NCBI GenBank assembly: GCA_013334765.1
Contig: JAAXWW010000001.1
Location: 39,816-103,815 of the forward strand
Origin: Candidatus Moraniibacteriota bacterium
GTDB taxonomy: Bacteria > Patescibacteriota > Minisyncoccia > Moranbacterales > UBA2206
DNA length: 64,000 nt
Direction: 5' to 3'
Shown here: one piece after another, positions 1 through 64,000 of the stretch
Layout of the letters: each line of letters starts with the position of its first letter
Numbering within the stretch: position 1 is the first letter of the stretch
Position numbers and translations under genes: made by a program
Notes under the pieces: generated by a model
Seen by the model: the letters and a program-made list of their open reading frames with translations, nothing else
Told to the model about the DNA's origin: nothing
The model's database searches: none

Positions 1-66
1 ATAAGCTGGGGAAGGCTGACTTGTTTCTCTTTTTTTTCTATCATTATGAGTTGTCAATTGGATGAA

Positions 67-585
67 TTATTGCTCTATTTTGCTTCCTTGCGTCATGGCA
101 AGCTTGATGACCTGCTTTTCTTCTTCTGTTAGGGGATATTTTTCCGATTTGCCGCTGGAAATCGATTTCGAATATACCCTGGTCCCTTCGCGAGTATATA
201 GTGAAGTGATTACGACCCCGTTGTTTTTCCCGTCAAGCATGGCGATGGCGAAGCTCTGGTCGCCCCCGACATCTTTGAACGGATTGAAGCGCAGCGACGC
301 GAATTTGTGCAATCCGCTGAATGCCAAACTGTGGATCTGGTTGGATATGTTGTATAGCTCCTGAATATCCCTGTCAAGTATCTTGATGCTTTCCCCGTGG
401 CTCAATAGCAGTTCTTCGAGATTAGGCTGCTTTTTGCCAGTGAATATTTTCCTGAGGATTTCATGGGTGGAATTTATCTTCTTCCTTGAAATGATGATCC
501 AGATGATGAGGACAATAAAAAAAAGGACATTCCCGAGAATGGATATCAGGGCGAGCAGATTCGGATTCATTATTATGCTGGTCAT
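67..585 (-). CDS. hypothetical membrane-anchored protein, N-terminal TM helix; possibly DUF4446-like
   Basis: 172-aa ORF with hydrophobic N-terminus (LLALISILGNVLFFIVLIIWII) followed by a soluble domain. No catalytic motif recognised. Confidence 0.5.
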   Translation of the reverse strand: MTSIIMNPNLLALISILGNVLFFIVLIIWIIISRKKINSTHEILRKIFTGKKQPNLEELLLSHGESIKILDRDIQELYNISNQIHSLAFSGLHKFASLRFNPFKDVGGDQSFAIAMLDGKNNGVVITSLYTREGTRVYSKSISSGKSEKYPLTEEEKQVIKLAMTQGSKIEQ

Positions 586-786
586 AGGCCTTTGTCATTC
601 TAGACCAAGGCTAGCATTTATATAGGCTCGTGTAAAGGGATAAATGGGCGGAAATACGGCGGGCGAATCTCGCCTTCGCGTATCCATGGCGGACTTCTTC
701 GCGACATGGATCGCTTCAACGGACGAATCCCGCTTTCGCAGGCTAGGCGGACTTCGTCCGCCGTAGCCCGCTTCAGCGGGCGAAGG

Positions 787-873
787 CGGAAGAGGTGGGA
801 TTTGAACCCACGAAGACATTTCTGCCTTGCAGCTTTTCGAGAGCTGTGCCTTCAACCACTCGGCCACTCTTCC
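787..873 (-). tRNA. tRNA-Ser (anticodon CGA), class II with long variable arm
   Basis: Reverse complement gives acceptor stem GGAAGAG/CTCTTCC with discriminator G. Anticodon stem CAGCT/AGCTG with loop CTCGAAA, so anticodon CGA. Long variable arm. T-arm GTGGG-TTCAAAT-CCCAC. Confidence 0.8.
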
Positions 874-1018
874 ATATGTTTCATTTTCACTATTCCAAGT
901 TATAGGATTTTCGGGATATTCGCAAATGCATGCAAATCGATATTTGTTGATTTCAATATTTTATTGTAGAATTGGGCTATAGAAAAAGATAGTATGTAAA
1001 TTTTTTTCAAAGAACAAA

Positions 1019-1591
1019 ATGGAGGAGATAAAGAATGTTTCAATAGAGGGGGGTAGCCTCGGAGCTAAATTCATAGATCCTGAAAAAGTGATTGAGAGCT
1101 TGGAAATACTGCCCGGAATGTCCGTTGCGGAATTCGGATGCGGAACCGGATTTTTTGTTTTTCCGGTTTCCAAGAAGGTATCGGAGAGCGGACGCGTGTA
1201 TGCTCTTGATATCCTGAAAGAGAAGCTGGAAGCAATCGAGTCTCAGGCCAAAATAAACGGGATGAGCAACATAATCGTCAAAAGGGCTAATCTTGAGGCG
1301 GTGGGCGGATCGAAGCTGGAAGAAAACAGCATAGATTGGGTTTTTATGGTCAATATGCTTTTTCAAAACAAGCAAAAGGATCTGATTATCGCTGAGGCCA
1401 AGAGGGTCTTGAAGCCGAAAGGCAAGATGCTCATAATCGAATGGAATGGAAATGATTCTTCTTTCGGTCCGGCAAGGGATATAAAGCTTTCCAAAGAGGA
1501 ATTGCTTGCCCTTGGAGAAGATAGCCAGATGGCCTTTATAAAGGACATCGAAATAAGCGATTTCCATTACGGCCTAATATTCGCAAAATGA
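1019..1591 (+). CDS. class I SAM-dependent methyltransferase
   Basis: Motif I VAEFGCGTGFF and a Rossmann-type layout; 190 aa. Confidence 0.75.
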   Translation: MEEIKNVSIEGGSLGAKFIDPEKVIESLEILPGMSVAEFGCGTGFFVFPVSKKVSESGRVYALDILKEKLEAIESQAKINGMSNIIVKRANLEAVGGSKLEENSIDWVFMVNMLFQNKQKDLIIAEAKRVLKPKGKMLIIEWNGNDSSFGPARDIKLSKEELLALGEDSQMAFIKDIEISDFHYGLIFAK

Positions 1592-2949
1592 AAAAGGAAA
1601 TAAAAACAATCCTGTTGGTTTTCTTCGTTTTCGGAACGCTATTGGTTTCCGGATGCGGATGCAAGCAGTCGTCAAACAATTATCGGATGAACCTCGAGGT
1701 GTGGGGTTTTTTGGATGACAGGGAGGCTCTCTCGGCCGTTTTTGACAATTATAAAAAGATAAACAAGAACATTGCTGGGATAACATATAGGAAGCTCTCT
1801 ACTGATACATACAAGAAAGAGCTGATCGAAGCTTTAGCTTCCGGTCAAGGGCCTGATATTTTCATGATCAGCAATTCGTGGCTTCCTAGCTTTCAGAACA
1901 AGCTCGTCTCTGCTCCAGCCGATATCTTCAACGAGCAGACCTATCGGAACAATTTCGTCGATACGGCTTCTGATGACTTCATTTCTCAAGGATCGATTTG
2001 GGCAGCGCCGCTCAGTGTCGATTCCCTGGGTCTCTACTACAATAAGGACATGTTCAATGTTGCCGGGATAACCTCTCCTCCGAAAACATGGAATGAATTC
2101 CTGAGCGATGTCAAGCTGCTGACAAGAGTGGATAGCGACGGGGAGATAACCCAGTCCGGTGTCGCCATGGGCACGGCATACAACATCAATCGTTCGACCG
2201 ACCTGCTTGGCATGCTCATGCTGCAAAGCGGAACGAAGATGTCCAATGAGGATCTCCAAGTGACTTTCAATAGCGATAACGGAAGAAACGCTCTTAATTT
2301 CTATACCCAATTCGCGAAATCAGCTTCTCCCACTTATTCATGGAACCCCAAGATGCATTATTCCATCGACGCTTTCTCAGAAGGCAAGACGGCTATGATG
2401 TTCAATTATTCATGGCACATCCAGACGATCAGGAGCAAATCCCCGAAGCTGAATTTCGCCGTTGCCAAAATCCCCCAATTCTCGGAATCCGCCCCGGTAA
2501 ACTACTCCAATTATTGGGCGATGACCGTCGCTAAGAACAAGATAGCGAGCGTGCCGTCAGGCAATCCGGCTGTTTCCAACGACATTCGCGTCAAGGAAGC
2601 TTGGAAGTTCATCAGATATTTGACTGCCAAGCCGGACGGGACTTTGGCGGCAGCAGATCAAAGCATCGGAAGCGTGACCGATAAGAATTTCGATCCGGCA
2701 GCGACCTATCTTGAAAAGGACAAGAGCCCCGCGGCCAGGAAAGACCTCATCGAAGCCCAGAAGACCGATCCCGATCTCGGCGCGTTCGCTTGGGGAAACC
2801 TGATTGCGAGGAATTGGAAGCAGGCCGATCCTGAATCGGTCGAACTGATAATGAGCGAAATGATCGATCAGGTCAATAAAGGGAATGCCGGCGTCGATGA
2901 GGCGATAAATGCCGCAGTTTCGAAAATAAACAAATCGATATCGAAATAA
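1588..2949 (+). CDS. ABC transporter extracellular solute-binding lipoprotein (sugar-type SBP)
   Basis: Signal peptide plus lipobox (LLVSGCGC). 453 aa with SBP_bac_1-like composition. ATGA overlap with the upstream gene suggests coupling. Confidence 0.7.
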   Translation: MKKEIKTILLVFFVFGTLLVSGCGCKQSSNNYRMNLEVWGFLDDREALSAVFDNYKKINKNIAGITYRKLSTDTYKKELIEALASGQGPDIFMISNSWLPSFQNKLVSAPADIFNEQTYRNNFVDTASDDFISQGSIWAAPLSVDSLGLYYNKDMFNVAGITSPPKTWNEFLSDVKLLTRVDSDGEITQSGVAMGTAYNINRSTDLLGMLMLQSGTKMSNEDLQVTFNSDNGRNALNFYTQFAKSASPTYSWNPKMHYSIDAFSEGKTAMMFNYSWHIQTIRSKSPKLNFAVAKIPQFSESAPVNYSNYWAMTVAKNKIASVPSGNPAVSNDIRVKEAWKFIRYLTAKPDGTLAAADQSIGSVTDKNFDPAATYLEKDKSPAARKDLIEAQKTDPDLGAFAWGNLIARNWKQADPESVELIMSEMIDQVNKGNAGVDEAINAAVSKINKSISK

Positions 2950-2970
2950 AATAAATAAAAAATATTTTTT

Positions 2971-3723
2971 ATGAAAAAGGGATATTTATTTCTGGGAATC
3001 GTTTTTTCGCTAGGTGTTTTCTTTGGAAGCTTTTCGGTGGCGAAGGCGGCTGAACAATGCTGCATGACATATAACTCTTCCACTGGCTCCTGGGATCTTA
3101 GTAGCGATGTAACTAACTGTACTGGAACAGTAGTTGATTATAGCTGTTCTGGCTCTTCATCAAGTTCCGATGCGTCCAGCGACAGCTCTTCCAGTATGAC
3201 TTTTGCTAATCCCCTCAAATACGATTCCATAAGCGCTTTCCTGACAGCCTTCCTGGAAAACCTGCAGGGGATAGTGGCGACGATCGCGGTTATCTTCATC
3301 ATCATCGGCGGCATCATGTATATGCTTTCAGCGGGAGATCCGAAGATGATTACCCGTGCCAAGGACGCTATTTTCGCTGCCATAATCGGATTAGCAATCG
3401 TTCTAGCTGCTCCGACATTCTTGAAAGAAGTAAGGAATATTCTGGGTGCGAAAAGCAGTTCTTCAGGCGATCAATCTGTCGACTCAGCCCTCAGTCTCCT
3501 GGATATCGCTAACAACGTCCTTACTTTTCTGTTGTCGATTGTCGGTATCCTTGCTATAATATCGATGGTGATTGGAGCGATAATGTATCTGACGGCATAC
3601 GGGGATGAGGACAGGACCAAGACGGGGAAGAAGATCATAACATATTCCCTGATCGGCATAGCGGTTGCGCTGGCCGCGCTCATTCTGGTCCAGCAAGTCG
3701 GGACGCTTCTGGGGAACAGTTGA
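2971..3723 (+). CDS. T4SS-pilin-like (VirB2/TrbC-like) membrane protein, two tandem pilin-like domains, Cys-rich N-terminal region
   Basis: Signal peptide, a Cys cluster (EQCCM..NCTG..YSCSG) and a Ser-rich linker. Two repeats of the TM-hairpin module carry the conserved motif (..MYMLSAGDP..RAKDAIFAAIIGLAIVLAA / ..MYLTAYGDED..GKKIITYSLIGIAVALAA) shared with the next three genes. Confidence 0.6.
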   Translation: MKKGYLFLGIVFSLGVFFGSFSVAKAAEQCCMTYNSSTGSWDLSSDVTNCTGTVVDYSCSGSSSSSDASSDSSSSMTFANPLKYDSISAFLTAFLENLQGIVATIAVIFIIIGGIMYMLSAGDPKMITRAKDAIFAAIIGLAIVLAAPTFLKEVRNILGAKSSSSGDQSVDSALSLLDIANNVLTFLLSIVGILAIISMVIGAIMYLTAYGDEDRTKTGKKIITYSLIGIAVALAALILVQQVGTLLGNS

Positions 3724-3796
3724 TGAAAAAGATAGAATTTGGATAAAAAACAATTTATGCCATGGGCAAGCGCCCATGATCGGAAGGAGGTGTTAT

Positions 3797-4159
3797 ATGA
3801 CGAATAAAACAAAAAAGGTTGCTTATTTCATCGGATCCCTGGCTCTGACTGCTCCTTTTGCTGTTCTTGCCGCCGGTCTCGATCCGACAGCTGGAGGTAG
3901 CACGGGATTGCCGGACAGTTCCCTTACTGATATAGTGAAGAGCATCATGAACTGGCTCCTGATGATGATCGGAGTGTTCGCAGTCATCGGATTCGCTATC
4001 GCTGGAGTGCTGTATCTCACTGCTGCTGGCAATGAGAAGCAAGTCGATAGGGCGAAAAGCGCTATGACCTATTCCATTATCGGAGTTATCGTGGCTATTG
4101 CCGGATTAGTGGCTCTTAAAGTCGCCAATAATATTCTGGGAAGTTCGAACAATTTCTAG
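3797..4159 (+). CDS. T4SS-pilin-like (VirB2/TrbC-like) small membrane protein
   Basis: AGGAGG sits 7 nt upstream of the ATG at 3797. Signal peptide and two TM helices. Motif LYLTAAGNEKQVDRAKSAMTYSIIGVIVAIAG is paralogous to its neighbours. Confidence 0.65.
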   Translation: MTNKTKKVAYFIGSLALTAPFAVLAAGLDPTAGGSTGLPDSSLTDIVKSIMNWLLMMIGVFAVIGFAIAGVLYLTAAGNEKQVDRAKSAMTYSIIGVIVAIAGLVALKVANNILGSSNNF

Positions 4160-4185
4160 CAAGGAAAAACCAAAATAAAAATAAG

Positions 4186-4210
4186 AATCCCCGGAACGGG
4201 ATTTTTATTT
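4186..4210 (+). terminator. rho-independent terminator
   Basis: Hairpin AATCCC-CGGAAC-GGGATT followed by a T-run. Confidence 0.6.
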
Positions 4211-4303
4211 TTACCTAAAAGCAGTCGGGTATATTAGCAAAAAGAGAGGCATGATTTGTCGCTGATACTATCCGTGGTATAATATATTCATCAAATCTAA
4301 ATA

Positions 4304-4705
4304 ATGAATAAAAAAATGAAAAACAAAAATGGGATGCGGTTTCTTGGTTTGGCTGTTTCTTTGCCTATGGGATTGCTGTCGGCTTTTGATGCCGCGAAAG
4401 CCTATGGAGAAACCTATGGCGGTTGGAGCATTGATGATATGACTGGCTATGGGCTTCCAGATTCTACCATTACGCAAATAATCATCGGTATCCTTTCTTG
4501 GCTGCTGGCTATCTTCGGGGTTCTGGGCGTTGTCGGATTCCTTGTCTCGGGAGTCATGTATCTGATTTCTTTCGGCGATGATGATATGATGAAGAGGGCT
4601 AAGAATGGGATGATGTATTCTATCTACGGAATAATAGTCGGTCTTGCCGGACTGGTTGTCATCAGGGCGGCATACACTCTTTTGAATGGAGGAGCTTTCT
4701 TTTAA
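4304..4705 (+). CDS. T4SS-pilin-like small membrane protein
   Basis: Signal peptide, two TM helices, motif MYLISFGDDDMMKRAKNGMMYSIYGIIVGLAG; paralog of its neighbours. Confidence 0.6.
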   Translation: MNKKMKNKNGMRFLGLAVSLPMGLLSAFDAAKAYGETYGGWSIDDMTGYGLPDSTITQIIIGILSWLLAIFGVLGVVGFLVSGVMYLISFGDDDMMKRAKNGMMYSIYGIIVGLAGLVVIRAAYTLLNGGAFF

Positions 4706-4715
4706 ATCAGTGAAT

Positions 4716-5066
4716 ATGAAAAAAACAAAAAAGATAATCCTGACATTATCCTTGGCGGCGCTTCTTTTTTCCTTGAAGGCTCACGCCATAGATTATCCGG
4801 AAGAGACCGGCCTTCCCGAGGGGACCGATATCCAAGGGATTCTGGAAAACATCCTCAGCTGGCTGCTGGGGATAGTCGGAACGCTGGCGCTCATCAGTTT
4901 TGTCATTTCCGGCATGCAGTATTTTCTTGCGACCGGAGACGACAAGGCGATGGGGACAGCCAAGAAAACGATGATGTATTCGATTATCGGCATCATCGTG
5001 GCGCTTTCCGGCTTCATCGCTATTCAGGCAATAAATTCGCTTCTGACGGGAGGGTATTCAGTGTAG
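4716..5066 (+). CDS. T4SS-pilin-like small membrane protein
   Basis: Start at MKKTKKII. Signal peptide ending LKAHA. Motif MQYFLATGDDKAMGTAKKTMMYSIIGIIVALSG. This is the fourth tandem paralog. Confidence 0.6.
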   Translation: MKKTKKIILTLSLAALLFSLKAHAIDYPEETGLPEGTDIQGILENILSWLLGIVGTLALISFVISGMQYFLATGDDKAMGTAKKTMMYSIIGIIVALSGFIAIQAINSLLTGGYSV

Positions 5067-5090
5067 CTTTGTTTTTATGAAAAAAAGAAA

Positions 5091-5126
5091 GGCGCTTGCG
5101 GAACTGATGTCCGCAAGCGCCTTTTG
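5091..5126. terminator. bidirectional intrinsic terminator between convergent genes
   Basis: Perfect 12-bp stem GGCGCTTGCGGA..TCCGCAAGCGCC followed by TTTTGT. It lies between the + gene ending at 5066 and the - gene ending at 5137. Confidence 0.7.
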
Positions 5127-5136
5127 TGATGCCTCC

Positions 5137-6309
5137 CTACTTCTTGAAAATCTGAAGCGGAGAGCATGTTCCCTGACCGCATCTTAGTCTGATGCACATC
5201 TTATTTTCCAGAGAAAAAGAAGGTCCTTTCTTGAAGCTCCTCCCTTCGTCAAAAGAAACTTCTGCGAAGTAAGGGTTTAGGATGTAATTTCCTGGCTGAA
5301 GATCACAGACAACCGTTGCATAGCCATTTTCCAATTTCATGGGCAGGCTTTTCACGGGATCTTCATTTTTTTGATTAACATCCGATTTTGCTTTTTCGGC
5401 AGATGCTTTATCCGAAAGAGCCTGTTGCTCCTTTTGCCATCGATGATATTCATCGACAGTCATATTTTTCTGCGCTGCGGAAATCGCATCGCTATATTCA
5501 GCAGGAAGCTTTTTGCCTGGATTGGCCTTTTGCCATCCTAATGCTTCAGCCAATAATTGGTTATTAGCCGCTTCGGTCTGTTGTGATTGAACATCGCGGA
5601 TCTTGTTTATCAGCTGAGCTGTTGAACGCGGAGTGAAGCTGAGACTATTCAATCCGAGGAACTCCCTTGCTTGAGGAAATCCTATAGATACGCCGGATAG
5701 TATGTAAAACATCAGCGTAGCCGTTATTATCCATCGGAGCAAAACTTTGGACAATGACCATTTCCCAAGCAATGCTAATACTGTTGTTGTCATTAATACT
5801 ATCGTCATGACAACGCTGGAGCTGGCAAAAGCCTCCAGTCCGCATAGATAGTTTTGAAATATGACCAGGAAAAGCAATTGGATCGCTAATACCCACCTGA
5901 TCATGTCGAGGTATAATCTCGTTGCTGGATTGTCTAGGATCCCCGTTGCGGTTGCTGTTTTCGAACTGCCGAACAGCTGAAACGCTGCGCCTGAAAACTC
6001 GATAACTTCGCCGGCAATATGTACCTGCAGTGTCCTCCATGAAAAAACGAGACGCACTGCTGATGCGGCAACTACGGCCACGATGATAACCGATGACCAG
6101 CAAAACAACCTCGCCGATCCACCGATCATAAAGAAATGAAAGCTAGCAATAGTGGCCATTCCCAGTAGGGTTGCCATTGCTACAAAAAGCATTGCCCAAA
6201 ACAGTCTAGCTGTGAATCCCTTAAGCATGCTGCGCAGGGAATTAATCATATATCCAAACATAGCCTTCTCCTCAGAGATTCGCGTTAGGAGCGGAAAAGC
6301 TTTTTCCAC
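5137..6309 (-). CDS. polytopic membrane protein with hydrophilic C-terminal domain (hypothetical)
   Basis: 390 aa. Several hydrophobic helices in the N-terminal 230 aa, then a Q/A-rich linker and a Cys-containing C-terminal domain. Confidence 0.55.
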   Translation of the reverse strand: MEKAFPLLTRISEEKAMFGYMINSLRSMLKGFTARLFWAMLFVAMATLLGMATIASFHFFMIGGSARLFCWSSVIIVAVVAASAVRLVFSWRTLQVHIAGEVIEFSGAAFQLFGSSKTATATGILDNPATRLYLDMIRWVLAIQLLFLVIFQNYLCGLEAFASSSVVMTIVLMTTTVLALLGKWSLSKVLLRWIITATLMFYILSGVSIGFPQAREFLGLNSLSFTPRSTAQLINKIRDVQSQQTEAANNQLLAEALGWQKANPGKKLPAEYSDAISAAQKNMTVDEYHRWQKEQQALSDKASAEKAKSDVNQKNEDPVKSLPMKLENGYATVVCDLQPGNYILNPYFAEVSFDEGRSFKKGPSFSLENKMCIRLRCGQGTCSPLQIFKK

Positions 6310-6914
6310 CAGGGCCGATTTCTGAATTCTTCATCATAATCCCTGGTTGTGTCACTGGCATCCTTCAACATCTGTTCGATCAATGCCTTGAATCCAGCGA
6401 CGTTTTCACACAGGAATGGGAGAACGGATTCCTTCATGAGCCTTTGGAATTTTTCTAGGCTAGTGGACGAATCCACTGCTCCACCAACTGCAATTATATA
6501 CAATATGACCTGTGCCTTATTGGAACAACGCATTCCGATTTCTCTTAGAATCGTTATTCCGGCTCTGACTTTCCCAGGCTCAACATCGTCCTTATCCTTG
6601 AAGGTTACAAGGAGTCTAAAACTCCTTGCGAAATGAGTTCCTTTTCTTGCATCAAAGTATGCCAGATCTAGCATGGCATCCAGCAGCATCTCTTTTTGGT
6701 AGCTGGACAGTCCGCACTCGGCAAGATCTTTCGCGAAAAAGTTTTCATCTTCCCACGATTTGCCGTCGACGAGTCTCTGCTTTATTGCCTCTTGAATCGG
6801 GCTACTGAGCCCTAGGGTTGTATACATCTTTTTGGCTCCGTCCCAAATCTTCTTCAGGAGGACAAAAAGGGCACCCTCGGCCAACGCCTCAGTGAAAAAA
6901 CCAATTATGGACAT
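6285..6914 (-). CDS. hypothetical protein, probably co-transcribed with the downstream membrane protein
   Basis: 209-aa ORF overlapping the next gene by 25 nt. No recognisable motif. Confidence 0.5.
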   Translation of the reverse strand: MSIIGFFTEALAEGALFVLLKKIWDGAKKMYTTLGLSSPIQEAIKQRLVDGKSWEDENFFAKDLAECGLSSYQKEMLLDAMLDLAYFDARKGTHFARSFRLLVTFKDKDDVEPGKVRAGITILREIGMRCSNKAQVILYIIAVGGAVDSSTSLEKFQRLMKESVLPFLCENVAGFKALIEQMLKDASDTTRDYDEEFRNRPWWKKLFRS

Positions 6915-7128
6915 GACGGTATCCCCTCTCGTTTTAAATTGTCAAAGAGCCTAGAGGCTCTCATTTGCCTCATTCTTGCAGGAACATCCTGCAACACCTG
7001 ATACTAGCACAAAACAAGAAAAAAGTCAATGATTGCGATGGCTTGTCTGAGCCAATTTTCCGGCTGTTTTTTTGCGAGCGCAAGCAGGAAACGGAAAATC
7101 CGGCTGATAGCGCCTATTTGAGCCGAAA

Positions 7129-7157
7129 TTGACATAATCGCCTCCAGCTGATATAAT
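7129..7157 (+). promoter_or_regulatory. sigma70 consensus promoter upstream of nusA
   Basis: TTGACA, a 17-nt spacer, then TATAAT, all exact. A leader hairpin GAAGTTCGC-ggga-GCGAACTT follows at about 7185-7207. Confidence 0.65.
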
Positions 7158-7235
7158 GACCCAAGATGAATGTTTGCTAATGGAAGTTCGCGGGAAGCGA
7201 ACTTTGTTTATTAATAAGGATAAAACCATAAAACT

Positions 7236-8537
7236 ATGCCAAGAAAAAAGGTACAGAAGGAAGAAGAGAGCCAGCCAGGAAAGATGGGTGATTTCGGTTC
7301 AGCTATAACCCAGATCTGCGAAGAGAAAGGGATCTCCAAAGATCGCGTGATCGAAACCATCGAAGCGGCTCTGGCTGCCGCATACAAGAAAGACTATGGA
7401 AAGAAAGGGCAGAACATCCGCGCCGCTTTCAACGAAGTCGACGGCGGAACCAAATTCTATTTAGTCAAAGAGGTCGTTGATGAGACCATGCGGGAATTCG
7501 TTGAGGAAGAAGAAATAGAGGAAGGACAAGAACAATCTGAGAGTGGGCATGTTCATGTTGCGGCAGAGCCCGCCTCCATCCCGCTTAGCGGGACTACGGC
7601 GGGTGAAAACGAGGAAGAAAAACTGCCTCGCTTCAATCCTGAGCGAGATCTGACCATGGACGAAGCCAAGGAAATCAAAGCCGATTCCAAAGTCGGAGAC
7701 ATAATCGAAATCGAACTTCCTGAAGAGAAGGATTATGGCCGAGTTGCAGCACAGACTGCCAAGCAGGTCATTATCCAAAGGATCCGCGAAGCCGAAAGGG
7801 ATTCCATGTATGACGAATACAAGAACAAGGAAGGCGAAATAGTGAGCGGCATCGTTCAAAGAGTCGAAGGCAGGAATGTTTTTATTGATCTCGGAAAATC
7901 TGTCGGCGTGCTCTTCCCTAATGAGCAGATGGAGAGGGAAAACTACCGCATCGGGCAAAGAGTGAAGGTATATCTCATGAAAGTCGATTCAGGTAGCAAA
8001 GGTCCCGGCATAACGCTGAGCCGCGTGCATCCCGAAATGGTCAAGCGCCTTTTCGAGCTTGAAGTCCCTGAGATATTCGCTGGAACAGTCGAAATCAAAT
8101 CCATCGCGAGAGAAGCCGGAGAGCGCACCAAGATTGCCGTCTCGTCGACTGAAGAAGGAATCGATCCGATCGGATCATGCGTCGGGCAGAAGGGAACGAG
8201 AGTGCAGGCCATTATCGACGAGCTGGGCGGGGAGAAGATCGATATTGTGCTTTGGAATGATGACATCTCGAAATTCATTTCAGCTGCGTTGAGCCCTGCC
8301 AAAGTCCTTAATGTCAACATAAACGAAGACAAGAAAGAAGCTATCGTGAACGTTCCTGAAGACCAGCTGTCGCTTGCCATCGGAAAACGCGGACAGAACG
8401 TCCGGCTGGCCGCCAAGCTGACCGGATGGAAGATCGATATTTCCGGCGTGGGAGCGGATGAAAGCAAGACTGAAGAAGAAGCTGAAACTGAAGCAGGATC
8501 CGATGCTCAGGAAGCGGAAGATTCCACTGAAGAATAA
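7236..8537 (+). CDS. nusA: transcription termination/antitermination factor NusA
   Basis: N-terminal NusA domain, S1 and two KH domains (GQRVKVYL.., IGSCVGQKGTRVQAIIDELGGEKIDIV, AIGKRGQNVRLAAKLTGWKIDI) and an acidic tail. The start may be the internal M at 7284. Confidence 0.9.
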   Translation: MPRKKVQKEEESQPGKMGDFGSAITQICEEKGISKDRVIETIEAALAAAYKKDYGKKGQNIRAAFNEVDGGTKFYLVKEVVDETMREFVEEEEIEEGQEQSESGHVHVAAEPASIPLSGTTAGENEEEKLPRFNPERDLTMDEAKEIKADSKVGDIIEIELPEEKDYGRVAAQTAKQVIIQRIREAERDSMYDEYKNKEGEIVSGIVQRVEGRNVFIDLGKSVGVLFPNEQMERENYRIGQRVKVYLMKVDSGSKGPGITLSRVHPEMVKRLFELEVPEIFAGTVEIKSIAREAGERTKIAVSSTEEGIDPIGSCVGQKGTRVQAIIDELGGEKIDIVLWNDDISKFISAALSPAKVLNVNINEDKKEAIVNVPEDQLSLAIGKRGQNVRLAAKLTGWKIDISGVGADESKTEEEAETEAGSDAQEAEDSTEE

Positions 8538-8547
8538 TAACTACTTG

Positions 8548-9489
8548 ATGTCAAAAGATATGGCAAAGACTATTATTATAGGGCACAAAAATCCTGACAC
8601 CGATTCGGTTGTCGCGGCTTTGGCTGCTGAAAGATACTATAAGGAAGTCCTCAAGATAGACGCGAAGGCTTATAGTGCCGGAGAGATCAACAACGAGACC
8701 AAGTTCGTTCTGAAAACGCTTTCATTGAAGGCCCCGAGCCTCTTGAAAGCTGTCAAAAAAGATGACGCAGTTGTCCTGGTCGATCATAACGAATCCGGCC
8801 AGATCGCAGACGGGATATCCGCCTCTCAGATCGCGGGACTGATCGATCATCACAAGATTATTTTCGAAACCGAGCGCCCGATATCCATTCGCGTGGAACC
8901 GATCGGAAGCACCTCATCCCTGATTGCGAAGATGTATTTCGAATCAGGCAGGAAGGTATCCGCAAGCCTTGCCAAACTGCTTCTTTCGGGAATATTGTCT
9001 GACACGCTGGGACTATCCGGACCGACTACGACCGATGAGGACAGGAAAATCGTGAAAGCACTCAATAAGATCGCCAATATCGATATCAAGGAATTCGTCA
9101 GCGAGCTGTTCGCTGCCAAATCCAGCCTCAAAGGGATTTCGATCGAGACGCTGATCACCCAGGATTACAAACTGTTCGAAATGGGGCGCAGCAAGGTCGG
9201 TATCGGAGTCTGGGAGACCACCGATCCTGAAAGCGTGAATGCCGAGAAGGCGAAAATCCTCAAACTACTTTTCGAAAAGAAATTCAAAGAGAATCTGGAT
9301 TACATCTTCTTCTTCGTGGTGGATATCATCAAGCAGGGAAGCGTCCTGTATCTCATAAGCGATAACGAAAGCGAGCTTGCCAAGAAGGTTTTCAAGGGAA
9401 AGATCGAGGATAACGGAATGGTTCTTGAGGGAATAGTTTCCAGAAAGAAGCAGATGGCTCCGGTTCTGACCGCGGCATTAAGCAAATAA
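8548..9489 (+). CDS. ppaC: DHH-family phosphoesterase, most like family II (Mn-dependent) inorganic pyrophosphatase
   Basis: IIIGHKNPDTDSVVAALA N-terminus, DHN and DHH motifs (VVLVDHNE, GLIDHH) and a DHHA2-like C-terminal region. Confidence 0.7.
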   Translation: MSKDMAKTIIIGHKNPDTDSVVAALAAERYYKEVLKIDAKAYSAGEINNETKFVLKTLSLKAPSLLKAVKKDDAVVLVDHNESGQIADGISASQIAGLIDHHKIIFETERPISIRVEPIGSTSSLIAKMYFESGRKVSASLAKLLLSGILSDTLGLSGPTTTDEDRKIVKALNKIANIDIKEFVSELFAAKSSLKGISIETLITQDYKLFEMGRSKVGIGVWETTDPESVNAEKAKILKLLFEKKFKENLDYIFFFVVDIIKQGSVLYLISDNESELAKKVFKGKIEDNGMVLEGIVSRKKQMAPVLTAALSK

Positions 9490-9493
9490 TTTT

Positions 9494-10792
9494 TTGAGTC
9501 TTATTATGATAAAGAAACTGACAGGATCGAAAGTCGAAATAACAAGGGAAATCCCGAGCGCTGTTTGGGAGAAATATATCGCGTCAGCTGTCAGCGACGC
9601 AGCCAGCGAATTCAAGTTCCAGGGGTTCCGCCCAGGGAAAGCTCCGAGGCATCTTGTGGAGCAGAAGGTCGGCAAGGACATCATCCTCAACAATGCCGCT
9701 GAAAAAGCTATCAGGAAAGACTATGTCGATTATGTCGTCGCTGAAAAGATGGACGTGATCGGAATGCCGGAAGTGAAGATCGTGAAGCTTACTGAAGGAG
9801 AGCCAATGACATATGAAGCACGGGTTGCGGTTATGCCGGAAATAAAGATCGATGCCAAATATAAGGACGAAGTGAAGAAGGTCAACGCTGAATTTTCCGG
9901 AAAGACTTTCGAAGCTGACGAAAAGGAAGTGGAGCTTGAGCTGGAAAGGCTTGCCAACAGCAGGGCGAAGCTGGTGACTGTCATGCGCGAGGCAAAAAAT
10001 GAAGACGCGGTCGAGATCGATTTCTCTGTCTTGGTCGGCGGCGTTCCTATTGAAGGAGGAACCAGCAAGAACCACGCGTTAGTTATCGGCAAAGGAGTTT
10101 TCATTCCTGGATTCGAAGAGAACCTGATCGGCATGAAAGAAGGGGATGAGAAAGAATTCGAACTCAGCTTTCCGAAAGACTATCACAAAGAAGATCTCAA
10201 GGGGAAACTCGCTACTTTCAAAGTGAAGATGAATATGGTTCAGGAGCGCGAGATTCCGAAAGTCGATGACGAGTTCGCCAAATCGCTCGGCAATTTCGAG
10301 AATCTTGAGGCGATCAAGAAGAATATGCGGGAAGGCATGGCGCATGAGAACGAGCATCGCATCAAAGAGGAAAGGAATGCCAAATATATCGAAGCCATGA
10401 TTGCCAATTTCAAAGGCGAGCTGCCGGAGACCATGATTTCCGAGGAGCTCAAGAAAATGATGCACGAATTCGAGCATCAAGTGGGCTCGATGGGCATGAC
10501 TATGGATGAATATCTTGCGCGCATCGGAAAGAAGAAATCGGACATGGAAAAAGACTGGAAGCCGCAGGCGGAGAAGAGGGTGAAATCAGCCTTGGCTCTT
10601 CGTGAAATCTCCAAGGAAGAATCGATCGAAGTCCCTCATGAAGAGATCGAAGCCGAGATGAATAAGACACTTCAATATTACAAGAGCGTCAAGAACGTCG
10701 AGAAGGACATCGATCTGGAAAGGCTCTATAATTACACGAAAGTGACTCTTGAAAACGACAAGGTGTTCGAAATGCTCGAGAAACTGAAATAG
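9494..10792 (+). CDS. tig: trigger factor
   Basis: GFRPGKAP ribosome-binding signature, central PPIase region, 432 aa. Confidence 0.85.
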   Translation: MSLIMIKKLTGSKVEITREIPSAVWEKYIASAVSDAASEFKFQGFRPGKAPRHLVEQKVGKDIILNNAAEKAIRKDYVDYVVAEKMDVIGMPEVKIVKLTEGEPMTYEARVAVMPEIKIDAKYKDEVKKVNAEFSGKTFEADEKEVELELERLANSRAKLVTVMREAKNEDAVEIDFSVLVGGVPIEGGTSKNHALVIGKGVFIPGFEENLIGMKEGDEKEFELSFPKDYHKEDLKGKLATFKVKMNMVQEREIPKVDDEFAKSLGNFENLEAIKKNMREGMAHENEHRIKEERNAKYIEAMIANFKGELPETMISEELKKMMHEFEHQVGSMGMTMDEYLARIGKKKSDMEKDWKPQAEKRVKSALALREISKEESIEVPHEEIEAEMNKTLQYYKSVKNVEKDIDLERLYNYTKVTLENDKVFEMLEKLK

Positions 10793-10852
10793 GCGCAGGA
10801 AATAGCAACGGATTGCATATAGAAACGCATAATCCATAACTGAATAAAAAAT

Positions 10853-11437
10853 ATGCAGAATCAATACCTTATCCCGACAGTCATCGAAAAAACCGGCTAT
10901 GGGGAGCGGGCCTATGACATATATTCGAGGCTTCTCAAGGACAGGATAATTTTTCTTGGCGGTCCGATCGATGATGTCTCGGCCAATAGCGTGATAGCTC
11001 AGCTGCTGTTCCTGGACTCCCAGAACGGCAAGGAAGATATCAAGCTCTATATCAATTCGCCAGGCGGATCAGTCACTTCAGCGCTCGCCATATATGACAC
11101 TATGCAATATGTGAGGGCTCAGGTCTCGACGATCTGTATCGGCATGGCAGCGTCGGCTGCAGCGCTTCTCCTGGCGTCAGGCGCCAAGGGGAAAAGGATA
11201 ATCCTGCCGAACGGGGAAGTCATGATCCATCAGGTGATGGGCGGAGCCCAGGGGCAAGCGACGGATATCGATATCCAAGCCCGCCATATCCTGAAGATCA
11301 AGGAGCGGCTCAATGAGATATTGTCCAAACACACCAAGCAATCGGTTGCCAAGGTGGCCAAAGATGCCGAGCGCGATTATTTCATGAGCGCCGAAGAGGC
11401 GAAAAAATACGGAATAGTGGACAAGATCATCAAATAG
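10853..11437 (+). CDS. clpP: ATP-dependent Clp protease proteolytic subunit
   Basis: [37 protein letters not shown] with the catalytic Ser/His/Asp context; 194 aa. Confidence 0.9.
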
Positions 11438-11462
11438 CCTTCATTGCTGTTCAGAATAAAAA

Positions 11463-11491
11463 AAGCTTCCTTTCTTAAGGAAGCTTTTTTT
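11463..11491. terminator. bidirectional intrinsic terminator (clpP / gpmI convergent)
   Basis: AAGCTTCCTT-tctt-AAGGAAGCTT followed by T6. Confidence 0.7.
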
Positions 11492-11509
11492 ATGTCTTGT
11501 TGCGAAGGG

Positions 11510-13069
11510 TTATTCCAATGCCTCGAGCAGGCTCTCCCCGGTCATTTCCTTGGGTTTTTCTATTTGCATGATGTCCAGGATGGTCGGGGATATATCGCTC
11601 AGGAGGCCGATTACTTTCGGTTCTCCCTGATCCCTTTTCTTTTCGGAATGGTTCTCGTTGGTGATGAACCAAAGCGGGACCGGGTTGGCGGAATGTTCGG
11701 TATCTTTCTCTCCAGTGTGGCGGTTTATCATCTCTTCGGCATTGCCATGGTCGGCCGTTATGAGCAGGCACCCGTTTTTCAAGAGGATCTCTTTGATCAA
11801 TCTCTCAAGGCAGGAATCGATCGTTTCGACGGCTTTTATAGCGGCCTGTTCGTTTCCGGTATGGCCGACGATATCGGCGTTGGCGAAATTGACCAAGACG
11901 AAATCGTATTTGTCTTTTTCCACCAGGCCGATGATCTTGTCGGTTATTTCATTCGCGCTCATTTCCGGCGCTTCGTCGAAGCTGCCCACGTTCTTCGACG
12001 GGATGATGACCCTGTCTTCTCCGGGATACGGTTCTTCGTTGCCTCCGTTGAAGAAATATGTGACATGGGCGAACTTTTCCGTCTCAGCGATTCTCAGCTG
12101 CTTCATCTTGTGATCAGCTAGGACTGACGCGAGGCACACCTTGACTTCGATAGGAGGGAAAGCGACTTCTGTCGGGAGGTCTTCCTCGTATTGGACCATT
12201 GTCGCGAACAGGATGTTCTTTCTCCGGCTGCATTTGAATTTGTCGAACCCCGGAACAACGAAGGCTTTCGTCATCTGACGCGCCCGGTCTTCGCGGAAGT
12301 TGAAGAAGATAACCGCGTCATTGTCTTTTATCTCTCCGATCGGCTGGCCGTTTTCAGTAACGGCAGCTGGCTCTATGTATTCGTCGAATATTTCCTTGGC
12401 ATATGACTTCTGGAGATAATCTATCGGGTCCTCGGTTGTCGGACCTTTGCCTTCGACTATGGAACAATACGATTTCTCGACCCTGTCCCAGTTGTTGTTG
12501 CGATCCATGCCATAATATCTTCCGCCGATGGTCGCTATGCGTCCGACTTTGTATAATGCTGTCCTGTTCTGCAGCTCTCTTAGGGTTTCTACTCCCGAGG
12601 TCGGAGGGGAGTCCCGTCCATCGATGAAGGCGTGGATGAATACCCGTTCCAATTTCTGATCGCGCATAAGCTCAAGAAGGGCATACAGGTGATCCAAATT
12701 GGAATGGATGCTGCCTTTTCCGACAAGGCCCATGATATGGAGGGCGCTTTTATTATCCTTGGCGTGATTGATGGCTTTCAGGAAGGCCGGGTTCTTGAAA
12801 AACTCCCCGCTTTGGATGGACATAGTTATGCGGGGAAGGCTTTGGTATATGACTTGCCCGGTTCCGAGCGATATGTGCCCGACTTCCGAGTTTCCCGGCT
12901 CTCCCCAGGGAAGGCCGACTGAGATGCCGGATGCCTGAATGGCGGCATGCGGATAGAACTCGTTCATTTTTTCGATGGTAGGCAATTCGGCTTCGGCGAT
13001 GGCGTTTCCGCGATCCTTGTCTCCTAGTCCCCATCCGTCCAGGACAACCAATACGACAGGTTTTTGCAT
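11510..13069 (-). CDS. gpmI: 2,3-bisphosphoglycerate-independent phosphoglycerate mutase
   Basis: N-terminus MQKPVVLVVLDGWG; alkaline-phosphatase-like metalloenzyme layout; 519 aa. Confidence 0.9.
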   Translation of the reverse strand: MQKPVVLVVLDGWGLGDKDRGNAIAEAELPTIEKMNEFYPHAAIQASGISVGLPWGEPGNSEVGHISLGTGQVIYQSLPRITMSIQSGEFFKNPAFLKAINHAKDNKSALHIMGLVGKGSIHSNLDHLYALLELMRDQKLERVFIHAFIDGRDSPPTSGVETLRELQNRTALYKVGRIATIGGRYYGMDRNNNWDRVEKSYCSIVEGKGPTTEDPIDYLQKSYAKEIFDEYIEPAAVTENGQPIGEIKDNDAVIFFNFREDRARQMTKAFVVPGFDKFKCSRRKNILFATMVQYEEDLPTEVAFPPIEVKVCLASVLADHKMKQLRIAETEKFAHVTYFFNGGNEEPYPGEDRVIIPSKNVGSFDEAPEMSANEITDKIIGLVEKDKYDFVLVNFANADIVGHTGNEQAAIKAVETIDSCLERLIKEILLKNGCLLITADHGNAEEMINRHTGEKDTEHSANPVPLWFITNENHSEKKRDQGEPKVIGLLSDISPTILDIMQIEKPKEMTGESLLEALE

Positions 13070-13294
13070 ATGTTTGAATTGCTTGCGGCATTAATTCGGC
13101 TTATTGACCTAATGATACCATCCGGGAGCTTCTTTGACAAAACGGGTGCAGTATAATACCATATAAGGCGTATGTAATTCATAATAGCTGTCGGATTTAG
13201 TTGATAAATAATAAAGCAATTAGGCTAAAAAATGGAAATATTTGCTGAGGAAAGCTCGAAACTATGATTTATCAATTGAACAGAAAAAAAACAT

Positions 13295-14824
13295 ATGGGA
13301 ATAGCACTGATTCTTGGAATCGGCGTTTTGTCTTTGGCTATCGGTTCCGTTTCCGGTTATGCCATAAGGAAGTCGATTGCTAAAAAGCAGCTCGACACTG
13401 CCGAAGGTAAAGCGGAAAAGCTCGTAGACGAGGCAGAGAAGAAATCGAAGGAAATAGTCCTTGAAGCGAAGAACAAAGCTGTCGGAATACTTGAGGACAC
13501 GAAAAGGAAAGAAGAAGAGCGCGAGAAGCAGATTCTCCGCACAGAGGAGAGGTTGGAAAAAAGAGAGAGCGTGATCGACAGCAAGATGGCTGAAATCGAT
13601 CGCGGCAGGGCTGCTCTTGAGAAGAAGGCTGAGGAGATCAGGAATATCAGGAAGGAAGTAGAGCAGATAAAAGAACAGGAACTCAAAAGGCTTGAAAAAA
13701 TAGCCGGCCTTTCGCAGGAGGCGGCAAAGCAGATCCTTCTTCAGCTCACTGAAGAGGAAAATCGTGACCTGGTTGCCAAGAGAATGAAACAGCTGGAGGC
13801 GGCCGGAAGCATTGAGCTTGAGAAGAAAGCGCGTGACATAATGACCCAAGCGATTCAGAAATATGCTGGCTCGCACGCAGCGGATGTGACCACCAGCACG
13901 GTGGCTATCCCGTCTGACGAAGTCAAAGGACGAATTATCGGACGCGAAGGAAGGAATATCAAAGCACTTGAAAGGCTCACGGGAATCGAGATCATCGTCG
14001 ATGACACGCCGGAAGCGATTGTCATTTCAGGCTTCGATCCGGTGAGGCGCGAAATCGCCAGGATCGCTCTTGAGAAGCTGGTTTCGGACGGAAGGATCCA
14101 TCCGACCAAGATCGAAGAAGCGGTCGAGTTCGCCAAATCGGAAATCAACAACAAGGTCCGCGAGGCCGGAGAAGCGGCTGCCTATGATGTCGGAGTCGCC
14201 GGGCTGGATCCGAAGCTTGTCAGCATCCTCGGACGCCTTCGCTATAGGACAAGCTATGGACAGAACGCTCTCCTGCATTCTTTGGAGGTGGCTCACCTTT
14301 CAGGCGCGCTGGCAGCTGAGCTCGGAGCGGACGTCAATCTCGCCAAGCGGGCAGGGCTTCTCCATGACATCGGAAAAGCGGTAGATCATGAGGTGCAGGG
14401 CACGCATGTCGAAATCGGCATCAAGATCCTTGAGAAGTTCAAGATCGGCAAGGAAATCATCAACGCGATGAAATCCCATCACGAGGATTATCCTTTCGAG
14501 TCACCGGAATCCATGATCATCTCGGCGGCCGATGCGATTTCTGCCAGCCGTCCCGGAGCAAGGAAAGACACTCTTGAAAACTATCTGAAACGTCTGGGCG
14601 AGCTCGAAGGAGTCGCTAATTCTTTCGAAGAAGTGGAAAAAACCTATGCTATCCAAGCCGGGCGCGAAATCAGGGTGTTCGTGAAGCCGGAGAAGGTGGA
14701 TGATCTGGGCGCGATAAAGCTGGCCCGTTCCATCGCTGACAAGATCGAGAAAGAACTCAAATATCCAGGCGAAATCAAGGTCAATGTCATCCGCGAAACG
14801 AGGGTTACCGAGTTCGCCAGATAG
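13295..14824 (+). CDS. rny: ribonuclease Y
   Basis: N-terminal TM helix, coiled-coil, KH domain (GRIIGREGRNIKALE) and HD domain (LLHDIGKAVDHE); 509 aa. Confidence 0.9.
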   Translation: MGIALILGIGVLSLAIGSVSGYAIRKSIAKKQLDTAEGKAEKLVDEAEKKSKEIVLEAKNKAVGILEDTKRKEEEREKQILRTEERLEKRESVIDSKMAEIDRGRAALEKKAEEIRNIRKEVEQIKEQELKRLEKIAGLSQEAAKQILLQLTEEENRDLVAKRMKQLEAAGSIELEKKARDIMTQAIQKYAGSHAADVTTSTVAIPSDEVKGRIIGREGRNIKALERLTGIEIIVDDTPEAIVISGFDPVRREIARIALEKLVSDGRIHPTKIEEAVEFAKSEINNKVREAGEAAAYDVGVAGLDPKLVSILGRLRYRTSYGQNALLHSLEVAHLSGALAAELGADVNLAKRAGLLHDIGKAVDHEVQGTHVEIGIKILEKFKIGKEIINAMKSHHEDYPFESPESMIISAADAISASRPGARKDTLENYLKRLGELEGVANSFEEVEKTYAIQAGREIRVFVKPEKVDDLGAIKLARSIADKIEKELKYPGEIKVNVIRETRVTEFAR

Positions 14825-14914
14825 CCTTGGAATGCCATTTGCCTTATGTAAGGGAAAAGGAGTAAAATAGAAGGGTAGATAAGACAAAAATATTTTTTGA
14901 AAGGAGGTGAAGTT

Positions 14915-15199
14915 ATGGCTAAAAACATGAACAAGGATATGCTCGTGAGTTCGATCAATGAGAAGACCGATCTTTCCAAGAAGGACATCGAGTTGGTTAT
15001 CGACACTATGACTGACGTCATCACTAAAGCTCTTCAGGGAGGGGACAAGGTCACTTTCACAGGATTCGGCACTTTCAGGATTTCTGACCGCGCTGCCCGC
15101 GAAGGCATCAATCCTCAGACCAAAGAGAAAATCCAGATTCCTGCTATGAAAGTCCCTAAGTTTACTGCTGGGAAGGCTCTCAAGGAAGCTGTCAAATAA
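14915..15199 (+). CDS. hup: DNA-binding protein HU
   Basis: AGGAGG sits 6 nt upstream of the ATG at 14915. The sequence ..FTGFGTFRISDRAAREGINPQTKEKIQIPAMKVPKFTAGKALKEAV matches the HU family. Confidence 0.9.
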   Translation: MAKNMNKDMLVSSINEKTDLSKKDIELVIDTMTDVITKALQGGDKVTFTGFGTFRISDRAAREGINPQTKEKIQIPAMKVPKFTAGKALKEAVK

Positions 15200-15260
15200 T
15201 TTTCTGGGAAAGACGCGCTTTTGATCCGGAACCGCTTTGGCGGCCGGATGATAGAAACAA

Positions 15261-15295
15261 AAACCCGCCCCTATCGTTAGGGCGGGTTTTCGTTT
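15261..15295 (+). terminator. intrinsic terminator after hup
   Basis: AAACCCGCCC-tatcgtta-GGGCGGGTTT followed by a T-rich tail. Confidence 0.7.
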
Positions 15296-15421
15296 CCCGA
15301 TGCTTCTTCTGGAACGAAACGCCCGGGTTATTGACTTAAATATGATTTGCAGGTACCATATCTAGTGTTCGGGAAACAGGAAGGCAGGCGGCGATAGGCA
15401 TACTTTCTGGCCAGTGAACAG

Positions 15422-15492
15422 CGGGATGTGGTGTAGTGGTAGCACGATTGGTTTGGGACCATTTAGCCCGAGTTCGACTCTCGGCATCCCGA
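15422..15492 (+). tRNA. tRNA-Pro (anticodon TGG)
   Basis: Acceptor CGGGATG/CATCCCG with discriminator A. D-arm GTGT/GCAC. Anticodon loop TTTGGGA. T-arm CCGAG-TTCGACT-CTCGG. One U-U mismatch in the anticodon stem. No encoded CCA. Confidence 0.6.
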
Positions 15493-15539
15493 CAGGGGTT
15501 TGTGTTTATTGAAAAATGGTTTTTGGGTTTCTATGAAAG

Positions 15540-15680
15540 AAGTCGAGCTAAGGCTCGGCGAAAGTCTCCTTCGCGACCATCAGCGGGCTTTGCCCGCGTG
15601 CCGTCGCTGTGATGAGACGAAGGCCTCCTTCGCGCCTTCCTAGCGGGCTTTGCCCGCTGGAAGCCGCTACGGCGGCTGAA
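15540..15680. repeat. tandemly duplicated ~60-bp structured spacer between tRNA-Pro and tRNA-Gly
   Basis: Two copies of the hairpin GCGGGC-TTT-GCCCGC (15583-15597 and 15643-15657). Each is preceded by a CTCCTTCGCG-containing hairpin (GCGAA..TTCGC / CGAAGG..CCTTCG). Confidence 0.5.
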
Positions 15681-15681
15681 A

Positions 15682-15756
15682 GCGGGTGTCGTATAGTGGC
15701 TATTATATCAGCCTTCCAAGCTGAGGAGGGGGGTTCGATTCCCCCTACCCGCTCCA
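15682..15756 (+). tRNA. tRNA-Gly (anticodon TCC), CCA encoded
   Basis: Acceptor GCGGGTG/TACCCGC. Anticodon stem TCAGC/GCTGA with loop CTTCCAA. T-arm GGGGG-TTCGATT-CCCCC. Discriminator T followed by CCA. Confidence 0.75.
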
Positions 15757-17510
15757 AGGACAATTTCTTGCCCCGAAACACCTAGAACAGATTGAAGAAT
15801 ATCTTGGGGCAACTTCAATTTAATATGAAGACGGAAAGGGATCATTTGATCCTTTTTTCGTTTCCCAGCGATGATGTCGGCATTCTCTACTGGTCGAGAA
15901 TATACAACGATTTCATCAATGAGAGAATGCAGTAGCGTGTAAGTATCAGCTCTGTTTTCTGCTATGTTGTCGAGAGTATGGATATATTTTTGAGAAAACA
16001 GCTCCAGAGTCTTTTCATAACCCTGCGAAAGTGAATTTTCGGAAATTCGGCGGTCAATTTCTTCAATATCTTTTTTATATTTTATTTCAACATCATTCAA
16101 TTCCTTATATCGCCTGCCAAGTTCTGTTCCATCTATTACGCTCAAAGAGTGTTGCTCTCTCAATCTCTCCTTACGATTTGGAAGAGCATTTATCAATTTA
16201 GCCATTCCTTCACGTTGCATGCTTAACTGCTTCAATGCGACTCTTGATGATTGCAGTTTTCTTTGATGATTATAGGTTGCAAGAGGATTTGCCAAAAGCC
16301 TTTTACTGAAGCCTACTATATACTCTTCTATTTCTTTAGCAGGCAGTGGTATAGTATGACAAGTTGTTGAATACTTGCTAGGGTTTTTCTTTCCGCACTT
16401 ATATGAATATGTGAATTTATTACTGCCTTTTTTAAGTTCCTTTCTATCGCCAACCCAGTGCATCATTCCGGTTTTTTCTTCAGGGTTGTGGCATGCGTCG
16501 CAAGTCAAAAGGCCACTAAGAAGATAGATGTGTCCACTTTTTGTTTTTTTCTTTTCGTGTTTGGAAGACTTCAACAAACGTTGCGTTTTTTCAAATGTTA
16601 AAGGGTCGATAATTATTGGGAATTGAAATTCTCCAAGTTTCCATTCTTCTTTTGAAAGTTGTTTGCCTTTTTTCTTCTTATCATAATAGTATTTTCCGAT
16701 ATAAATTTCGTCTTGCAAAATCAATCTTATTCTTTCGGGTCTCCAAAAATTGTGCGGATTTTTCTTTTTTGTTTCACCGCTTTTTTTCTTGTGCAAAATT
16801 GCAGAGGCTTCTGGCGAAGGGTTTCCTGCGGAAGTCAGATGAGCTGCAATTTCATATGCACTTTTTTTCTCATTCAAAAACATATTGAAAATAAGCCTTA
16901 CAATAACTGCTTCCTCTTCAAGAATTTCCAAGTGCTTGTCCTTATTTTTAATGTATCCAAATACTGCAAACGAACCCATTGGGATCCCACTTTTTATTGC
17001 TTGGTTTCTGCCATCCTGAGTGCGTTGCTTTATGGTCTCAACTTCAAGCTCTGCTATTATTCCGACAATGCCAAAAATTGCCTTACCAAAAGGTGTTGTG
17101 GTGTCTATGCTTTCATTTGCTGAAATAAATTTAACACCAATTTCATCAAAAAAATCAACGATATTCAAAAGGATTTTTAGTCTTCTGGCAAAACGATCTA
17201 TTTTATATACTGCTACAACATCAAATGGCCTGTTGTCTTTCGGTGCCATTGTTAAATCCTCCATGAGCTGTGCAAAGGCTGGTCTTTCTTCGATGGGAAT
17301 TGTTCCGCTAACTCCATCGTCAATATAGATATGCTTTTCTCCTGCAAGGCTCCAAACTCCACTGCCATCTTCAAGTTTACCTTTTGACTTAATAAGATTC
17401 AAAAGGGCTTCTTTTTGCATATCTAAGCCATATTTTTCAGCCTGTTCATCGGTTGATACTCTAATATAAAGAGCGACTCTTAGGCTTTCTGGATTTGTAT
17501 TTGTTTGCAT
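15708..17510 (-). CDS. large serine recombinase (phage-type serine integrase)
   Basis: N-terminal resolvase catalytic domain (RVALYIRVSTDEQ.., catalytic Ser context). A 600-aa protein with a Cys-containing recombinase/zinc-ribbon region. The 3' end overlaps tRNA-Gly by about 49 bp. Confidence 0.85.
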   Translation of the reverse strand: MQTNTNPESLRVALYIRVSTDEQAEKYGLDMQKEALLNLIKSKGKLEDGSGVWSLAGEKHIYIDDGVSGTIPIEERPAFAQLMEDLTMAPKDNRPFDVVAVYKIDRFARRLKILLNIVDFFDEIGVKFISANESIDTTTPFGKAIFGIVGIIAELEVETIKQRTQDGRNQAIKSGIPMGSFAVFGYIKNKDKHLEILEEEAVIVRLIFNMFLNEKKSAYEIAAHLTSAGNPSPEASAILHKKKSGETKKKNPHNFWRPERIRLILQDEIYIGKYYYDKKKKGKQLSKEEWKLGEFQFPIIIDPLTFEKTQRLLKSSKHEKKKTKSGHIYLLSGLLTCDACHNPEEKTGMMHWVGDRKELKKGSNKFTYSYKCGKKNPSKYSTTCHTIPLPAKEIEEYIVGFSKRLLANPLATYNHQRKLQSSRVALKQLSMQREGMAKLINALPNRKERLREQHSLSVIDGTELGRRYKELNDVEIKYKKDIEEIDRRISENSLSQGYEKTLELFSQKYIHTLDNIAENRADTYTLLHSLIDEIVVYSRPVENADIIAGKRKKDQMIPFRLHIKLKLPQDILQSVLGVSGQEIVLGAGRGNRTPLLSLEG

Positions 17511-17750
17511 AAAGTTATAACAAGTAAAAGGTACGAATAGGTATAAGTAACGGAGGGAGGCATTTTTTGTATTTATAGCTTAACCGCCTTTGCCTAAGAA
17601 ATTGAAAAATGAATATAAAAAACAGCCAAAAAGACTGACGGGATAAAGACTAAAATTTTATAGTTTTTCCAAAACATTCAATTACAACTAAAATATAAAC
17701 CTACTTTTAAAGTAAGACTTATCTTAGATAAATGCAAGACCCCACAGATC

Positions 17751-18374
17751 TTAATACTTTATGATTTTGTTAATGGCAGCAGAAGAATCATCAACACCTT
17801 TTAAATAAATTGAAAATTGATGAAATCCAGTGTTGGCATTTTTAATATATTCTCCCACAAAGTGCTTGCCGACATAAGCAGAATCCGCATTCGTAGCATT
17901 AGCAATATTTGGCTGTATCGTTGCTGATTTTTTGTCCGTATGAATAAAAATAAAAGCACTGCGTTCATTTTGCATATCATCTTTGATTGTTTGCCCCAAA
18001 GCTGTCATATCGTCAAAATTGAGATATTTAGGATCAATGACTATCCTTTCGCCAGTTCCGCCGTCGGGAATGCTCCATTTTTGAACCACTTCGTAAGGAA
18101 TTTTTTTGCTGGCCTGGGTTATAGGATTGCTGCTTTTATTATTGTTTGCTTGTGGCCGATTGGGTTGGCTTTTTGTTGCAGCTATAATTGAAGATATTAT
18201 TGGAATCCCAATCAAAATAACCAAAATTAGGACAAGCCAAGGCAGACAACCTTTTTTCTTTTTTATTACCACTTCCATTGGCTGCTGATTTTTTCCGGAA
18301 AGATCGCTTCCGCAATGTTTGCATTTGATTGCTTCGTCCTGAATTTCTTCAGAACAAAAAGAACACTTTTTCAT
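17751..18374 (-). CDS. zinc-ribbon membrane protein (hypothetical)
   Basis: N-terminal CxxC-x12-CxxC ribbon (CSFCSEE..CKHCGSD), one TM helix and a 140-aa extracytoplasmic domain. Confidence 0.5.
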   Translation of the reverse strand: MKKCSFCSEEIQDEAIKCKHCGSDLSGKNQQPMEVVIKKKKGCLPWLVLILVILIGIPIISSIIAATKSQPNRPQANNNKSSNPITQASKKIPYEVVQKWSIPDGGTGERIVIDPKYLNFDDMTALGQTIKDDMQNERSAFIFIHTDKKSATIQPNIANATNADSAYVGKHFVGEYIKNANTGFHQFSIYLKGVDDSSAAINKIIKY

Positions 18375-18933
18375 AGACTTTTCGTTTAATTTTTAAAGTG
18401 CTGGTCGGGATACACAAAACCCCGTGCCAGCTAGGTCTTGCGACCCTATATCCGTTTCCAGATATAGCCCAATCACGAGTTGCTGAACGCGGGGTTCAGT
18501 GTCGTGATTGGGTCTTGTATGCCATACCGTAAAATTTTACTTCTACGGGTTAGGCAAATTAAATTGTAACCTTATTATGCCTTATAACTGCCGAAAAGGC
18601 AAAATTTGGCTATTTTTTGACTGCTAAGAAAGGAAATGCTCTAATATGGGCAATCCTACCAAATTACTGATTAGCTCCCTTAAGGCCTAGTCAGGGAGTC
18701 TAGGAGTGAAAAACAGACGGTAATTTTTATCCAAACAAATAGTTTATTTTTGTCCGCTCGTGTCCGTTTATTTTTTTCCAAATCTGTCCCTCTTGATCCG
18801 TTTTTATTTTATACTAAATTAGGCTTATCTTGGCTCAACTCAGGGATTATTAGCACATTTTACTAAATTGAATTATTTTACTGTCCAAATGAACAAAGGA
18901 ACATAAAAAAATGATGTAAAACTGGATAAAAAT

Positions 18934-18980
18934 AGGGCGGAAGTTTTTTCTGACAACTCTGTCAAATTGACTTCCGCCCT
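18934..18980 (-). terminator. intrinsic terminator for the 19024..19467 gene (nested hairpin)
   Basis: On the - strand the 11-bp stem AGGGCGGAAGT/ACTTCCGCCCT, with an inner 5-bp stem TGACA/TGTCA, is followed by ATTTTTAT. It lies 44 nt downstream of the stop. Confidence 0.55.
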
Positions 18981-19023
18981 ATAATATTTACAAATATGAT
19001 GTCTGCTATACTGGCAACATCGT

Positions 19024-19467
19024 TTAGTCTTTGGATTTATCAAATAGAAAGTGGAGCAGCTGTTCATTTTCCTCCTCCATTGAACTGATTGCTACACTAA
19101 GGGGCTGTCTTTTTGGACCAAGATCTATAACAGGATTAACTGAACCATAAAAATAAAAACCTATATTATTATCAGACTTTTTCTTGCTAGCATCCTTTCT
19201 AAAATAAACCTCAAGACCTTCTTCTTCAATTTTGTGTTTTTTAGCAAAATTATCGAATGTCTTAATTATAAAATCAGAAAATTCCAGTTGAGTTATGCCC
19301 CCTTCTAAACTTATAACAAATCTTCTTCTAGTCTTAGGTTTAAGATTATCAGATGAAAAATTCACCAGTTCTTCGTTAGAACTATATTTTTCAATAGCTT
19401 CACTGGTATCATTTGGTTTTTTATTATCTAAATGCTTACTATTTCGACTGTGTTGCGTTTTTGCCAT
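19024..19467 (-). CDS. hypothetical protein
   Basis: 147-aa ORF, K/E-rich, no recognised motif. Confidence 0.45.
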   Translation of the reverse strand: MAKTQHSRNSKHLDNKKPNDTSEAIEKYSSNEELVNFSSDNLKPKTRRRFVISLEGGITQLEFSDFIIKTFDNFAKKHKIEEEGLEVYFRKDASKKKSDNNIGFYFYGSVNPVIDLGPKRQPLSVAISSMEEENEQLLHFLFDKSKD

Positions 19468-19543
19468 AAAAGTGACGATTTTATGCGATTTGATTATTAA
19501 CGCCTATACGGTGAATTTCTTTGTCTATATTGTAGCATATCAA

Positions 19544-19598
19544 GATTAAATTGTATTTTTCATTGATATTTATATTGTGGGGTAGAAATTTGCCGATC
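19544..19598. repeat. ~55-bp direct repeat, copy 1 (second copy at 21447..21500)
   Basis: AAGATTAAATTGTATTTTTCATTGATATTTATATTGTGGGGTAGAAATTTGCCG versus AAGACTAAATTGTATTTTTCATTGATATT-ATATTTCGGGGTAGGAATTTGCCG. Confidence 0.7.
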
Positions 19599-19761
19599 CA
19601 AAAATTTCTCATTTTGCAACCTAACGAAGCCTAACTTTTTTAATATAAAAATTCTATTTTAATTGTATTATGTCATACAACGTCAAGATATTATTGGAAT
19701 GTTGATTTTTTAGTATAGCTGTGCTTTATTAGATTAAGGTCTTGGTAAACACATTATAATA

Positions 19762-20550
19762 ATGTATAATAATAATATGGCAAAAGCGAAAAAAGAAACA
19801 AGAAAGAAATCTTTTAAATACGGAAAAAACTACCTTTCTAAGGTAATTTTGAGGTTGGATTTTGATAAAATAGAATTGGGATCACTCGAAAATTTTCATA
19901 ATGATGAGTTAAAGAAATTCTTTCCATTATTTGCTGAGAAAAAAGATCTTGAAATTGGTCTTTCGGGAGATTTAGTTTCTAATAAAATAAGTCAGACCAG
20001 AAATGAATCCGTATCCTATGTCTTTGAAAACTCGGAGAAAACGAAACGCTTTAGAGTTGGAGAAAGATATGTTTTTATTGAATATGACAAGTATAGTAAT
20101 TCCGAAGAATTATACAAAGATATAAAAGTAGTTATTGATAGATTTATTTTAACTTTTGGTGTAAAAACAATAAACAGGTTGGGATTAAGGTATATAAATG
20201 AGATAAAATTGAAAGAACCGAATGCTTTAGATTGGAAAAATTACATAAATAAAGATCTGCTAGGTGGTTTAAATTTTTCCAAAAATGAAATTCTTTCCCG
20301 TTCTTTAAGTCAGCTCGTTTTTAAAAAAGACAAGGGTGATATGTCTTTTACCTATGGAGTATTTAATAAAGAATTTCCAAGCGAGATAAACATTAAAGAG
20401 TTCATACTTGATTTTGATTGCCATTCAATCTTGCCTTTTGAGCTTTTAGAAGAAAACATTCTAAATAGAATAGAACTATATCATTCTCATATAGAGGACT
20501 TATTTGAAAAGTGTATAACGCAGAAATTTCGTGATTTTTTAAATAAATAA
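19762..20550 (+). CDS. hypothetical protein (island cargo)
   Basis: 262-aa ORF with a basic N-terminus and an internal GLRYIN segment. I half-recall this signature from an uncharacterised protein family but cannot confirm it. Confidence 0.5.
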   Translation: MYNNNMAKAKKETRKKSFKYGKNYLSKVILRLDFDKIELGSLENFHNDELKKFFPLFAEKKDLEIGLSGDLVSNKISQTRNESVSYVFENSEKTKRFRVGERYVFIEYDKYSNSEELYKDIKVVIDRFILTFGVKTINRLGLRYINEIKLKEPNALDWKNYINKDLLGGLNFSKNEILSRSLSQLVFKKDKGDMSFTYGVFNKEFPSEINIKEFILDFDCHSILPFELLEENILNRIELYHSHIEDLFEKCITQKFRDFLNK

Positions 20551-20563
20551 CTAGCTAGCTATT

Positions 20564-20761
20564 ATGTTAGGAAAATCATCTTCTGAAAATTACAGAGATA
20601 TCTTTGAAGATAAGGCTGATGAATACTCCAAAAAAGATAATTCTGAAACAAGGGATTTTTCTGGAACCATAAATTTATTTACATCTGGAACAAACAAAGA
20701 GAGGTATGTAATTAGAAAGGCTACTGTTGAAAAACATCTTTATGTTCGAAAGTCAAATTAA
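20564..20761 (+). CDS. small ORF (65 aa), overlaps the start of the next ORF in another frame; possibly the N-terminal part of a frameshifted gene
   Basis: ORF track only. It overlaps 20727..21374 by 35 nt (20727-20761), or 20 nt if the downstream gene starts at 20742. Confidence 0.3.
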   Translation: MLGKSSSENYRDIFEDKADEYSKKDNSETRDFSGTINLFTSGTNKERYVIRKATVEKHLYVRKSN

Positions 20762-21374
20762 GAAAAAGTATCAGATTTGTGGCATAAGAACTTGCCAGGG
20801 TGACATTCTTAGGGATGTCACTATTGCATTTGGGCTAGAATTGAGTGATAGCAGTGAGGGCGAAAGTGAAATTGAATTAGAACATAGGTATTATAACTAT
20901 GCAGTAGTATTGAGTCAGGACTGTGATTTAAGTAGTGATTATAATGAGAGAAATAAAAATGCAGAAATCAAGGAAAAAATAAAAAATAACGAACTGGAAG
21001 AAGAAAAAGCGATTATAAGCAATGATAAGTATTTGCCTGCTATTTTAATATGCCCAGCTTATTTATTATCTGATTTTGTAAACGGATCGCATATAACTTC
21101 TTGGAGTATGAATAGTGAGCTAAAAAACGAAAATAATCAAAAAAAGTTAAAAAGTAATAATGAATTTAAACGATATCATTACATAAGAGGCGATAGTGAT
21201 CTTGGGATACCCGAGTTAGTATTGGATTTCAAGCACTTTATGTCGGTGCCAAGGGATACTTTATATAAAATACATAATCAAGTTTATATAGCCACAATAA
21301 GCGAATTGTTCCGAGAGGAGTTGTCTCAGCGATTTTCAAACTATATTTCAAGAATAGGCTTACCAGAAATTTGA
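20727..21374 (+). CDS. hypothetical protein (island cargo)
   Basis: 215-aa ORF; alternative start at 20742 (MFESQ..). No recognised domain. Confidence 0.45.
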   Translation: MKNIFMFESQIKKKYQICGIRTCQGDILRDVTIAFGLELSDSSEGESEIELEHRYYNYAVVLSQDCDLSSDYNERNKNAEIKEKIKNNELEEEKAIISNDKYLPAILICPAYLLSDFVNGSHITSWSMNSELKNENNQKKLKSNNEFKRYHYIRGDSDLGIPELVLDFKHFMSVPRDTLYKIHNQVYIATISELFREELSQRFSNYISRIGLPEI

Positions 21375-21446
21375 GAGCTTGTTAGTTTCTGATTAAGTTA
21401 TTTGTGCCTATTCGCTGAATCTTCTTGTCTAAATCACAACAAATAA

Positions 21447-21500
21447 AGACTAAATTGTATTTTTCATTGATATTATATTTCGGGGTAGGAATTTGCCGCC
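21447..21500. repeat. ~55-bp direct repeat, copy 2
   Basis: See copy 1. It lies immediately upstream of the long palindrome. Confidence 0.7.
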
Positions 21501-21549
21501 CTCAGAAAACAAAAAACAGCCCTTAACGGGCTGTTTTTTGTTTTCTGAG
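21501..21549. terminator. 22-bp perfect inverted repeat / bidirectional terminator-like hairpin upstream of the R-M cassette
   Basis: CTCAGAAAACAAAAAACAGCCC-ttaac-GGGCTGTTTTTTGTTTTCTGAG. A degenerate direct copy lies at 23790..23830. Confidence 0.6.
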
Positions 21550-21748
21550 CGGCATCTATCTATGGCTGGGATACGGGGTCAAAATATGAGAAATAAAAAT
21601 GCGTTGGGTAATTCTGGCGGCAAAAGTCTCAATGATTGTAGGTTAGTTGAAAGATGCCTTTAATTGTGAATTTTTTGATTTTGATGATAAGATAAACATA
21701 GGAAATCATTATAAAAAGCATAGCTTATCCCTTTAGAAGAAAGATCAT

Positions 21749-22585
21749 ATGGCTAAAAAAACTCAATCAAAAAGATTAACGAATCAGCATAAAAAATCTC
21801 AAGGCGTGGTTGGTATATTTGGAAATGAAGCAAGGTCGCATGATATAACAGTTGGTAAGATTTCACATCTTGTAACCGAACAGCTTGAAAAGGAATTTCC
21901 TCGATTATCTTTTAGATATAGAACGGGTATAAAAAAGAAAGAAATAAACGAAGCCTTAAAGAAAGTTGATTCAGAATTAGGGCAAACCATTTTTGTATTA
22001 AATTCAAGCATTAAGCCTGATGGAGGAATAATAGAAGTGAAAGACGATAATGGTATTTGGAGAGTAGTACTCGTAACGGAAGCTAAACATCAAGGAAAAG
22101 ACATTGAAAATATCCAAAAAGGAAATCTGGTTGGCAAGAATAACGATCAAGATTTGATGGCTGCTGGCAATGCAATAGAAAGATCGCATAAAAACATATC
22201 AGAAATTGCCAACTTTATGCTGCATGAATCCCATTTTCCTTACATCTTATTTCTGGAAGGATCAAATTTTATTACTGAAACCATTTCAATTAAAAGACCT
22301 GACGGAAGAGCAGTTACCCTTGATTATAACTCAGGCATGCTGAATAGATTAGACAGATTGACTTCTGCGAATTATGGAATGCCAATTAATACCAATTTAT
22401 GCAAAAATAAATTTGTTAAGCATAAAGATAAAACAATTATGCTTCAAGCAGCTTCGATATATACACAAGGCAATGGAGGAAAATGGGATAAAAAAGAAAT
22501 GTTCGACATTATGGTGGAAACTTCAAAAGTCTCTCTTCAGGTACTGGGAAGTGAAATATTTAAACAAATAACCAAGCGCAAATAA
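21749..22585 (+). CDS. ecoRIR: type II restriction endonuclease, EcoRI family (predicted GAATTC specificity)
   Basis: 278 aa, alignable from memory along its whole length with R.EcoRI: SQGVVGIFG, LSFRYR, EINEALKK, SSIKPDGGIIEVKDD, EAKHQGKD (the PD..D/ExK active site), DQDLMAAGNAIERSHKNISEIANFML, SHFPY.LFLEGSNF, NSG.LNRLDRLT.ANYGMPIN, IMLQAASIYTQG. Confidence 0.85.
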   Translation: MAKKTQSKRLTNQHKKSQGVVGIFGNEARSHDITVGKISHLVTEQLEKEFPRLSFRYRTGIKKKEINEALKKVDSELGQTIFVLNSSIKPDGGIIEVKDDNGIWRVVLVTEAKHQGKDIENIQKGNLVGKNNDQDLMAAGNAIERSHKNISEIANFMLHESHFPYILFLEGSNFITETISIKRPDGRAVTLDYNSGMLNRLDRLTSANYGMPINTNLCKNKFVKHKDKTIMLQAASIYTQGNGGKWDKKEMFDIMVETSKVSLQVLGSEIFKQITKRK

Positions 22586-22622
22586 TCAAAACCAAGAGAT
22601 TTATTAATTTTTTAAATATAAT

Positions 22623-23723
22623 TTGATAATGGCAAGGAACGCAACAAACAAATTATTGCAAAAAGCTAAAGAGTCAAAGAGTGACGAGTTTTACACTCAA
22701 CTTTCAGATATAGAAAGCGAATTGCAATATTATAAAGATCATTTTAAAGGCAAGGTGGTTTTTTGTAATTGTGATGATCCTGGAACTAGCAACTTTTTTA
22801 AGTATTTTGCCTCAAACTTCAAAGAATTAGGACTTAAAAAATTAATATCTGCTTGTTATAGAAGACAAGAAAGAAATTTATTCAATACTAAAGAATATGA
22901 AAGCGGTTTTTTTTATGAATATTCAGGTGCTAAAGTCGAAAAAACTAAGCCAAGTTTAAATGAGGTTGTTCATTTTAAAGGGGACGGGGATTTCCGTAGC
23001 GCTGAAAGCATTGAGCTGCTGAAACGATCCGATATAGTTGTCACTAATCCGCCATTTTCATTATTCAGGGAATACGTAGAACAATTAATTAGATACGATA
23101 AGAAATTTTTGGTAATCGGTAATATTAATGCTATTACCTATAAAGAAATTTTTAAATTAATCAAGGGAAACAAAGCGTGGTTGGGAATAAATCTAGGTAG
23201 GGGAATTTCAGGTTTTATTGTGCCGGAACATTATGAGCTTTACGGTACAGAAGCTCGTATTGATAATCTTGGGAATAGGGTAGTTTCACCGAATAATTGT
23301 TTATGGCTAACAAATCTAGACACCCCCAAAAGGCATGAGGACATGACTCTTGCAAAAAGCTATTTTGGAAACGAAATTGAGTATCCTCGTTACGATAACT
23401 ATGATGGAATCAATGTGAATAAAACAAAAGACATTCCTTCGGATTATTCAGGTGTTATGGGTGTGCCTATAACCTTTTTGCATAAATACAATCCAGAACA
23501 GTTTGAAATAATCAAATTCAGAAAAGGAAATGATGAAAAGGATTTATCAATAAATGGAAAATGTCCATATTTTAGGATTCTAATCAAAAATAAGCGGATA
23601 CAGGAAAGTGAAAAAAAGAATCGCCGAGGTGAAAGGGAAATTGAGAGGTATCTTAAAAATCCTATTGAAATTACTGTAAGAGGTAATGCTTATGATTTTG
23701 AAGGTCCCTTATTGAGTTTGTAG
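22623..23723 (+). CDS. ecoRIM: N6-adenine DNA methyltransferase, M.EcoRI-like
   Basis: The N-terminus MARNATNKLL.KAK.SKSDEFYTQ, CNCDDP, SNFFKYFA.NFK.LGLKKLIS, DIVVTNPPFSLFREY (the NPPF motif), GRG.SGFIVPEHYELYGTEARID and KCPYFRILIKNKR all match my recollection of M.EcoRI. The probable start is the ATG at 22629. The gene lies about 40 bp downstream of R, on the same strand as in the EcoRI system. Confidence 0.8.
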   Translation: MIMARNATNKLLQKAKESKSDEFYTQLSDIESELQYYKDHFKGKVVFCNCDDPGTSNFFKYFASNFKELGLKKLISACYRRQERNLFNTKEYESGFFYEYSGAKVEKTKPSLNEVVHFKGDGDFRSAESIELLKRSDIVVTNPPFSLFREYVEQLIRYDKKFLVIGNINAITYKEIFKLIKGNKAWLGINLGRGISGFIVPEHYELYGTEARIDNLGNRVVSPNNCLWLTNLDTPKRHEDMTLAKSYFGNEIEYPRYDNYDGINVNKTKDIPSDYSGVMGVPITFLHKYNPEQFEIIKFRKGNDEKDLSINGKCPYFRILIKNKRIQESEKKNRRGEREIERYLKNPIEITVRGNAYDFEGPLLSL

Positions 23724-23798
23724 TCTGTCGGACAGCTTTTGTTGAAGAGGTTGGGTTCTAGTTTACCCTAACCGCATTAACTAACCAGCTCACAAAAC

Positions 23799-23827
23799 AA
23801 AAAACAGTCCTTTGAGGGCTGTTTTTC
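23799..23827 (+). terminator. intrinsic terminator after the methyltransferase gene; degenerate copy of the 21501 palindrome
   Basis: AAAAACAGTCC-tttga-GGGCTGTTTTT with one G-U pair. The left flank CTCACAAAACAAAAAACAG matches CTCAGAAAACAAAAAACAG. Confidence 0.6.
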
Positions 23828-23903
23828 ATTCTTTATTGACAGCGGCCTTCTTGAGTGATAATACTGAATCAGTTCCTGAACCCTTAAATGCGAGGAGGCA
23901 TAT

Positions 23904-24092
23904 ATGCAAGTCGAATTGACTGTTTTCAAGGATTCAACCGGAAGCATTACCGGTTTTCGAATTAAGCTTCCCCGAGACGCGTGTCCTGAGGACAAGAGTG
24001 CTTTAGGCGCGTTGAGCCAAGTCATTGGCAATCAGCCGAATATTGCGGCTGAGAAAATCGGGGCAGGCTTTGTTGATTTTTGCACTTTATAA
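23904..24092 (+). CDS. small hypothetical protein (62 aa)
   Basis: Strong SD GAGGAGG 7 nt upstream of the ATG. A TTGACA-N17-TAATAC promoter-like element lies at 23836-23864. Confidence 0.4.
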   Translation: MQVELTVFKDSTGSITGFRIKLPRDACPEDKSALGALSQVIGNQPNIAAEKIGAGFVDFCTL

Positions 24093-24259
24093 CATAACTG
24101 CACGCCGCCAAGATTTTCAACGGGCGCCGAAAGATATCTTCCGGCGCCCAACTACTTTCAAATCCTTGATTTTTAGGATCGGATATGCTATAATGACGGT
24201 AATAGAGATGAGTAGGAGACGGGTTTTGCCCGCCTTTTTTCTTTATTCAAAGCCAAGAA

Positions 24260-24868
24260 ATGGAAAAAAACACAAAAAAACAGAAAATAAGGCTGTCCCT
24301 GCCGGATATCGATTCGCCAAGGTTGCGGGATTTTTTTCTCGGTTTCCTGATCGCTCTTTTCCTGCTTTATGACATCCTGTTTTTCATGCTCGGAAGATCG
24401 ATGCAGCGAGAGGATTACGGCTTGAGATCAGGAGCGAGTCCGGTTCTCTTTGAGAACAAGGAATACAAGAATCTAGTCAGCGGACATCCTATCGAAAGGA
24501 TGATCCCATATATTTCCAGGCAGAACGGGCAAGTGGCCTCTTTCATAATCGCGATCGCCAAGAAAGAAAGCGACTGGGGAAAATATGCTCCGCAAAAAAA
24601 CGGGCGCGACTGCTATAACTACTGGGGATACCGCGGGTCATATAATCAGACCGATTCAGGGTATAGCTGTTTCGATTCCCCGCGGCAGGCGGTGGCCGTT
24701 ATCGGAAGCCGGATCGAGGATCTTATCGCGCAGGATATCGACACGCCCAAGGAAATGATCGTCTGGAAATGCGGTTCGAACTGTCGCGGGCATAGCCGCT
24801 ACGATGTCAGGAAATGGATCAGCGATGTCGATCTGTATGTCGCCAAGGTCGATAACGGCAATTCATAA
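24260..24868 (+). CDS. hypothetical membrane-anchored protein, possibly lysozyme-like/lytic transglycosylase-like
   Basis: N-terminal TM helix. AIAKKESDWGKY.. is reminiscent of the catalytic Glu region of a lysozyme-like fold. This is a weak call. Confidence 0.4.
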   Translation: MEKNTKKQKIRLSLPDIDSPRLRDFFLGFLIALFLLYDILFFMLGRSMQREDYGLRSGASPVLFENKEYKNLVSGHPIERMIPYISRQNGQVASFIIAIAKKESDWGKYAPQKNGRDCYNYWGYRGSYNQTDSGYSCFDSPRQAVAVIGSRIEDLIAQDIDTPKEMIVWKCGSNCRGHSRYDVRKWISDVDLYVAKVDNGNS

Positions 24869-24884
24869 CCGTTTCAGGATAAAA

Positions 24885-24913
24885 AAACCTCTCCCGATAA
24901 AGGAGAGGTTTTT
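24885..24913. terminator. bidirectional intrinsic terminator
   Basis: AAACCTCTCC-cgataa-GGAGAGGTTT followed by TTT. It lies between convergent genes. Confidence 0.65.
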
Positions 24914-24927
24914 GCGCGGATATCCGC

Positions 24928-25281
24928 TTAGGGTATCCTTTTGAAAGTGATCTTATATACCGGTTCGTAGGGGTTTTCGTATTGGTCTTTGATTTCGATA
25001 CTTTTGCCTTCGGCAAGCGTCGCCATGGCGACGTCAGTCATCATCTGATTGATTTCGTCGATCGTGTTCTTGAGCTCTTCCAGTTTCTCATAGCGCGCTC
25101 CCATGCGGTTCTGGGCTATGGTTTCGATCCGCTTCTTCTTTTCACGGAGTTTCTTGAGCTCTTCGGCGGTTTCTTCGTATTCATTGGTGTTGGCAAGAGT
25201 GTCATTGTATTCCCTCTTGATTTCCTTCTGCTCCTTCTTGACGGCTTGGAGTTTGTCGAACAGTTCCTGGATGCTTTGCAT
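24928..25281 (-). CDS. coiled-coil hypothetical protein
   Basis: 117 aa, K/E-rich heptad-like sequence. Confidence 0.45.
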   Translation of the reverse strand: MQSIQELFDKLQAVKKEQKEIKREYNDTLANTNEYEETAEELKKLREKKKRIETIAQNRMGARYEKLEELKNTIDEINQMMTDVAMATLAEGKSIEIKDQYENPYEPVYKITFKRIP

Positions 25282-25369
25282 AGGTTTTTGTTATTTGGTG
25301 ATTATGAACAACAAGAGAAATTCTATCATATTTTCCCGGAAGGGAGAAATCCTTTGCCGGTATGCTATA

Positions 25370-26191
25370 ATGCAAGCATCTAAACATGCCAAGCATATGA
25401 CTTTAGTCAGCAAAAAAGCGGCTTATAGTGCAATTGTAGTCCTTTTTCTTGCCGGGGGAGCGGTTTTTTATGCGAACTCGAAAAAGCAGGGCAAGGTCGT
25501 CATTTCCAGCCCAGCCGATTTGGAAAACTCAGGGAATATTGAGGAAGCGAGCCATTCAAGCGAGCCGGCTTCTCAGAATGACTTTAGCAGCGCTTCAACA
25601 AGTGACAGTATCGAGGCAGAGGAAGGTGCTGGTGCCAGTTCGTCTTCCCAATCGTCCTCGTCATCGGCAAGCAGCGTGAAAAGCCAAAGCGAGGATGATT
25701 CTGATGACAGCAACACTCAAGCGCCTGATTTCAAAATAATAAACAAGCTGGTCAGCTTCGGTTTCCAAAAGAGCAGCGGAAGGGATATAGATACGCTCAT
25801 CGTGCATTCGTCATATGATGCTATCGGAAGCGATCCGTACAGCGTTTCAGGACTGATTGCAGAATACAAAAGCTATGGCGTCTCTCCCCACTATCTCATC
25901 GACCGGGAAGGGAATGTCTATCGCCTTGTCGAGGACCGGAATATCGCCTATCATGCGGGGGACAGCAAAATGCCGGACGGCAGGACGGGCGTGAACAATT
26001 TCTCGATCGGGGTGGAAATCATGACGACGAAGACTGACAAGCCGACTGGCGCGCAATATGACGCGCTGAACGGTCTTATTGATTATCTCAAGGGCAAATA
26101 CAAGATGAAATATATCCTCGGTCATGACGATATCGCTCCGGGAAGGAAGGATGACCCTTGGAATTTCGATTGGGGGAAAGTGGATAAATAA
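25370..26191 (+). CDS. N-acetylmuramoyl-L-alanine amidase (Amidase_2/PGRP-type), membrane anchored
   Basis: TM anchor, a Ser/acidic low-complexity linker and a C-terminal amidase domain (HSSYD.., HYLIDREGNVY.., AYHAG.., GVEI.., LGHDDIAPGRKDDP). The start (25370 or 25397) was chosen inside the long ORF to avoid overlap with the antisense gene. Confidence 0.7.
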   Translation: MQASKHAKHMTLVSKKAAYSAIVVLFLAGGAVFYANSKKQGKVVISSPADLENSGNIEEASHSSEPASQNDFSSASTSDSIEAEEGAGASSSSQSSSSSASSVKSQSEDDSDDSNTQAPDFKIINKLVSFGFQKSSGRDIDTLIVHSSYDAIGSDPYSVSGLIAEYKSYGVSPHYLIDREGNVYRLVEDRNIAYHAGDSKMPDGRTGVNNFSIGVEIMTTKTDKPTGAQYDALNGLIDYLKGKYKMKYILGHDDIAPGRKDDPWNFDWGKVDK

Positions 26192-26204
26192 CCTTGATAA
26201 TCAC

Positions 26205-27125
26205 ATGCCTAAGGAAGCTACTCATATATCTTTTGCTGATAGGGTTGAAAAAGGACTAGGTTCTGAGATCAGGAACGAGATTGCTGATAACTTGCAATTC
26301 TTTCGTCTCGGAAGCATAGCCCCAGACATGTTTTATTATTCCAAGATAGGAAAAATAATAGAGGTGTCCGATTATATGCACGGCAAGGATGGCAATCTTA
26401 CCAATGAAATCATCCTTGATTTCCTGGTGTCTTTGAAAAGAGATTTTAGTTCGGAAGGCTTTTCCTTTGTTTCCGGATTCATTACTCACTGCTGTTTGGA
26501 TATCGCTCTGCATCCGGTCGTATATTATTTTTCAGGAAATTATTACAATGAAGATCCGGCAGAGATGTTGAAGGCCAGATATCTGCACCGTCAGCTGGAG
26601 ACAGCCTTGGTTTCGGAAAAGGAAAGAAAGCTGATACTTTCAGATGCTATTGATTTATCCAGCGCAGTTGATTTTCTCAAGAGGAGCCGTTTTTTCGATA
26701 AGTTCGATATTCCCGACGCGGATATCCGCAATTCCCTCAAGAGGCAATTTTCAATGGACAAGCTTTTCAGGAATCCGGCGGCCTATCTGGTGATGCGATT
26801 GCTCAGCGGAGCAGGGATAATCAAGGGAGGCGATCTCTTGGGCTTGTCATTCTCTAATCTCTCAATGGACCAAAGGAAGTTGCCGGAAGAAATCGTCTAT
26901 AAGGATCTTGTTTCCGGGGATGCTATTAAAACCAGTTTGAAAGAACTGTTTTCCATTGCGGAATCGACGGCGTCGGACAGGATCAAGGCGGCATTCGATT
27001 TCGCCAAGGGAGCGATAGGGATGGAGGAATGTTCTGGCATAATCAAAGGCGAGAGTTTGGATATGGGTAGGGAGGGCGTGCCTATCGATGACATTAGGTT
27101 CGCATCTCCCATTGCTGACAAATAG
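26205..27125 (+). CDS. hypothetical protein, possibly zinc-dependent phospholipase C-like fold
   Basis: N-terminal HISFADR and HCCLDIALHP His/Asp motifs; about 306 aa. Start chosen at MPKEATH downstream of the amidase stop. Confidence 0.35.
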   Translation: MPKEATHISFADRVEKGLGSEIRNEIADNLQFFRLGSIAPDMFYYSKIGKIIEVSDYMHGKDGNLTNEIILDFLVSLKRDFSSEGFSFVSGFITHCCLDIALHPVVYYFSGNYYNEDPAEMLKARYLHRQLETALVSEKERKLILSDAIDLSSAVDFLKRSRFFDKFDIPDADIRNSLKRQFSMDKLFRNPAAYLVMRLLSGAGIIKGGDLLGLSFSNLSMDQRKLPEEIVYKDLVSGDAIKTSLKELFSIAESTASDRIKAAFDFAKGAIGMEECSGIIKGESLDMGREGVPIDDIRFASPIADK

Positions 27126-27152
27126 ACAGATTATCTTTATAATATTGGAATT

Positions 27153-27428
27153 ATGACAATAACTATTGAAATAAAGAACAAAGTCGCTAAAATCATTCTG
27201 AAAGACGGGGGCAAGGTTCTTGATGAACTTGTTTTTCCTGATGAATACCGGATATCCAAGGAACTTCTGCCTGGCATCGAGAGCCTTTTGCGAAAAAACT
27301 CCTTGGAAGCGGCGGATATTGAAAAAGTCGATGTGGAAACCGATTTGGGCGAAACTTTCACCTCCAGGAGAATCGCCGAGGCTACGGCGAATGCTTTCAA
27401 TTGGGATTTGAGGAAAGCTTCGGTTTGA
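27153..27428 (+). CDS. short TsaB/YeaZ-like N-terminal-domain protein (possibly a degenerate fragment)
   Basis: 91 aa. Its pattern MTITIEIK..VAKIILKDGGKVLDE...ELLPGIESLL..NSL..ADIEKVDV..DLGETFTSRRI parallels the TsaB N-terminus (ILAIDT..VALL.DG.VL.E....ERLLP.IDELL.E.GL.L.DLDAI.V..GPGSFTG.RIG), but the GPGSFTG motif and the C-terminal half are missing. Confidence 0.3.
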   Translation: MTITIEIKNKVAKIILKDGGKVLDELVFPDEYRISKELLPGIESLLRKNSLEAADIEKVDVETDLGETFTSRRIAEATANAFNWDLRKASV

Positions 27429-27456
27429 GGGCGTTTTTTGCCGAATGCCGGCTGAT

Positions 27457-27484
27457 TTGACGGCGATTCCAAGCGTGGTATAAT
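27457..27484 (+). promoter_or_regulatory. sigma70-type promoter upstream of rpoB (extended -10)
   Basis: TTGACG, a 16-nt spacer, then TGgTATAAT. Confidence 0.5.
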
Positions 27485-27775
27485 GGACATACAATTTAAT
27501 CTCTTCTTGGGAGCCTGTTTGAAAGCCTGTTTTGCTGGCATTTCAGCTAAATTATCTTTCAAACAGTCTCCATCTAATCAAACCAATCTGCCGGTCAAGG
27601 CAGAAGATTTGCATTATTTTTTGTTTTGTGTATAATACTTTATACATCCGAAAAAACCTGCCTTTTGAGGCGGGTCGTAAACTTCTGAGAGAAAATTCCA
27701 TATAAATTTAAATACTTTAATTAGAGAATCTCATTTAAATTGCTTATTTAGTCATCCGAAGAGGTAAGCAAGGTA

Positions 27776-30700
27776 ATGAGCATTATTTTTATGCTTAAAG
27801 TCGAAAAAGACCAGAAGATAAAAAGCACTTTCGGTTCAGGATCATCTCTCTCGAAAAGGAAGTTTTTCAAGCCCATGTCTACGGTATCGCTCCCGAATCT
27901 CATCGAGATCCAGATCGATTCGTATGATTGGTTCCTAGAGAAGGGACTCAGGGAACTTTTGGACGAAATCGACAAGGTCAGCGACTTTACGGAAAAGGAT
28001 CTAGAGCTCCATTTCAAGGAATATTATCTGGATGAGCCGAAATACGATGAAGTAACGGCTAAGAACAAGAACATATCATACGAAGCGCCTCTTCGCTGCA
28101 AGGTCCAGCTGATTATCAAGAAGACCGGAGAAGTGAAGGAGCAGGAAATATACCTCGGCGACTTCCCGCTGATGACGGACAGAGGGACATTCATCATAAA
28201 CGGAGTCGAAAGGGTCGTAGTGAGCCAGATCATCAGGAGCCCGGGCGTTTTCTTCACGATGGAATATCAGAAAGGAAGGAAGCTGTTCGGCGCCAAAGTG
28301 ATCCCGAACCGCGGAGCCTGGCTGGAACTCGAGACTGACTTCGAAGGAGCTATATATGTGAAAATCGATCGCAAGAGGAAGGTGGCTGTCACCTCCCTTC
28401 TTCGCGCTTTCGGATATTCGAGCGACAAGGAACTTCTCGCTCTTTTTGATTCGGTCGATAAGGGCGATATTTCATATATCGAAAAGACTATCGAGAAAGA
28501 CATCGCTAAGAGTCAGGGAGAAGGATACAAAGAAGTGTATAAGAGGATTCGTCCGGGAGATCTCGCGACTGAATCCAACGCCAAGCAGGTAATCGACGCG
28601 ATGTTCTTCAATTTCGAGAAATACGACTTCGGTGCGGTCGGACGATACAGGTTGAACCAGAGATTGGAGACCGAGCTTCCGAATGACGAAGAGCACAGGG
28701 TTCTCACACGTGAAGATCTGATTTTGATTATCAAGGAAATAATCCGGCTTAACAATGATCCTCAGGCGATGTCTGACGATATCGACCACCTTGGAAACAG
28801 GCGTGTCCGCAGTGTCGGCGAATTGGTTCAGAACAAGCTCCGTGTCGGAATCGCAAGGACAGTGAGGAATATCAAGGACAGGATGAGCACATGCGATATC
28901 GCAACCGTGGTTCCTGGACAATTGGTCAATCCTCGTCCGATTGCGGCTTCCATCAAGGAGTTCTTCGCTTCTTCCCAGCTGTCTCAATTCATGGACCAGG
29001 TCAATCCTTTGGCCGAGCTTGAACACAAGAGAAGGATTTCCGCGATGGGTCCCGGAGGGCTCACCCGCGAACGGGCCGGATTCGAAGTGCGCGATGTCCA
29101 TCAATCCCATTACGGAAGGATCTGCCCAGTGGAAACTCCGGAAGGACCGAATATCGGGTTGGTCGGCCATTTGGCTACATATACCAAGATCAACGAATAC
29201 GGATTTTTGGAGACTCCTTACAGGAGGGTTTATAAAGAAATAGAAAATACCCAAGAGAAACTGGTCGGCAAAATCCTAAATGAAGATGTTGCTGGAATTG
29301 CTGCCGGAACGAAAATAGATGAGGCAGCGGCAAAAATCATTTCCAAGGAAAAGAGCAGGAAAACGATCGCTATCAAGCCCTGGATCAGCCAGGAAATAGA
29401 CTATATCAATGCAACGGTTGAAGACAGGAAGAGCATAGCTCATGCTGGAATAAACATAGATGAAGACGGCAACATCCTGGATGAATCCGTCGGAGCGAGA
29501 GTGAAAGGGAAGACTACCGAAGCGGAAGCCGCGACTCTTGATTATGTCGACGTCTCGGCCAAGCAGTGTATCTCAGTGGCTACTTCGCTCATTCCGTTCT
29601 TGGAACACGATGACGCGAACCGCGCCCTCATGGGATCGAACATGCAGAGGCAGGCTGTCTCTTGCGTGAAGCCGCAGTCTCCGCTGGTCGGAACCGGAAT
29701 CGAAGACAAGGCTGCTGCCGACTCGGGACAGGTTGTCATAGCGAGAGCTCCTGGAGAGGTCGTCGAAGTCGATGCTGATCATATCATTGTCAAAGAAGAA
29801 GCTCCGGCCGGAGCCAAGAAGCCATATATCAAGAGGGAATACCGGATGCAGAGTTTCGCCAAATCGAACGCCTTCACTTCGATGAATCAAGTGCCGCGCG
29901 TCAAGAAAGGCGATATGGTCAAGAAGGGCCAACTTCTGGCTGACGGCGCTTCGACTGATCATGGCGAATTGGCGCTGGGTCAGAATATAGTCGTCGCTTT
30001 CATTCCATGGGAAGGATCGAATTATGAGGACGCCATCATCATTTCAGAGCGTCTGGTTCAGGACGACCGATACAGCTCCATTCATATCGAAGATTTCTCG
30101 ATCGATGTCCGTGACACCAAGCTCGGCGCGGAAGTCGTTACTCGCGACATCCCGAATATCGGAGAGGAGAGGCTTAAGAATCTGGACGAAACAGGAATCA
30201 TCCGCATCGGAGCGGAAGTTTCATCCGGCGATATCATGATCGGGAAGATCACTCCGAAAGGAGAAGGGGATCTTACGGCTGAAGAGAGATTGCTTCGCGC
30301 GATTTTCGGAGAGAAATCCCGCGATGTCAAAGACAGCTCGCTCTATCTTCCTCATGGAGAATATGGGAAAGTGGTTGATATTAAGATATTTTCAAGGGAA
30401 CAGGGAGACAAGCTGCCGACTGGCGTGATCCAGCAGATCCAGGTTTCAGTCGCTCAGCTCAAAAAGATCTCCGTCGGAGACAAGCTCGCCGGACGTCATG
30501 GAAACAAGGGTGTCATTTCGAAAGTGGCCGCAGTGGAAGATATGCCGTATCTGCCGGATGGAACCGCTGTTGACATGATCCTCAATCCTCTCGGAGTCGC
30601 CAGCCGTATGAATATCGGACAGATCTTGGAAACCCATCTTGGATGGGCAGCACTGAAACTCGGATACAAAGCGGCAACGCCGGCTCTTGAAGGAGTGACC

Positions 30701-31231
30701 GAACCGCAGATCAAGGCAGAACTTAGGAAAGCCGGACTTCCGGAAGACGGAAAGGTCAACCTCGTGAATGGAAGAACCGGAGAGAAATTCGATAACAAAT
30801 CCACTGTCGGAGTCATGTATGTCATGAAGCTTCATCATTTGGTTGATGACAAGATTCACATGCGCTCGATCGGGCCGTATTCCCTTATCACCCAGCAGCC
30901 GTTGGGAGGAAAGGCTCAGTTCGGAGGACAGAGGTTCGGAGAAATGGAAGTGTGGGCATTGGAAGGCTATGGCGCCGCCTATACTCTTCAGGAAATGCTG
31001 ACGATCAAATCGGATGACCAGATGGGAAGATCGAAAGCTTATGAATCGATCATCAAGGGAGAACAGATAAAGAGCCCGAATATCCCGGCTTCGTTCCATG
31101 TCTTGGTGAGCGAGCTCAAGGGTCTGGGACTCAATGTCGAATTGGTGGAAAAGAAAAACGACGGTACGTCGGACATCGATTCCGAAGAAGACGGAGAAAA
31201 GAAACCGGAGGAAGATGTAGATACTGTTTAA
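27776..31231 (+). CDS. rpoB: DNA-directed RNA polymerase subunit beta
   Basis: LPNLIEIQIDSYDWFL, the Rif-cluster region, NMQRQAVSC and the C-terminal GGQRFGEMEVWALEGYGAAYTLQEMLTIKSDD; 1151 aa. The start may be the internal ATG at 27875. Confidence 0.95.
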   Translation: MSIIFMLKVEKDQKIKSTFGSGSSLSKRKFFKPMSTVSLPNLIEIQIDSYDWFLEKGLRELLDEIDKVSDFTEKDLELHFKEYYLDEPKYDEVTAKNKNISYEAPLRCKVQLIIKKTGEVKEQEIYLGDFPLMTDRGTFIINGVERVVVSQIIRSPGVFFTMEYQKGRKLFGAKVIPNRGAWLELETDFEGAIYVKIDRKRKVAVTSLLRAFGYSSDKELLALFDSVDKGDISYIEKTIEKDIAKSQGEGYKEVYKRIRPGDLATESNAKQVIDAMFFNFEKYDFGAVGRYRLNQRLETELPNDEEHRVLTREDLILIIKEIIRLNNDPQAMSDDIDHLGNRRVRSVGELVQNKLRVGIARTVRNIKDRMSTCDIATVVPGQLVNPRPIAASIKEFFASSQLSQFMDQVNPLAELEHKRRISAMGPGGLTRERAGFEVRDVHQSHYGRICPVETPEGPNIGLVGHLATYTKINEYGFLETPYRRVYKEIENTQEKLVGKILNEDVAGIAAGTKIDEAAAKIISKEKSRKTIAIKPWISQEIDYINATVEDRKSIAHAGINIDEDGNILDESVGARVKGKTTEAEAATLDYVDVSAKQCISVATSLIPFLEHDDANRALMGSNMQRQAVSCVKPQSPLVGTGIEDKAAADSGQVVIARAPGEVVEVDADHIIVKEEAPAGAKKPYIKREYRMQSFAKSNAFTSMNQVPRVKKGDMVKKGQLLADGASTDHGELALGQNIVVAFIPWEGSNYEDAIIISERLVQDDRYSSIHIEDFSIDVRDTKLGAEVVTRDIPNIGEERLKNLDETGIIRIGAEVSSGDIMIGKITPKGEGDLTAEERLLRAIFGEKSRDVKDSSLYLPHGEYGKVVDIKIFSREQGDKLPTGVIQQIQVSVAQLKKISVGDKLAGRHGNKGVISKVAAVEDMPYLPDGTAVDMILNPLGVASRMNIGQILETHLGWAALKLGYKAATPALEGVTEPQIKAELRKAGLPEDGKVNLVNGRTGEKFDNKSTVGVMYVMKLHHLVDDKIHMRSIGPYSLITQQPLGGKAQFGGQRFGEMEVWALEGYGAAYTLQEMLTIKSDDQMGRSKAYESIIKGEQIKSPNIPASFHVLVSELKGLGLNVELVEKKNDGTSDIDSEEDGEKKPEEDVDTV

Positions 31232-31316
31232 GTTTGATTTTTTTCTTTCATAAATATTAGCTCGGTTTGCAATCGGTGATGAAAGAGTCGCTACTTGCAA
31301 ACTGCCGATCAACCAG

Positions 31317-34300
31317 ATGGATCCAATTACAAATACTAAGACCAGCAATTTCTCAAGCGTCCAGCTCAAGATTGCGAGCCCGGATGAGATATTGGAGTGG
31401 TCCCACGGCGAAGTAACGAAGCCGGAAACCATAAATTACAGGACTCAGCGCTATGAGAAGGACGGTCTTTTCTGCGAAAAGATTTTCGGTCCGAGCCGCG
31501 ACTGGGAATGCTATTGCGGCAAATACAAAAGAATCAGGTATAAGGGGATAGTTTGCGACAAGTGCGGAGTCGAAGTGACCAGGAGCGTGGTTCGCCGCGA
31601 AAGGATGGGACACATCAAGCTGGCCGTCCCGGTTTCGCATATCTGGTTCCTGCGCGGAGTACCTTCCAAAATCGGAATGGCTCTCGGAATCGGAGTACAG
31701 GACCTTGAAAAGGTCATTTATTTCTCAAGCTATGTCGTGACCAGCGTCGATGAGAAGGAGCGCGAAAAATGCCTCAGCCAGCTGGAACAGGAATACAAAG
31801 GGAAGCAGAAGGAAATCACCAGGAATTTCGAAGGCGATGCCGACGGGGATAAGGATAAGAACGAAGAGCTGAAGAGCGCCTATCGTATCTATAAGGACAA
31901 ACTCAAGAATCTTGCCAAGTTCCAGATCATTTCTGAGATTGAATATTTCAATCTCTCATCCCGCTATGGACAGGTTTTCACTGCCGGAATCGGAGCCGAA
32001 GCAATCAGGAAGCTTCTCGAGAACATTGTCTTGGAAGATGAGATTGCAAATCTGAAGACTCTTTTGGAGGGTGATGAGGATGTTCCGGACAGGAAGAAAG
32101 TGATGCGAAGAGCCAAGCTCTTCAAGGGCCTTCTGGCTGCCAAGATCAGGCCGGAATGGATGCTTCCGACAGTTATTCCCGTTATTCCGCCAGACCTTAG
32201 GCCGATGGTGGCATTGGATGGAGGACGTTTTGCGACATCCGATCTTAACGATCTGTATAGGAGAATCATCAATAGGAACAACCGTCTCAAGAAACTGCAG
32301 GAAATCGGAGCTCCGGAAGTCATTACCAGGAATGAGAAAAGAATGCTCCAGGAAGCTGTGGATGCTCTTTTCGACAACAGTGCAAGACGCAGCCAAGTGA
32401 GCGTTGCTGCCTCAACAGGACAGCGCCGTGCTCTTCGTTCTCTTGCAGACACATTGAAAGGAAAGCAGGGACGTTTCCGCCAGAATCTTCTTGGAAAGCG
32501 TGTTGATTATTCAGGACGAAGCGTTATCGTCGTCGGACCGAAATTGAAACTTCATCAGTGCGGTCTTCCGAAAAAGATGGCGTTGGAACTTTTCAAACCG
32601 TTCATCATCAACAAGCTCATTGAAAGGGAATTAGCATATAACGTCAGAAGCGCCGGAAAGATGGTCGAAGCTGAATTGGAGGCGGCCTATGAGATATTGG
32701 ACGAAATCATCAGCCATCATTACGTGCTTCTCAATCGCGCTCCGACCCTGCACCGCCTCTCGATCCAGGCTTTCCAGCCGGTGCTTATCGAAGGAAAAGC
32801 TATTCAGGTTCATCCGATGGTCTGCTCCGCTTTCAACGCGGACTTCGACGGAGACCAGATGGCAGTGCATGTCCCATTGACTGACAAAGCCAGATGGGAG
32901 AGCGCTAACTTGATGCTGAGCGCCAAGAACCTGCTGAAACCGGCGAGCGGCGAGCCGATCACTACTCCGACTCTTGATATGGTGCTCGGCTGCTATTACA
33001 TAACGCATCTTTCTCCTGAAGCTAAGGGACAAGGAAAGGTTTTCGGCAGCATCGAGGAAGCTATTTTGGCTGAGGAACTCGGACATGTCGACATCCGCGC
33101 CAAAGTGAAGATAAGAATCAAAGGAGAACTGGTTGAAACATCAGTCGGAAGAGTGAGACTCAACGCGATCATTCCGGATGAACTCGGATTCCAGAATTAT
33201 GAAATGACCAAGAAAGAGCTGAAGCAATTGGTGGCGAAAGTCCTTGAGGAATGCGGACAGGAAGAGACAGCTTTGTTTGTCGATAAGATCAAGAACCTCG
33301 GATTCGCTTCGGTCACCAAATCCGGAATCAGTTGGGGAATGGATGACCTTAATATCCCAGTGGAAAAGAAGGAATACCTGAAAAATGCTGAGGAGAAAGT
33401 CGAAGCGATCAAGAAGCAATATAACATGGGTCTTCTTACTGAAGACGAAAGGAAGAGCAAGGTGATCGAGATTTGGAACGATGCTAAAAACAGGATTACC
33501 GACAGCATGCGTGACGCGATGGACAAGGAAGGTTCCGTGTATTCCATGGTTTATTCCAAGGCGAGAGGTTCCGAATCGGTTGTTGCTCAGATGGCTGGAA
33601 TGAAAGGCCTCATGGCCGGTCCGACCGGAGAGACCATCGAACTTCCGATCAAGAGCTGTTTCAAAGAAGGTCTTAATGTGTTGGAATATTTCATCTCGAC
33701 TCATGGAGCGAGAAAAGGTATGGCTGATACGGCGCTTCGAACAGCGACTGCCGGATATCTGACTCGCCGTCTTGTTGATGTCGCTCAGGATGTCATTATC
33801 CGTGAAGAGGATTGCAAAGATACGGAAGGAGCTTATATATACAAAGAGGATTCTGACCGTATCGGACAGAACTTCGCGACCAGGGTTGTCGGCAGAGTGC
33901 TGGTTGAAGACATAAAAGATCCGAAGACGAATGAGATCCTTGTCAAGAAAGACATCATGGTGACGAAAGAGGACGGAGAAAAGATCGAAAAAGCCGGAAT
34001 CGAAAAAGCGAAGATCAGGACGATTGTTACTTGCAAATCTTCCAGGGGAGTCTGTCAGAAATGCTATGGTTTGGATCTTGGGCGCGGGCACATGGTTGAT
34101 CTCGGTCAGGCTGTTGGAATCGTGGCGGCTCAAGCGATCGGAGAGCCGGGAACCCAGCTCACGATGCGTACCTTCCATATCGGAGGAATCGCCGGATCAG
34201 ACATCACTCAGGGGCTTCCTCGTGTGGAGGAAATCTTCGAGTCCCGCCCTCCTAAGGGAGAATCCATGATTTCGGAAATCGATGGAAAAGTCATCGGAAT

Positions 34301-34904
34301 CGAAAGCACTGATAAGGCGATGATCGTCAAAGTGGCTTCTCAAGGAAAAGAAGAGATCGTGAAGGAATACCAGATTCCTGCCGGCGCGACCATCAAGGTT
34401 GCCGAAGGGGATTTGGTTGCCAAGGGCACCCAGCTGTCAGAAGGTCATATCGATCTTAAGAAGCTATATGATGTCAAAGGCTGGGAAGAAGTGCACCGAT
34501 ATATCGTCAGCGAAATCCAGGAAGTGTATGCTTCTCAGGGTGAGGCGATCAATGACAAGCATGTCGAAGTGATCATCCGTCAGATGTTCAGCCGTCTCTC
34601 GATCATCAAGGAGGGGGATTCTACATTCCTTGCCGGAGACGTAGTCGAAGCTGATGAGTTCAATGAGGCTAATGACAATATCCGGAAAGCCGGAGGAGAG
34701 GAAACTGAGGGAGAAAGGATGCTGCTTGGAATCACCAAGGTGGCTCTCTCGACCGAATCGTTCCTTTCAGCTGCTTCTTTCCAGGAAACAGCCAGGGTTC
34801 TTATCAACGCCGCTGTCCAAGGTAAGGAAGACAAGCTCCGCGGTCTCAAGGAAAACGTGATCATCGGAAAACTGATCCCAGCCGGGACAGGATTCGGGAA
34901 ATAG
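31317..34904 (+). CDS. rpoC: DNA-directed RNA polymerase subunit beta'
   Basis: Zn-binding [31 protein letters not shown], the G-loop/trigger-loop regions and a C-terminal [10 protein letters not shown]; 1195 aa. Confidence 0.95.
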
Positions 34905-34956
34905 CGATCATGGGTTGACTTTTCTGTTCAGATAGTGTATACTGATGAGGTAATAA

Positions 34957-34987
34957 GAAAGCGGGTGAACCCCGCTTTCTTTTTTTA
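34957..34987 (+). terminator. intrinsic terminator after rpoC
   Basis: GAAAGCGGG-tgaac-CCCGCTTTC followed by T7. Confidence 0.7.
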
Positions 34988-35058
34988 TCGCTTAATTTAT
35001 TAATCAAAAAATCCTCGGTAATCGAGCGCTAAGCCCGAGCTGAGGCAAAAACAAAAAA

Positions 35059-35217
35059 ATGGAAAAGGAAAAAATGCAGGAAGCCCCTTGCGAGTGTCCG
35101 GAGTGCAAAAGAAGGGCCGAGGCTGAAAAAGAGCATGAAGAGATGAATTTTGCCATCCTTCTGGCTCTCGTTCCGGCATTGGTAATAACCTTCTTCGGAA
35201 ACGCAGGACTTTTCTAA
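35059..35217 (+). CDS. candidate small protein (52 aa): CxC-x2-C ribbon-like N-terminus plus C-terminal TM helix
   Basis: Reads MEKEKMQEAPCECPECKRRAEAEKEHEEMNFAILLALVPALVITFFGNAGLF. It is below the ORF-track cutoff. The only alternatives in this gap are two low-complexity antisense ORFs. Confidence 0.3.
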   Translation: MEKEKMQEAPCECPECKRRAEAEKEHEEMNFAILLALVPALVITFFGNAGLF

Positions 35218-35307
35218 GCAAAATAGCGCATCCAAAATAATCATAACCAAGCAAAGAGTCCCCTTAGGGGATTTTTTGCTTTTCACAAATTATGTTAAAA
35301 TAGTCCC

Positions 35308-37707
35308 ATGGGAAGAAAAAAAAATACAGGCACAGCAAATAAGAGAGGAAGGAAAAGGAAAGAAGAGGTAGAAGTCGAGGAAGACGAGACCTCCTTTCTG
35401 TCCATAGGATCCGATGCTAAGAGAAGCGTGGCAGCGGTTTTTTTGTTCGCGCTGGGGCTTATTTCGGCACTCGGTTTTTTTGGCGCGTCCGGCGTCATCG
35501 GCAGTTCTCTTAATGGTGCGGTGGGAACGGCGGTCGGCTGGGTGAAATTCATTTTCCCGCTATTCTTGGTCTTGGCTGGGATAATCTTGTTGTTCAGGAA
35601 AGAGACGTCTTTCTATGTGGTCAAGATCCTGGGGCTGCTGATCGTCTTCGTGGCACTCACCGGTTTTTTTCATTGGTTCTATACTGTCAAAGAAATGTCG
35701 AAGTTCGCGTCGCTGGGCGAGGGCGGAGGATATCTTGGATTCGGAGTGGCATATCTGCTGACGAAATATTTGGGAAGCGCCGGAAGCCTGATCATGATAG
35801 TATGCCTTATCATTATCGGTGTCATCGTGGCGTTCGAATTCTCTCTGGCTGATTTCATAATGAAATTCAAGCGCGCTGCCAATCAGAAAGATGAAGTTTT
35901 GGAGAATGGGGATGAGGATGGCATGGAGGATGCTGAAGAATCTTTCGAGGAGGAGGAAAATATCGAAGTTAAAAGCGAGCAGCCTGCTGAAGAGAGCGAT
36001 ATGGACGCAAACATAGCGAAAATAGAATTCGTGGAAGGACGCGATAGGTTCGTAGATAAGAGGCTTCTGAGCGATAAGCATAGCGCGGATTTCAATCAGG
36101 AGAAGAAGCCCGATAATCCGAGCGCCGGTAGGAGTATCTTTTCCCGTCGTTCCAAATGGAAGATGCCTCCGTTCAATCTGCTTGAGAATACGACCGGAGA
36201 GGCCAAAGGCGGGGATGTGGAGCGGAACGCTGAGATTATTAAGAATACCTTGCATAATTTCGGGATCGAGGTCGAGCGGGGAGACATAAAGACTGGTCCG
36301 TCGGTAACGCAATACAGTTTCCGTCCGGCGGTCGGAGTGAAGATCTCAAAGATATTGTCGCTTCAGAATGACCTGGCTTTGGCGCTGGCAGCGCATCCTA
36401 TAAGGATAGAGGCTCCGATTCCTGGCAAGTCCATGATCGGTATCGAAGTCCCGAACAAATCATCATCCATAGTCGGGCTCCGGGGGATTCTTGAAAGCAA
36501 GGATTTCAAGAACCGCTCTTCTAACCTCACTTTGGCACTCGGGGAGGATGTAAGCGGCAGCTATCTTTTCGATTCGCTCGACAGGATGCCTCATCTCATG
36601 ATCGCGGGATCTACCGGAACAGGGAAATCGGTCTCGGTGAACGCTATCATAACCGCGCTGCTTTATCAGAATTCCCCTGATGATCTGAAATTCATCATGG
36701 TCGATCCTAAGCGTGTCGAACTGTCGCTCTATAACGGAATCCCGCATCTCCTGACGGACGTTATCGTCGAGAACAACAAAGTGGTCAATGCCCTCAAGTG
36801 GGCGGTCGGGGAAATGGAAAGGAGATACAAGCTTCTTCAGGAGTCTGGTTCGCGCGACGTCATTTCCTATAAGGAAAAGATAAAGAACGGCGAGAAGAAG
36901 AAATGCGTCGACAAGGAAACCGGGGAAGTAAGTGAAGAGGAATATGAATATTTGCCGTATATCGTCATCCTTATCGACGAGCTTGCTGATCTTATGGGAA
37001 GCCATGGCAAGGAAGTGGAGGGCGCGATCGTGCGTATCGCTCAAATGGCCCGCGCGGTCGGGATCCATCTGATCGTTTCCACTCAGCGTCCTTCGGTCGA
37101 AGTCATTACCGGGCTTATCAAAGCCAACATAGCAACCCGCATAGCCTTCCAGGTGGCATCCCAGATCGACTCGAGGACGATTATCGATATGGCAGGCGCT
37201 GAGAAGCTCCTGGGGCGCGGTGACATGCTCTACGCGAGCGCTAGCTCTCCGAAGCCTGTTCGCATCCAAGGAGTCTATGTGAGCGAAACAGAAGTCAAGA
37301 AAGTGGTCAATTTCATAAAAGAGCAGAAAGAGGCTCTTGGTATTGGGAAAGATGACGGAGAGGATGATGAGGCGATAACCGACAACGGTGGTCAGAAATC
37401 GGACGGGGCCCAGTCTTTCAGCCTTGATGCCATAACATCCGATTCGGATCAGGAGGATAGCCTGTATGAGGCAGCGAAAGCCGAAGTCATGCGCGCGAAG
37501 AAAGCTTCCGCCTCGCTTCTTCAAAGGCGCCTCCGCGTCGGATACGCGAGAGCGGCGAGGCTTCTTGATATCCTTGAAGACAACGGGGTTGTCGGACCTT
37601 CCGAAGGGGCGAAGCCTCGCGAGGTATACGGAGCGGACGGGCCTTCCGAAATCAGCTATGATGATTCGATAGATGATCAAGAGAAGAGGGATAAATGGAA
37701 TATGTAG
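35308..37707 (+). CDS. ftsK: DNA translocase FtsK/SpoIIIE
   Basis: N-terminal TM helices, an acidic linker, a motor domain with Walker A GSTGTGKS and IVIDELADLM, and a C-terminal gamma domain; 799 aa. Confidence 0.9.
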   Translation: MGRKKNTGTANKRGRKRKEEVEVEEDETSFLSIGSDAKRSVAAVFLFALGLISALGFFGASGVIGSSLNGAVGTAVGWVKFIFPLFLVLAGIILLFRKETSFYVVKILGLLIVFVALTGFFHWFYTVKEMSKFASLGEGGGYLGFGVAYLLTKYLGSAGSLIMIVCLIIIGVIVAFEFSLADFIMKFKRAANQKDEVLENGDEDGMEDAEESFEEEENIEVKSEQPAEESDMDANIAKIEFVEGRDRFVDKRLLSDKHSADFNQEKKPDNPSAGRSIFSRRSKWKMPPFNLLENTTGEAKGGDVERNAEIIKNTLHNFGIEVERGDIKTGPSVTQYSFRPAVGVKISKILSLQNDLALALAAHPIRIEAPIPGKSMIGIEVPNKSSSIVGLRGILESKDFKNRSSNLTLALGEDVSGSYLFDSLDRMPHLMIAGSTGTGKSVSVNAIITALLYQNSPDDLKFIMVDPKRVELSLYNGIPHLLTDVIVENNKVVNALKWAVGEMERRYKLLQESGSRDVISYKEKIKNGEKKKCVDKETGEVSEEEYEYLPYIVILIDELADLMGSHGKEVEGAIVRIAQMARAVGIHLIVSTQRPSVEVITGLIKANIATRIAFQVASQIDSRTIIDMAGAEKLLGRGDMLYASASSPKPVRIQGVYVSETEVKKVVNFIKEQKEALGIGKDDGEDDEAITDNGGQKSDGAQSFSLDAITSDSDQEDSLYEAAKAEVMRAKKASASLLQRRLRVGYARAARLLDILEDNGVVGPSEGAKPREVYGADGPSEISYDDSIDDQEKRDKWNM

Positions 37708-37790
37708 TCATGTGACACGGAACCGGTTTCATGTCCCATGAATCATGCTATATGGCAAGAAGCGGTTTTACAAAAAAAAGAGTCGGCACT

Positions 37791-38774
37791 ATGACTCTTG
37801 GGGAGAAGCTCAGACATCTTCGCGAGGACAGGCGTATCACTCTCCTTGAAGCCTCGCGCGGAACCAAGATCCAGGTCAGATACCTGGAGTTCCTAGAGGC
37901 TGGCGATTATGATTCTCTTCCGGCGGATGTCTATGTGCGGGGATTCCTGAGGAGTTATGGGGATTTCCTGGGCGTCGATGAACATATCCTAGTGAAGCTT
38001 TATGAAAAGGAAAAAGGCATCAAGGAGAATCTCGCCAAAAGCAGGAATGCCGGAGCCAATAACCGTTTCGTGAGTCCGGTCAATATCTCATCTTTCGTTT
38101 TCACGCCCAAAAAGCTGGCAATCGCGCTGCTTGGACTGCTGGTTGCTTCGGCGATATTCTATCTTTATAGGGAAGTGGGATCGTTTTCGAACGATCCGCG
38201 CCTGATTATTTTTTCTCCTTTGAACAATTCTGAAATCAGCGGCAACTCCGTTGTCGTCGATGGCGTGACTGATAAGGATTCGAAACTGTTCATAAACGGA
38301 CAGCCTATTCTGGTTGACGATGAAGGGCGGTTCCGCGAGGAGCTTACGCTCCAGTCAGGAGTGAATACTATAAGCGTGCATTCTGAGAACAAATTCGGGA
38401 AAGAGAAGACCGAGACGATTTCGGTCCAGGGAAAGCACGAGGAGGCATCTGATCCGGGTTCCGATTCGGGATCAGTGGATAATTCGCAAAGCTCTTCTTC
38501 GAGCTCTTCAAGCTCGGAAAACGGCAAGCTGCAGTTGGAGCTCCGGGTCGATCCGGGTCCGGTCTGGATGAATGTCGAGGCAGACGGGAAGCTGGTCTTT
38601 AGCGGAACGATGCTGGCAGGGGCCGTACAGAGTTTCAGCGCGGATGACAAGATAGTTGTCAATTCAGGGCGTGGAAACGCCACTTTCGTGAGATTCAACG
38701 GCAAGGATGCGGGAGCTCTCAGCGCTGATCCTGGCGTTGTGAAGGATGCGGTTTTTGATAAAAATACCAAGTAG
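37791..38774 (+). CDS. rodZ: RodZ-like cytoskeleton-associated protein (HTH + TM + DUF4115-like C-terminus)
   Basis: XRE-type HTH (LGEKLRHLREDRRITLLEAS), a TM helix, a Ser-rich linker and a C-terminal domain LELRVDPGPVWMNVEADGK..FVRFNGKD. Confidence 0.65.
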   Translation: MTLGEKLRHLREDRRITLLEASRGTKIQVRYLEFLEAGDYDSLPADVYVRGFLRSYGDFLGVDEHILVKLYEKEKGIKENLAKSRNAGANNRFVSPVNISSFVFTPKKLAIALLGLLVASAIFYLYREVGSFSNDPRLIIFSPLNNSEISGNSVVVDGVTDKDSKLFINGQPILVDDEGRFREELTLQSGVNTISVHSENKFGKEKTETISVQGKHEEASDPGSDSGSVDNSQSSSSSSSSSENGKLQLELRVDPGPVWMNVEADGKLVFSGTMLAGAVQSFSADDKIVVNSGRGNATFVRFNGKDAGALSADPGVVKDAVFDKNTK

Positions 38775-39084
38775 GAAATAAAAACTTGACAGTGATAATG
38801 GGTGGGTGATAAAATATCACTGTAATCGGTTTTTGATTCGTTGCGTATAATCAGCTTACTGCGATATCTTTGTTCGAATGATTGTTGTTCCTGATTTCAT
38901 ACGCCTTTATTTTTTGCCAAGGAGACTTCCGTCGTTTTTTATTTTTTGGATTTTTGAAGCATCCTAAGCCAAAAAATAAAGAGCCTTATGGTTGCCTCTG
39001 ATTGGTTTCCGGTTGTTCCTTTATTTTTATTTTAATTGCAGGCTGGTATAAATAAGTCATAATCATAATCGTTTTAGAAACGCT

Positions 39085-40143
39085 ATGGCAAACATAAAAA
39101 ACAAAGAGATGGACAAGAAAGTGGACAACGTTGTTTCCGAGATCCGTGAAAAATTCGGAGAGGGAATAATCATGAAGCTGGGGGATGTGAAGAAGGTCGA
39201 TGTGGAGTCGATTCCGACCGGATCGATTTCGCTTGATTTGGCGTTGGGAATCGGCGGAATCCCAAGGGGTCGCGCGATCGAAATATATGGACCGGAATCT
39301 TCCGGGAAAACAACGCTTACTCTTCACTTGATTGCCAATCTGCAGAAAACCGGTGGCGTGGCTGCCTTTGTGGATGCGGAGCATGCTCTCGATCCTGAAT
39401 ATGCCAGGAAAATAGGAGTGAATATCAATGACCTTCTAATTTCTCAGCCGGATTATGGCGAGCAGGCATTGGATGTGGTCGATGCTCTTGCGTCTTCCGG
39501 TCAGGTCGGATTGATCGTGGTCGACTCTGTGGCTGCTTTGGTTCCGAAAGCGGAAATCGAAGGCGATATGGGAGATCATCATGTCGGCAGGCAGGCGCGT
39601 CTTATGTCGCAGGCTCTCAGGAAGATAACGCCGACTCTTTCAAAAACGAATTGCACGGTTATCTTTATCAATCAGATAAGGATGAAAATCGGAGTGATGT
39701 TCGGAAACCCTGAGACGACAACCGGAGGAGAAGCGCTCAAATTCTATTCATCCGTCCGCATCGAAGTGCGGCGAAGCGCGCAGATCAAGAAAGGCGAGGA
39801 TATCGTCGGGAACCGTACCAAGATCAAGGTAGTGAAGAACAAGGTGGCGCCGCCTTTCAAAACGACTGAATTCGATATCATGTATAACGAAGGGATTTCT
39901 TCCGAAGGGGATGTTCTCGACACGGGAGTGAAATACGAAGTGGTCACCAAGAAGGGCAATTCCTATTCTTTCGGAGAGGAGAAACTGGGCGTCGGTCGCG
40001 AAGCGGCCAAGGCCTATCTCAAAGGACAAAAAGGAAAGGTGGATGAGATTGCCAAAAAGATCATGGAAAAGACCAAAGAGATAGAGGCCGGCGAGATGCT
40101 TCCGGAGGCATCTGAGGAGCCAGCGGAAGCCAAGAAAAAATAG
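39085..40143 (+). CDS. recA: recombinase RecA
   Basis: Walker [10 protein letters not shown], the L1/L2 loops, [32 protein letters not shown]; 352 aa. Confidence 0.95.
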
Positions 40144-40253
40144 TTAGAATTCTTACAGAAAAGCGTCCCGCCACGGTGAGGCGCTTTTCTTGATTTATTT
40201 CTCTTCTTTGGCTAGACTGGAAGAAAGTTAATTTTTTATGTTTTCTAAAGTTT

Positions 40254-40868
40254 ATGGAAAATCATCCAAAGAAAGAAAGGACGCTGGTTATCATCAAGCC
40301 GGACGGAGTGCAAAGAACCCTCATTGGGGAAATCATCAAACGCTATGAGAGAGTGGGGCTCAAAATGGTCGCCCTTAAGATGCTTGCCGCTACTGAAGAG
40401 ATGGCGACGAAGCACTATTATGAAGTGGGAGGAGATGAATGGCTCGAAGAAGTGGGAAGGAAAGCCGCGGCGGCTTATGAGAAGAAAGGGATGAAATCTC
40501 CGTATCCGACTTTCAAAGATAACGGAATCGCTATCATGAAAGCCAATGCGAAATATCTGAGTTCCGGTCCGGTCATCGCGATGATCTGGCAAGGGAACAA
40601 TGCGACCGCATTGGTCAGGAAAATCACCGGAAGCACCGAGCCGGCATCATCTGATATGGGAACAATCCGCGGAGATTTCACCTTGGATACATATATGATT
40701 GCCGATACTGATGAAAGAAGCATCAGGAACCTGATTCATGCTTCTGGAAACACGGAAGAGGCGGAAAAGGAAATTCCGATCTGGTTCAAACCGGAAGAAA
40801 TCCTGAGCTATCGCCTTATCGCCGATGAGATTCTTTACGATATCAATCTGGACGGGATATTGGAATAG
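40254..40868 (+). CDS. ndk: nucleoside-diphosphate kinase (long form with insertion)
   Basis: ERTLVIIKPDGVQR, IRGDF.., NLIHASGN (active-site His context). At 204 aa it is longer than the typical ~140 aa. Confidence 0.8.
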   Translation: MENHPKKERTLVIIKPDGVQRTLIGEIIKRYERVGLKMVALKMLAATEEMATKHYYEVGGDEWLEEVGRKAAAAYEKKGMKSPYPTFKDNGIAIMKANAKYLSSGPVIAMIWQGNNATALVRKITGSTEPASSDMGTIRGDFTLDTYMIADTDERSIRNLIHASGNTEEAEKEIPIWFKPEEILSYRLIADEILYDINLDGILE

Positions 40869-41013
40869 GTTAAGGCTCATACAAACGTTTGAAAAAATGC
40901 TCGCATTCTTCAGAAATGCGGGCATTTTTTATTTTCCATAGGCTGTAGGCAGATATTATTTTGCACATCATCTCATTTGATGTATAATAGGGTTGTTATT
41001 ATAGAAAATAAAA

Positions 41014-41304
41014 ATGTACTACGAGCCGAAAAAAATAAATTATAATAAACTAGTCATTCTCGTTATTGTTATTGTGACGCTGGCAATGTTTTTGATTATT
41101 GCTGTGCCGCTGATTGGCAATAAAAACAACAACAAAGAAACTGACTTGACAGCGCCGAACGATTATGAAAAAGATGAACGGCAGAAGAACTTGAGCGAGC
41201 AAGTGGATAAAATTGAAAGCATAAAATCAAGCATGACTGACAAGAACGACAAGACGCTTGAACAGCAAATGAAAGAGATGGACACAATTAGGAATGGCAA
41301 ATAA
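41014..41304 (+). CDS. hypothetical membrane-anchored protein
   Basis: 96 aa with an N-terminal TM helix and a charged tail. Confidence 0.45.
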   Translation: MYYEPKKINYNKLVILVIVIVTLAMFLIIAVPLIGNKNNNKETDLTAPNDYEKDERQKNLSEQVDKIESIKSSMTDKNDKTLEQQMKEMDTIRNGK

Positions 41305-41338
41305 ATGTTTAGGCGATAATAATTTTAAAATAATAAGC

Positions 41339-42064
41339 ATGAGAATGAAAATAAAAAAAGCGATACTAGCTATTCCGGCAGTGTCGTCATGGATGATTCT
41401 CGGAATAATTATCGGGGCATGGGTGCATTTTTCCAACGCATGGGTCGGGCCGACCGAGTCTCCTGCGGGCGGGAATGTCGGAGCTCCGATAAATACCAGT
41501 CAAAATACTCAGGTCAAATCCGGAGGATTGGGGATAGGCGGACTTCTTCAAGTAGCTGGAAATGGATTTTTTCAATTGAATAATAACGTAGCTCAAGCGG
41601 ATCTTACCCCGGCTCCGGTTGGTACTGCTCCTGAGCCAGGCTCAGTCCTTACAGCGGTTGATACGAATGGTACTGCTGCTTGGGTTAAAGGTGTAAGCGC
41701 TGTGGCTGGGAGTCCCGCTTTCACTCTAGTTAGCGCGGGTAATATCAGTTGTCCAAGTGGTTATACTACATTCAAATCACACAATGATGCTCTTGAAAAC
41801 TACACTGTCCATGTCTTGATTTGTGCTAGCTCAAATTCCCCTTCGTCCTATCAGGACGAGTGCTTTTCTAATATTCCTGGCGCTAACGACTATGGAAGCG
41901 GTACTGCCCCAAATGTCAATACGAAGTGTCCCGATAGCTGTGCTTCCGGGTATAAAGTTGTTGCGGATAGTAGCATGAAAACGGGAACTTGGTGGGGAAG
42001 CGGCGATTCTGTCAATAATCCTAAAATCAACGTGATGGCTACACGCGTTTGTGTCAAGGAATAA
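41339..42064 (+). CDS. secreted/membrane-anchored Cys-rich hypothetical protein
   Basis: Signal/TM segment. Gly-rich and Cys-containing C-terminal region. Start chosen at MRMKIKK after the upstream stop. Confidence 0.45.
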   Translation: MRMKIKKAILAIPAVSSWMILGIIIGAWVHFSNAWVGPTESPAGGNVGAPINTSQNTQVKSGGLGIGGLLQVAGNGFFQLNNNVAQADLTPAPVGTAPEPGSVLTAVDTNGTAAWVKGVSAVAGSPAFTLVSAGNISCPSGYTTFKSHNDALENYTVHVLICASSNSPSSYQDECFSNIPGANDYGSGTAPNVNTKCPDSCASGYKVVADSSMKTGTWWGSGDSVNNPKINVMATRVCVKE

Positions 42065-42090
42065 GAAAGAGTTTGTATTCCAGACTTCGA

Positions 42091-42130
42091 ATAATAGAAA
42101 ATCCCGCTTTTGGCGGGATTTTCTATTATT
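42091..42130. terminator. bidirectional terminator (17-bp stem)
   Basis: ATAATAGAAAATCCCGC-ttttg-GCGGGATTTTCTATTAT between convergent genes. Confidence 0.7.
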
Positions 42131-42302
42131 CAGCTTTCTTGTTCATGGTCTTCAGGCAGCGGGTGCAGATTTTCTTCCTTTCCCCTTCAACCTTCTTGCT
42201 TTGGAGGTTTATGCTGAATTTCCTAAGTGTTTTGACGTTGGAATGGCTGACGGCGTTTCCGGTCTGGGAACCGCGGCCGCAGATGTCGCATACTCGGCTC
42301 AT
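42126..42302 (-). CDS. rpmB: 50S ribosomal protein L28 (zinc-binding C+ form)
   Basis: MSRVCDICGRGSQTGNAVSHSNVKTLRKF..KKICTRCLK. Start taken at the internal MSRVC. Confidence 0.8.
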   Translation of the reverse strand: MSRVCDICGRGSQTGNAVSHSNVKTLRKFSINLQSKKVEGERKKICTRCLKTMNKKAE

Positions 42303-42429
42303 AGTCATGAAACATGGAGCACGAAGCATAGAACGGAGTGGAACGAAATATTGTTCCATGTTCCATGTTATGTGTTACATGAGGTGGTTGATTTATTACA
42401 GAATATACGTTAGCATGGGATAGTAATAT

Positions 42430-43140
42430 TTGCAAGAAACTGCCATGGCGAACGAAATAGTCCTAGTCGTGTTCTATGTTATCATCCTGCTTTATTCGGT
42501 GATCATCCACGAGGTTTTTCATGGCATCGCGGCGATGTGGATGGGGGACAATACGGCCAAATATGCCGGACGCATCACTTTCAATCCTCTGAAACACATT
42601 GATCCGTGGCTGACTATCGGCATGCCGATGCTGATGCTTTTCCTGACCGGCGGTAAATTCGCCTTCGGTTCCGCCAAACCGGTGCCATATAACCCGTATA
42701 ATCTCAAGAATCAGAAATGGGGACCGGCGCTGGTGGCTCTTGCTGGGCCTGGCATAAATATCCTGATCGCCCTTATTGCGGCTATTGCAGCCAAGCTGAT
42801 AACCCTGCCTTTGGCTTCCAAAGTGGATATCATCTCCAATTTCAATGAATGGGGCAACATTTCCTATGCGATTTCCGGGTCTGTCGGAGCCATATTCTAT
42901 GAATTGCTGGTCATTATCATATTCTGGAACGTTTTTCTGGCCTTTTTCAATCTGATCCCGATTCCGCCGCTGGACGGTTCCAAGCTTCTTTTCGCGATTA
43001 TTCCAGTGAGTGTCGAAACCATGGCAATGCTTGAGCAATTCGGTTTCATTCTTCTGCTTTTCGCGATCTTCTTCTTTTCGGGACCGCTTGGCGCATTCCT
43101 GAACCTGATGCTCAATCTCTTTTTAGGGATAGCGATATAG
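42430..43140 (+). CDS. site-2 protease-family (M50) zinc metalloprotease
   Basis: HEVFHG (HExxH) within a TM helix; a polytopic 236-aa protein. Confidence 0.65.
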   Translation: MQETAMANEIVLVVFYVIILLYSVIIHEVFHGIAAMWMGDNTAKYAGRITFNPLKHIDPWLTIGMPMLMLFLTGGKFAFGSAKPVPYNPYNLKNQKWGPALVALAGPGINILIALIAAIAAKLITLPLASKVDIISNFNEWGNISYAISGSVGAIFYELLVIIIFWNVFLAFFNLIPIPPLDGSKLLFAIIPVSVETMAMLEQFGFILLLFAIFFFSGPLGAFLNLMLNLFLGIAI

Positions 43141-43156
43141 GAAATACGGTAAAATA

Positions 43157-43185
43157 TTGACAGTTTATCCATTATCCTATATGAT
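43157..43185 (+). promoter_or_regulatory. sigma70-type promoter for the str operon
   Basis: TTGACA, a 17-nt spacer, then TATGAT, about 60 nt upstream of rpsL. Confidence 0.55.
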
Positions 43186-43243
43186 TATTTTGCTAGTTTT
43201 CTAGCGTCTTTTTTTGTTAATTCTACAACCTACAATCATTGTT

Positions 43244-43663
43244 ATGCCAACGATCAATCAATTGAAACGCCGTCCGAGAAAGCCTCTTAGTGAAAAATCC
43301 AAAGCGCCTGCTTTCGGACATGTTTTTAATACCATAAAGAACAAGCCGATTTCGACTGAAAGCCCGTTCAAGCGAGGGGTGTGTCTCAAGGTTTCGACTA
43401 CCACCCCGAAGAAACCTAACTCGGCTCTTAGAAAGATCGCGAGGGTTCGCCTCACCAATGGAATGGAAGTTACCGCTTATATTCCAGGAATCGGGCATAA
43501 TCTTCAGGAACACTCAATCGTCATGCTGCGCGGAGGAAGAGTGAAAGACCTTCCGGGTGTGAGATATCACATCGTTCGCGGAGTGCTCGACACGGCCGGA
43601 ACTGCCGGAAGGAAAAGAGGACGCAGCAAATACGGAGCGAAGAAGGAAAAAGCGAAAGAATAA
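43244..43663 (+). CDS. rpsL: 30S ribosomal protein S12
   Basis: [51 protein letters not shown] with a basic C-terminal extension. Confidence 0.95.
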
Positions 43664-43716
43664 TCATAAAGTAAAGAACAGAGGTTTATAGATGGCTTAT
43701 AAACTTCCAACCAATT

Positions 43717-44184
43717 ATGGCACGAAGAAAAAGGACATTCGAAAAGCATGTAAAGCCGGACACCAAATACGGCAATTTGCTGGTGGGGAAATTCATCAAC
43801 AATATCATGCAGGAAGGAAAGAGGACCACAGCTGAAAAGATCATCTATGATTCATTCGACATAATCCATGAAAGGACCAAAAAGGGAGGGCTCAATATTT
43901 TCGAACAGGCCCTCAAGAACGTTTCTCCGCTGGTAGAGCTCAAAAGCCGCCGCGTCGGAGGAGCCAACTATCAGGTTCCTGTTCCGGTTGCCGGAGAAAG
44001 AAGGACGACGCTGGCTATCCGCTGGATAAAGGCTGCCGTCAAGAACAAGAAAGGCAAGAAAATGGCTGAGAAGCTGGCTGATGAGCTGATCGACGCTTCG
44101 AACAAGATCGGGGCTTCAATGAAGAAACGCGAAGATGTTCACAGGATGGCTGACGCTAACAAGGCGTTCGCTCACTTTGCATAA
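43717..44184 (+). CDS. rpsG: 30S ribosomal protein S7
   Basis: MARRKR..KYGN..V.KFIN..M..GKR..AEKI.Y; 155 aa. Confidence 0.95.
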   Translation: MARRKRTFEKHVKPDTKYGNLLVGKFINNIMQEGKRTTAEKIIYDSFDIIHERTKKGGLNIFEQALKNVSPLVELKSRRVGGANYQVPVPVAGERRTTLAIRWIKAAVKNKKGKKMAEKLADELIDASNKIGASMKKREDVHRMADANKAFAHFA

Positions 44185-44355
44185 AAGAGCACGAAAAGAA
44201 TTTGGGATTTTGAATTCAGAATTCGGAATGGGAATATAGGGACTGGAATCTGGAATGCTATTTCGGGTTTCTCCATTCTTTATTCTCGTTCTTGATTCTG
44301 AATACTTCGATCCCAGATTCTTTTTTTAATATTTTTAAACAAGTAACAAAAAATA

Positions 44356-46443
44356 ATGGCAAGAAAGGAACCGATTGAAAAATATCGAAATATCGGAATC
44401 ATCGCGCATATCGATGGCGGGAAAACGACCACCACGGAGCGCATTTTGTTTTACACAGGAATAACCCACAAGATCGGAGAAGTGCATGAAGGCGCGGCTA
44501 CTATGGACTGGATGGAGCAGGAAAGGGAGCGCGGAATCACTATAACTTCTGCTGCTACGACCTGTTTTTGGAAAGATCACCAGATCAACATCATCGATAC
44601 CCCGGGACATGTCGACTTCACAGTCGAAGTGGAGAGATCCCTTCGCGTGCTTGACGGCGCCGTCGTCATTTTCGATGGGAAGGAAGGAGTCGAGCCGCAA
44701 TCGGAAACGGTTTGGAGGCAGGCTGACAAATACAATGTTCCAAGGATCTGCTTCGTGAACAAGATCGACAAAGAAGGTGCCGACTTCTATTTTGTCTTGA
44801 AAACCATCTGGGATCGTCTCACCCCGAATGCCATCGCTCTCCAGATTCCGATCGGAGAAAGAGGCGACTTTTCCGGTGTTGCGGATCTCGTCAAGATGAA
44901 AGCCTATTCATTTGAAGGCGATATGGGAGAAAAGGTTGTCGAAGGAGAAATCCCTGCCGAGCTCATGGACAAGGCCAAGGAGTGGAGAGAGAAAATGATC
45001 GAAAAGATTTCTGAGACTGACGAAGCCTTGACTGAGAAATATCTGAGCGGGGAAGAAATAACCGAGGCCGAATTGAAAGCGGCTCTGAGGCGCGCGGTCA
45101 TCGACGTCAAGCTCATCCCGGTTTTCACGGGAACGGCTCTTCGCAACAAAGGGGTGCAATTAGTGCTGGATGCAGTGGTTGACTATCTGCCGGCTCCGAC
45201 CGATGTGGCCGCTCCCCACGCGACCGATGTCAAAGATGAAACCAAGGATATCGAAATCAAGCAGGCCGATGAAGCGCCTTTTGCCGCTTTGGCTTTCAAA
45301 GTCGCAACCGATCCTTTTGTCGGGCAGTTGACATTCTTCCGGGTATATTCAGGAGTATTGAAAGCCGGATCATATATCCTCAACTCGTCGAAGGGAGAAA
45401 AGGAAAGGGTAGGACGCATCATGCAGATGCATTCCAATCACAGGGAGGAAATTTCCGAGATATATGCCGGCGGAATCGGCGCATTGGTCGGAATGAAAAA
45501 CACGACTACCGGAGACACGCTTTGCGATATCGACAAGCCGGTTCTTCTCGAGTCGATTACTTTCCCGGAACCGGTCATCTCGATCGCGATCGAACCGAAA
45601 ACCAAAGCCGACCAGGAAAAGATGGGCGTGGCGCTCAGGAAGCTTGCAGAGGAAGATCCTACTTTCAAAGTCCACACTGACGAAGAAACTGGGCAGACGA
45701 TCGTTTCCGGGATGGGCGAGCTTCATCTGGACATCATTGTCGACCGCATGAAGCGCGAATTCAAAGTTGAAGCCAATATCGGACAGCCTCAGGTCGCATA
45801 TCGCGAAACCATCAGAACGAAAGCGGAAGCGGAAGGGAAATATATCAAACAGTCCGGTGGACGCGGGCAATACGGTCATTGTTGGATCCGCTTGGAACCG
45901 CAAGAGCCGGGCGAAGGATTCGAATTCGTTGATGAGATCAAAGGAGGAGTCATTCCTCAGGAATATATCACTCCGATCGGAAAAGGAGTCAAGGAGGCTA
46001 TGGACAACGGAGTCGTGGCAGGATACCCGATGGTGGATATCAAAGCGACCGTGTATGACGGATCGTTCCATGAAGTCGACTCATCCGAAGCGGCCTTCAG
46101 GATTTCCGGATCCATGGCTTTCAAGGAAGCGGCTCGTCGAGCCAACCCGGTCCTTCTGGAGCCTATCATGAAGGTCCAGGTGACTACTCCGGAACAGTTC
46201 ATGGGTGATGTCGTCGGAGACTTGAATTCCAAGCGCGGAATCATCAGGGAGATGAATGACCGCGGCGAAGGGAACGCCAGAGTCAAGCTTATCGATGCCG
46301 AAGTGCCGCTTTCCGCGATGTTCGGCTATACCACTACTCTTCGTTCCATGACCCAGGGTCGCGCGACATCCTCGATGGAGTTCGGTCATTATGCCGAAGT
46401 TCCGAGGAATGTAGCGGAGGAAATCGTCGGAGGGAAGAAATAA
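44356..46443 (+). CDS. fusA: elongation factor G
   Basis: [28 protein letters not shown] and domains II-V; 695 aa. Confidence 0.95.
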
Positions 46444-46528
46444 CAAGGTGAAACACGTTTCAAATAGAAAGACAACCCCGAGCAATCGGGGTTGTTTCTA
46501 TCTTGTTTTTATGCTAGAATAAGGACAT

Positions 46529-46756
46529 ATGAATTTTAGACAAGCCCTATTTTGGGATACGAATCCCTCTAAAATAGACCCGAAGAAAAACGCCGGATAT
46601 GTAATTGAGCGGGTTTTGGATTTGGGCAATGACAAAGAGGTCAAGTGGGTGCTGAAAAATTATAGCAAAGCAACACTCAAAAAAACGGTTGCTAAATCAA
46701 GGTCTTTATCTCCGCGAACAAAATCATTATGGAAGTTGATACTCAAAATGAAATAA
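46529..46756 (+). CDS. small protein translationally coupled to the AbiEii-like gene (candidate antitoxin/partner)
   Basis: 75 aa. It overlaps the downstream gene start by 28 nt. No recognised fold. The antitoxin role is inferred from the operon arrangement only. Confidence 0.4.
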   Translation: MNFRQALFWDTNPSKIDPKKNAGYVIERVLDLGNDKEVKWVLKNYSKATLKKTVAKSRSLSPRTKSLWKLILKMK

Positions 46757-47403
46757 GCTGGCATCTTTCCGCTTTGCCGCCAAAAACCAAAAAAGCCCTG
46801 GACTTTTTGTCCGCTCAGAAATGGCTGGAAAAATCAAGTTGGTATTTGGCGGGCGGCACTGCGCTTGCCCTTCAAGCAGGCCACAGAAAGTCCGTTGACT
46901 TGGATTTTTTTACTCAAGAAAGAGATTTCAATGATGTCACATTGCTGAATCATTTTGCTGGAAATAATGACTGGAAGATCACCATCAATCAAGAGGGTAC
47001 GGTTTATGGGGAATTGTTCGGGGCTAAGATCAGTTTTATTGCGTATCCCTTTTTTATTCCTGAGGGTTATGCAAAATACGGTTCATTGAAAGTGATCCGA
47101 TCTGTCGATGTTGCAGTGATGAAAATCATTGCGATTTCCCAGCGCGGCCGCAAGCGCGACTTCTTTGATCTTTACTGGTGCGCGAAAAATGTCGAACCTC
47201 TTGAGATAACGGCGAAGCGTCTTAAAAAACAATATCCGGCAGTGGCGCATGACTATCATCATATATTGAAAAGCTTGGTATATTTTGCCGATGCTGAGGA
47301 CGATCCGATGCCGGAAATAAAATTTAAGGCAAACTGGAGCGAAGTGAAGAAGTTCTTTATGAGGGAGGTCCCGGAGCTAGCGCATAAATTACTGGCGCCA
47401 TAA
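46729..47403 (+). CDS. nucleotidyltransferase, AbiEii/AbiGii toxin family (DUF1814-like)
   Basis: NTase signature AGGTALALQAGHRKSVDLDFF (hG[GS]..DhD) and a downstream Asp/charged cluster; 224 aa. Confidence 0.65.
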   Translation: MEVDTQNEISWHLSALPPKTKKALDFLSAQKWLEKSSWYLAGGTALALQAGHRKSVDLDFFTQERDFNDVTLLNHFAGNNDWKITINQEGTVYGELFGAKISFIAYPFFIPEGYAKYGSLKVIRSVDVAVMKIIAISQRGRKRDFFDLYWCAKNVEPLEITAKRLKKQYPAVAHDYHHILKSLVYFADAEDDPMPEIKFKANWSEVKKFFMREVPELAHKLLAP

Positions 47404-47579
47404 ACTAAACTCCAGTCAACTCAGAAGTCCTGCCACGGCGCTTTTCTTGCACGTTTTTCATATTGTGATAAAATATCTTCATAAAACAAAAAATCCATGA
47501 TTTCCGATATCAAAAAAAATCCGATAAGAAAAACTTCCATGACAGCCGGCCGGCTTCCGGTTTTTTGCGCGGATATGCC

Positions 47580-47590
47580 GGGGGGGGGGG
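47580..47590. repeat. homopolymeric G tract (about 11 G)
   Basis: CCG GGGGGGGGGG CTT read directly. It lies 140 nt upstream of the start of the large surface protein gene. The 12-nt palindrome AGCCGGCCGGCT lies just upstream. Confidence 0.8.
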
Positions 47591-47728
47591 CTTAAAAGCG
47601 GAGCTTTCGGATTTTCAGCTGAAATAAGGGATTTTTTCGAATCAGGATATTTAACCATATAGGAACCGTCATCCGGTTCTTTTTTTTGTTTTCAAAAATA
47701 AAAATAATCCAAGATATCGACAAAAAAT

Positions 47729-50404
47729 ATGAATCGGAAAATCACATTGATCGCTGCCGGTGTTCTCATGATCCTGGCCACCGGGATTTTCTTCATGAAA
47801 AAGGGAAATGGGAATGCGAGTTCGAATCTTGCAATCCCGCAGGAACCGCAAAGCTCTGATCCATCCGGCATCGTCGCGGGGGTGGAGGATTCTTCGCAAA
47901 ACGATCCGGTCGCTTCCGAAGGAAGCGGATCTTTGGATCCGGCAGCCCAACCCGAGCCCGACGGAGGATTCCTCGGCAAGCTGACTTCCGTTTTCGATGA
48001 GATAGCCAGCCTCAAGAAGAAGCTGGGAAAACTGGACGACAAATACGGCGACGGATACCTGGAACTCCGAAGCGATTCGATCACGAACGACAACATAAAG
48101 AAGAACGCGGTCAATTCGAGCAGCATCGAGAACAAATCGATCCGGGAGGAAGACCTGAAAGACGGAAGCATCTCCGATCCGCGACTGATTCCGGACGGCT
48201 TCATCGAATCGCTGAAAATAAAGGACGCCACCATCACCGATGCCGATATATCGCCGGACGCGCAGATCGATTCTTCAAAAATAAACCTGGGCGGATACGC
48301 GCTTGCTAACCTGCCGACCGACGAAGAAAAAGCCAAATTGGGCGAGATCGTCGATGACGCCCAGACCAGTATCGCGATCGGTGACAAGAACATCAGTCAG
48401 ATTCACAATCAAAACACGGACACGGGCACGAATTCCAATACATTCACGATCGGCAACTCCGGGCACGATCTCTCCCTGGTTTTCGGCGCTTCTTCAGAAA
48501 AACTGACCTATGACGATTCATCCGGCGCTTTTGCCCTTTCCGACAAACTAAGCCTTTCTTCTAATAAGCTGACCGATCTTGGGGTTCCGACTGCCGACAC
48601 GGACGCGGCTACTAAGGGATATGTGGACAACCAGCTTTCGACAGAAATCGGCAATCTCAAATGGAAGGATCCGGTCGGCTCGTTTTCCGACTTGTCCGAT
48701 TGCGACGACAGCCATGATGGGCAGGCCAGACTAGTGAAGGACGAAAACTGGATCTATCGCTGCGACAAGGACGATTCGGTTTGGCACAAGGTGGCCAATG
48801 TGGCGTCGGTCGATCACAATGATCTCAAAAACAGGGACGCGTCCGGTTCTCACCCGGCTTCGGCCATCAGCTTTTCCGATCATGGCACGCTCAATTCGGA
48901 CGATGTCCAGGATGCGATCAATGATCTTGACGACAATACCTTAAAGCTCAACCCGACAGGCAGCCAGACCATCGACTATGATTCGAACATATCGACGGTC
49001 ATCAAGATGTATTCCAGTCAGGCCGATGCTCCTTTCAGGATCGAAAATTCCAGCGGAAGCAGCAAATTCGCGATCACAAAGGACGGACTTGTTTCCACTC
49101 CGTCGGTCACGAATGATTCCATCGTTGACGCTTCGATCACAGGAACCAAGCTGGCTTCGAACATCTCCATAGCGACTACCGGCTCTGTTTCGGCCAGCAC
49201 CGTCGCTTCGACTATCGCGACCGGAACCAAGCCGTTCACGGTCGCTTCCGTCACCAAGGTGGACAATCTGAACGCCGACCTTATCGACGGGATGAACTCG
49301 TCGCTTGCGGGAGGAGCGAGCGTCATCCTGGCCACCGATACCAGCGGCAACCTGACCCTTGCCAATGGGAAGATTTCGGTCGAAACGATCAGGTTCGAGG
49401 CGGAAACGACCGCTCCGACCGCCGAGGAAGGGAAGGCCTACTATGATTCCAATGACAAGACTTTCAAAGTATACAATTCCCAGGGAGACGGATATATCGA
49501 TCTGGTAGCTGACCCGCACATAGCGCCGTCGCACTGTCCCGACGGGTACGTCCCTGTTCCAGGCGATGCCAGATACGGCACGGCGGGCGGATTCTGCGTC
49601 ATGAAATATGAGGCGAAATGCGCCGCCACAAGCGATGCCGCTACCGGTCTCATGACTCCGGCGACCGCCTATCAGACCTATGACAATGCCACAACCGCCT
49701 GCACCTCGGCCAACTCGAAACAGGTGGTTTCGACCGCTTCGGGCTATCCGATCGCCAATATCAATCAAACCAACGCCAAGGCCTACTGCGTTTCCTCCGG
49801 CGGCCATCTCATCACCAACAACGAATGGATGACTATCGCCAGGAATATGGAAAAACAGCCTTCCAACTGGACCGGCGCCTCGGTCGGCACCGGCGGGCTT
49901 TATCGGGGACATAGCGACAACAGTCCGGCAACCGCGCTCTCCGCCAGCACGGATGACGGAGACGGCTATTCGGGAACGGGGGATTCCGGGACATCGGAAG
50001 AACGGAGGACGATGACGCTCAGCAATGGGGAAACGGTGTGGGACATGTCGGGCGATGTCTGGGAATGGGCCAGCGATACCATCCGGCGGAAAGATCAGCC
50101 GCATTCGACGGCCGGATCGGGCAATTCTTTCGGTTGGAAGGAGTTCACCACTTTGGACGACTATGGGCAGATGAGCTACGCCAATCTCCGTCCGGGCAAC
50201 CCGGCCTGGAATTCCAGCCAGAATGCGGGTCAGATCTATACTTACAATCCGAGCGGGGATACGGGCAATACGGTCTACGCTTTCTTACGGGGCGGCGATT
50301 GGGTCTATGGGTCGAATACGGGGCTGTTCGGGCTGAATCTGGGCTATGCCCCCGCCAACACGTACAGCAGCTTCGGTTTCCGTTGCGTTTCCCCAGGGGA
50401 TTAG
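47729..50404 (+). CDS. large membrane-anchored surface protein with fibre-like repeats and C-terminal FGE-sulfatase/C-type-lectin-like domain
   Basis: N-terminal TM anchor, an 891-aa Ser/Thr/Asp/Gly-rich beta-rich body and C-terminal motifs GDVWEWASD, LRGGDWVYGS, FGFRCVS typical of the SUMF1/FGE-sulfatase fold. Confidence 0.6.
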   Translation: MNRKITLIAAGVLMILATGIFFMKKGNGNASSNLAIPQEPQSSDPSGIVAGVEDSSQNDPVASEGSGSLDPAAQPEPDGGFLGKLTSVFDEIASLKKKLGKLDDKYGDGYLELRSDSITNDNIKKNAVNSSSIENKSIREEDLKDGSISDPRLIPDGFIESLKIKDATITDADISPDAQIDSSKINLGGYALANLPTDEEKAKLGEIVDDAQTSIAIGDKNISQIHNQNTDTGTNSNTFTIGNSGHDLSLVFGASSEKLTYDDSSGAFALSDKLSLSSNKLTDLGVPTADTDAATKGYVDNQLSTEIGNLKWKDPVGSFSDLSDCDDSHDGQARLVKDENWIYRCDKDDSVWHKVANVASVDHNDLKNRDASGSHPASAISFSDHGTLNSDDVQDAINDLDDNTLKLNPTGSQTIDYDSNISTVIKMYSSQADAPFRIENSSGSSKFAITKDGLVSTPSVTNDSIVDASITGTKLASNISIATTGSVSASTVASTIATGTKPFTVASVTKVDNLNADLIDGMNSSLAGGASVILATDTSGNLTLANGKISVETIRFEAETTAPTAEEGKAYYDSNDKTFKVYNSQGDGYIDLVADPHIAPSHCPDGYVPVPGDARYGTAGGFCVMKYEAKCAATSDAATGLMTPATAYQTYDNATTACTSANSKQVVSTASGYPIANINQTNAKAYCVSSGGHLITNNEWMTIARNMEKQPSNWTGASVGTGGLYRGHSDNSPATALSASTDDGDGYSGTGDSGTSEERRTMTLSNGETVWDMSGDVWEWASDTIRRKDQPHSTAGSGNSFGWKEFTTLDDYGQMSYANLRPGNPAWNSSQNAGQIYTYNPSGDTGNTVYAFLRGGDWVYGSNTGLFGLNLGYAPANTYSSFGFRCVSPGD

Positions 50405-50567
50405 GGTTTGATCAGGAATCTTGAATCTGATAATCTATAATCTTTTTTTTCGCCGAATTTTCGCAGAGAGCGGAAATTTTGCGTTTAAGTGAGGAATCTT
50501 GACATTGACATGAAACAGTAACTGCATTATTATTTTTCTATAAAACAAAAAAGAAAATCCATTTATT

Positions 50568-50849
50568 ATGCTCGACAAAAAGATTAAAGAGGCCCTCGAG
50601 CTTCTCGGAGGCAAAGCCGTAATAAAAGACTGTGAAGAATGCTATATCCTGCTCACACTGGACGAGTTCAGGAGGATGAAGCAGGAAGGCGTTTCGGGCT
50701 TGACAAAGGAGGAACTGATTGATAAGATAAACAATGACATCGCAAGCTGGAAGTTTTCCCAGGAAGAGAAGAAAGTGGAGGCATTCGACCCGGAAGCGGT
50801 GCTGGATGAAAAGGAAAACGAAGTGAAATACGAGAAGGTCAGCGACTAG
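50568..50849 (+). CDS. small protein, Phd/YefM antitoxin-like pattern (orphan)
   Basis: 93 aa. KAVIKDCEECYILLTLDEFRRMKQ resembles the ILITRNGE.AVLMSLEEYESL core of Phd/YefM. This is a weak call. Confidence 0.35.
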   Translation: MLDKKIKEALELLGGKAVIKDCEECYILLTLDEFRRMKQEGVSGLTKEELIDKINNDIASWKFSQEEKKVEAFDPEAVLDEKENEVKYEKVSD

Positions 50850-50982
50850 TTTCGCAATATAAATATAATCAAGCTAATAAAAAATCGCAGATGTGCTATG
50901 GCTGCCCTCGGCTGAATGTCGCGGGTGTGACTGGTTGTTCCGGTCAAATGCTATAGGATTTGCGCATTAAGCCTAAAAAAAT

Positions 50983-52176
50983 ATGGCAGCAGAACAATTT
51001 CAAAGGACGAAGCCGCACGTCAATGTCGGAACCATCGGTCATGTCGACCACGGAAAAACCACTCTGACAGCAGCTATCCTGCACGTGCTTGCTTTCCAGG
51101 GGAAAGCTAAGGAGAAAGGAATCGATGAAATCGACAAGGCTCCTGAAGAAAGGGATCGCGGAATCACTATCGCGACCGCTCATTGCGAATACGAATCAGA
51201 CAAGCGCCACTACGCTCATGTGGACTGCCCAGGACATGCTGATTATATCAAGAACATGATTACTGGTGCGGCTCAGATGGACGGAGCGATCCTGGTTGTT
51301 GCCGCTACTGACGGCCCTATGCCTCAGACCCGCGAGCACATCCTTCTTGCCAAGCAGGTCGGAGTTCCTGAAATCGTCGTTTTCCTCAACAAAGTCGACA
51401 TGGTTGATGATCCTGAATTGGTTGACTTGGTCGAAGCTGAAGTCCGCGAACTTCTCACCAAATATGAATTCGATGGAGACAACGCCAAAGTCATCAAAGG
51501 TTCAGCTCTCAAGGCTCTTGAATCCAAATCTGCCGATGACGAGGCCGCCAAGCCTGTTCTGGATCTTATCAATGCTTTGGATGAGAAGATTCCTGAGCCG
51601 GTCCGCGAAACTGACAAGCCTTTCCTTATGCCGATCGAAGATATCTTCACGATTGAAGGAAGAGGAACAGTGGTTACCGGAAGAATCGAAAGAGGAACCA
51701 TCAATGTCAATGAGGAAGTTGAAATCGTCGGACTCAGGCCAACCCAGAAGACTGTCGTTACCGGAATCGAGATGTTCAACAAGACTCTTGACAAGGGAAC
51801 AGCTGGAGACAATGCCGGAGTGCTTATCCGCGGAATCAAGAAAGAAGACGTGGAAAGAGGACAGGTTCTGGCTAAGCCGGGCTCAATCACCCCTCACACC
51901 GAATTCGAATGCGAAGTATATATCCTAACCAAGGAGGAAGGCGGAAGGCACACTCCATTCTTCAAAGGATACAAGCCTCAATTCTATGTCAGGACGACTG
52001 ACGTTACCGGAGAAGTGATTCTGCCGGAAGGATCTGAAATGGTGATGCCTGGAGATACGGTAAGCTTCCAAGTGAAGCTCGGCTCCCCTGTCGCCATGGA
52101 AGAGGGAATGAGATTCGCTATCCGCGAAGGAGGAAGGACTGTGGGCGCTGGAGTCGCGACTAAGATCCTGAAATAA
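50983..52176 (+). CDS. tuf: elongation factor Tu
   Basis: [26 protein letters not shown] and a C-terminal beta-barrel; 397 aa. Confidence 0.95.
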
Positions 52177-52242
52177 ATCCCAAGAATCATTAGTTTTTTC
52201 TTCGTACAGCGCTTGGTTCAGAGAGACAAAAACACCCGAAAT

Positions 52243-52271
52243 TTGACGTAAAAAAGAATGGGTGCTACAAT
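52243..52271 (+). promoter_or_regulatory. sigma70-type promoter for the S10 operon
   Basis: TTGACG, a 17-nt spacer, then TACAAT, about 85 nt upstream of rpsJ. Confidence 0.55.
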
Positions 52272-52354
52272 GTTTTTCTATGAGGCCAAGAGCTGTACTA
52301 TAGAGAAAAATTAGTATGCAATAAGGTCATTAAGGCATTTTGCAAAAAAATTAA

Positions 52355-52681
52355 ATGATCAAGAAGGAAGAAGAAGCAAAAACAAGAATAAGGATAAGGA
52401 TCAAGGCATACGACCACAAGATCATCGACCAATCCGCCCGCCAGATCGTTGAAACGGCCGAGCGCACGGGAGCGAACATCACGGGACCGGTTCCTCTTCC
52501 GACTGAAGTGAGAAGGTTCACTGTCAACAAATCCACTTTTGTTCACAAGGATTCTCGCGATCAATATGAAATGAGAGTGCACAAGAGACTCATAGATATC
52601 CTGAATCCTACTCCTAAGACGATCGAAAGCCTCACAAGCCTTGATTTGCCTGCCGGAGTCGATATAGAGATAAAGATGTGA
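52355..52681 (+). CDS. rpsJ: 30S ribosomal protein S10
   Basis: [33 protein letters not shown]. Confidence 0.95.
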
Positions 52682-52841
52682 TAATCTCTACGAACTACGA
52701 ATTTTTACGAATATACGAATAGAATATCAGATAGATACTAGTTAAAGTCTTCCGCTTGGCGGGAGATACTCAGCTAGCCAGTCCAGTTTGATCTGGGTTT
52801 TCGGCTGGTTGCGACGGCCGATTTTTTATTTTACTAAAGAC

Positions 52842-53402
52842 ATGAAATTTATCCTGGGAAAAAAAATAGGAATGACAACCATTTATGGCGACATGGGAGC
52901 GTTGAATGTGACGCTGGTTGAATGCGCGCCTAATAAGGTTTCCATGATCAAGACTGAAGAAAAGGACGGATATGCTGCGACTCAGCTTGAAATCGCCAAA
53001 ACCAAAAACAAAGTCATCAAGAAAGAGTTCAGGGCTGGTTCAGCCGAACTGAAGGAGGGCGATAACATAGACGTATCGATTTTTGAAATAGGAGAAGAAA
53101 TCAAAGTGAGCGGCATAACCAAGGCCAAAGGATTCCAGGGCGTAGTGAAAAGGCATGGTTTCAAAGGAGCTCCTAAGACTCACGGACACAAGCACGATCT
53201 TCGCGCTCCTGGTTCAATCGGAAGCGGGTTTCCTGAGCATGTTGTCAAAGGAAAGAGAATGGCAGGAAGAATGGGCGGCGAGAGATCCACTACTGGGAAC
53301 ATCAAGATCGTTTATATAGACAAAGAAAAGAACGTTTTGGGGCTCAAAGGCGCAGTGCCTGGAATTCCTGGAAACATAGTCGAAATAAGATCAATGGCAT
53401 AA
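52842..53402 (+). CDS. rplC: 50S ribosomal protein L3
   Basis: MKFILGKKIGMTTIY start inside the longer ORF; FKG..KRHGF.GAP.THG. Confidence 0.9.
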   Translation: MKFILGKKIGMTTIYGDMGALNVTLVECAPNKVSMIKTEEKDGYAATQLEIAKTKNKVIKKEFRAGSAELKEGDNIDVSIFEIGEEIKVSGITKAKGFQGVVKRHGFKGAPKTHGHKHDLRAPGSIGSGFPEHVVKGKRMAGRMGGERSTTGNIKIVYIDKEKNVLGLKGAVPGIPGNIVEIRSMA

Positions 53403-53422
53403 AGAGAATCATAATTACCGAC

Positions 53423-54046
53423 ATGAAAATCGCAATTCAAAATCTGGAAGGAAAGCAAGTTGAGGAAATCGAAGTTTCCGAAAACGTTTTCGGCCTCAAA
53501 AGGAATGACGAGCTTGTTCACCAAGTCATGGTGGCCATATCTTCCAATAATAGGCAAGTGATCGCTGATACGAAGACAAGAGGCGAAAGGGCCGGATCTG
53601 GAATCAAGCCTTGGAAACAGAAAGGAACCGGACGCGCCAGAGTCGGATCGGTCAGGACTCCTGTTTGGAGAAAAGGAGGAGTCGTCTTCGGACCGAACAA
53701 TGACAGGAATTTCAAGAAGAAGATCAATAAGAAGATGAACCAGAAAGCTATCGCCATAGTCCTTAGCGCGAAGCTCAAGGATAGTGAGATAATCGTTGTC
53801 GATAAGTTCGAATTCAAAGATAAGAAGACCAAGGAAGTGGCCAAGACGGTTGCCAACTTGAAGATAAAAGGAAAGACCCTGATGGCATTTTCCGATAATG
53901 AAAAGGATTTGCGCTCTGCTAGCCGGAATATCGAAAAGATGGAGAACATCCTGACATCCCAGCTGAATGTCCTCGATATGCTCAGCAACAAAAACCTGCT
54001 GCTCACGAAGGAATCGATCATGTATTTGAATGAGAAATATAAGTAA
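53423..54046 (+). CDS. rplD: 50S ribosomal protein L4
   Basis: KQKGTGRAR.GS.R.P.WR.GG..FGP; 207 aa. Confidence 0.9.
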   Translation: MKIAIQNLEGKQVEEIEVSENVFGLKRNDELVHQVMVAISSNNRQVIADTKTRGERAGSGIKPWKQKGTGRARVGSVRTPVWRKGGVVFGPNNDRNFKKKINKKMNQKAIAIVLSAKLKDSEIIVVDKFEFKDKKTKEVAKTVANLKIKGKTLMAFSDNEKDLRSASRNIEKMENILTSQLNVLDMLSNKNLLLTKESIMYLNEKYK

Positions 54047-54100
54047 AACCAGATCAAAAGGATGAAAAAGAACGAAAATCCGCCGGCTGGCGGAGGGAAA

Positions 54101-54385
54101 ATGAATATTTCGCACAAGATTCTCTTGGAACCTGTGATAACGGAAGCTGCGACTGTTGCTGCTGAGATGGATAAATACGTTTTCAAGGTTGCAAAGGGAT
54201 CTTCCAAGAAGGAAATAAAGACATCCATCAAGGAAGTATATGACGTGGAAGCCAAGAAAATCAATGTGGTCAACCTTCCGACGAAAGCAAGAAGCAGAGG
54301 AAGGATTCCAGGATGGAAGTCGGGATACAGGAAAGCGATAGTAACGCTTAAGAAAGGGGACAAGATAGACGTATTCGGAGAATAA
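54101..54385 (+). CDS. rplW: 50S ribosomal protein L23
   Basis: ILLEPVITEAA..; GGAGG sits 4 nt upstream of the ATG at 54101. The ORF could extend to 54062. Confidence 0.85.
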   Translation: MNISHKILLEPVITEAATVAAEMDKYVFKVAKGSSKKEIKTSIKEVYDVEAKKINVVNLPTKARSRGRIPGWKSGYRKAIVTLKKGDKIDVFGE

Positions 54386-54481
54386 TCAGTTCGAATTAAA
54401 GAAATAAGCACCCACCTTCGCTAAGGCTACGGTCATACGCCGCCAAAGGCTATGCTGACGGAGCGCGGGCAAGTAAGAAAG

Positions 54482-55315
54482 ATGGCGATCAAAGTATATA
54501 AAAGGAATACCGCAGGAAGGAGAAACATGTCGGTCGTGAAGTCCGACACGGTGACCAATAAGAAACCAGAGAAATCTTTGGTTGAGGGTCAATCCAGAAA
54601 AGCGGGGAGATCTGGCGGAAAGATTTCTGTGCGCCACCAAGGAGGCGGCCACAAGCAGAAATACCGTATCGTTGATTTCCATCAGGAGAAGATCGGAATT
54701 CCGGGACGCATTTCGGCTATCGAAAAAGACCCTAACAGAAGCGCCTTCATCGCTCTTGTCGTGTATGCTGACGGAGAAAAGGGATACGTATTGGCAAGCG
54801 ATGGAATGAGGACAGGAGAAACGATAATTGCCGGTCCTGACGCTCCAGTGAAGAACGGCAACAGGACGATGGTTAAGAATATCCCGACAGGAACTGTCAT
54901 TTCAAATATAGAATTGTTCCCAGGACATGGCGGACAGATCGTGAGAAGCGCCGGATCCGGTGCTATGCTCACCGCAGTTGATGAGAAAAACGCCCAAGTG
55001 AAACTGCCATCAGGAGAAATAAGAATGATCAGCAATACCTGCTATGCGACAGTAGGGCAGATGAGCAATTTTGAACACAGCGCCGTGACTATCGGAAAAG
55101 CCGGAAGAAGCAGATGGATGAACAAACGTCCGACTGTTCGCGGAAGCGCGATGAATCCGGTTGACCATCCGCATGGAGGAGGAGAAGGACGCCAGGGAAT
55201 CGGTCTCAAACATCCGAAGACTCCTTGGGGCAAGCCGGCTCTCGGAAAGAAGACAAGAAAGAAAGCGAAATATAGCAACAAGTTCATAATCAAGAGGAGA
55301 ACTAAAAGGAAGTAG
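54482..55315 (+). CDS. rplB: 50S ribosomal protein L2
   Basis: [14 protein letters not shown].., ..[12 protein letters not shown]. Confidence 0.95.
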
Positions 55316-55324
55316 TATATAAAT

Positions 55325-55666
55325 ATGACAAGAAGTTTGAAAAAAGGTCCTTATGTGGACGAAAGACTGCTCAAGAAAATAGGGAATCTGAAAGCTGGAG
55401 ACAGGAAGGTTATCAATATCTGGGCTCGCGCTTCAGTGATTTCTCCAGAAATGATAGGATTCACTTTCGGAGTGCATAACGGAAAGATATTCATACCCGT
55501 TTTCGTTACTGAAGAGATGGTAGGACATAGGTTCGGAGAGTTCTCTGCTACGAGGAAGTTCACAAGGCACGGAGGAAAGATGCAGAAAGAAATGGAAGCA
55601 TCAGCCAAGCAGAAAGAGGCAGAAGCCGCTAAAGCTGCAAAAGCCTCTCCTCAAAAGAAGAAATAA
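55325..55666 (+). CDS. rpsS: 30S ribosomal protein S19 (C-terminal K/A/E extension)
   Basis: [12 protein letters not shown]..; ..VHNGK.FIPV.V.EEMVGH.FGEF. Carries a 20-aa tail extension. Confidence 0.95.
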
Positions 55667-55701
55667 TATCCGTTTTTAGAAGATTCATAAGATCAATCAA
55701 G

Positions 55702-56271
55702 ATGAAAGTATCGGCTAAACTGAACAATATAAGAATAGCTCCCAGAAAGACTAAGCTGGTGGCGGATCTGATCAGGGGATTGGATGCTTCGAAAGCTCTC
55801 GAGCAGCTCGGCGCTACCATAAAGCGCACAAGCCCTGAGATGAAGAAGCTGCTGGATAGCGCTTTGGCTAATGCTGAAAACAATTTCGGTCTTGCCCGCG
55901 ACAATATGTATGTCTATGATGTCGTGATCGGAGCTGGTCCGACACTCAAGAGGTGGATGCCGAAGGCTTTCGGACGCGCTGGGAAGATCATGAAAAGGAC
56001 ATCCAAGATAGAGATCATCCTGGAAGAGAGAGTCGAAGGAAAAGACAGAAAGAGCAAGGAAGAAATGGAAAAGGAAAAAGCAGCCCGCGCCAAGGCGAAG
56101 GAAAAGGAAGAGAAGGCGAGGAAGAAGGAAATGGAAGCTGCCCAGAAGGAAGAGAAAGCTGAGAAAGTCATTGAAAAAAGCGATAAGAGTTCCAAGATAG
56201 AAGAGAAAGGCAATAAGGAAGTGAAGGAAAAGGCCTGGTCGAACAGGATATTCAGAAGGAAGTCGATGTAG
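55702..56271 (+). CDS. rplV: 50S ribosomal protein L22 (long K/E-rich C-terminal extension)
   Basis: The L22 core covers 1-115, followed by about 70 aa of KE-repeat tail. Confidence 0.9.
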   Translation: MKVSAKLNNIRIAPRKTKLVADLIRGLDASKALEQLGATIKRTSPEMKKLLDSALANAENNFGLARDNMYVYDVVIGAGPTLKRWMPKAFGRAGKIMKRTSKIEIILEERVEGKDRKSKEEMEKEKAARAKAKEKEEKARKKEMEAAQKEEKAEKVIEKSDKSSKIEEKGNKEVKEKAWSNRIFRRKSM

Positions 56272-56317
56272 GGTATTTAAAAAATAATGATAAGTCGGGA
56301 ATTAGCTAAAATTATTT

Positions 56318-56965
56318 ATGGGACATAAAGTAAACCCAGTTGGATTCAGGATCGGAATAACGCAGACCTGGAAATCCAAATGGTTCGGAAAAAAAGAATA
56401 CAAGGACAACCTGAAGCAGGATATCGGAATCAGGACGGAAGTGATGAAGAAATGGAAAGCTGCTTTTATCGCCGATGTCGAGATCGAAAGATCCCAGGCT
56501 GCAATCAGGATTATCATAAGGACAGCCAGGCCGGGCGTGCTTATCGGACGCGGCGGCAGCGGAGTGGAAGATATCAAGAAGCATATCATGGATAATTTCT
56601 TCCGCGGCAAGAGGGTCAACCTGCGCATCGATATCCAGGAAGTCAAGAGCATGGAGGAAAGCGCGATGATCATGGCTCAGAATGTCACGGAGCAGATTGA
56701 GAAAAGGATGCCATTCAGGAGAATATTGAAATCCACCATAGAGCAGGCGATGAAGAACGGCCTCATCAAAGGAGTGAAAGTGGAAATGTCAGGACGCCTC
56801 GGAGGAGCTGAAATGTCCAGGCGCGAATGGCTTTCGAAAGGAACGCTTCCGCTTCACACTCTTCGCGCCAATATCGATTTCGCCAAGGCGACTGCCAACA
56901 CTACATACGGAGCGATAGGAGTCAAAGTGTGGCTGTATAAGGGAGATGTTTTCGAGAAAAAATAG
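56318..56965 (+). CDS. rpsC: 30S ribosomal protein S3
   Basis: MGHKVNPVGFRIGI...W and KH domain. Confidence 0.95.
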   Translation: MGHKVNPVGFRIGITQTWKSKWFGKKEYKDNLKQDIGIRTEVMKKWKAAFIADVEIERSQAAIRIIIRTARPGVLIGRGGSGVEDIKKHIMDNFFRGKRVNLRIDIQEVKSMEESAMIMAQNVTEQIEKRMPFRRILKSTIEQAMKNGLIKGVKVEMSGRLGGAEMSRREWLSKGTLPLHTLRANIDFAKATANTTYGAIGVKVWLYKGDVFEKK

Positions 56966-57063
56966 GAGTATTTTTTATAAAAACAGTAGTAAAGATTAAG
57001 TCTCATCTGTGAATTGTTGCGGGTTGCAATCAAGCTCTCGCCCTTCTTACGGACAAAACCGGC

Positions 57064-57477
57064 ATGTTGATGCCCAAGAAAGTAAAACATAGAAAGATTC
57101 AAAGAGGCGGAGCTATCCGTGGTGTTTCGAAGCGGGGAACTGAAATCAGTTTCGGAAGCTTTGCTCTCAAGTCAGTCGAATCCAATCTTATTTCCGCTCG
57201 TCAGATCGAATCTGCTCGTCGCGCGATGACCAGATACATCCAAAGAGGCGGAAAGATCTGGATCAGGATTTTCCCGGACAAGCCGATGACCAAGAAAGGC
57301 GATGAAACTCCGATGGGTAAAGGAAAAGGATCAGTCGATCATTTCGTAGCTGTTGTGAAGCCAGGAAAAATCCTTTTTGAGATGGATGGAGTCAAGAGAG
57401 AAATAGCCAAAGAAGCCATGAGGCTTGCATCGTATAAACTGAACGTGAAGACTAAATTCGTAGCCAAAGAAGACTAG
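57064..57477 (+). CDS. rplP: 50S ribosomal protein L16
   Basis: [14 protein letters not shown]; 137 aa. Confidence 0.95.
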
Positions 57478-57501
57478 TTTTATAAGCACAAGAAAGAAGA
57501 T

Positions 57502-57684
57502 ATGAAAATCAGCGAAATTAGAGAAAAGAATAAAGAAGAGCTCAAGAAGATTCTTGTTGAGAAGCAAGGGCTGACTCGCAAGCTGAGGTTCGATTTGGCG
57601 ACCAAACAGGTGAAGAACACGAAAGAGCTCCGAACCGCGAAGAGAGACATCGCGAAAATACTAACCAAGCTGGCGAAGAAATAA
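57502..57684 (+). CDS. rpmC: 50S ribosomal protein L29
   Basis: 60 aa, ..EL...ELK.LRFDLATKQ. Confidence 0.85.
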   Translation: MKISEIREKNKEELKKILVEKQGLTRKLRFDLATKQVKNTKELRTAKRDIAKILTKLAKK

Positions 57685-57692
57685 TTAAATCA

Positions 57693-57947
57693 TTGAAATC
57701 AATGGAGAATAAGGATAAAAATAAGATAGCTGCAAAGAGAAAAGGGATTGTCGTAAGTGACAAGATGGACAAGACTATCGTCGTTGCGATAGACACCCTG
57801 AAGACGCACTCCAAATACAAGAAGAAATACAAATCCACCAAGAAATACAAGGTGCATGACGAGAGCAACAAATATAAGGAAGGCGATAAGGTGGAGTTCG
57901 TTTCCTCGAAGCCGTTCAGTGGAGGTAAGAAATTCATAGCAGTGTAA
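57693..57947 (+). CDS. rpsQ: 30S ribosomal protein S17
   Basis: KRKGIVVSDKMDKTIVV..HSKYKK..K..KYKVHDE.N.YK.GD.V. Confidence 0.9.
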   Translation: MKSMENKDKNKIAAKRKGIVVSDKMDKTIVVAIDTLKTHSKYKKKYKSTKKYKVHDESNKYKEGDKVEFVSSKPFSGGKKFIAV

Positions 57948-57981
57948 ATGACCCGCATATAAATGCGATTCACGAATCATT

Positions 57982-58347
57982 ATGATACAAGCAGAATCAA
58001 AATTGAAAGTTGCCGATAACTCAGGAGCGAAAATGATCAAGTGCTTCAAGGTTCTTGGCGGAACAAGAAGGCGTTTCGCTCAGATAGGCGATATAATAGT
58101 CGCGTCAGTCAAGACTGCCGAACCTCGCGGAATAGTGAAGAAAGGCGACAAAGTGAGGGCTGTCATAGTGAGGCAGAGAAAGGAATTCAGAAGGAAGGAC
58201 GGTTCATATATACGTTTCGACGAGAATGCCGCTGTCATCCTGGATGGCAAGGAGCCTAAGGGAACCAGGATTTTCGGTCCGGTCGCAAGGGAGATCCGCG
58301 ACAAGGGATACAACAAGATAGTTTCTCTCGCCCCGGAAGTATTGTAA
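57982..58347 (+). CDS. rplN: 50S ribosomal protein L14
   Basis: [17 protein letters not shown]...C.KVLGG. Confidence 0.95.
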
Positions 58348-58392
58348 GGAAACAAGGTTTATAACATATAACACGAATCGTAATAACAAGGT

Positions 58393-58698
58393 ATGAAGAT
58401 CAAAAAGAACGATACAGTCAAGATGCTTTCAGGGAAAGACAAATCCAAAACCGGCAAGGTCTTGAGTGTCGTTCCTAGCGATTTGAAAGTGGTTGTTGAA
58501 GGTTTGAATATAGTCAAGAAGCACGTCAAGCCGAGAAGGGAAGGTGAAACGGGACAAAGGGTGGAGATTCCAAGGCGCGTCGATGTTTCAAAGGTAATGC
58601 TTATCTGCCCGAAATGCTCGAAGCCGGCGAGAGTCGCTATCAAGATGGAAGGCGGCAAGAAGCTGAGAATCTGCAAGAAGTGCAAAGGAGAAATATAA
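58393..58698 (+). CDS. rplX: 50S ribosomal protein L24 with C-terminal zinc-ribbon (CPKC..CKKC)
   Basis: KOW motif MKIKKNDTVKMLSGKDKSKTGKVL. The C-terminus carries LICPKCSKP...ICKKCKGEI. Confidence 0.9.
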   Translation: MKIKKNDTVKMLSGKDKSKTGKVLSVVPSDLKVVVEGLNIVKKHVKPRREGETGQRVEIPRRVDVSKVMLICPKCSKPARVAIKMEGGKKLRICKKCKGEI

Positions 58699-58721
58699 TA
58701 GCAAATTCACCAATCAAGATT

Positions 58722-59261
58722 ATGGCATCAATCAAGCAAAAATATAATAAGGAGACTATCGCCGCGATCAAGAAGGAGTTCAAGCTCAAGAATGATTTCG
58801 AAGTTCCGAGAATAGAGAAGGTGGTTGTCAATGTCGGAATCGGAAGGCATCTTAAGGACGCCAATTTGGTGAAGGAGATTTTTGAAACCATAACGGCGAT
58901 TACCGGACAGAAGCCGGTTATGACCAAATCGAAGAAATCAATAGCAGGATTCAAGACTCGCGAAGGACAGGAAATAGGAATGCGAGTGACTATAAGAGGA
59001 AGGCGCAAGTGGGATTTCATAGAGAAGCTGATCGGCGCGGCTGTTCCTCGTATCAGGGACTTCCATGGAATCAAGAAAACATCAGTCGATGAAGGAGGAA
59101 ATTTCAATCTGGGAATCAAGGAGCAGATCATTTTCCCTGAAATAAACCCTGAACATGTCAGGAACACGTTCAGTTTCCAGGTCAATGTGGTGACTAACGC
59201 CAAGAATCGGGAGACAGGAATGGCATTGTTCAGGTTATTGGGATTCCCAATTGAGAAATAA
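58722..59261 (+). CDS. rplE: 50S ribosomal protein L5
   Basis: [23 protein letters not shown] start inside the longer ORF. Confidence 0.9.
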
Positions 59262-59278
59262 GTAATTATAAAGTTATT

Positions 59279-59464
59279 ATGGCGAAATTATCTGTTGAAG
59301 TAAGGGCGCAAAAAAAGCCGAAATTCTCTTCTCGTGAAGTCAGGCGTTGCTGGAGATGCGGAAGGAAACACGGTTATATGCGCGAATTCGATATTTGCAG
59401 GATATGCTTCAGAGAGTTGGCAAGTACCGGACAGATCCCTGGCGTGAGAAAGGCCAGCTGGTAA
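59279..59464 (+). CDS. rpsN: 30S ribosomal protein S14, zinc-binding type (S14 type Z)
   Basis: 61 aa, [23 protein letters not shown]. Confidence 0.9.
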
Positions 59465-59545
59465 AGAAAAAAAGTTTGATTTAAATTGATAACTCCATCA
59501 GCCCTAGGGCTGACCGCCACTGGCGGAAATTTAAGCGAAGCGATT

Positions 59546-59950
59546 ATGTTAGATCCAATAGCAGAAATGTTAACAAGAATCAGGAACGCTCAGAGCGCGG
59601 GAAAGAAATCCGTCACTTTCGGTGCCTCCAAATTAAAGATGGCTGTCGCTTCTATCCTGGAGCGAGAGGGCTTTGTCGAATCGGTCGCTAAGGAAAACGA
59701 CGGCAAGTTCGATATGATAAGGATAGGCCTGAAATATTATACCGTATCGAACACCAAGAAGCTTCCTGCTATCAAGGGAATCAGGCGTATCAGCAAGGAA
59801 GGACAGAGGATCTATGTCGGAAAAAAGGAAGTGCATGGCGTGAAGAACGGATACGGAATCGGAATCATATCGACCTCCAAGGGAGTCATGACTGACAATG
59901 AATCAAGGAAAGCAGGTCTGGGAGGCGAATATATCTGCGAAGTCTGGTAA
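59546..59950 (+). CDS. rpsH: 30S ribosomal protein S8
   Basis: MLDPIAEMLTRIRNA start inside the longer ORF. Confidence 0.9.
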   Translation: MLDPIAEMLTRIRNAQSAGKKSVTFGASKLKMAVASILEREGFVESVAKENDGKFDMIRIGLKYYTVSNTKKLPAIKGIRRISKEGQRIYVGKKEVHGVKNGYGIGIISTSKGVMTDNESRKAGLGGEYICEVW

Positions 59951-59993
59951 TATTGAAAACAGCGGAATTTTTATAGATTAAATTATAGCGACT

Positions 59994-60536
59994 ATGTCTA
60001 AAATCGGAAAAAAGCCAATTGAAATACCGGAGGGTGTCGAAATAAGACTCGAAGGGGATATCCTATTCGCCAAGGGTCCGAAAGGAGAACTGAATGTGAA
60101 GGTTCTTCCTGAGGTTAAGCTGGAAATCGACAAGGCTCAGATCATCGTCAAGAAGGCTGATGAGCAGGCTTCTACCAATGCTTTCTGGGGACTCATGCGC
60201 GCTCTTATCAATAACATCATTGTCGGAGTGAAGGACGGATACGAAAAGAAGCTCGAGCTTCAGGGAGTCGGATTCAGGATGTCGGTTCAGGGCAGCAAGA
60301 TCAATATGGCGCTCGGCTTTTCCCATCCTGTCGAAGCGGAAGTCCCAGCCGGGCTGACCGCGAAGATCGAAGATAACAATATCCTGGTCATAAGCGGAAT
60401 AGACAAGCAGGCTGTCGGGCAGTTCGCTGCTGACGTGAGATCGCTCAAGGAAGTCGAACCGTATAAAGGCAAAGGTTTCAGATATGTCGGCGAGAAGGTA
60501 AGAAGAAAAGCCGGAAAGAAAGCCGGAACTAAATAA
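59994..60536 (+). CDS. rplF: 50S ribosomal protein L6
   Basis: MSKIGKKPIEIPEGVE..; two L6 repeats. Confidence 0.9.
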   Translation: MSKIGKKPIEIPEGVEIRLEGDILFAKGPKGELNVKVLPEVKLEIDKAQIIVKKADEQASTNAFWGLMRALINNIIVGVKDGYEKKLELQGVGFRMSVQGSKINMALGFSHPVEAEVPAGLTAKIEDNNILVISGIDKQAVGQFAADVRSLKEVEPYKGKGFRYVGEKVRRKAGKKAGTK

Positions 60537-60548
60537 ACTTGTATCAAT

Positions 60549-60893
60549 ATGAAAGAGAGCAGAAACAATTTGAGATTGAAGAGGAAGAAGCGCGTACGGG
60601 CTAAGGTTTCGGGTACTTCTTCAAGGCCTCGCCTCAGCGTTTTCAGGAGCCTTAGAGCTATAAGCGCTCAGGTTGTCGATGACGAAGCAGGAAAGACATT
60701 GGCTTTCGCCAGCTCGCGCGAAGGGAAAAACAAGAACGACATGGATGGAGCCAAGAATGTCGGGATTGCTATTGCTAAGAAATGCATGGAAAAGAAAATA
60801 GAAGAAGTTTCTTTTGATCGCTCGGGATACAAATATCACGGAAAAGTGAAAGCCGTGGCTGAGGGAGCGAGAGAAGGCGGACTTAAATTTTAA
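60549..60893 (+). CDS. rplR: 50S ribosomal protein L18
   Basis: RLKRKKRVRAK..G...RPRLSVFRS.. Confidence 0.9.
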   Translation: MKESRNNLRLKRKKRVRAKVSGTSSRPRLSVFRSLRAISAQVVDDEAGKTLAFASSREGKNKNDMDGAKNVGIAIAKKCMEKKIEEVSFDRSGYKYHGKVKAVAEGAREGGLKF

Positions 60894-60908
60894 CTTTAGG
60901 AAGCGATT

Positions 60909-61409
60909 ATGCCTAGGAATGATAAAAAATTCAGAGTAAAAAAGGAGAAGCCTGAGTTCGATCAGAAACTTCTCGACTTGGCGAGAGTCACCCGTGTCGT
61001 TAAGGGAGGACGCCGTTTCAGATTCCGCGCCACTTTGGTGATCGGGAACAGGAAAGGCAAAGTCGGTGTGGGAGTCGGAAAGGGATCGGATGTCACTGAT
61101 GCTATCAGGAAGGCTTTTGATGATGGAAAGAAGAACCTGATCAACGTTCCTATTCATGGAAACACCATAAGCCACGACATAGAATACAAATCAGGAAGCG
61201 CCAAGGTGCTTCTGAAGCCGGCTCCGGAAGGAAGAGGGATCGTTGCCGGAGGAGCAGTGAGAGCCGTTGTCGATTTTTCGGGAATAAAAGACATCGTTTC
61301 CAAATCTTTCGGAACATCCAACAAGCTCAATGTGGCCCGCGCGACTGCCGAGGCTCTTGAAAGTCTGAATTATTCGAGGAACAAGAAGGAAAGAACAGTC
61401 AAAGCCTAA
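60909..61409 (+). CDS. rpsE: 30S ribosomal protein S5
   Basis: ..RVTRVVKGGRRFRFRATLVIGNRKGKVGVGVGKG; 166 aa. Confidence 0.95.
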   Translation: MPRNDKKFRVKKEKPEFDQKLLDLARVTRVVKGGRRFRFRATLVIGNRKGKVGVGVGKGSDVTDAIRKAFDDGKKNLINVPIHGNTISHDIEYKSGSAKVLLKPAPEGRGIVAGGAVRAVVDFSGIKDIVSKSFGTSNKLNVARATAEALESLNYSRNKKERTVKA

Positions 61410-61438
61410 ATAAGAATATAACTACTTTTCTTTATACT

Positions 61439-61879
61439 ATGCAGCTACATGAATTAAAATTGAAAACCCCCAGGAAGTCCCGAAAGACTATCGGACGAGG
61501 AGGAAAAAAAGGTACTTATTCCGGAAGGGGAAATAAAGGACAGAAGGCTAGAAGCGGCGGGAATGTCAATCCTCTTTTTGAAGGCGGACGCTCGACTTTG
61601 GTTGATCACATGAAAAAGAAGAGGGGCTTCAAATCCCTTGTCGTGAAGAAGAATGTCATAGACTCGGCTGATCTTGAGAAGAAATTCCCGAAAGGCGGCG
61701 AAATAAGCAAGGAAACCCTTATCGCGGCTGGCATGGTCACTAAGGCCAAAGCGGAAAACGGAATCAAGATTCTTGGAAAAACGGAACTCAAGCAGAAATT
61801 TTCTATTGCTAAGGGCATCCTTCTTAGCTCTTCAGTCAAAGACGCTATCGCAAAGGCTGGCGGAGAGATAGCTTCTTAG
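61439..61879 (+). CDS. rplO: 50S ribosomal protein L15
   Basis: MQLHELK....RKSRKTIGRG...G..SGRG.KGQK.R. Confidence 0.9.
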   Translation: MQLHELKLKTPRKSRKTIGRGGKKGTYSGRGNKGQKARSGGNVNPLFEGGRSTLVDHMKKKRGFKSLVVKKNVIDSADLEKKFPKGGEISKETLIAAGMVTKAKAENGIKILGKTELKQKFSIAKGILLSSSVKDAIAKAGGEIAS

Positions 61880-62097
61880 GGAAATATTTCAGGACTTTCA
61901 TGTATTTATTTTTTGTCATCTCGAGCGCAGCGTAGCGAAGTCGAGAGATCTGTTGATGATTGTCAGGATTCTTTCAGGACATGGTATAATTTACAGGGTA
62001 TTGCTGGCAGATCCTTCGACTGCGTAAATATTCGCTTTGCTCATATTTACTCCGCTCAGGATGACATAAGTAAAATCAGTATAAAGGTCCTGATACT

Positions 62098-63375
62098 ATG
62101 AAAGATAAATTCACTCAAATATTCCGTGTACCGGAACTTAGGAACAAGATATTTTTTGTCTTGTCTCTTTTGATTGTCTTCAGGATCGTTGCTAATATTC
62201 CTGTTCCGGGCATAGATCAGGAAAGATTGCGGATATTCTTTCAAGGAAATCAGTTTTTCGGATTGCTTAATCTTTTTTCAGGACGCGGTCTCACTAGCAT
62301 TTCGATAGTCATGCTGGGAGTGGGCCCGTATATTACGGCGTCGATTATCATGCAGCTTCTCACTATGATCGTTCCGAAGTTGGAACAGATCCAGAAGGAG
62401 GAAGGGGAAGCGGGCAGGCAGAAGTTCAACCAATGGACTAGGTGGATCACTGTTCCTTTGGCGGCAATGCAGACTTTCGCCATGGTGGCGCTTTTGAAAT
62501 CCCAGGGGATACTGCTTCCTACGATCAGTAGTTTCGATGTCTTATCCATAGTCATTGTTGCTGTTGCAGGAACGGTTTTCCTTATGTGGCTCGGTGAGCT
62601 TATTACGGAAAAGGGCATTGGGAACGGGGTTTCTCTTATCATATTCGCTGGAATCGTTTCGGGCCTTCCGTCTTCGTTCACCAAGGTCTATTCAACGATG
62701 GACACGTCTCAGCTTTTCACTTATATCATTCTCCTAGCGCTTATTGTCGTAGCTATTGCGGCGGTGGTTTTCGTTACGGAGGGACAGCGAAATATCCCGG
62801 TGGCTTATGCGAAAAGGATCAGAGGCGACAAGACATATGGCGGATCGTCTTCGCATCTGCCGCTCAGGATCAATCAGGCGGGAGTGATTCCGATCATCTT
62901 CGCTTTGTCGATCATGCTTTTTCCTGGAATGATCGCTAATTTTCTGGCGAAGAGTTCCAATGCCGGCCTTGCTGATGTTGCTACGAAAATAAGCGTTTTC
63001 TTTTCTCCGACTAGCTGGAGCTATTGGGCTATATATTTCATTCTTGTGGTGGCTTTTACGTATTTCTATACGGCGGTCGTTTTCGATCCGAATAAGATTT
63101 CGGAAAATCTTCAGAAGCAAGGTGGATATATTCCGGGAATTCGTCCAGGAAAGAACACTTCGGATTATCTGTATAAGATAATGAACCGGGTCACTCTTTC
63201 GGGGGCGACTTTCTTGGGGCTTATCGCTATTTTGCCTTTCATTATTCAGTCTTTTACGAATATCGGTTCTATTTCTGTGGGCGGCACCGGTCTTCTTATC
63301 GTCGTTTCGGTTGTTATCGATACGATGAAACAGGTCGAATCCCAGCTTGTGATGCGAAACTACGAAGGATTCTAG
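62098..63375 (+). CDS. secY: preprotein translocase subunit SecY
   Basis: 10-TM profile, ..GVGPYITASIIMQLL.., the plug and hinge regions; 425 aa. Confidence 0.95.
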   Translation: MKDKFTQIFRVPELRNKIFFVLSLLIVFRIVANIPVPGIDQERLRIFFQGNQFFGLLNLFSGRGLTSISIVMLGVGPYITASIIMQLLTMIVPKLEQIQKEEGEAGRQKFNQWTRWITVPLAAMQTFAMVALLKSQGILLPTISSFDVLSIVIVAVAGTVFLMWLGELITEKGIGNGVSLIIFAGIVSGLPSSFTKVYSTMDTSQLFTYIILLALIVVAIAAVVFVTEGQRNIPVAYAKRIRGDKTYGGSSSHLPLRINQAGVIPIIFALSIMLFPGMIANFLAKSSNAGLADVATKISVFFSPTSWSYWAIYFILVVAFTYFYTAVVFDPNKISENLQKQGGYIPGIRPGKNTSDYLYKIMNRVTLSGATFLGLIAILPFIIQSFTNIGSISVGGTGLLIVVSVVIDTMKQVESQLVMRNYEGF

Positions 63376-63677
63376 CGTTGTTGTTTTTCATGATTTTTGA
63401 ATCCGGAAATTATACAGTCCAAAGGAAGCATTGTTATTGATTGAGTCGAGATATCATACATTTGCAAAAGAATTACTATTGTTTCTCTGAGGTAAGGCAT
63501 AATCCTAAAGATTTAGCAGGTCCGGAAATTATACGGTCCAGAAGAATTACTATTGCGACCGCGATGAGGGTAAGATTACTCTTGAGGCTGTTGAGACATA
63601 GTGATTTCTGTGTTGCGCTCAGTGAGTAATTCTCCTGTCCCGCATAATTTCCTCGGCATATAATTTATATATTATTT
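63376..63677. repeat. 300-bp secY-adk spacer with direct repeats
   Basis: TCCGGAAATTATACAGTCCAAAGGAAGCATTGTTATTG and TCCGGAAATTATACGGTCCAGAAGAATTACTATTG, plus a third partial copy GAATTACTATTG. Confidence 0.5.
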
Positions 63678-64000
63678 ATGAACATCGTCATTCTTGGCCC
63701 TCAGGGTTGCGGCAAAGGAACGCAAGCGGAAATGCTGGCTGAAAAGTTCGATTTGGAACATTTCGATATGGGCAAATCTCTTCGGAGAGTAGCTGAGGAA
63801 GATACTCCGCTAGGCAAAGAGATCTGGGAGATTCAGAATGTTTCCAGGACCTTGGTTCCCAAGAGGATAATGCAGGAGGTTTTCGCTTTGAAAATGAACT
63901 CAATCCCAAGGGAACAGGGCGTGGTTTTCGATGGGATGCCGAGGAATCTTGATCAGGCTCTGTATTTCGAAGAGGCGGTCAGGGAATTCGGCAGGAAGAT
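63678..64000 (+). CDS. adk: adenylate kinase (5' partial, runs off window)
   Basis: MNIVILGPQGCGKGTQAEMLAEKF... P-loop and NMP-binding region; truncated by the window end. Confidence 0.9.
   Translation, partial: MNIVILGPQGCGKGTQAEMLAEKFDLEHFDMGKSLRRVAEEDTPLGKEIWEIQNVSRTLVPKRIMQEVFALKMNSIPREQGVVFDGMPRNLDQALYFEEAVREFGRK

Follow-up and report, generated by a model that had tools for sequence, protein, structure and literature searches.

An EcoRI-family restriction-modification cassette carried by a tRNA-Gly island in Candidatus Moranbacteria

The two adjacent genes at this locus raise the question of whether a CPR bacterium carries an intact relative of EcoRI, and in what genomic setting such a pair is found. 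CPR lineages are largely without CRISPR and are thought to be reliant on restriction-modification (R-M). A literature search turned up no publication that deals with CPR systems of EcoRI type. Within the window, that is, the whole stretch of 64,000 nt that was analysed, the locus taken as a whole is very probably an intact type IIP EcoRI-family R-M system, carried as island cargo in Candidatus Moranbacteria. The observation is correct but ordinary, as R-M systems of this type are well known and very widespread: EcoRI-like systems rank with the best known in biology, the catalogued putative isoschizomers run to hundreds, REBASE listing 526 entries that are putatively EcoRI-like, with high identity even between phyla (PMC5896346), and both proteins of the window are already in GenBank. 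Its value lies in the correction of a misannotation, by which the methylase is named an adenosine deaminase, in a clean, well-bounded defence cassette on a CPR tRNA island with an empty-site control, and in the sharp limits of the 1.85-kb EcoRI cassette that become visible across phyla.

The endonuclease and methyltransferase genes

The R gene (21749–22585, + strand; GenBank NTU66359.1) encodes a 278-aa EcoRI-family type IIP restriction endonuclease, identical to R.EcoRI (WP_001565219) at 202 of 277 positions (72.9%) in a gap-free global alignment. The protein covers the whole of the PF02963 profile (positions 1–257 of 257; E=1.4e-148; 493 bits, cutoff 22) and matches the PADLOC model REase_II (E=1e-138) and, in a phmmer search of the PDB, the R.EcoRI structure 1ckq (E=4e-134). 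The catalytic residues P90-D91 ... E111-A112-K113 of R.EcoRI are kept at identical positions, as are M137-A142 of the extended chain, E144, R145, R200 and R203, whose roles in R.EcoRI come from EcoRI–DNA crystal structures; every GAATTC-reading residue that was checked is kept. The original prediction of an R.EcoRI homologue along the full length, with a PD...EAK segment, is thereby confirmed, and both strings that it quoted, PDGGIIEVKDD...EAKHQGKD and DQDLMAAGNAIERSHKNISEIANFML, are present in the protein.

The neighbouring M gene (22629–23723, + strand; GenBank NTU66360.1) is composed of a core coding for an EcoRI-family N6-adenine methyltransferase (22629–23606, residues 1–326) and a lineage-specific C-terminal extension of 38 codons and a stop codon (23607–23723), which lies beyond the DNA homology to all relatives. 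The core aligns without gaps over all 326 residues of M.EcoRI (WP_002670781), with 236 identities (72.4%), and the protein matches PF13651 from end to end (E=3.9e-131; 438 bits, cutoff 26.4) and the PADLOC model MTase_II (E=8e-153). Catalytic motif IV, NPPF, is found at N140-P141-P142-F143 and is invariant among 25 aligned homologues. The proposal that this neighbour is an M.EcoRI homologue therefore holds, including the MARNATNKLL... start, the NPPF motif and the KCPYFRILIKNKR segment, whereas the length given for it, 366 aa, does not: it relied on a TTG at 22623, while all homologues and the GenBank record use the ATG at 22629, from which 364 aa are counted. The name adenosine deaminase attached to NTU66360.1 is a misnomer for a methylase.

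R precedes M on one strand across an intergenic spacer of 43 nt (22586–22628, + strand, read from the sequence), the two genes forming a cassette of 1.85 kb with a GC content of 0.328, against 0.324 in the E. coli EcoRI cassette and ~0.47 in the host DNA. The gene order, the spacing of about 40 bp and the low GC had been likened to the classic system, and rightly: R-then-M order is found in nearly all of 80 relatives, among which the spacer varies from 1 to 43 nt (29 nt in EcoRI), and the GC of EcoRI-type cassettes is ~0.30–0.33 irrespective of the host. The pair resembles the plasmid-borne EcoRI system of E. coli (R.EcoRI, PDB 1ERI/1CKQ; M.EcoRI, WP_002670781) in its two Pfam families, gene order, short spacer and GC of ~0.32–0.33, with identical PD...EAK, recognition residues and NPPF, but differs from it in being chromosomal on a CPR tRNA-Gly island rather than on a small mobilizable plasmid, in the 38-aa extra tail of M, and in DNA that is ~70% identical. 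LraI from Lactococcus raffinolactis, an EcoRI-like system for which cleavage of and protection at GAATTC have been demonstrated (PMC5896346), belongs to the same family as the window's pair, but is plasmid-borne and from a Firmicute.

The limits of the cassette are sharp. DNA homology across more than 80 loci begins at 21732–21764, mostly at 21747–21749, the start codon of R, and in the loci with both genes it ends at 23590–23622, where the M tail begins. The nearest relatives are cassettes of other CPR MAGs (Kaiser-, Parcu-, Staskawicz-, Levy-, Woese-, Peregrini- and Peribacteria; loci L004–L010 and L076), with R 87–90%, M 80–85% and DNA 83–87% identical, and together with the window's cassette they form one group in a neighbour-joining tree; dozens more relatives, at 75–86%, are spread over many phyla. 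These CPR/Patescibacteria cassettes share the gene order with the window, but have wholly unrelated flanks, no other island gene in common and M tails of other length and sequence; in the 85 related loci, none of the other island proteins and no island DNA was found beside the cassette. The 1.85-kb R-M cassette moves between very different hosts. A lost third gene was also considered, given the Abi_alpha gene located 9 nt after M in two relatives (P0003 and P0004), and was rejected: the best tblastn match in the window (E=0.21) falls inside R and is spurious.

Activity, methyltransferase tail and recognition site

In all likelihood the 278-aa endonuclease is a homodimer that would recognise GAATTC and cut G^AATTC with Mg2+, and the product of the 364-aa methyltransferase is most likely GA(m6A)TTC, a mark that would protect the GAATTC sites of the window and those elsewhere on the chromosome; in a putative defence role, the pair would cut incoming DNA that lacks the mark, for example from phages. 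The window contains 29 GAATTC sites, all outside the island, so the expectation that they are common in the flanking host genes was correct, and the seven positions cited for them were right to within 4 nt (1130, 2095, 7494, 9091, 9608, 10154 and 10466). Since the site is so frequent in host genes, an active nuclease would need the methylase. Depending on the order of the Markov model (1–3), 22–43 sites are expected, an observed/expected ratio of ~0.7–1.3. Long residence of an active restriction enzyme often, although not always, depletes its sites; the absence of depletion fits a recent arrival and complete protection by the methylase equally well. A local depletion of GAATTC as the mark of co-transferred donor DNA was entertained and set aside as unproven: divergence from relatives is uniform (~82–88%) across the boundary at 10466, and at such divergence the loss of all five of the relatives' sites has p ~0.09.

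This lack of avoidance in host DNA would also suit a system that is present but silent or recently inactivated, by an off-motif substitution or lack of transcription, so that only the methylase, or neither gene, matters. A promoter scan of the sequence stayed at background level (13 found, 10.1 expected) and gave no convincing promoter, and 27% of the R residues differ from EcoRI. In EcoRI itself, regulation reportedly involves internal M promoters and antisense RNA in ecoRIR, according to work of the Kobayashi laboratory; no gene for a C-protein was seen adjoining the R-M pair. Against inactivation, both reading frames are full length and free of frameshift or stop, the checked catalytic and recognition residues of R are all intact, and most of the residues in which R differs from EcoRI recur in homologues that form a large and equally conserved clade. 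Purifying selection on both genes has been strong, with dN/dS of 0.06–0.12 for R and 0.05–0.11 for M versus nine relatives at dS 0.5–1.0 (~0.09 for both alike, 0.05–0.12 overall versus the nearest relatives), values that reflect the selective history of the lineage rather than activity today. A silent or recently inactivated pair is accordingly considered improbable, and an active endonuclease and methylase are preferred.

Regarding the C-terminus of M, a tail of about 40 aa had been described as basic and novel. The extension is real (38 aa, 23607–23720), but neither adjective applies: the 41 residues from I324, which comprise the extension and I324–E326, contain 8 K/R and 8 D/E and have a net charge of zero, and variable tails are usual in the family, non-conserved, 0 to ~55 aa long and carried by most environmental homologues. 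Homology stops within a few codons of the canonical M stop, which accounts for the hypervariable tails of these methylases. That the window's tail works as a new module, for instance in regulation or in the binding of DNA or a partner, might be suggested by a frame that stays open over 38 codons despite AT-rich DNA, by the tails of 20–45 aa in many relatives and by the sub-clades with common tails. Nevertheless, local alignments with 19 other tails (2000 shuffles each) reached p=0.018 at best, which does not survive correction for multiple testing; comparison of the tail DNA with three related loci (L084, L086 and L087) revealed no convincing homology past ~23622; and M.EcoRI works without a tail. 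An AlphaFold2 model of M built from 24 close homologues has a pLDDT below 50 in the tail, although, with a mean of 51, it is poor overall and uninformative on the tail. A functional module is thus quite improbable, and the extension most likely arises where the frame runs on into lineage-specific flanking DNA, under weak constraint or none.

A sequence does not reveal site specificity with certainty, and the EcoRI fold is able to read related sites, as it is shared with MunI, which recognises CAATTG (PMC5896346); a MunI-like CAATTG site or a relaxed AATT core is therefore conceivable for the window's pair. It is nonetheless highly unlikely, considering that M137-A142, E144, R145, R200 and R203 of R are those of EcoRI, that M.EcoRI and the partner methylase share 72% identity, and that R is 73% identical to R.EcoRI, whereas RsrI from Cereibacter sphaeroides still cuts GAATTC at 50% identity (PMC5896346). 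In the phmmer search of the PDB, R matched only EcoRI chains at E<=0.01, and M matched nothing at that threshold. MunI chains and M.RsrI, both represented in the PDB, were absent from these matches, and M.RsrI belongs to a different methyltransferase class. The system is EcoRI-type, not RsrI- or MunI-type, and recognition of GAATTC is the favoured assignment.

A low-GC island at a tRNA-Gly gene

The R-M pair is the last cargo module of a low-GC genomic island of ~8.04 kb (15755–23791; GC 0.27–0.40 against ~0.47 in the host), integrated at the 3′ end of a tRNA-Gly(UCC) gene (15682–15756, + strand; ARAGORN and Rfam), directly 3′ of which the island sits. At this edge lies the gene of a large serine recombinase of ~600 aa (15708–17510, − strand; PF00239, PF07508 and PF13408, with sub-threshold matches to XisF/Ccr-type NCBIfam models), which is the likely integrase and probably carried out the integration. 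At the right end, a degenerate, attR-like duplicate of the tRNA-Gly 3′ half (23743–23775, + strand) aligns with 15722–15752 at 26 of 33 columns (shuffle p ~0.005), and GCTC is common to both junctions. In two syntenic relatives (L091 and L094) the same tRNA-Gly is present without the 8.04 kb, with 8 nt only between tRNA and terminator, and homology to these island-free genomes picks up again at 23800. Horizontal acquisition as low-GC island cargo, as had been proposed, is therefore supported by two related genomes that have no island at this site. A second cargo module (19762–21374, + strand) codes for a TIGR04255-family protein (262 aa; E=2.3e-27) and ORFs of 65 and 215 aa, for which no Pfam or PADLOC matches were obtained.

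The exact R and M proteins belong in GenBank to a Candidatus Moranbacteria MAG with a contig of 306 kb, in agreement with the CPR host that had been suggested. An independent Logan assembly reproduces the stretch from the end of the recombinase gene through R-M into the right-hand host genes; its contig ends inside tRNA-Gly, and only the MAG contig supports the left-hand junction next to the tRNA. That the R-M segment is foreign to the CPR genome, an artefact of assembly or contamination by laboratory E. coli, vector DNA or a mis-joined contig, is barely credible in spite of the MAG source, an island GC sharply unlike the flanks and the Logan break at tRNA-Gly, as the R-M DNA is only 70–72% identical to the EcoRI plasmids of E. 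coli and Klebsiella, the nearest cassettes are those of other CPR MAGs, the Logan assembly spans the R-M pair into the host, and the island, inserted at a tRNA gene, shows orderly att-like ends and has a clean empty site as its counterpart in relatives.

Several short repeats lie within the island and at its right border. Upstream of R, a perfect hairpin with a 22-bp stem (21501–21549; inverted repeat I3, direct repeat D4) duplicates the host terminator located after tRNA-Gly, and also aligned with the empty-site sequence of L091/L094. The right copy of the 38-nt repeat (23789–23826, + strand), which constitutes the island/host junction and the host terminator after tRNA-Gly, is identical to the hairpin copy at 33 of 38 positions (shuffle p ~0), and is closely preceded by the copy of the tRNA 3′ half. 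The R-M module (~21498–23791) is flanked by two attB-side copies, the hairpin and the terminator. A direct repeat of ~110 nt stands before each + strand cargo module (copy A, 19487–19595; copy B, 21391–21497, + strand); its two copies bound the TIGR04255 module.

From these short repeats it may be conjectured that the island is an array built by site-specific accretion at tRNA-Gly, with a single large serine recombinase followed by a stack of cargo modules that have no recombinase of their own, although this reading is considered doubtful. Site-specific accretion with recombinase-less elements (CIMEs) has reportedly been described in the work on ICESt1 and ICESt3 of Streptococcus thermophilus. 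The window's island resembles CIMEs and tRNA-targeting serine-recombinase islands in the insertion at a tRNA 3′ end, the repeated tRNA 3′ half at the opposite end, the recombinase beside the tRNA and the internal att-like copy bracketing the R-M module, but differs from them in that no conjugation or phage genes were found in its 8 kb. Were accretion correct, CPR bacteria would possess a small platform for cassette capture by which defence modules, the EcoRI cassette among them, are shuffled, and this would help to explain the CPR-specific clade of that cassette.

The nature of the ~110-nt repeat was also considered. A known element was rejected (no Rfam match at these positions; its exact 24-mer absent from viral contigs), as were a widespread element (a 22-mer gave two metagenome matches, with similarity over 23–39 nt only) and a degenerate copy of tRNA-Gly (alignments not significant, p=0.11–0.28). 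The core of the repeat (D1) extends over 84 nt with 77% identity between the copies, and the exact 24-mer occurs in the window at these two places only.

Identity and predicted specificity of the pair

The endonuclease R (278 aa; 21749-22585, + strand) spans positions 1 to 257 of the Pfam profile PF02963 (E=1.4e-148) and matches the solved R.EcoRI chains 1ckq and 2oxv in a phmmer search of the PDB (E=4e-134), and its methyltransferase partner M (22623-23723, + strand, as listed among the ORFs) matches PF13651, 'EcoRI_methylase' (E=3.9e-131); PADLOC labels the two as REase_II and MTase_II, respectively. In global alignments with the EcoRI copy of the E. coli plasmid NZ_CP068038, taken as reference, R is identical to WP_001565219 ('type-2 restriction enzyme EcoRI') at 202 of 277 positions (72.9%) and M to WP_002670781 at 236 of 326 (72.4%), both ungapped and far from negligible. 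The original prediction of a complete EcoRI-family restriction-modification pair was therefore correct; the peptides it quoted are all found in the two proteins, and the spacing that it put at about 40 bp measures 43 nt. The length of 366 aa proposed for M has to be reduced to 364 aa, since all homologues and the GenBank entry begin at the ATG at 22629 (MARNATNK...).

The catalytic residues P90-D91 and E111-A112-K113 of R match EcoRI at the same positions, and the extended chain M137-A142, together with E144, R145, R200 and R203, the residues reading GAATTC in the EcoRI-DNA crystal structures, is likewise identical; motif IV of M, NPPF (140-143), is invariant in 25 aligned homologues. Structures of MunI and M.RsrI are present in the PDB, and neither is among the phmmer matches of R or M at E<=0.01, where R matches EcoRI chains only and M has no match, which makes the pair EcoRI-type, neither MunI- nor RsrI-type. 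RsrI has 50% identity to EcoRI, yet cuts G^AATTC, and LraI is another experimentally characterised EcoRI-like enzyme (PMC5896346). The retained residues, this calibration and the PDB matches together point strongly to GAATTC as the predicted recognition site of the pair.

Exact copies of both proteins are already in GenBank, from a Candidatus Moranbacteria MAG (contig of 306,238 bp): R as NTU66359.1 ('restriction endonuclease') and M (22629-23723) as NTU66360.1, whose public name, 'adenosine deaminase', is a misannotation of an EcoRI-family methyltransferase. This record, the presence of core genes (including rpoB/rpoC, RNase Y and iPGM) in the window on the same contig, and an independent Logan assembly of SRR11449211, in which the recombinase gene, the pair and host genes follow one another as here, agree with the assignment to a CPR-like genome.

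The island, its empty site and its other cargo

The GC content is about 0.47 in the flanks and 0.27-0.40 across roughly 15800-23750, a segment with a tRNA-Gly(UCC) gene (15682-15756) at its left edge, adjoined by the gene of a large serine recombinase of about 600 aa (15708-17510, − strand; resolvase, recombinase and zinc-ribbon domains). An empty-site search with the host protein directly right of the island (24260-24868) identified two relatives at 83-84% identity, on contigs of 13-18 kb (L091 and L094), which share the order of the window (NusA, DHH, trigger factor, ClpP, iPGM, RNase Y, HU, tRNA-Pro, tRNA-Gly), continue as in the window with a short ORF (60 aa in L091, 33 aa in L094), a 202-aa protein and an amidase, and lack the island at the syntenic site. 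By blastn they align with the window as far as 15754, where tRNA-Gly ends, and again from 23800 onwards, and only 8 nt separate tRNA-Gly from the terminator in both; the island thus extends over about 15755-23791 (8.04 kb). At its right end the 3' half of tRNA-Gly recurs in degenerate form (23743-23775; 26 of 33 aligned columns, shuffle p~0.005), and GCTC is found at both junctions. The GC drop, the tRNA-Gly edge and the empty site make the proposed horizontal acquisition of the pair as island cargo well supported; integration was presumably carried out by the serine recombinase.

The tRNA-Gly of the window ends in …GCTCCA, the encoded CCA being supplied by the first island bases (15755-15756); in the island-free relatives it ends in …GCTCAGAG, without an encoded CCA (L091 9543-9545). 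The Logan contig SRR11449211_62513, assembled from the same sample, starts at about window position 15698, a break within tRNA-Gly at the left junction; the population may contain variants with and without the island, or the break may simply be due to a repeat.

About 200 nt upstream of R stands a hairpin with a perfect 22-bp stem (21501-21549), which duplicates the host terminator after tRNA-Gly: it forms a 38-nt direct repeat with the host's own terminator (23789-23826; 33/38 identical, shuffle p~0) and can also be aligned to the empty-site sequence of L091 and L094. The R-M module is therefore flanked by direct repeats of attB-side sequence, and this bracketing suggests that the pair entered the island in a separate event. 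A direct repeat of about 110 nt, about 78% identical (19487-19595 and 21391-21497, + strand) and sharing the exact 24-mer TAAATTGTATTTTTCATTGATATT, precedes both + strand cargo modules, one copy lying before the TIGR04255 module and one before R-M, and could represent a duplicated promoter or leader, or else mark a module boundary in the manner of an att site; viral and metagenome collections gave no extended match to it. The module other than R-M (19762-21374, +) comprises a TIGR04255-family protein (E=2.3e-27) and ORFs of 65 and 215 aa, has no Pfam or PADLOC match, and may be a defence or addiction module not yet characterised. A model in which recombinase-less modules were added step by step at tRNA-Gly, argued from a few short repeats, seems unlikely. 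The island also holds a full-length match to LOOT RNA (Rfam RF03000; 18433-18556, − strand; 79.9 bits against a gathering score of 46.4, E=2e-13), flanked by a zinc-ribbon ORF (17751-18374, −) and a 147-aa ORF (19024-19467, −).

Distribution of the cassette and the C-terminal tail of M

Among genomes sampled at one per species, 164 relatives were found, R being 75-90% identical in the best 80 of the 164. The top relatives are CPR MAGs (Kaiser-, Parcu-, Staskawicz-, Levy-, Woese-, Peregrini- and Peribacteria), which group with the window and two MAGs labelled Gammaproteobacteria in one clade of a neighbour-joining tree built without bootstrap; other carriers are Bacteroidota, Microcystis and other cyanobacteria, Desulfobacterota, Spirochaetota, Firmicutes and a few archaeal MAGs. 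In the archaeal carriers (Woesearchaeota, Methanocaldococcaceae) the cassette sits on contigs of only 2-2.7 kb, so mis-binning is possible. The loci concerned (Gammaproteobacteria, archaea, Lachnospiraceae) are L011, L045, L032, L062 and L078, the last of which (Lachnospiraceae) has M upstream of R, opposite to all other loci.

R precedes M with a spacer of 1-43 nt in nearly all loci, and the cassette GC is 0.29-0.33 whatever the flanks. DNA homology to the window begins at 21732-21764, mostly at 21747-21749 (the R start codon), and stops at 23590-23622 in loci with both genes; no other island gene or sequence occurs in the flanks of any relative compared. This uniform behaviour across hosts agrees with the published common origin of the EcoRI isoschizomers, which are unusually similar and accounted for 526 putative EcoRI-like REBASE entries in 2018 (PMC5896346). 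The pair belongs to a thoroughly known family, its proteins are already deposited, and many genomes inside and outside the CPR carry close relatives; the finding is of low interest.

In four close relatives, a 221-aa Abi_alpha (PF14337) gene begins 9 nt past M (L084 4092-4757; L085 3513-4178; L087 2221-2886; L088 1640-2305), possibly forming a three-gene R-M-Abi unit; their M is 81-82% identical to that of the window over the full alignment, and no Abi_alpha remnant was found in the window.

The M ORF runs 38 codons (23607-23720) beyond the M.EcoRI stop position. The extension originally described as a basic, novel tail of about 40 aa is thus real, but it is not basic (8 K/R against 8 D/E), and its novelty, the only one claimed, reduces to ordinary variation: close homologues usually carry variable tails, with M lengths of 318-387 aa and hypervariability beyond ...KNKRIQ. 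The tail has no significant similarity to 19 other tails (best shuffle p=0.018) and is located past the end of DNA homology to the relatives. Most simply, conservation of the cassette would cease only a few codons from the canonical M stop, beyond which the M of each lineage would continue into whatever DNA flanks it there, as far as the next stop codon. The tail may have a functional role; the AF2 model was too poor in quality to serve as a guide to it.

Selection and GAATTC sites

When the window is compared with nine relatives, Nei-Gojobori dN/dS is 0.058-0.117 for R; for M, with L020 left out for saturated dS, eight relatives give 0.052-0.105, and finite dS values span 0.5-1.6. These values show strong purifying selection on both genes along the lineages separating the window from its relatives, which argues against a decaying nuclease; they are no proof of present-day expression. 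A consensus promoter scan gave matches at background level.

All 29 GAATTC sites of the window are in host DNA, where 22-43 are expected (Markov orders 1-4, higher orders giving lower counts), and GAATTC falls with the over-represented 6-bp palindromes of that DNA rather than with the avoided ones. The window's host DNA therefore carries no signature of long-term avoidance; either recent arrival or full methylase protection would fit this. GAATTC is indeed common in host genes, the positions previously listed being right within 4 nt, and the reasoning that an active nuclease requires a working methylase is upheld. The island has no site, against about 2.8-4.1 expected, and lies at the centre of 25 kb (10467-35835) without any GAATTC. 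This stretch holds 17.3 kb of host DNA with 4.8-13.7 sites expected (Markov orders 3 to 1), and the homologous parts have five sites in L091 and five in L094; since divergence is uniform and the test post hoc, the gap is probably due to chance.

Follow-up and report, generated by a model that had tools for sequence, protein, structure and literature searches.

A putative mobile toxin–antitoxin cassette and a putative surface-protein gene at the fusA–tuf junction of a Moranbacteria genome

Genes and signals between fusA and tuf

In the 64,000-nt window of a Moranbacteria (CPR) genome, that is, the whole stretch of DNA that was analysed, the rpsL-rpsG-fusA block ends with fusA (EF-G; 44356..46443, +; ORF list), whose Pfam domains are entered in the gene table of L001 and which forms the left border of an insertion site. 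Its stop codon lies 4,539 nt from the start of tuf (EF-Tu; 50983..52176, +; ORF list and L001 gene table), downstream of which come rpsJ and the S10 operon. A second, independent assembly of this sample (L001) shows no difference over 15,986 nt, and the insertion is therefore not an assembly artefact. The gap between the two genes is 34–200 nt in ~40 non-CPR genomes, while CPR relatives often carry a homologue of a 93-aa gene at this place. A preliminary description, made from the letters of the sequence, had regarded fusA and tuf as normally contiguous and the interval as about 4.5 kb of accessory DNA; contiguity holds for the non-CPR genomes and the length of the interval is right, but because the 93-aa homologue so often separates the two genes in CPR relatives, only ~4.1 kb (46444-50567) is accessory.

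Downstream of fusA stands an intrinsic-terminator-like hairpin (46470..46497, +; 12 pairs, 6 of them G-C, loop of 4, T-rich tail; terminator scan and inverted repeat I10), followed by an extended -10 promoter element, TGCTAGAAT (46512..46520, +), 8 nt upstream of the start of a 75-aa ORF (46529..46756, +). From the position of TGCTAGAAT, the mRNA is predicted to be leaderless or near-leaderless; among 70 distinct related cassettes, TAnnnT stands 3–20 nt ahead of the ATG in 64 (mode 6 nt) and a TG-extended -10 occurs in 38. The 75-aa ORF overlaps a 224-aa ORF (46729..47403, +) by 28 nt, as first described and as found again in the ORF list, where all the other ORFs of that description are also in place. 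The 325-nt spacer that follows (47404..47728) holds no gene and no RNA family (no match in Rfam; fold z-score -0.69), includes a G11 run at 47580-47590 and, immediately 5' of the next gene, contains the terminator-like hairpin with T8 (47661-47690; terminator scan) that had been noticed between the pair and the large gene, weaker in the scan than the hairpin after fusA. That next gene encodes an 891-aa protein (47729..50404, +) and is followed by a sigma-70-like promoter, TTGACA-17-TATTAT (11/12; 50505..50533, +; promoter scan), similar to TTGACA...TAAGAT in the relative L011, and by the 93-aa gene (50568..50849, +) upstream of tuf.

A nucleotidyltransferase and its DUF6922 partner

The profile searches proposed at the outset placed the 224-aa protein in PF08843 and the 75-aa protein in PF21956. 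By sequence, the former, a putative toxin, is a member of the AbiEii/DUF1814 family, as had been read from its GGTALAL..HRKSVDLDFF signature: it matches PF08843 at E 7e-17 (62.6 bits, cut-off 22.5) and 14 PADLOC AbiEii models, and NCBI names it an AbiEii/AbiGii toxin family protein. Among 31 homologues, G42, G43, S55, D57, D59, K132, R143, and D147 are invariant and R53, R139, and D144 nearly so (≥90%). All four catalytic motifs I–IV are intact, as matched by pattern and not by structural alignment; in AbiEii these motifs read hG[GS]..R...DhD, K amid hydrophobics ..R, and +DxxD, and mutating them abolishes toxicity (Dy et al. 2014, PMC3985639). The invariant S55-V-D57 sets a Ser two residues ahead of the first catalytic Asp, the position of the phospho-acceptor in the pairs T39/D41 of MenT1, S78/D80 of MenT3, and T65/D67 of AbiEii. 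Since the family had no sequence match to solved MenT or AbiEii chains, profile search included, these equivalences rest on Pfam membership and pattern rather than on residue-by-residue structural alignment.

The 75-aa protein, a putative antitoxin or partner, matches DUF6922 (PF21956; E 6.3e-19), as do 41/41 of its aligned homologues, and this is its sole Pfam match. It is, as had been remarked, far smaller than AbiEi, and it is unrelated to it: there was no AbiEi match in Pfam, NCBIfam, or PADLOC, no resemblance to AbiEi in sequence or fold, and none detected to MenA1. Sixteen of the 75 residues are invariant in the family, many of the invariant positions in DUF6922 being charged or aromatic. 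The AF2 model (pLDDT 91) has an extended N-terminus and then four short helices, with no fold relative in the PDB, and the name 'DUF6922' is mentioned nowhere in the literature searched.

Pairing of the two genes is obligate, with the 75-aa homologue immediately upstream of the 224-aa homologue in 79/79 metagenome loci and an overlap of 28 nt in 45 and of 25 nt in 12 of the 70 distinct cassettes. Their location varies: the pair occupies unrelated genomic sites, beside ABC transporter genes (L002), NUDIX/radical SAM genes (L005), or MazEF and MNT genes (L008), often adjoining other toxin-antitoxin modules, HepT-like ones included, and one locus (L099) has two copies. About one third of the copies stand between direct repeats of 29–128 nt that derive from the target (26/78 cassettes versus 2/229 mismatched controls). 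The pair thus behaves as one mobile unit among CPR genomes. No flanking direct repeat was found around the window copy, so that its own insertion is deduced from comparison with relatives, and no copy was found in IMG/VR viral contigs. Both proteins are 60–77% identical across CPR classes, unusually conserved for a toxin-antitoxin pair.

If AbiEii and MenT are a guide, the 224-aa enzyme would be a toxin that adds nucleotides to the 3' ends of tRNA and so halts translation, and the 75-aa protein would be its antitoxin, produced first and in step with it, which may neutralise it by binding, probably together with auto-phosphorylation of Ser55. The tRNA target, the toxicity, its neutralisation, and the phosphorylation step are all carried over from these analogues. 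Within this reading, it is possible, if rather doubtful, that the main role of the cassette is abortive-infection phage defence, as the earlier term 'defence/accessory hotspot' suggested, and not selfish addiction or stabilisation. AbiE first became known as an abortive-infection system (PMC3985639), CPR papers count it among defences, and some cassette loci lie in stretches rich in toxin-antitoxin or defence genes. Against this, a 2026 AbiE study saw no anti-phage phenotype under its conditions, the genes flanking the cassette in the window encode translation components and a surface protein, not defence functions, and PADLOC detects only the toxin half of AbiE.

We consider it improbable that the pair is instead a conserved two-subunit CPR enzyme, e.g., a nucleotidyltransferase that modifies RNA or protein and has a small subunit for specificity or regulation. 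The strong conservation across CPR classes would suit such an enzyme, with the partner roughly as conserved as the nucleotidyltransferase (62–71% versus 64–76% identity at the same loci) and with its many invariant residues, but housekeeping genes do not behave like a pair that changes genomic position, occurs twice in some loci, adjoins MazEF, MNT, and HepT-like genes, is marked as an inserted cassette by target-derived repeats, and is missing at this site in the close relatives L011 and L094. In MntA/HepT systems, the nucleotidyltransferase is the antitoxin, and a similar reversal of roles, in which the enzyme would modify and silence a small toxic DUF6922 protein, could draw on the invariant charged and aromatic residues of that protein and its want of a known fold relative; it is nevertheless very unlikely, given that the toxin is the DUF1814 member in every studied case (AbiEii, MenT1, MenT3, MenT4), that the upstream position of the partner gene, with translational overlap, agrees with AbiE and with the antitoxin-first norm, and that the 224-aa protein retains the phospho-acceptor Ser used for toxin silencing.

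The junction in relatives and the origins of the interval

The fusA orthologues of three relatives (82–86% identical) allowed comparison of the junction, and the synteny bears out the earlier view of the pair and the 891-aa gene as accessory DNA. In L094, fusA is followed 10 nt later by a 92-aa homologue of the 93-aa gene and then by tuf, with no insertion, which marks the pair and the 891-aa gene as accessory at this junction. L011 (fusA 86% identical) has three other genes there, and L171 (82%) carries after fusA a different cassette copy, 64–66% identical, flanked on both sides by a 94-nt repeat containing the fusA terminator. No homologue of the 891-aa gene was found in the checkable fusA-tuf loci of L094 and L011 (L171 ends before the position). 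The junction just after the fusA terminator is an insertion hotspot and, from the comparison with relatives, only the cassette and the 891-aa gene appear to be inserted between fusA and tuf. They do not form the single insertion first described: GC3 is 0.42 and 0.47 in the cassette genes, 0.68 in the 891-aa gene (GC 0.55), and 0.53–0.60 in core genes, so that cassette, 891-aa gene, and core genes each have a composition of their own, and the interval is not one insertion.

The 891-aa gene is probably a separately acquired accessory gene. Its product had been called a giant anchored surface protein; an anchor is indeed predicted, as one N-terminal hydrophobic, TM-like helix at aa 4-24, while 891 aa is large rather than giant. 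The C-terminal region is FGE-sulfatase-like, with a match to PF03781 over aa 646-797 (E 7.7e-10; 39.3 bits, cut-off 23.3) and, in the same region, a weak match to human SUMF2 (1y4j). The protein also matches phrog_2889 (E 1e-14), aa 603-887 share 43% identity with the C-terminal domain of a protein encoded on a phage contig, and a head-decoration-like motif lies at aa 272-316. It shares this C-terminal domain with FGE-sulfatase/SUMF1-like proteins and phrog_2889 and differs from them in that the domain is joined to ~600 aa of Ser/Asp/Gly/Thr-rich sequence behind the membrane anchor. As the domain is common to phage proteins, we infer that the 891-aa protein probably serves in binding or adhesion, a binding role being more likely than an enzymatic one.

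The 93-aa gene is, judging from synteny, a conserved resident of the tuf operon and not accessory; it had been taken to complete the insertion, of which it forms the right border. Homologues stand directly 5' of tuf in L011, L013, L016, L017, L018, L020, L036, and L091-L095, spanning Moranbacteria as well as Falkow-, Uhr-, and Saccharibacteria, in all Moranbacteria loci examined that carry the gene (five and L011), and even when fusA is located elsewhere. The family comprises 204 close homologues, all 'hypothetical', and 389 family clusters. It has a Phd/YefM-like N-terminal region, and the 93-aa gene codes for a conserved helix (GLTKxELIDKINNDIASWK) and an acidic tail ending in Y-E. The likeness to Phd/YefM seen earlier finds partial support at family level, where 55/107 representatives match PF02604 (E≤0.01, the best at 7e-9; profile positions ~10-50 only); the window protein itself matched nothing in Pfam, PF02604 included, and six distant CPR homologues reached 16.8–28.5 bits, under the cut-off of 29.8. 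The low-confidence AF2 model (pLDDT 64.8) is helix-strand-strand-helix-helix and retrieved YefM/RelJ in Foldseek at E 2-3 only. As in Phd, the C-terminal half is predicted to be helical and then disordered, and the N-terminal helix-strand-strand-helix region is what matches the profile; unlike Phd/YefM, the protein lacks the Phd fold's first strand and an adjacent toxin, is fixed beside tuf across CPR lineages, and carries a conserved helix of its own (KINxDIAxW) and an acidic tail whose last two residues are an aromatic one and Glu. No toxin gene (Doc, YoeB, etc.) lies beside it in 13/13 loci, where it is flanked by fusA or inserted genes and by tuf. The 'orphan' label therefore does not fit here in the sense of a remnant of a lost pair, the gene being kept beside tuf across CPR lineages. 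That the whole 4.5 kb is one accessory island, with the 93-aa protein an orphan Phd/YefM antitoxin of a degraded pair, would accord with the Phd/YefM-like N-terminal region and the lack of a neighbouring toxin gene but is scarcely credible, being contradicted by the synteny on the 5' side of tuf in Moranbacteria and several further CPR lineages, by the insertion-free L094 junction, and by a GC3 of the 93-aa gene at the upper end of the core-gene range, clearly unlike the cassette, which itself differs from the 891-aa gene.

Proposed reading and comparison with known systems

On balance, we think it probable that the fusA–tuf interval combines three things of different origin. The first would be a self-contained cassette of ~0.95 kb (46498-47450 approx.), with a start-codon-abutting promoter, a DUF6922 gene, and a DUF1814/AbiEii-type nucleotidyltransferase gene, which is mobile in CPR genomes and would have inserted at the recombination hotspot just after the fusA terminator. 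The second, the gene of the membrane-anchored 891-aa surface protein, would be a separate acquisition. The third, the 93-aa gene, would be a resident member of the conserved CPR str/tuf block, with its Phd/YefM-like N-terminal region and no toxin partner.

Among known systems, AbiE (AbiEi/AbiEii) of Lactococcus lactis and Streptococcus agalactiae is a type IV, recently proposed type VII, toxin-antitoxin and abortive-infection system. The window pair resembles it in having a DUF1814 (PF08843) protein as its putative toxin, with motifs I–IV and, two residues ahead of the first catalytic Asp, a Ser/Thr, and in being bicistronic, with the partner gene first and the genes overlapping. Unlike AbiE, whose partner AbiEi (COG5340) has ~200–300 aa with a winged-helix DNA-binding domain and a C-terminal antitoxin domain, the window pair has a partner of 75 aa, predicted to be all-helical, and an overlap of 28 nt rather than 4 nt, and its putative toxin is shorter (224 aa) and matches no solved family member in sequence. 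MenAT1 of Mycobacterium tuberculosis (MenA1/MenT1, Rv0078B/Rv0078A) combines a DUF1814 toxin with MenA1, a short antitoxin of 68 aa unrelated to AbiEi (PMC10435456); MenA1 binds MenT1 and triggers auto-phosphorylation of the Thr preceding the catalytic Asp. MenA1 is one long helix with a short one, unlike the extended N-terminal segment and four short helices predicted for DUF6922. In both systems a minimal DUF1814 toxin (MenT1 has 195 aa in PDB 8an4), putative in the window, stands with a short partner unrelated to AbiEi, and MenAT1 would thus be the best functional analogy for the window pair.

Contents of the fusA-tuf interval

The window belongs to a Candidatus Moranbacteria (CPR/Patescibacteria) genome. 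Genes in this part of it run in the order rpsL, rpsG, fusA (44356-46443), a 75-aa ORF (46529-46756), a 224-aa ORF (46729-47403) overlapping the former by 28 nt, an 891-aa ORF (47729-50404), a 93-aa ORF (50568-50849), tuf (50983-52176), and rpsJ, with a strong terminator-like hairpin 3' of fusA (46470-46497), a 325-nt spacer between the 224-aa and 891-aa ORFs, and a hairpin with a T-run at 47661-47690. All features listed in the preliminary description were found in the window, including the ORFs, their overlap, the hairpin with its T-run, and the separation of two normally close genes, as fusA and tuf lie 34-200 nt apart in ~40 non-CPR genomes recovered with EF-G. Over 15,986 nt, the window has zero mismatches to L001, a Logan assembly made independently from the same sample. 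Scans of the fusA-tuf interval with Rfam (gathering and E-value modes) and for tRNAs gave no match, and the spacer folded no better than shuffled sequences.

Comparison with relatives separated resident from inserted genes. On a 605-kb Moranbacteria contig (L094), rpsL, rpsG, and fusA are followed by a 92-aa homologue of the 93-aa gene (7001-7279), which starts 10 nt after fusA, and then by tuf and rpsJ, and this arrangement is the uninterrupted state of the junction. In L011, the nearest relative detected (EF-G 86% identical), fusA is separated from the 93-aa homologue by three unrelated genes (12254-15417), namely those of a 204-aa protein, a 532-aa multi-pass membrane protein, and a 241-aa ORF, showing alternative cargo at the same place. 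In L171 (EF-G 82%), homologues of the 75-aa and 224-aa genes directly follow fusA, bracketed by a 94-nt direct repeat (91% identical) that contains the fusA terminator; their proteins are 64-66% identical to those of the window, and >100 such pairs from elsewhere are closer to the window's. As one relative has the fusA/93-aa junction empty, the second has other genes in it, and the third a distinct pair, this junction is a hotspot for insertions in Moranbacteria, filled independently across lineages. The inserted material in the window comprises the 75-aa/224-aa pair (hereafter, the cassette) and the 891-aa gene, while the 93-aa gene, earlier taken for an orphan of the insertion, proved from the synteny of relatives to be a conserved, toxin-less resident beside tuf. 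The cassette and the 891-aa gene are likely two separate acquisitions, judging from GC3 values of 0.42/0.47 for the cassette genes, 0.68 for the 891-aa gene, and 0.53-0.60 for core genes.

The 891-aa protein has one N-terminal hydrophobic helix (aa 4-24) and abundant Ser, Asp, Gly, and Thr. A short segment (aa 272-316) resembles phage head-decoration or fibre proteins (phrog_2647, E 4e-5), and the C-terminus holds an FGE-sulfatase-like domain (PF03781, E 7.7e-10; phrog_2889, E 1e-14). Residues 603-887 share 43% identity with the C-terminal portion of a 461-aa protein; the phage contig carrying the latter has portal, head protease, and HNH genes as well. A putative surface binding or adhesion protein is a reasonable reading of these features, and nothing more specific.

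Several further observations concern the spacer and the wider window. The spacer 3' of the 224-aa gene contains a G11 run (47580-47590), the sole G/C homopolymer of at least 8 nt in the 64-kb window, which is unchanged in the independent assembly. A segment just after the cassette (47448-47500) is ~60% similar to the promoter and leader of the 93-aa gene (50505-50562), both having TAAAACAAAAAA..TCCAT; this weak likeness, on which we do not rely, may be a decayed duplication left when the 891-aa gene inserted. The genes lying between rpoC and rpsL (35308-42064) encode FtsK, a RodZ-like protein, RecA, NDK, two hypothetical proteins, and an M50 peptidase; this stretch also varies among relatives, as the two hypotheticals are replaced by Sua5 and Ddl in L094. 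Finally, the LOOT RNA family (RF03000) is matched over its full length at 18433-18556 on the minus strand (79.9 bits, E 2e-13).

A compact DUF6922-AbiEii cassette

Profile searches place the 224-aa protein in Pfam AbiEii (PF08843; 62.6 bits, E 7e-17), with hits to fourteen PADLOC AbiEii models as well, and for the 75-aa protein the only match of weight is to Pfam DUF6922 (PF21956, E 6.3e-19). An assignment of the latter to PvuRts1I-like_N, PADLOC mREase_II, or phrog_9489 was dropped, these matches being weak (E>=0.016) and found for 5 of 41 homologues. The two genes form a unit: among 80 metagenomic loci with a 224-aa homologue, a 75-aa homologue sits directly upstream in all 79 that have enough upstream sequence, and across 70 distinct cassettes the genes overlap by 28 nt in 45 and by 25 nt in 12. 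A TAnnnT element precedes the 75-aa start codon by 3-20 nt (mode 6 nt) in 64 of these 70 cassettes and is TG-extended in 38; in the window, this -10 element is TGCTAGAAT (46512-46520), upstream of the 75-aa gene start. Such elements abutting the start codon predict a leaderless or near-leaderless antitoxin-toxin mRNA.

An alignment of 31 homologues of the 224-aa protein has G42, G43, S55, D57, D59, K132, R143, and D147 invariant and R53, R139, and D144 kept in at least 90%. By pattern, these residues fit the four AbiEii motifs, i.e., hG[GS]...R...DhD, the Lys-to-Arg motif, and the +DxxD pentad, and mutating each of the four motifs abolishes the toxicity of AbiEii (PMC3985639). Neither protein matched any PDB chain significantly, whether single sequences or profiles were used. 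From the residue pattern and Pfam membership, S55, which lies two residues N-terminal of the first catalytic Asp, would occupy the position of MenT1 T39, MenT3 S78, and AbiEii T65, the phospho-acceptors that antitoxins use to silence these three toxins (PMC10435456, PMC11375011, bioRxiv 10.64898/2026.01.19.700257). The 75-aa protein has an invariant N-terminal segment with R4, F8, W9, and D10.

Beyond the pairing, motifs, and mobility that are observed, each biochemical step in the working of the cassette is inferred by analogy. Transcription of the cassette would start at its own promoter, 3' of the fusA terminator, with the DUF6922 protein made first and the overlapping toxin gene translationally coupled. 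MenT1, MenT3, and MenT4 halt translation by adding nucleotides to tRNA acceptor ends, and the free nucleotidyltransferase would likewise add nucleotides to these ends and stop translation. The DUF6922 protein would bind the toxin and either occlude its active site or position S55 for auto-phosphorylation.

The cassette is mobile. With its overlap unchanged, the pair adjoins ABC-transporter genes, NUDIX and radical-SAM genes, or MazEF and an MNT gene in three homologous contig sets. Direct repeats bracket 26 of 78 cassettes, compared with 2 of 229 mismatched flank pairs serving as a control; repeat-bracketed examples include L103, L112/L114/L117, L152, L166, L171, L108, L157, L131, L176, and L147. 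Fourteen flanking repeats measured 29-128 nt with 82-100% identity. Their sequences vary among loci and derive from the local target (e.g., gene 3' ends and terminators), and by their position the cassette reaches from ~40-64 nt ahead of the first start codon to 7-49 nt past the second stop. The window cassette itself has no flanking direct repeat that we could find, and the ~1-kb cassette holds no recombinase gene. Taken as a mobile unit, it may need no such gene of its own to spread, leaving 29-128-nt target duplications. No homologues were found among IMG/VR viral contigs, and the sole plasmid match was a distant one in Aquifex.

Individual contigs carry other noteworthy combinations. One (L099) has two DUF6922-AbiEii cassettes (1426-2297 and 6078-6949) within 5 kb, and in another (L002) a diversity-generating-retroelement-like pair, a bAvd accessory protein and a reverse transcriptase (8116-9541), lies 1.4 kb downstream of a cassette copy. 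A small TA island in L120 (2737-5666; also in L118) consists of a HepT-like gene, a second, distant short AbiEii (219 aa, 29% identical), and then a DUF6922-AbiEii cassette. The second AbiEii has an unrelated 91-aa ORF in front, whose likeness by eye to DUF6922 was unsupported (hhalign probability 0.2).

The resident gene upstream of tuf

Other Moranbacteria loci likewise have a homologue of the 93-aa gene immediately before tuf, also when fusA is absent from the vicinity. Besides the window (50568-50849) and L094 (7001-7279), the family stands beside tuf in L013, L016, L017, L018, L020, and L036, and more distant homologues keep this arrangement in unclassified Patescibacteria and in loci that carry Falkowbacteria, Uhrbacteria, or Saccharibacteria labels; it is absent from some CPR loci (L012, L014, L022, L024, and L027). 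The close homologues number 204, all annotated hypothetical, and a profile of the Moranbacteria members retrieved 389 clusters among 1.84 billion representatives.

The "Phd/YefM-like" label given to this gene at the outset holds in part. The window protein matched nothing in Pfam, NCBIfam, or PADLOC and nothing significant in PHROG, while PF02604 (the Phd/YefM antitoxin model) is hit by 55 of 107 family representatives at E<=0.01, the best at 7e-9. Six distant CPR homologues from fusA-tuf loci scored 16.8-28.5 bits, just below the curated cut-off, always over profile positions ~10-50. At the family level, "Phd/YefM-like" thus seems a fair description of the N-terminal region. A low-confidence AlphaFold2 model of the 93-aa protein (helix, two strands, helix) appears to agree with the corresponding part of the Phd fold, minus Phd's first strand; a fold search with this poor model gave no informative match. 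The family also shares a conserved helix (consensus GLTExELLDKINRDIAxWK, core KINxDIAxW) with invariant N55 and W61, and an acidic tail that finishes with an aromatic residue and Glu.

Phosphorylation by Doc, the toxin that pairs with Phd, inactivates EF-Tu (PMC9207808), which makes the position of a Phd-like gene beside tuf suggestive. The synteny with tuf is plain, and a functional tie to EF-Tu is speculation on our part, whether the protein might regulate the tuf-S10 operon or shield EF-Tu from Doc/Fic-type kinases. That this is an undescribed, CPR-wide, toxin-less Phd/YefM-like family, fixed in the str operon as a domesticated antitoxin tied to EF-Tu or tuf-S10 expression, strikes us as rather unlikely. 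Still, a small Phd-like gene that is a conserved tuf neighbour and currently missed by annotation is the most intriguing by-product of this analysis.

Relation to known toxin-antitoxin systems

Classical defence and addiction systems are thought to be scarce in CPR bacteria, which makes an abundant mobile module of ~1 kb a useful test case, both for the control of a single toxin fold by diverse antitoxins and for the movement of small cassettes in CPR genomes. Among translation-blocking enzymes, the DUF1814 toxins (AbiEii and MenT) have been studied well, and a few antitoxin families are known for them (AbiEi/COG5340, COG4861, and MenA1). The toxin described here was already named, an identical protein in NCBI being a Moranbacteria AbiEii/AbiGii family protein, and earlier work has recorded AbiE systems in CPR genomes (PMC8080830, PMC13059738). 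Not described before are DUF6922 as a partner family, the strict link between it and a compact toxin subfamily that is abundant in CPR (thousands of sequences), and the target-duplicating insertions. DUF6922, which has no described function or fold relative, would add a further putative partner family for DUF1814 toxins, and MenA1 provides a precedent for a short, non-AbiEi antitoxin of such a toxin.
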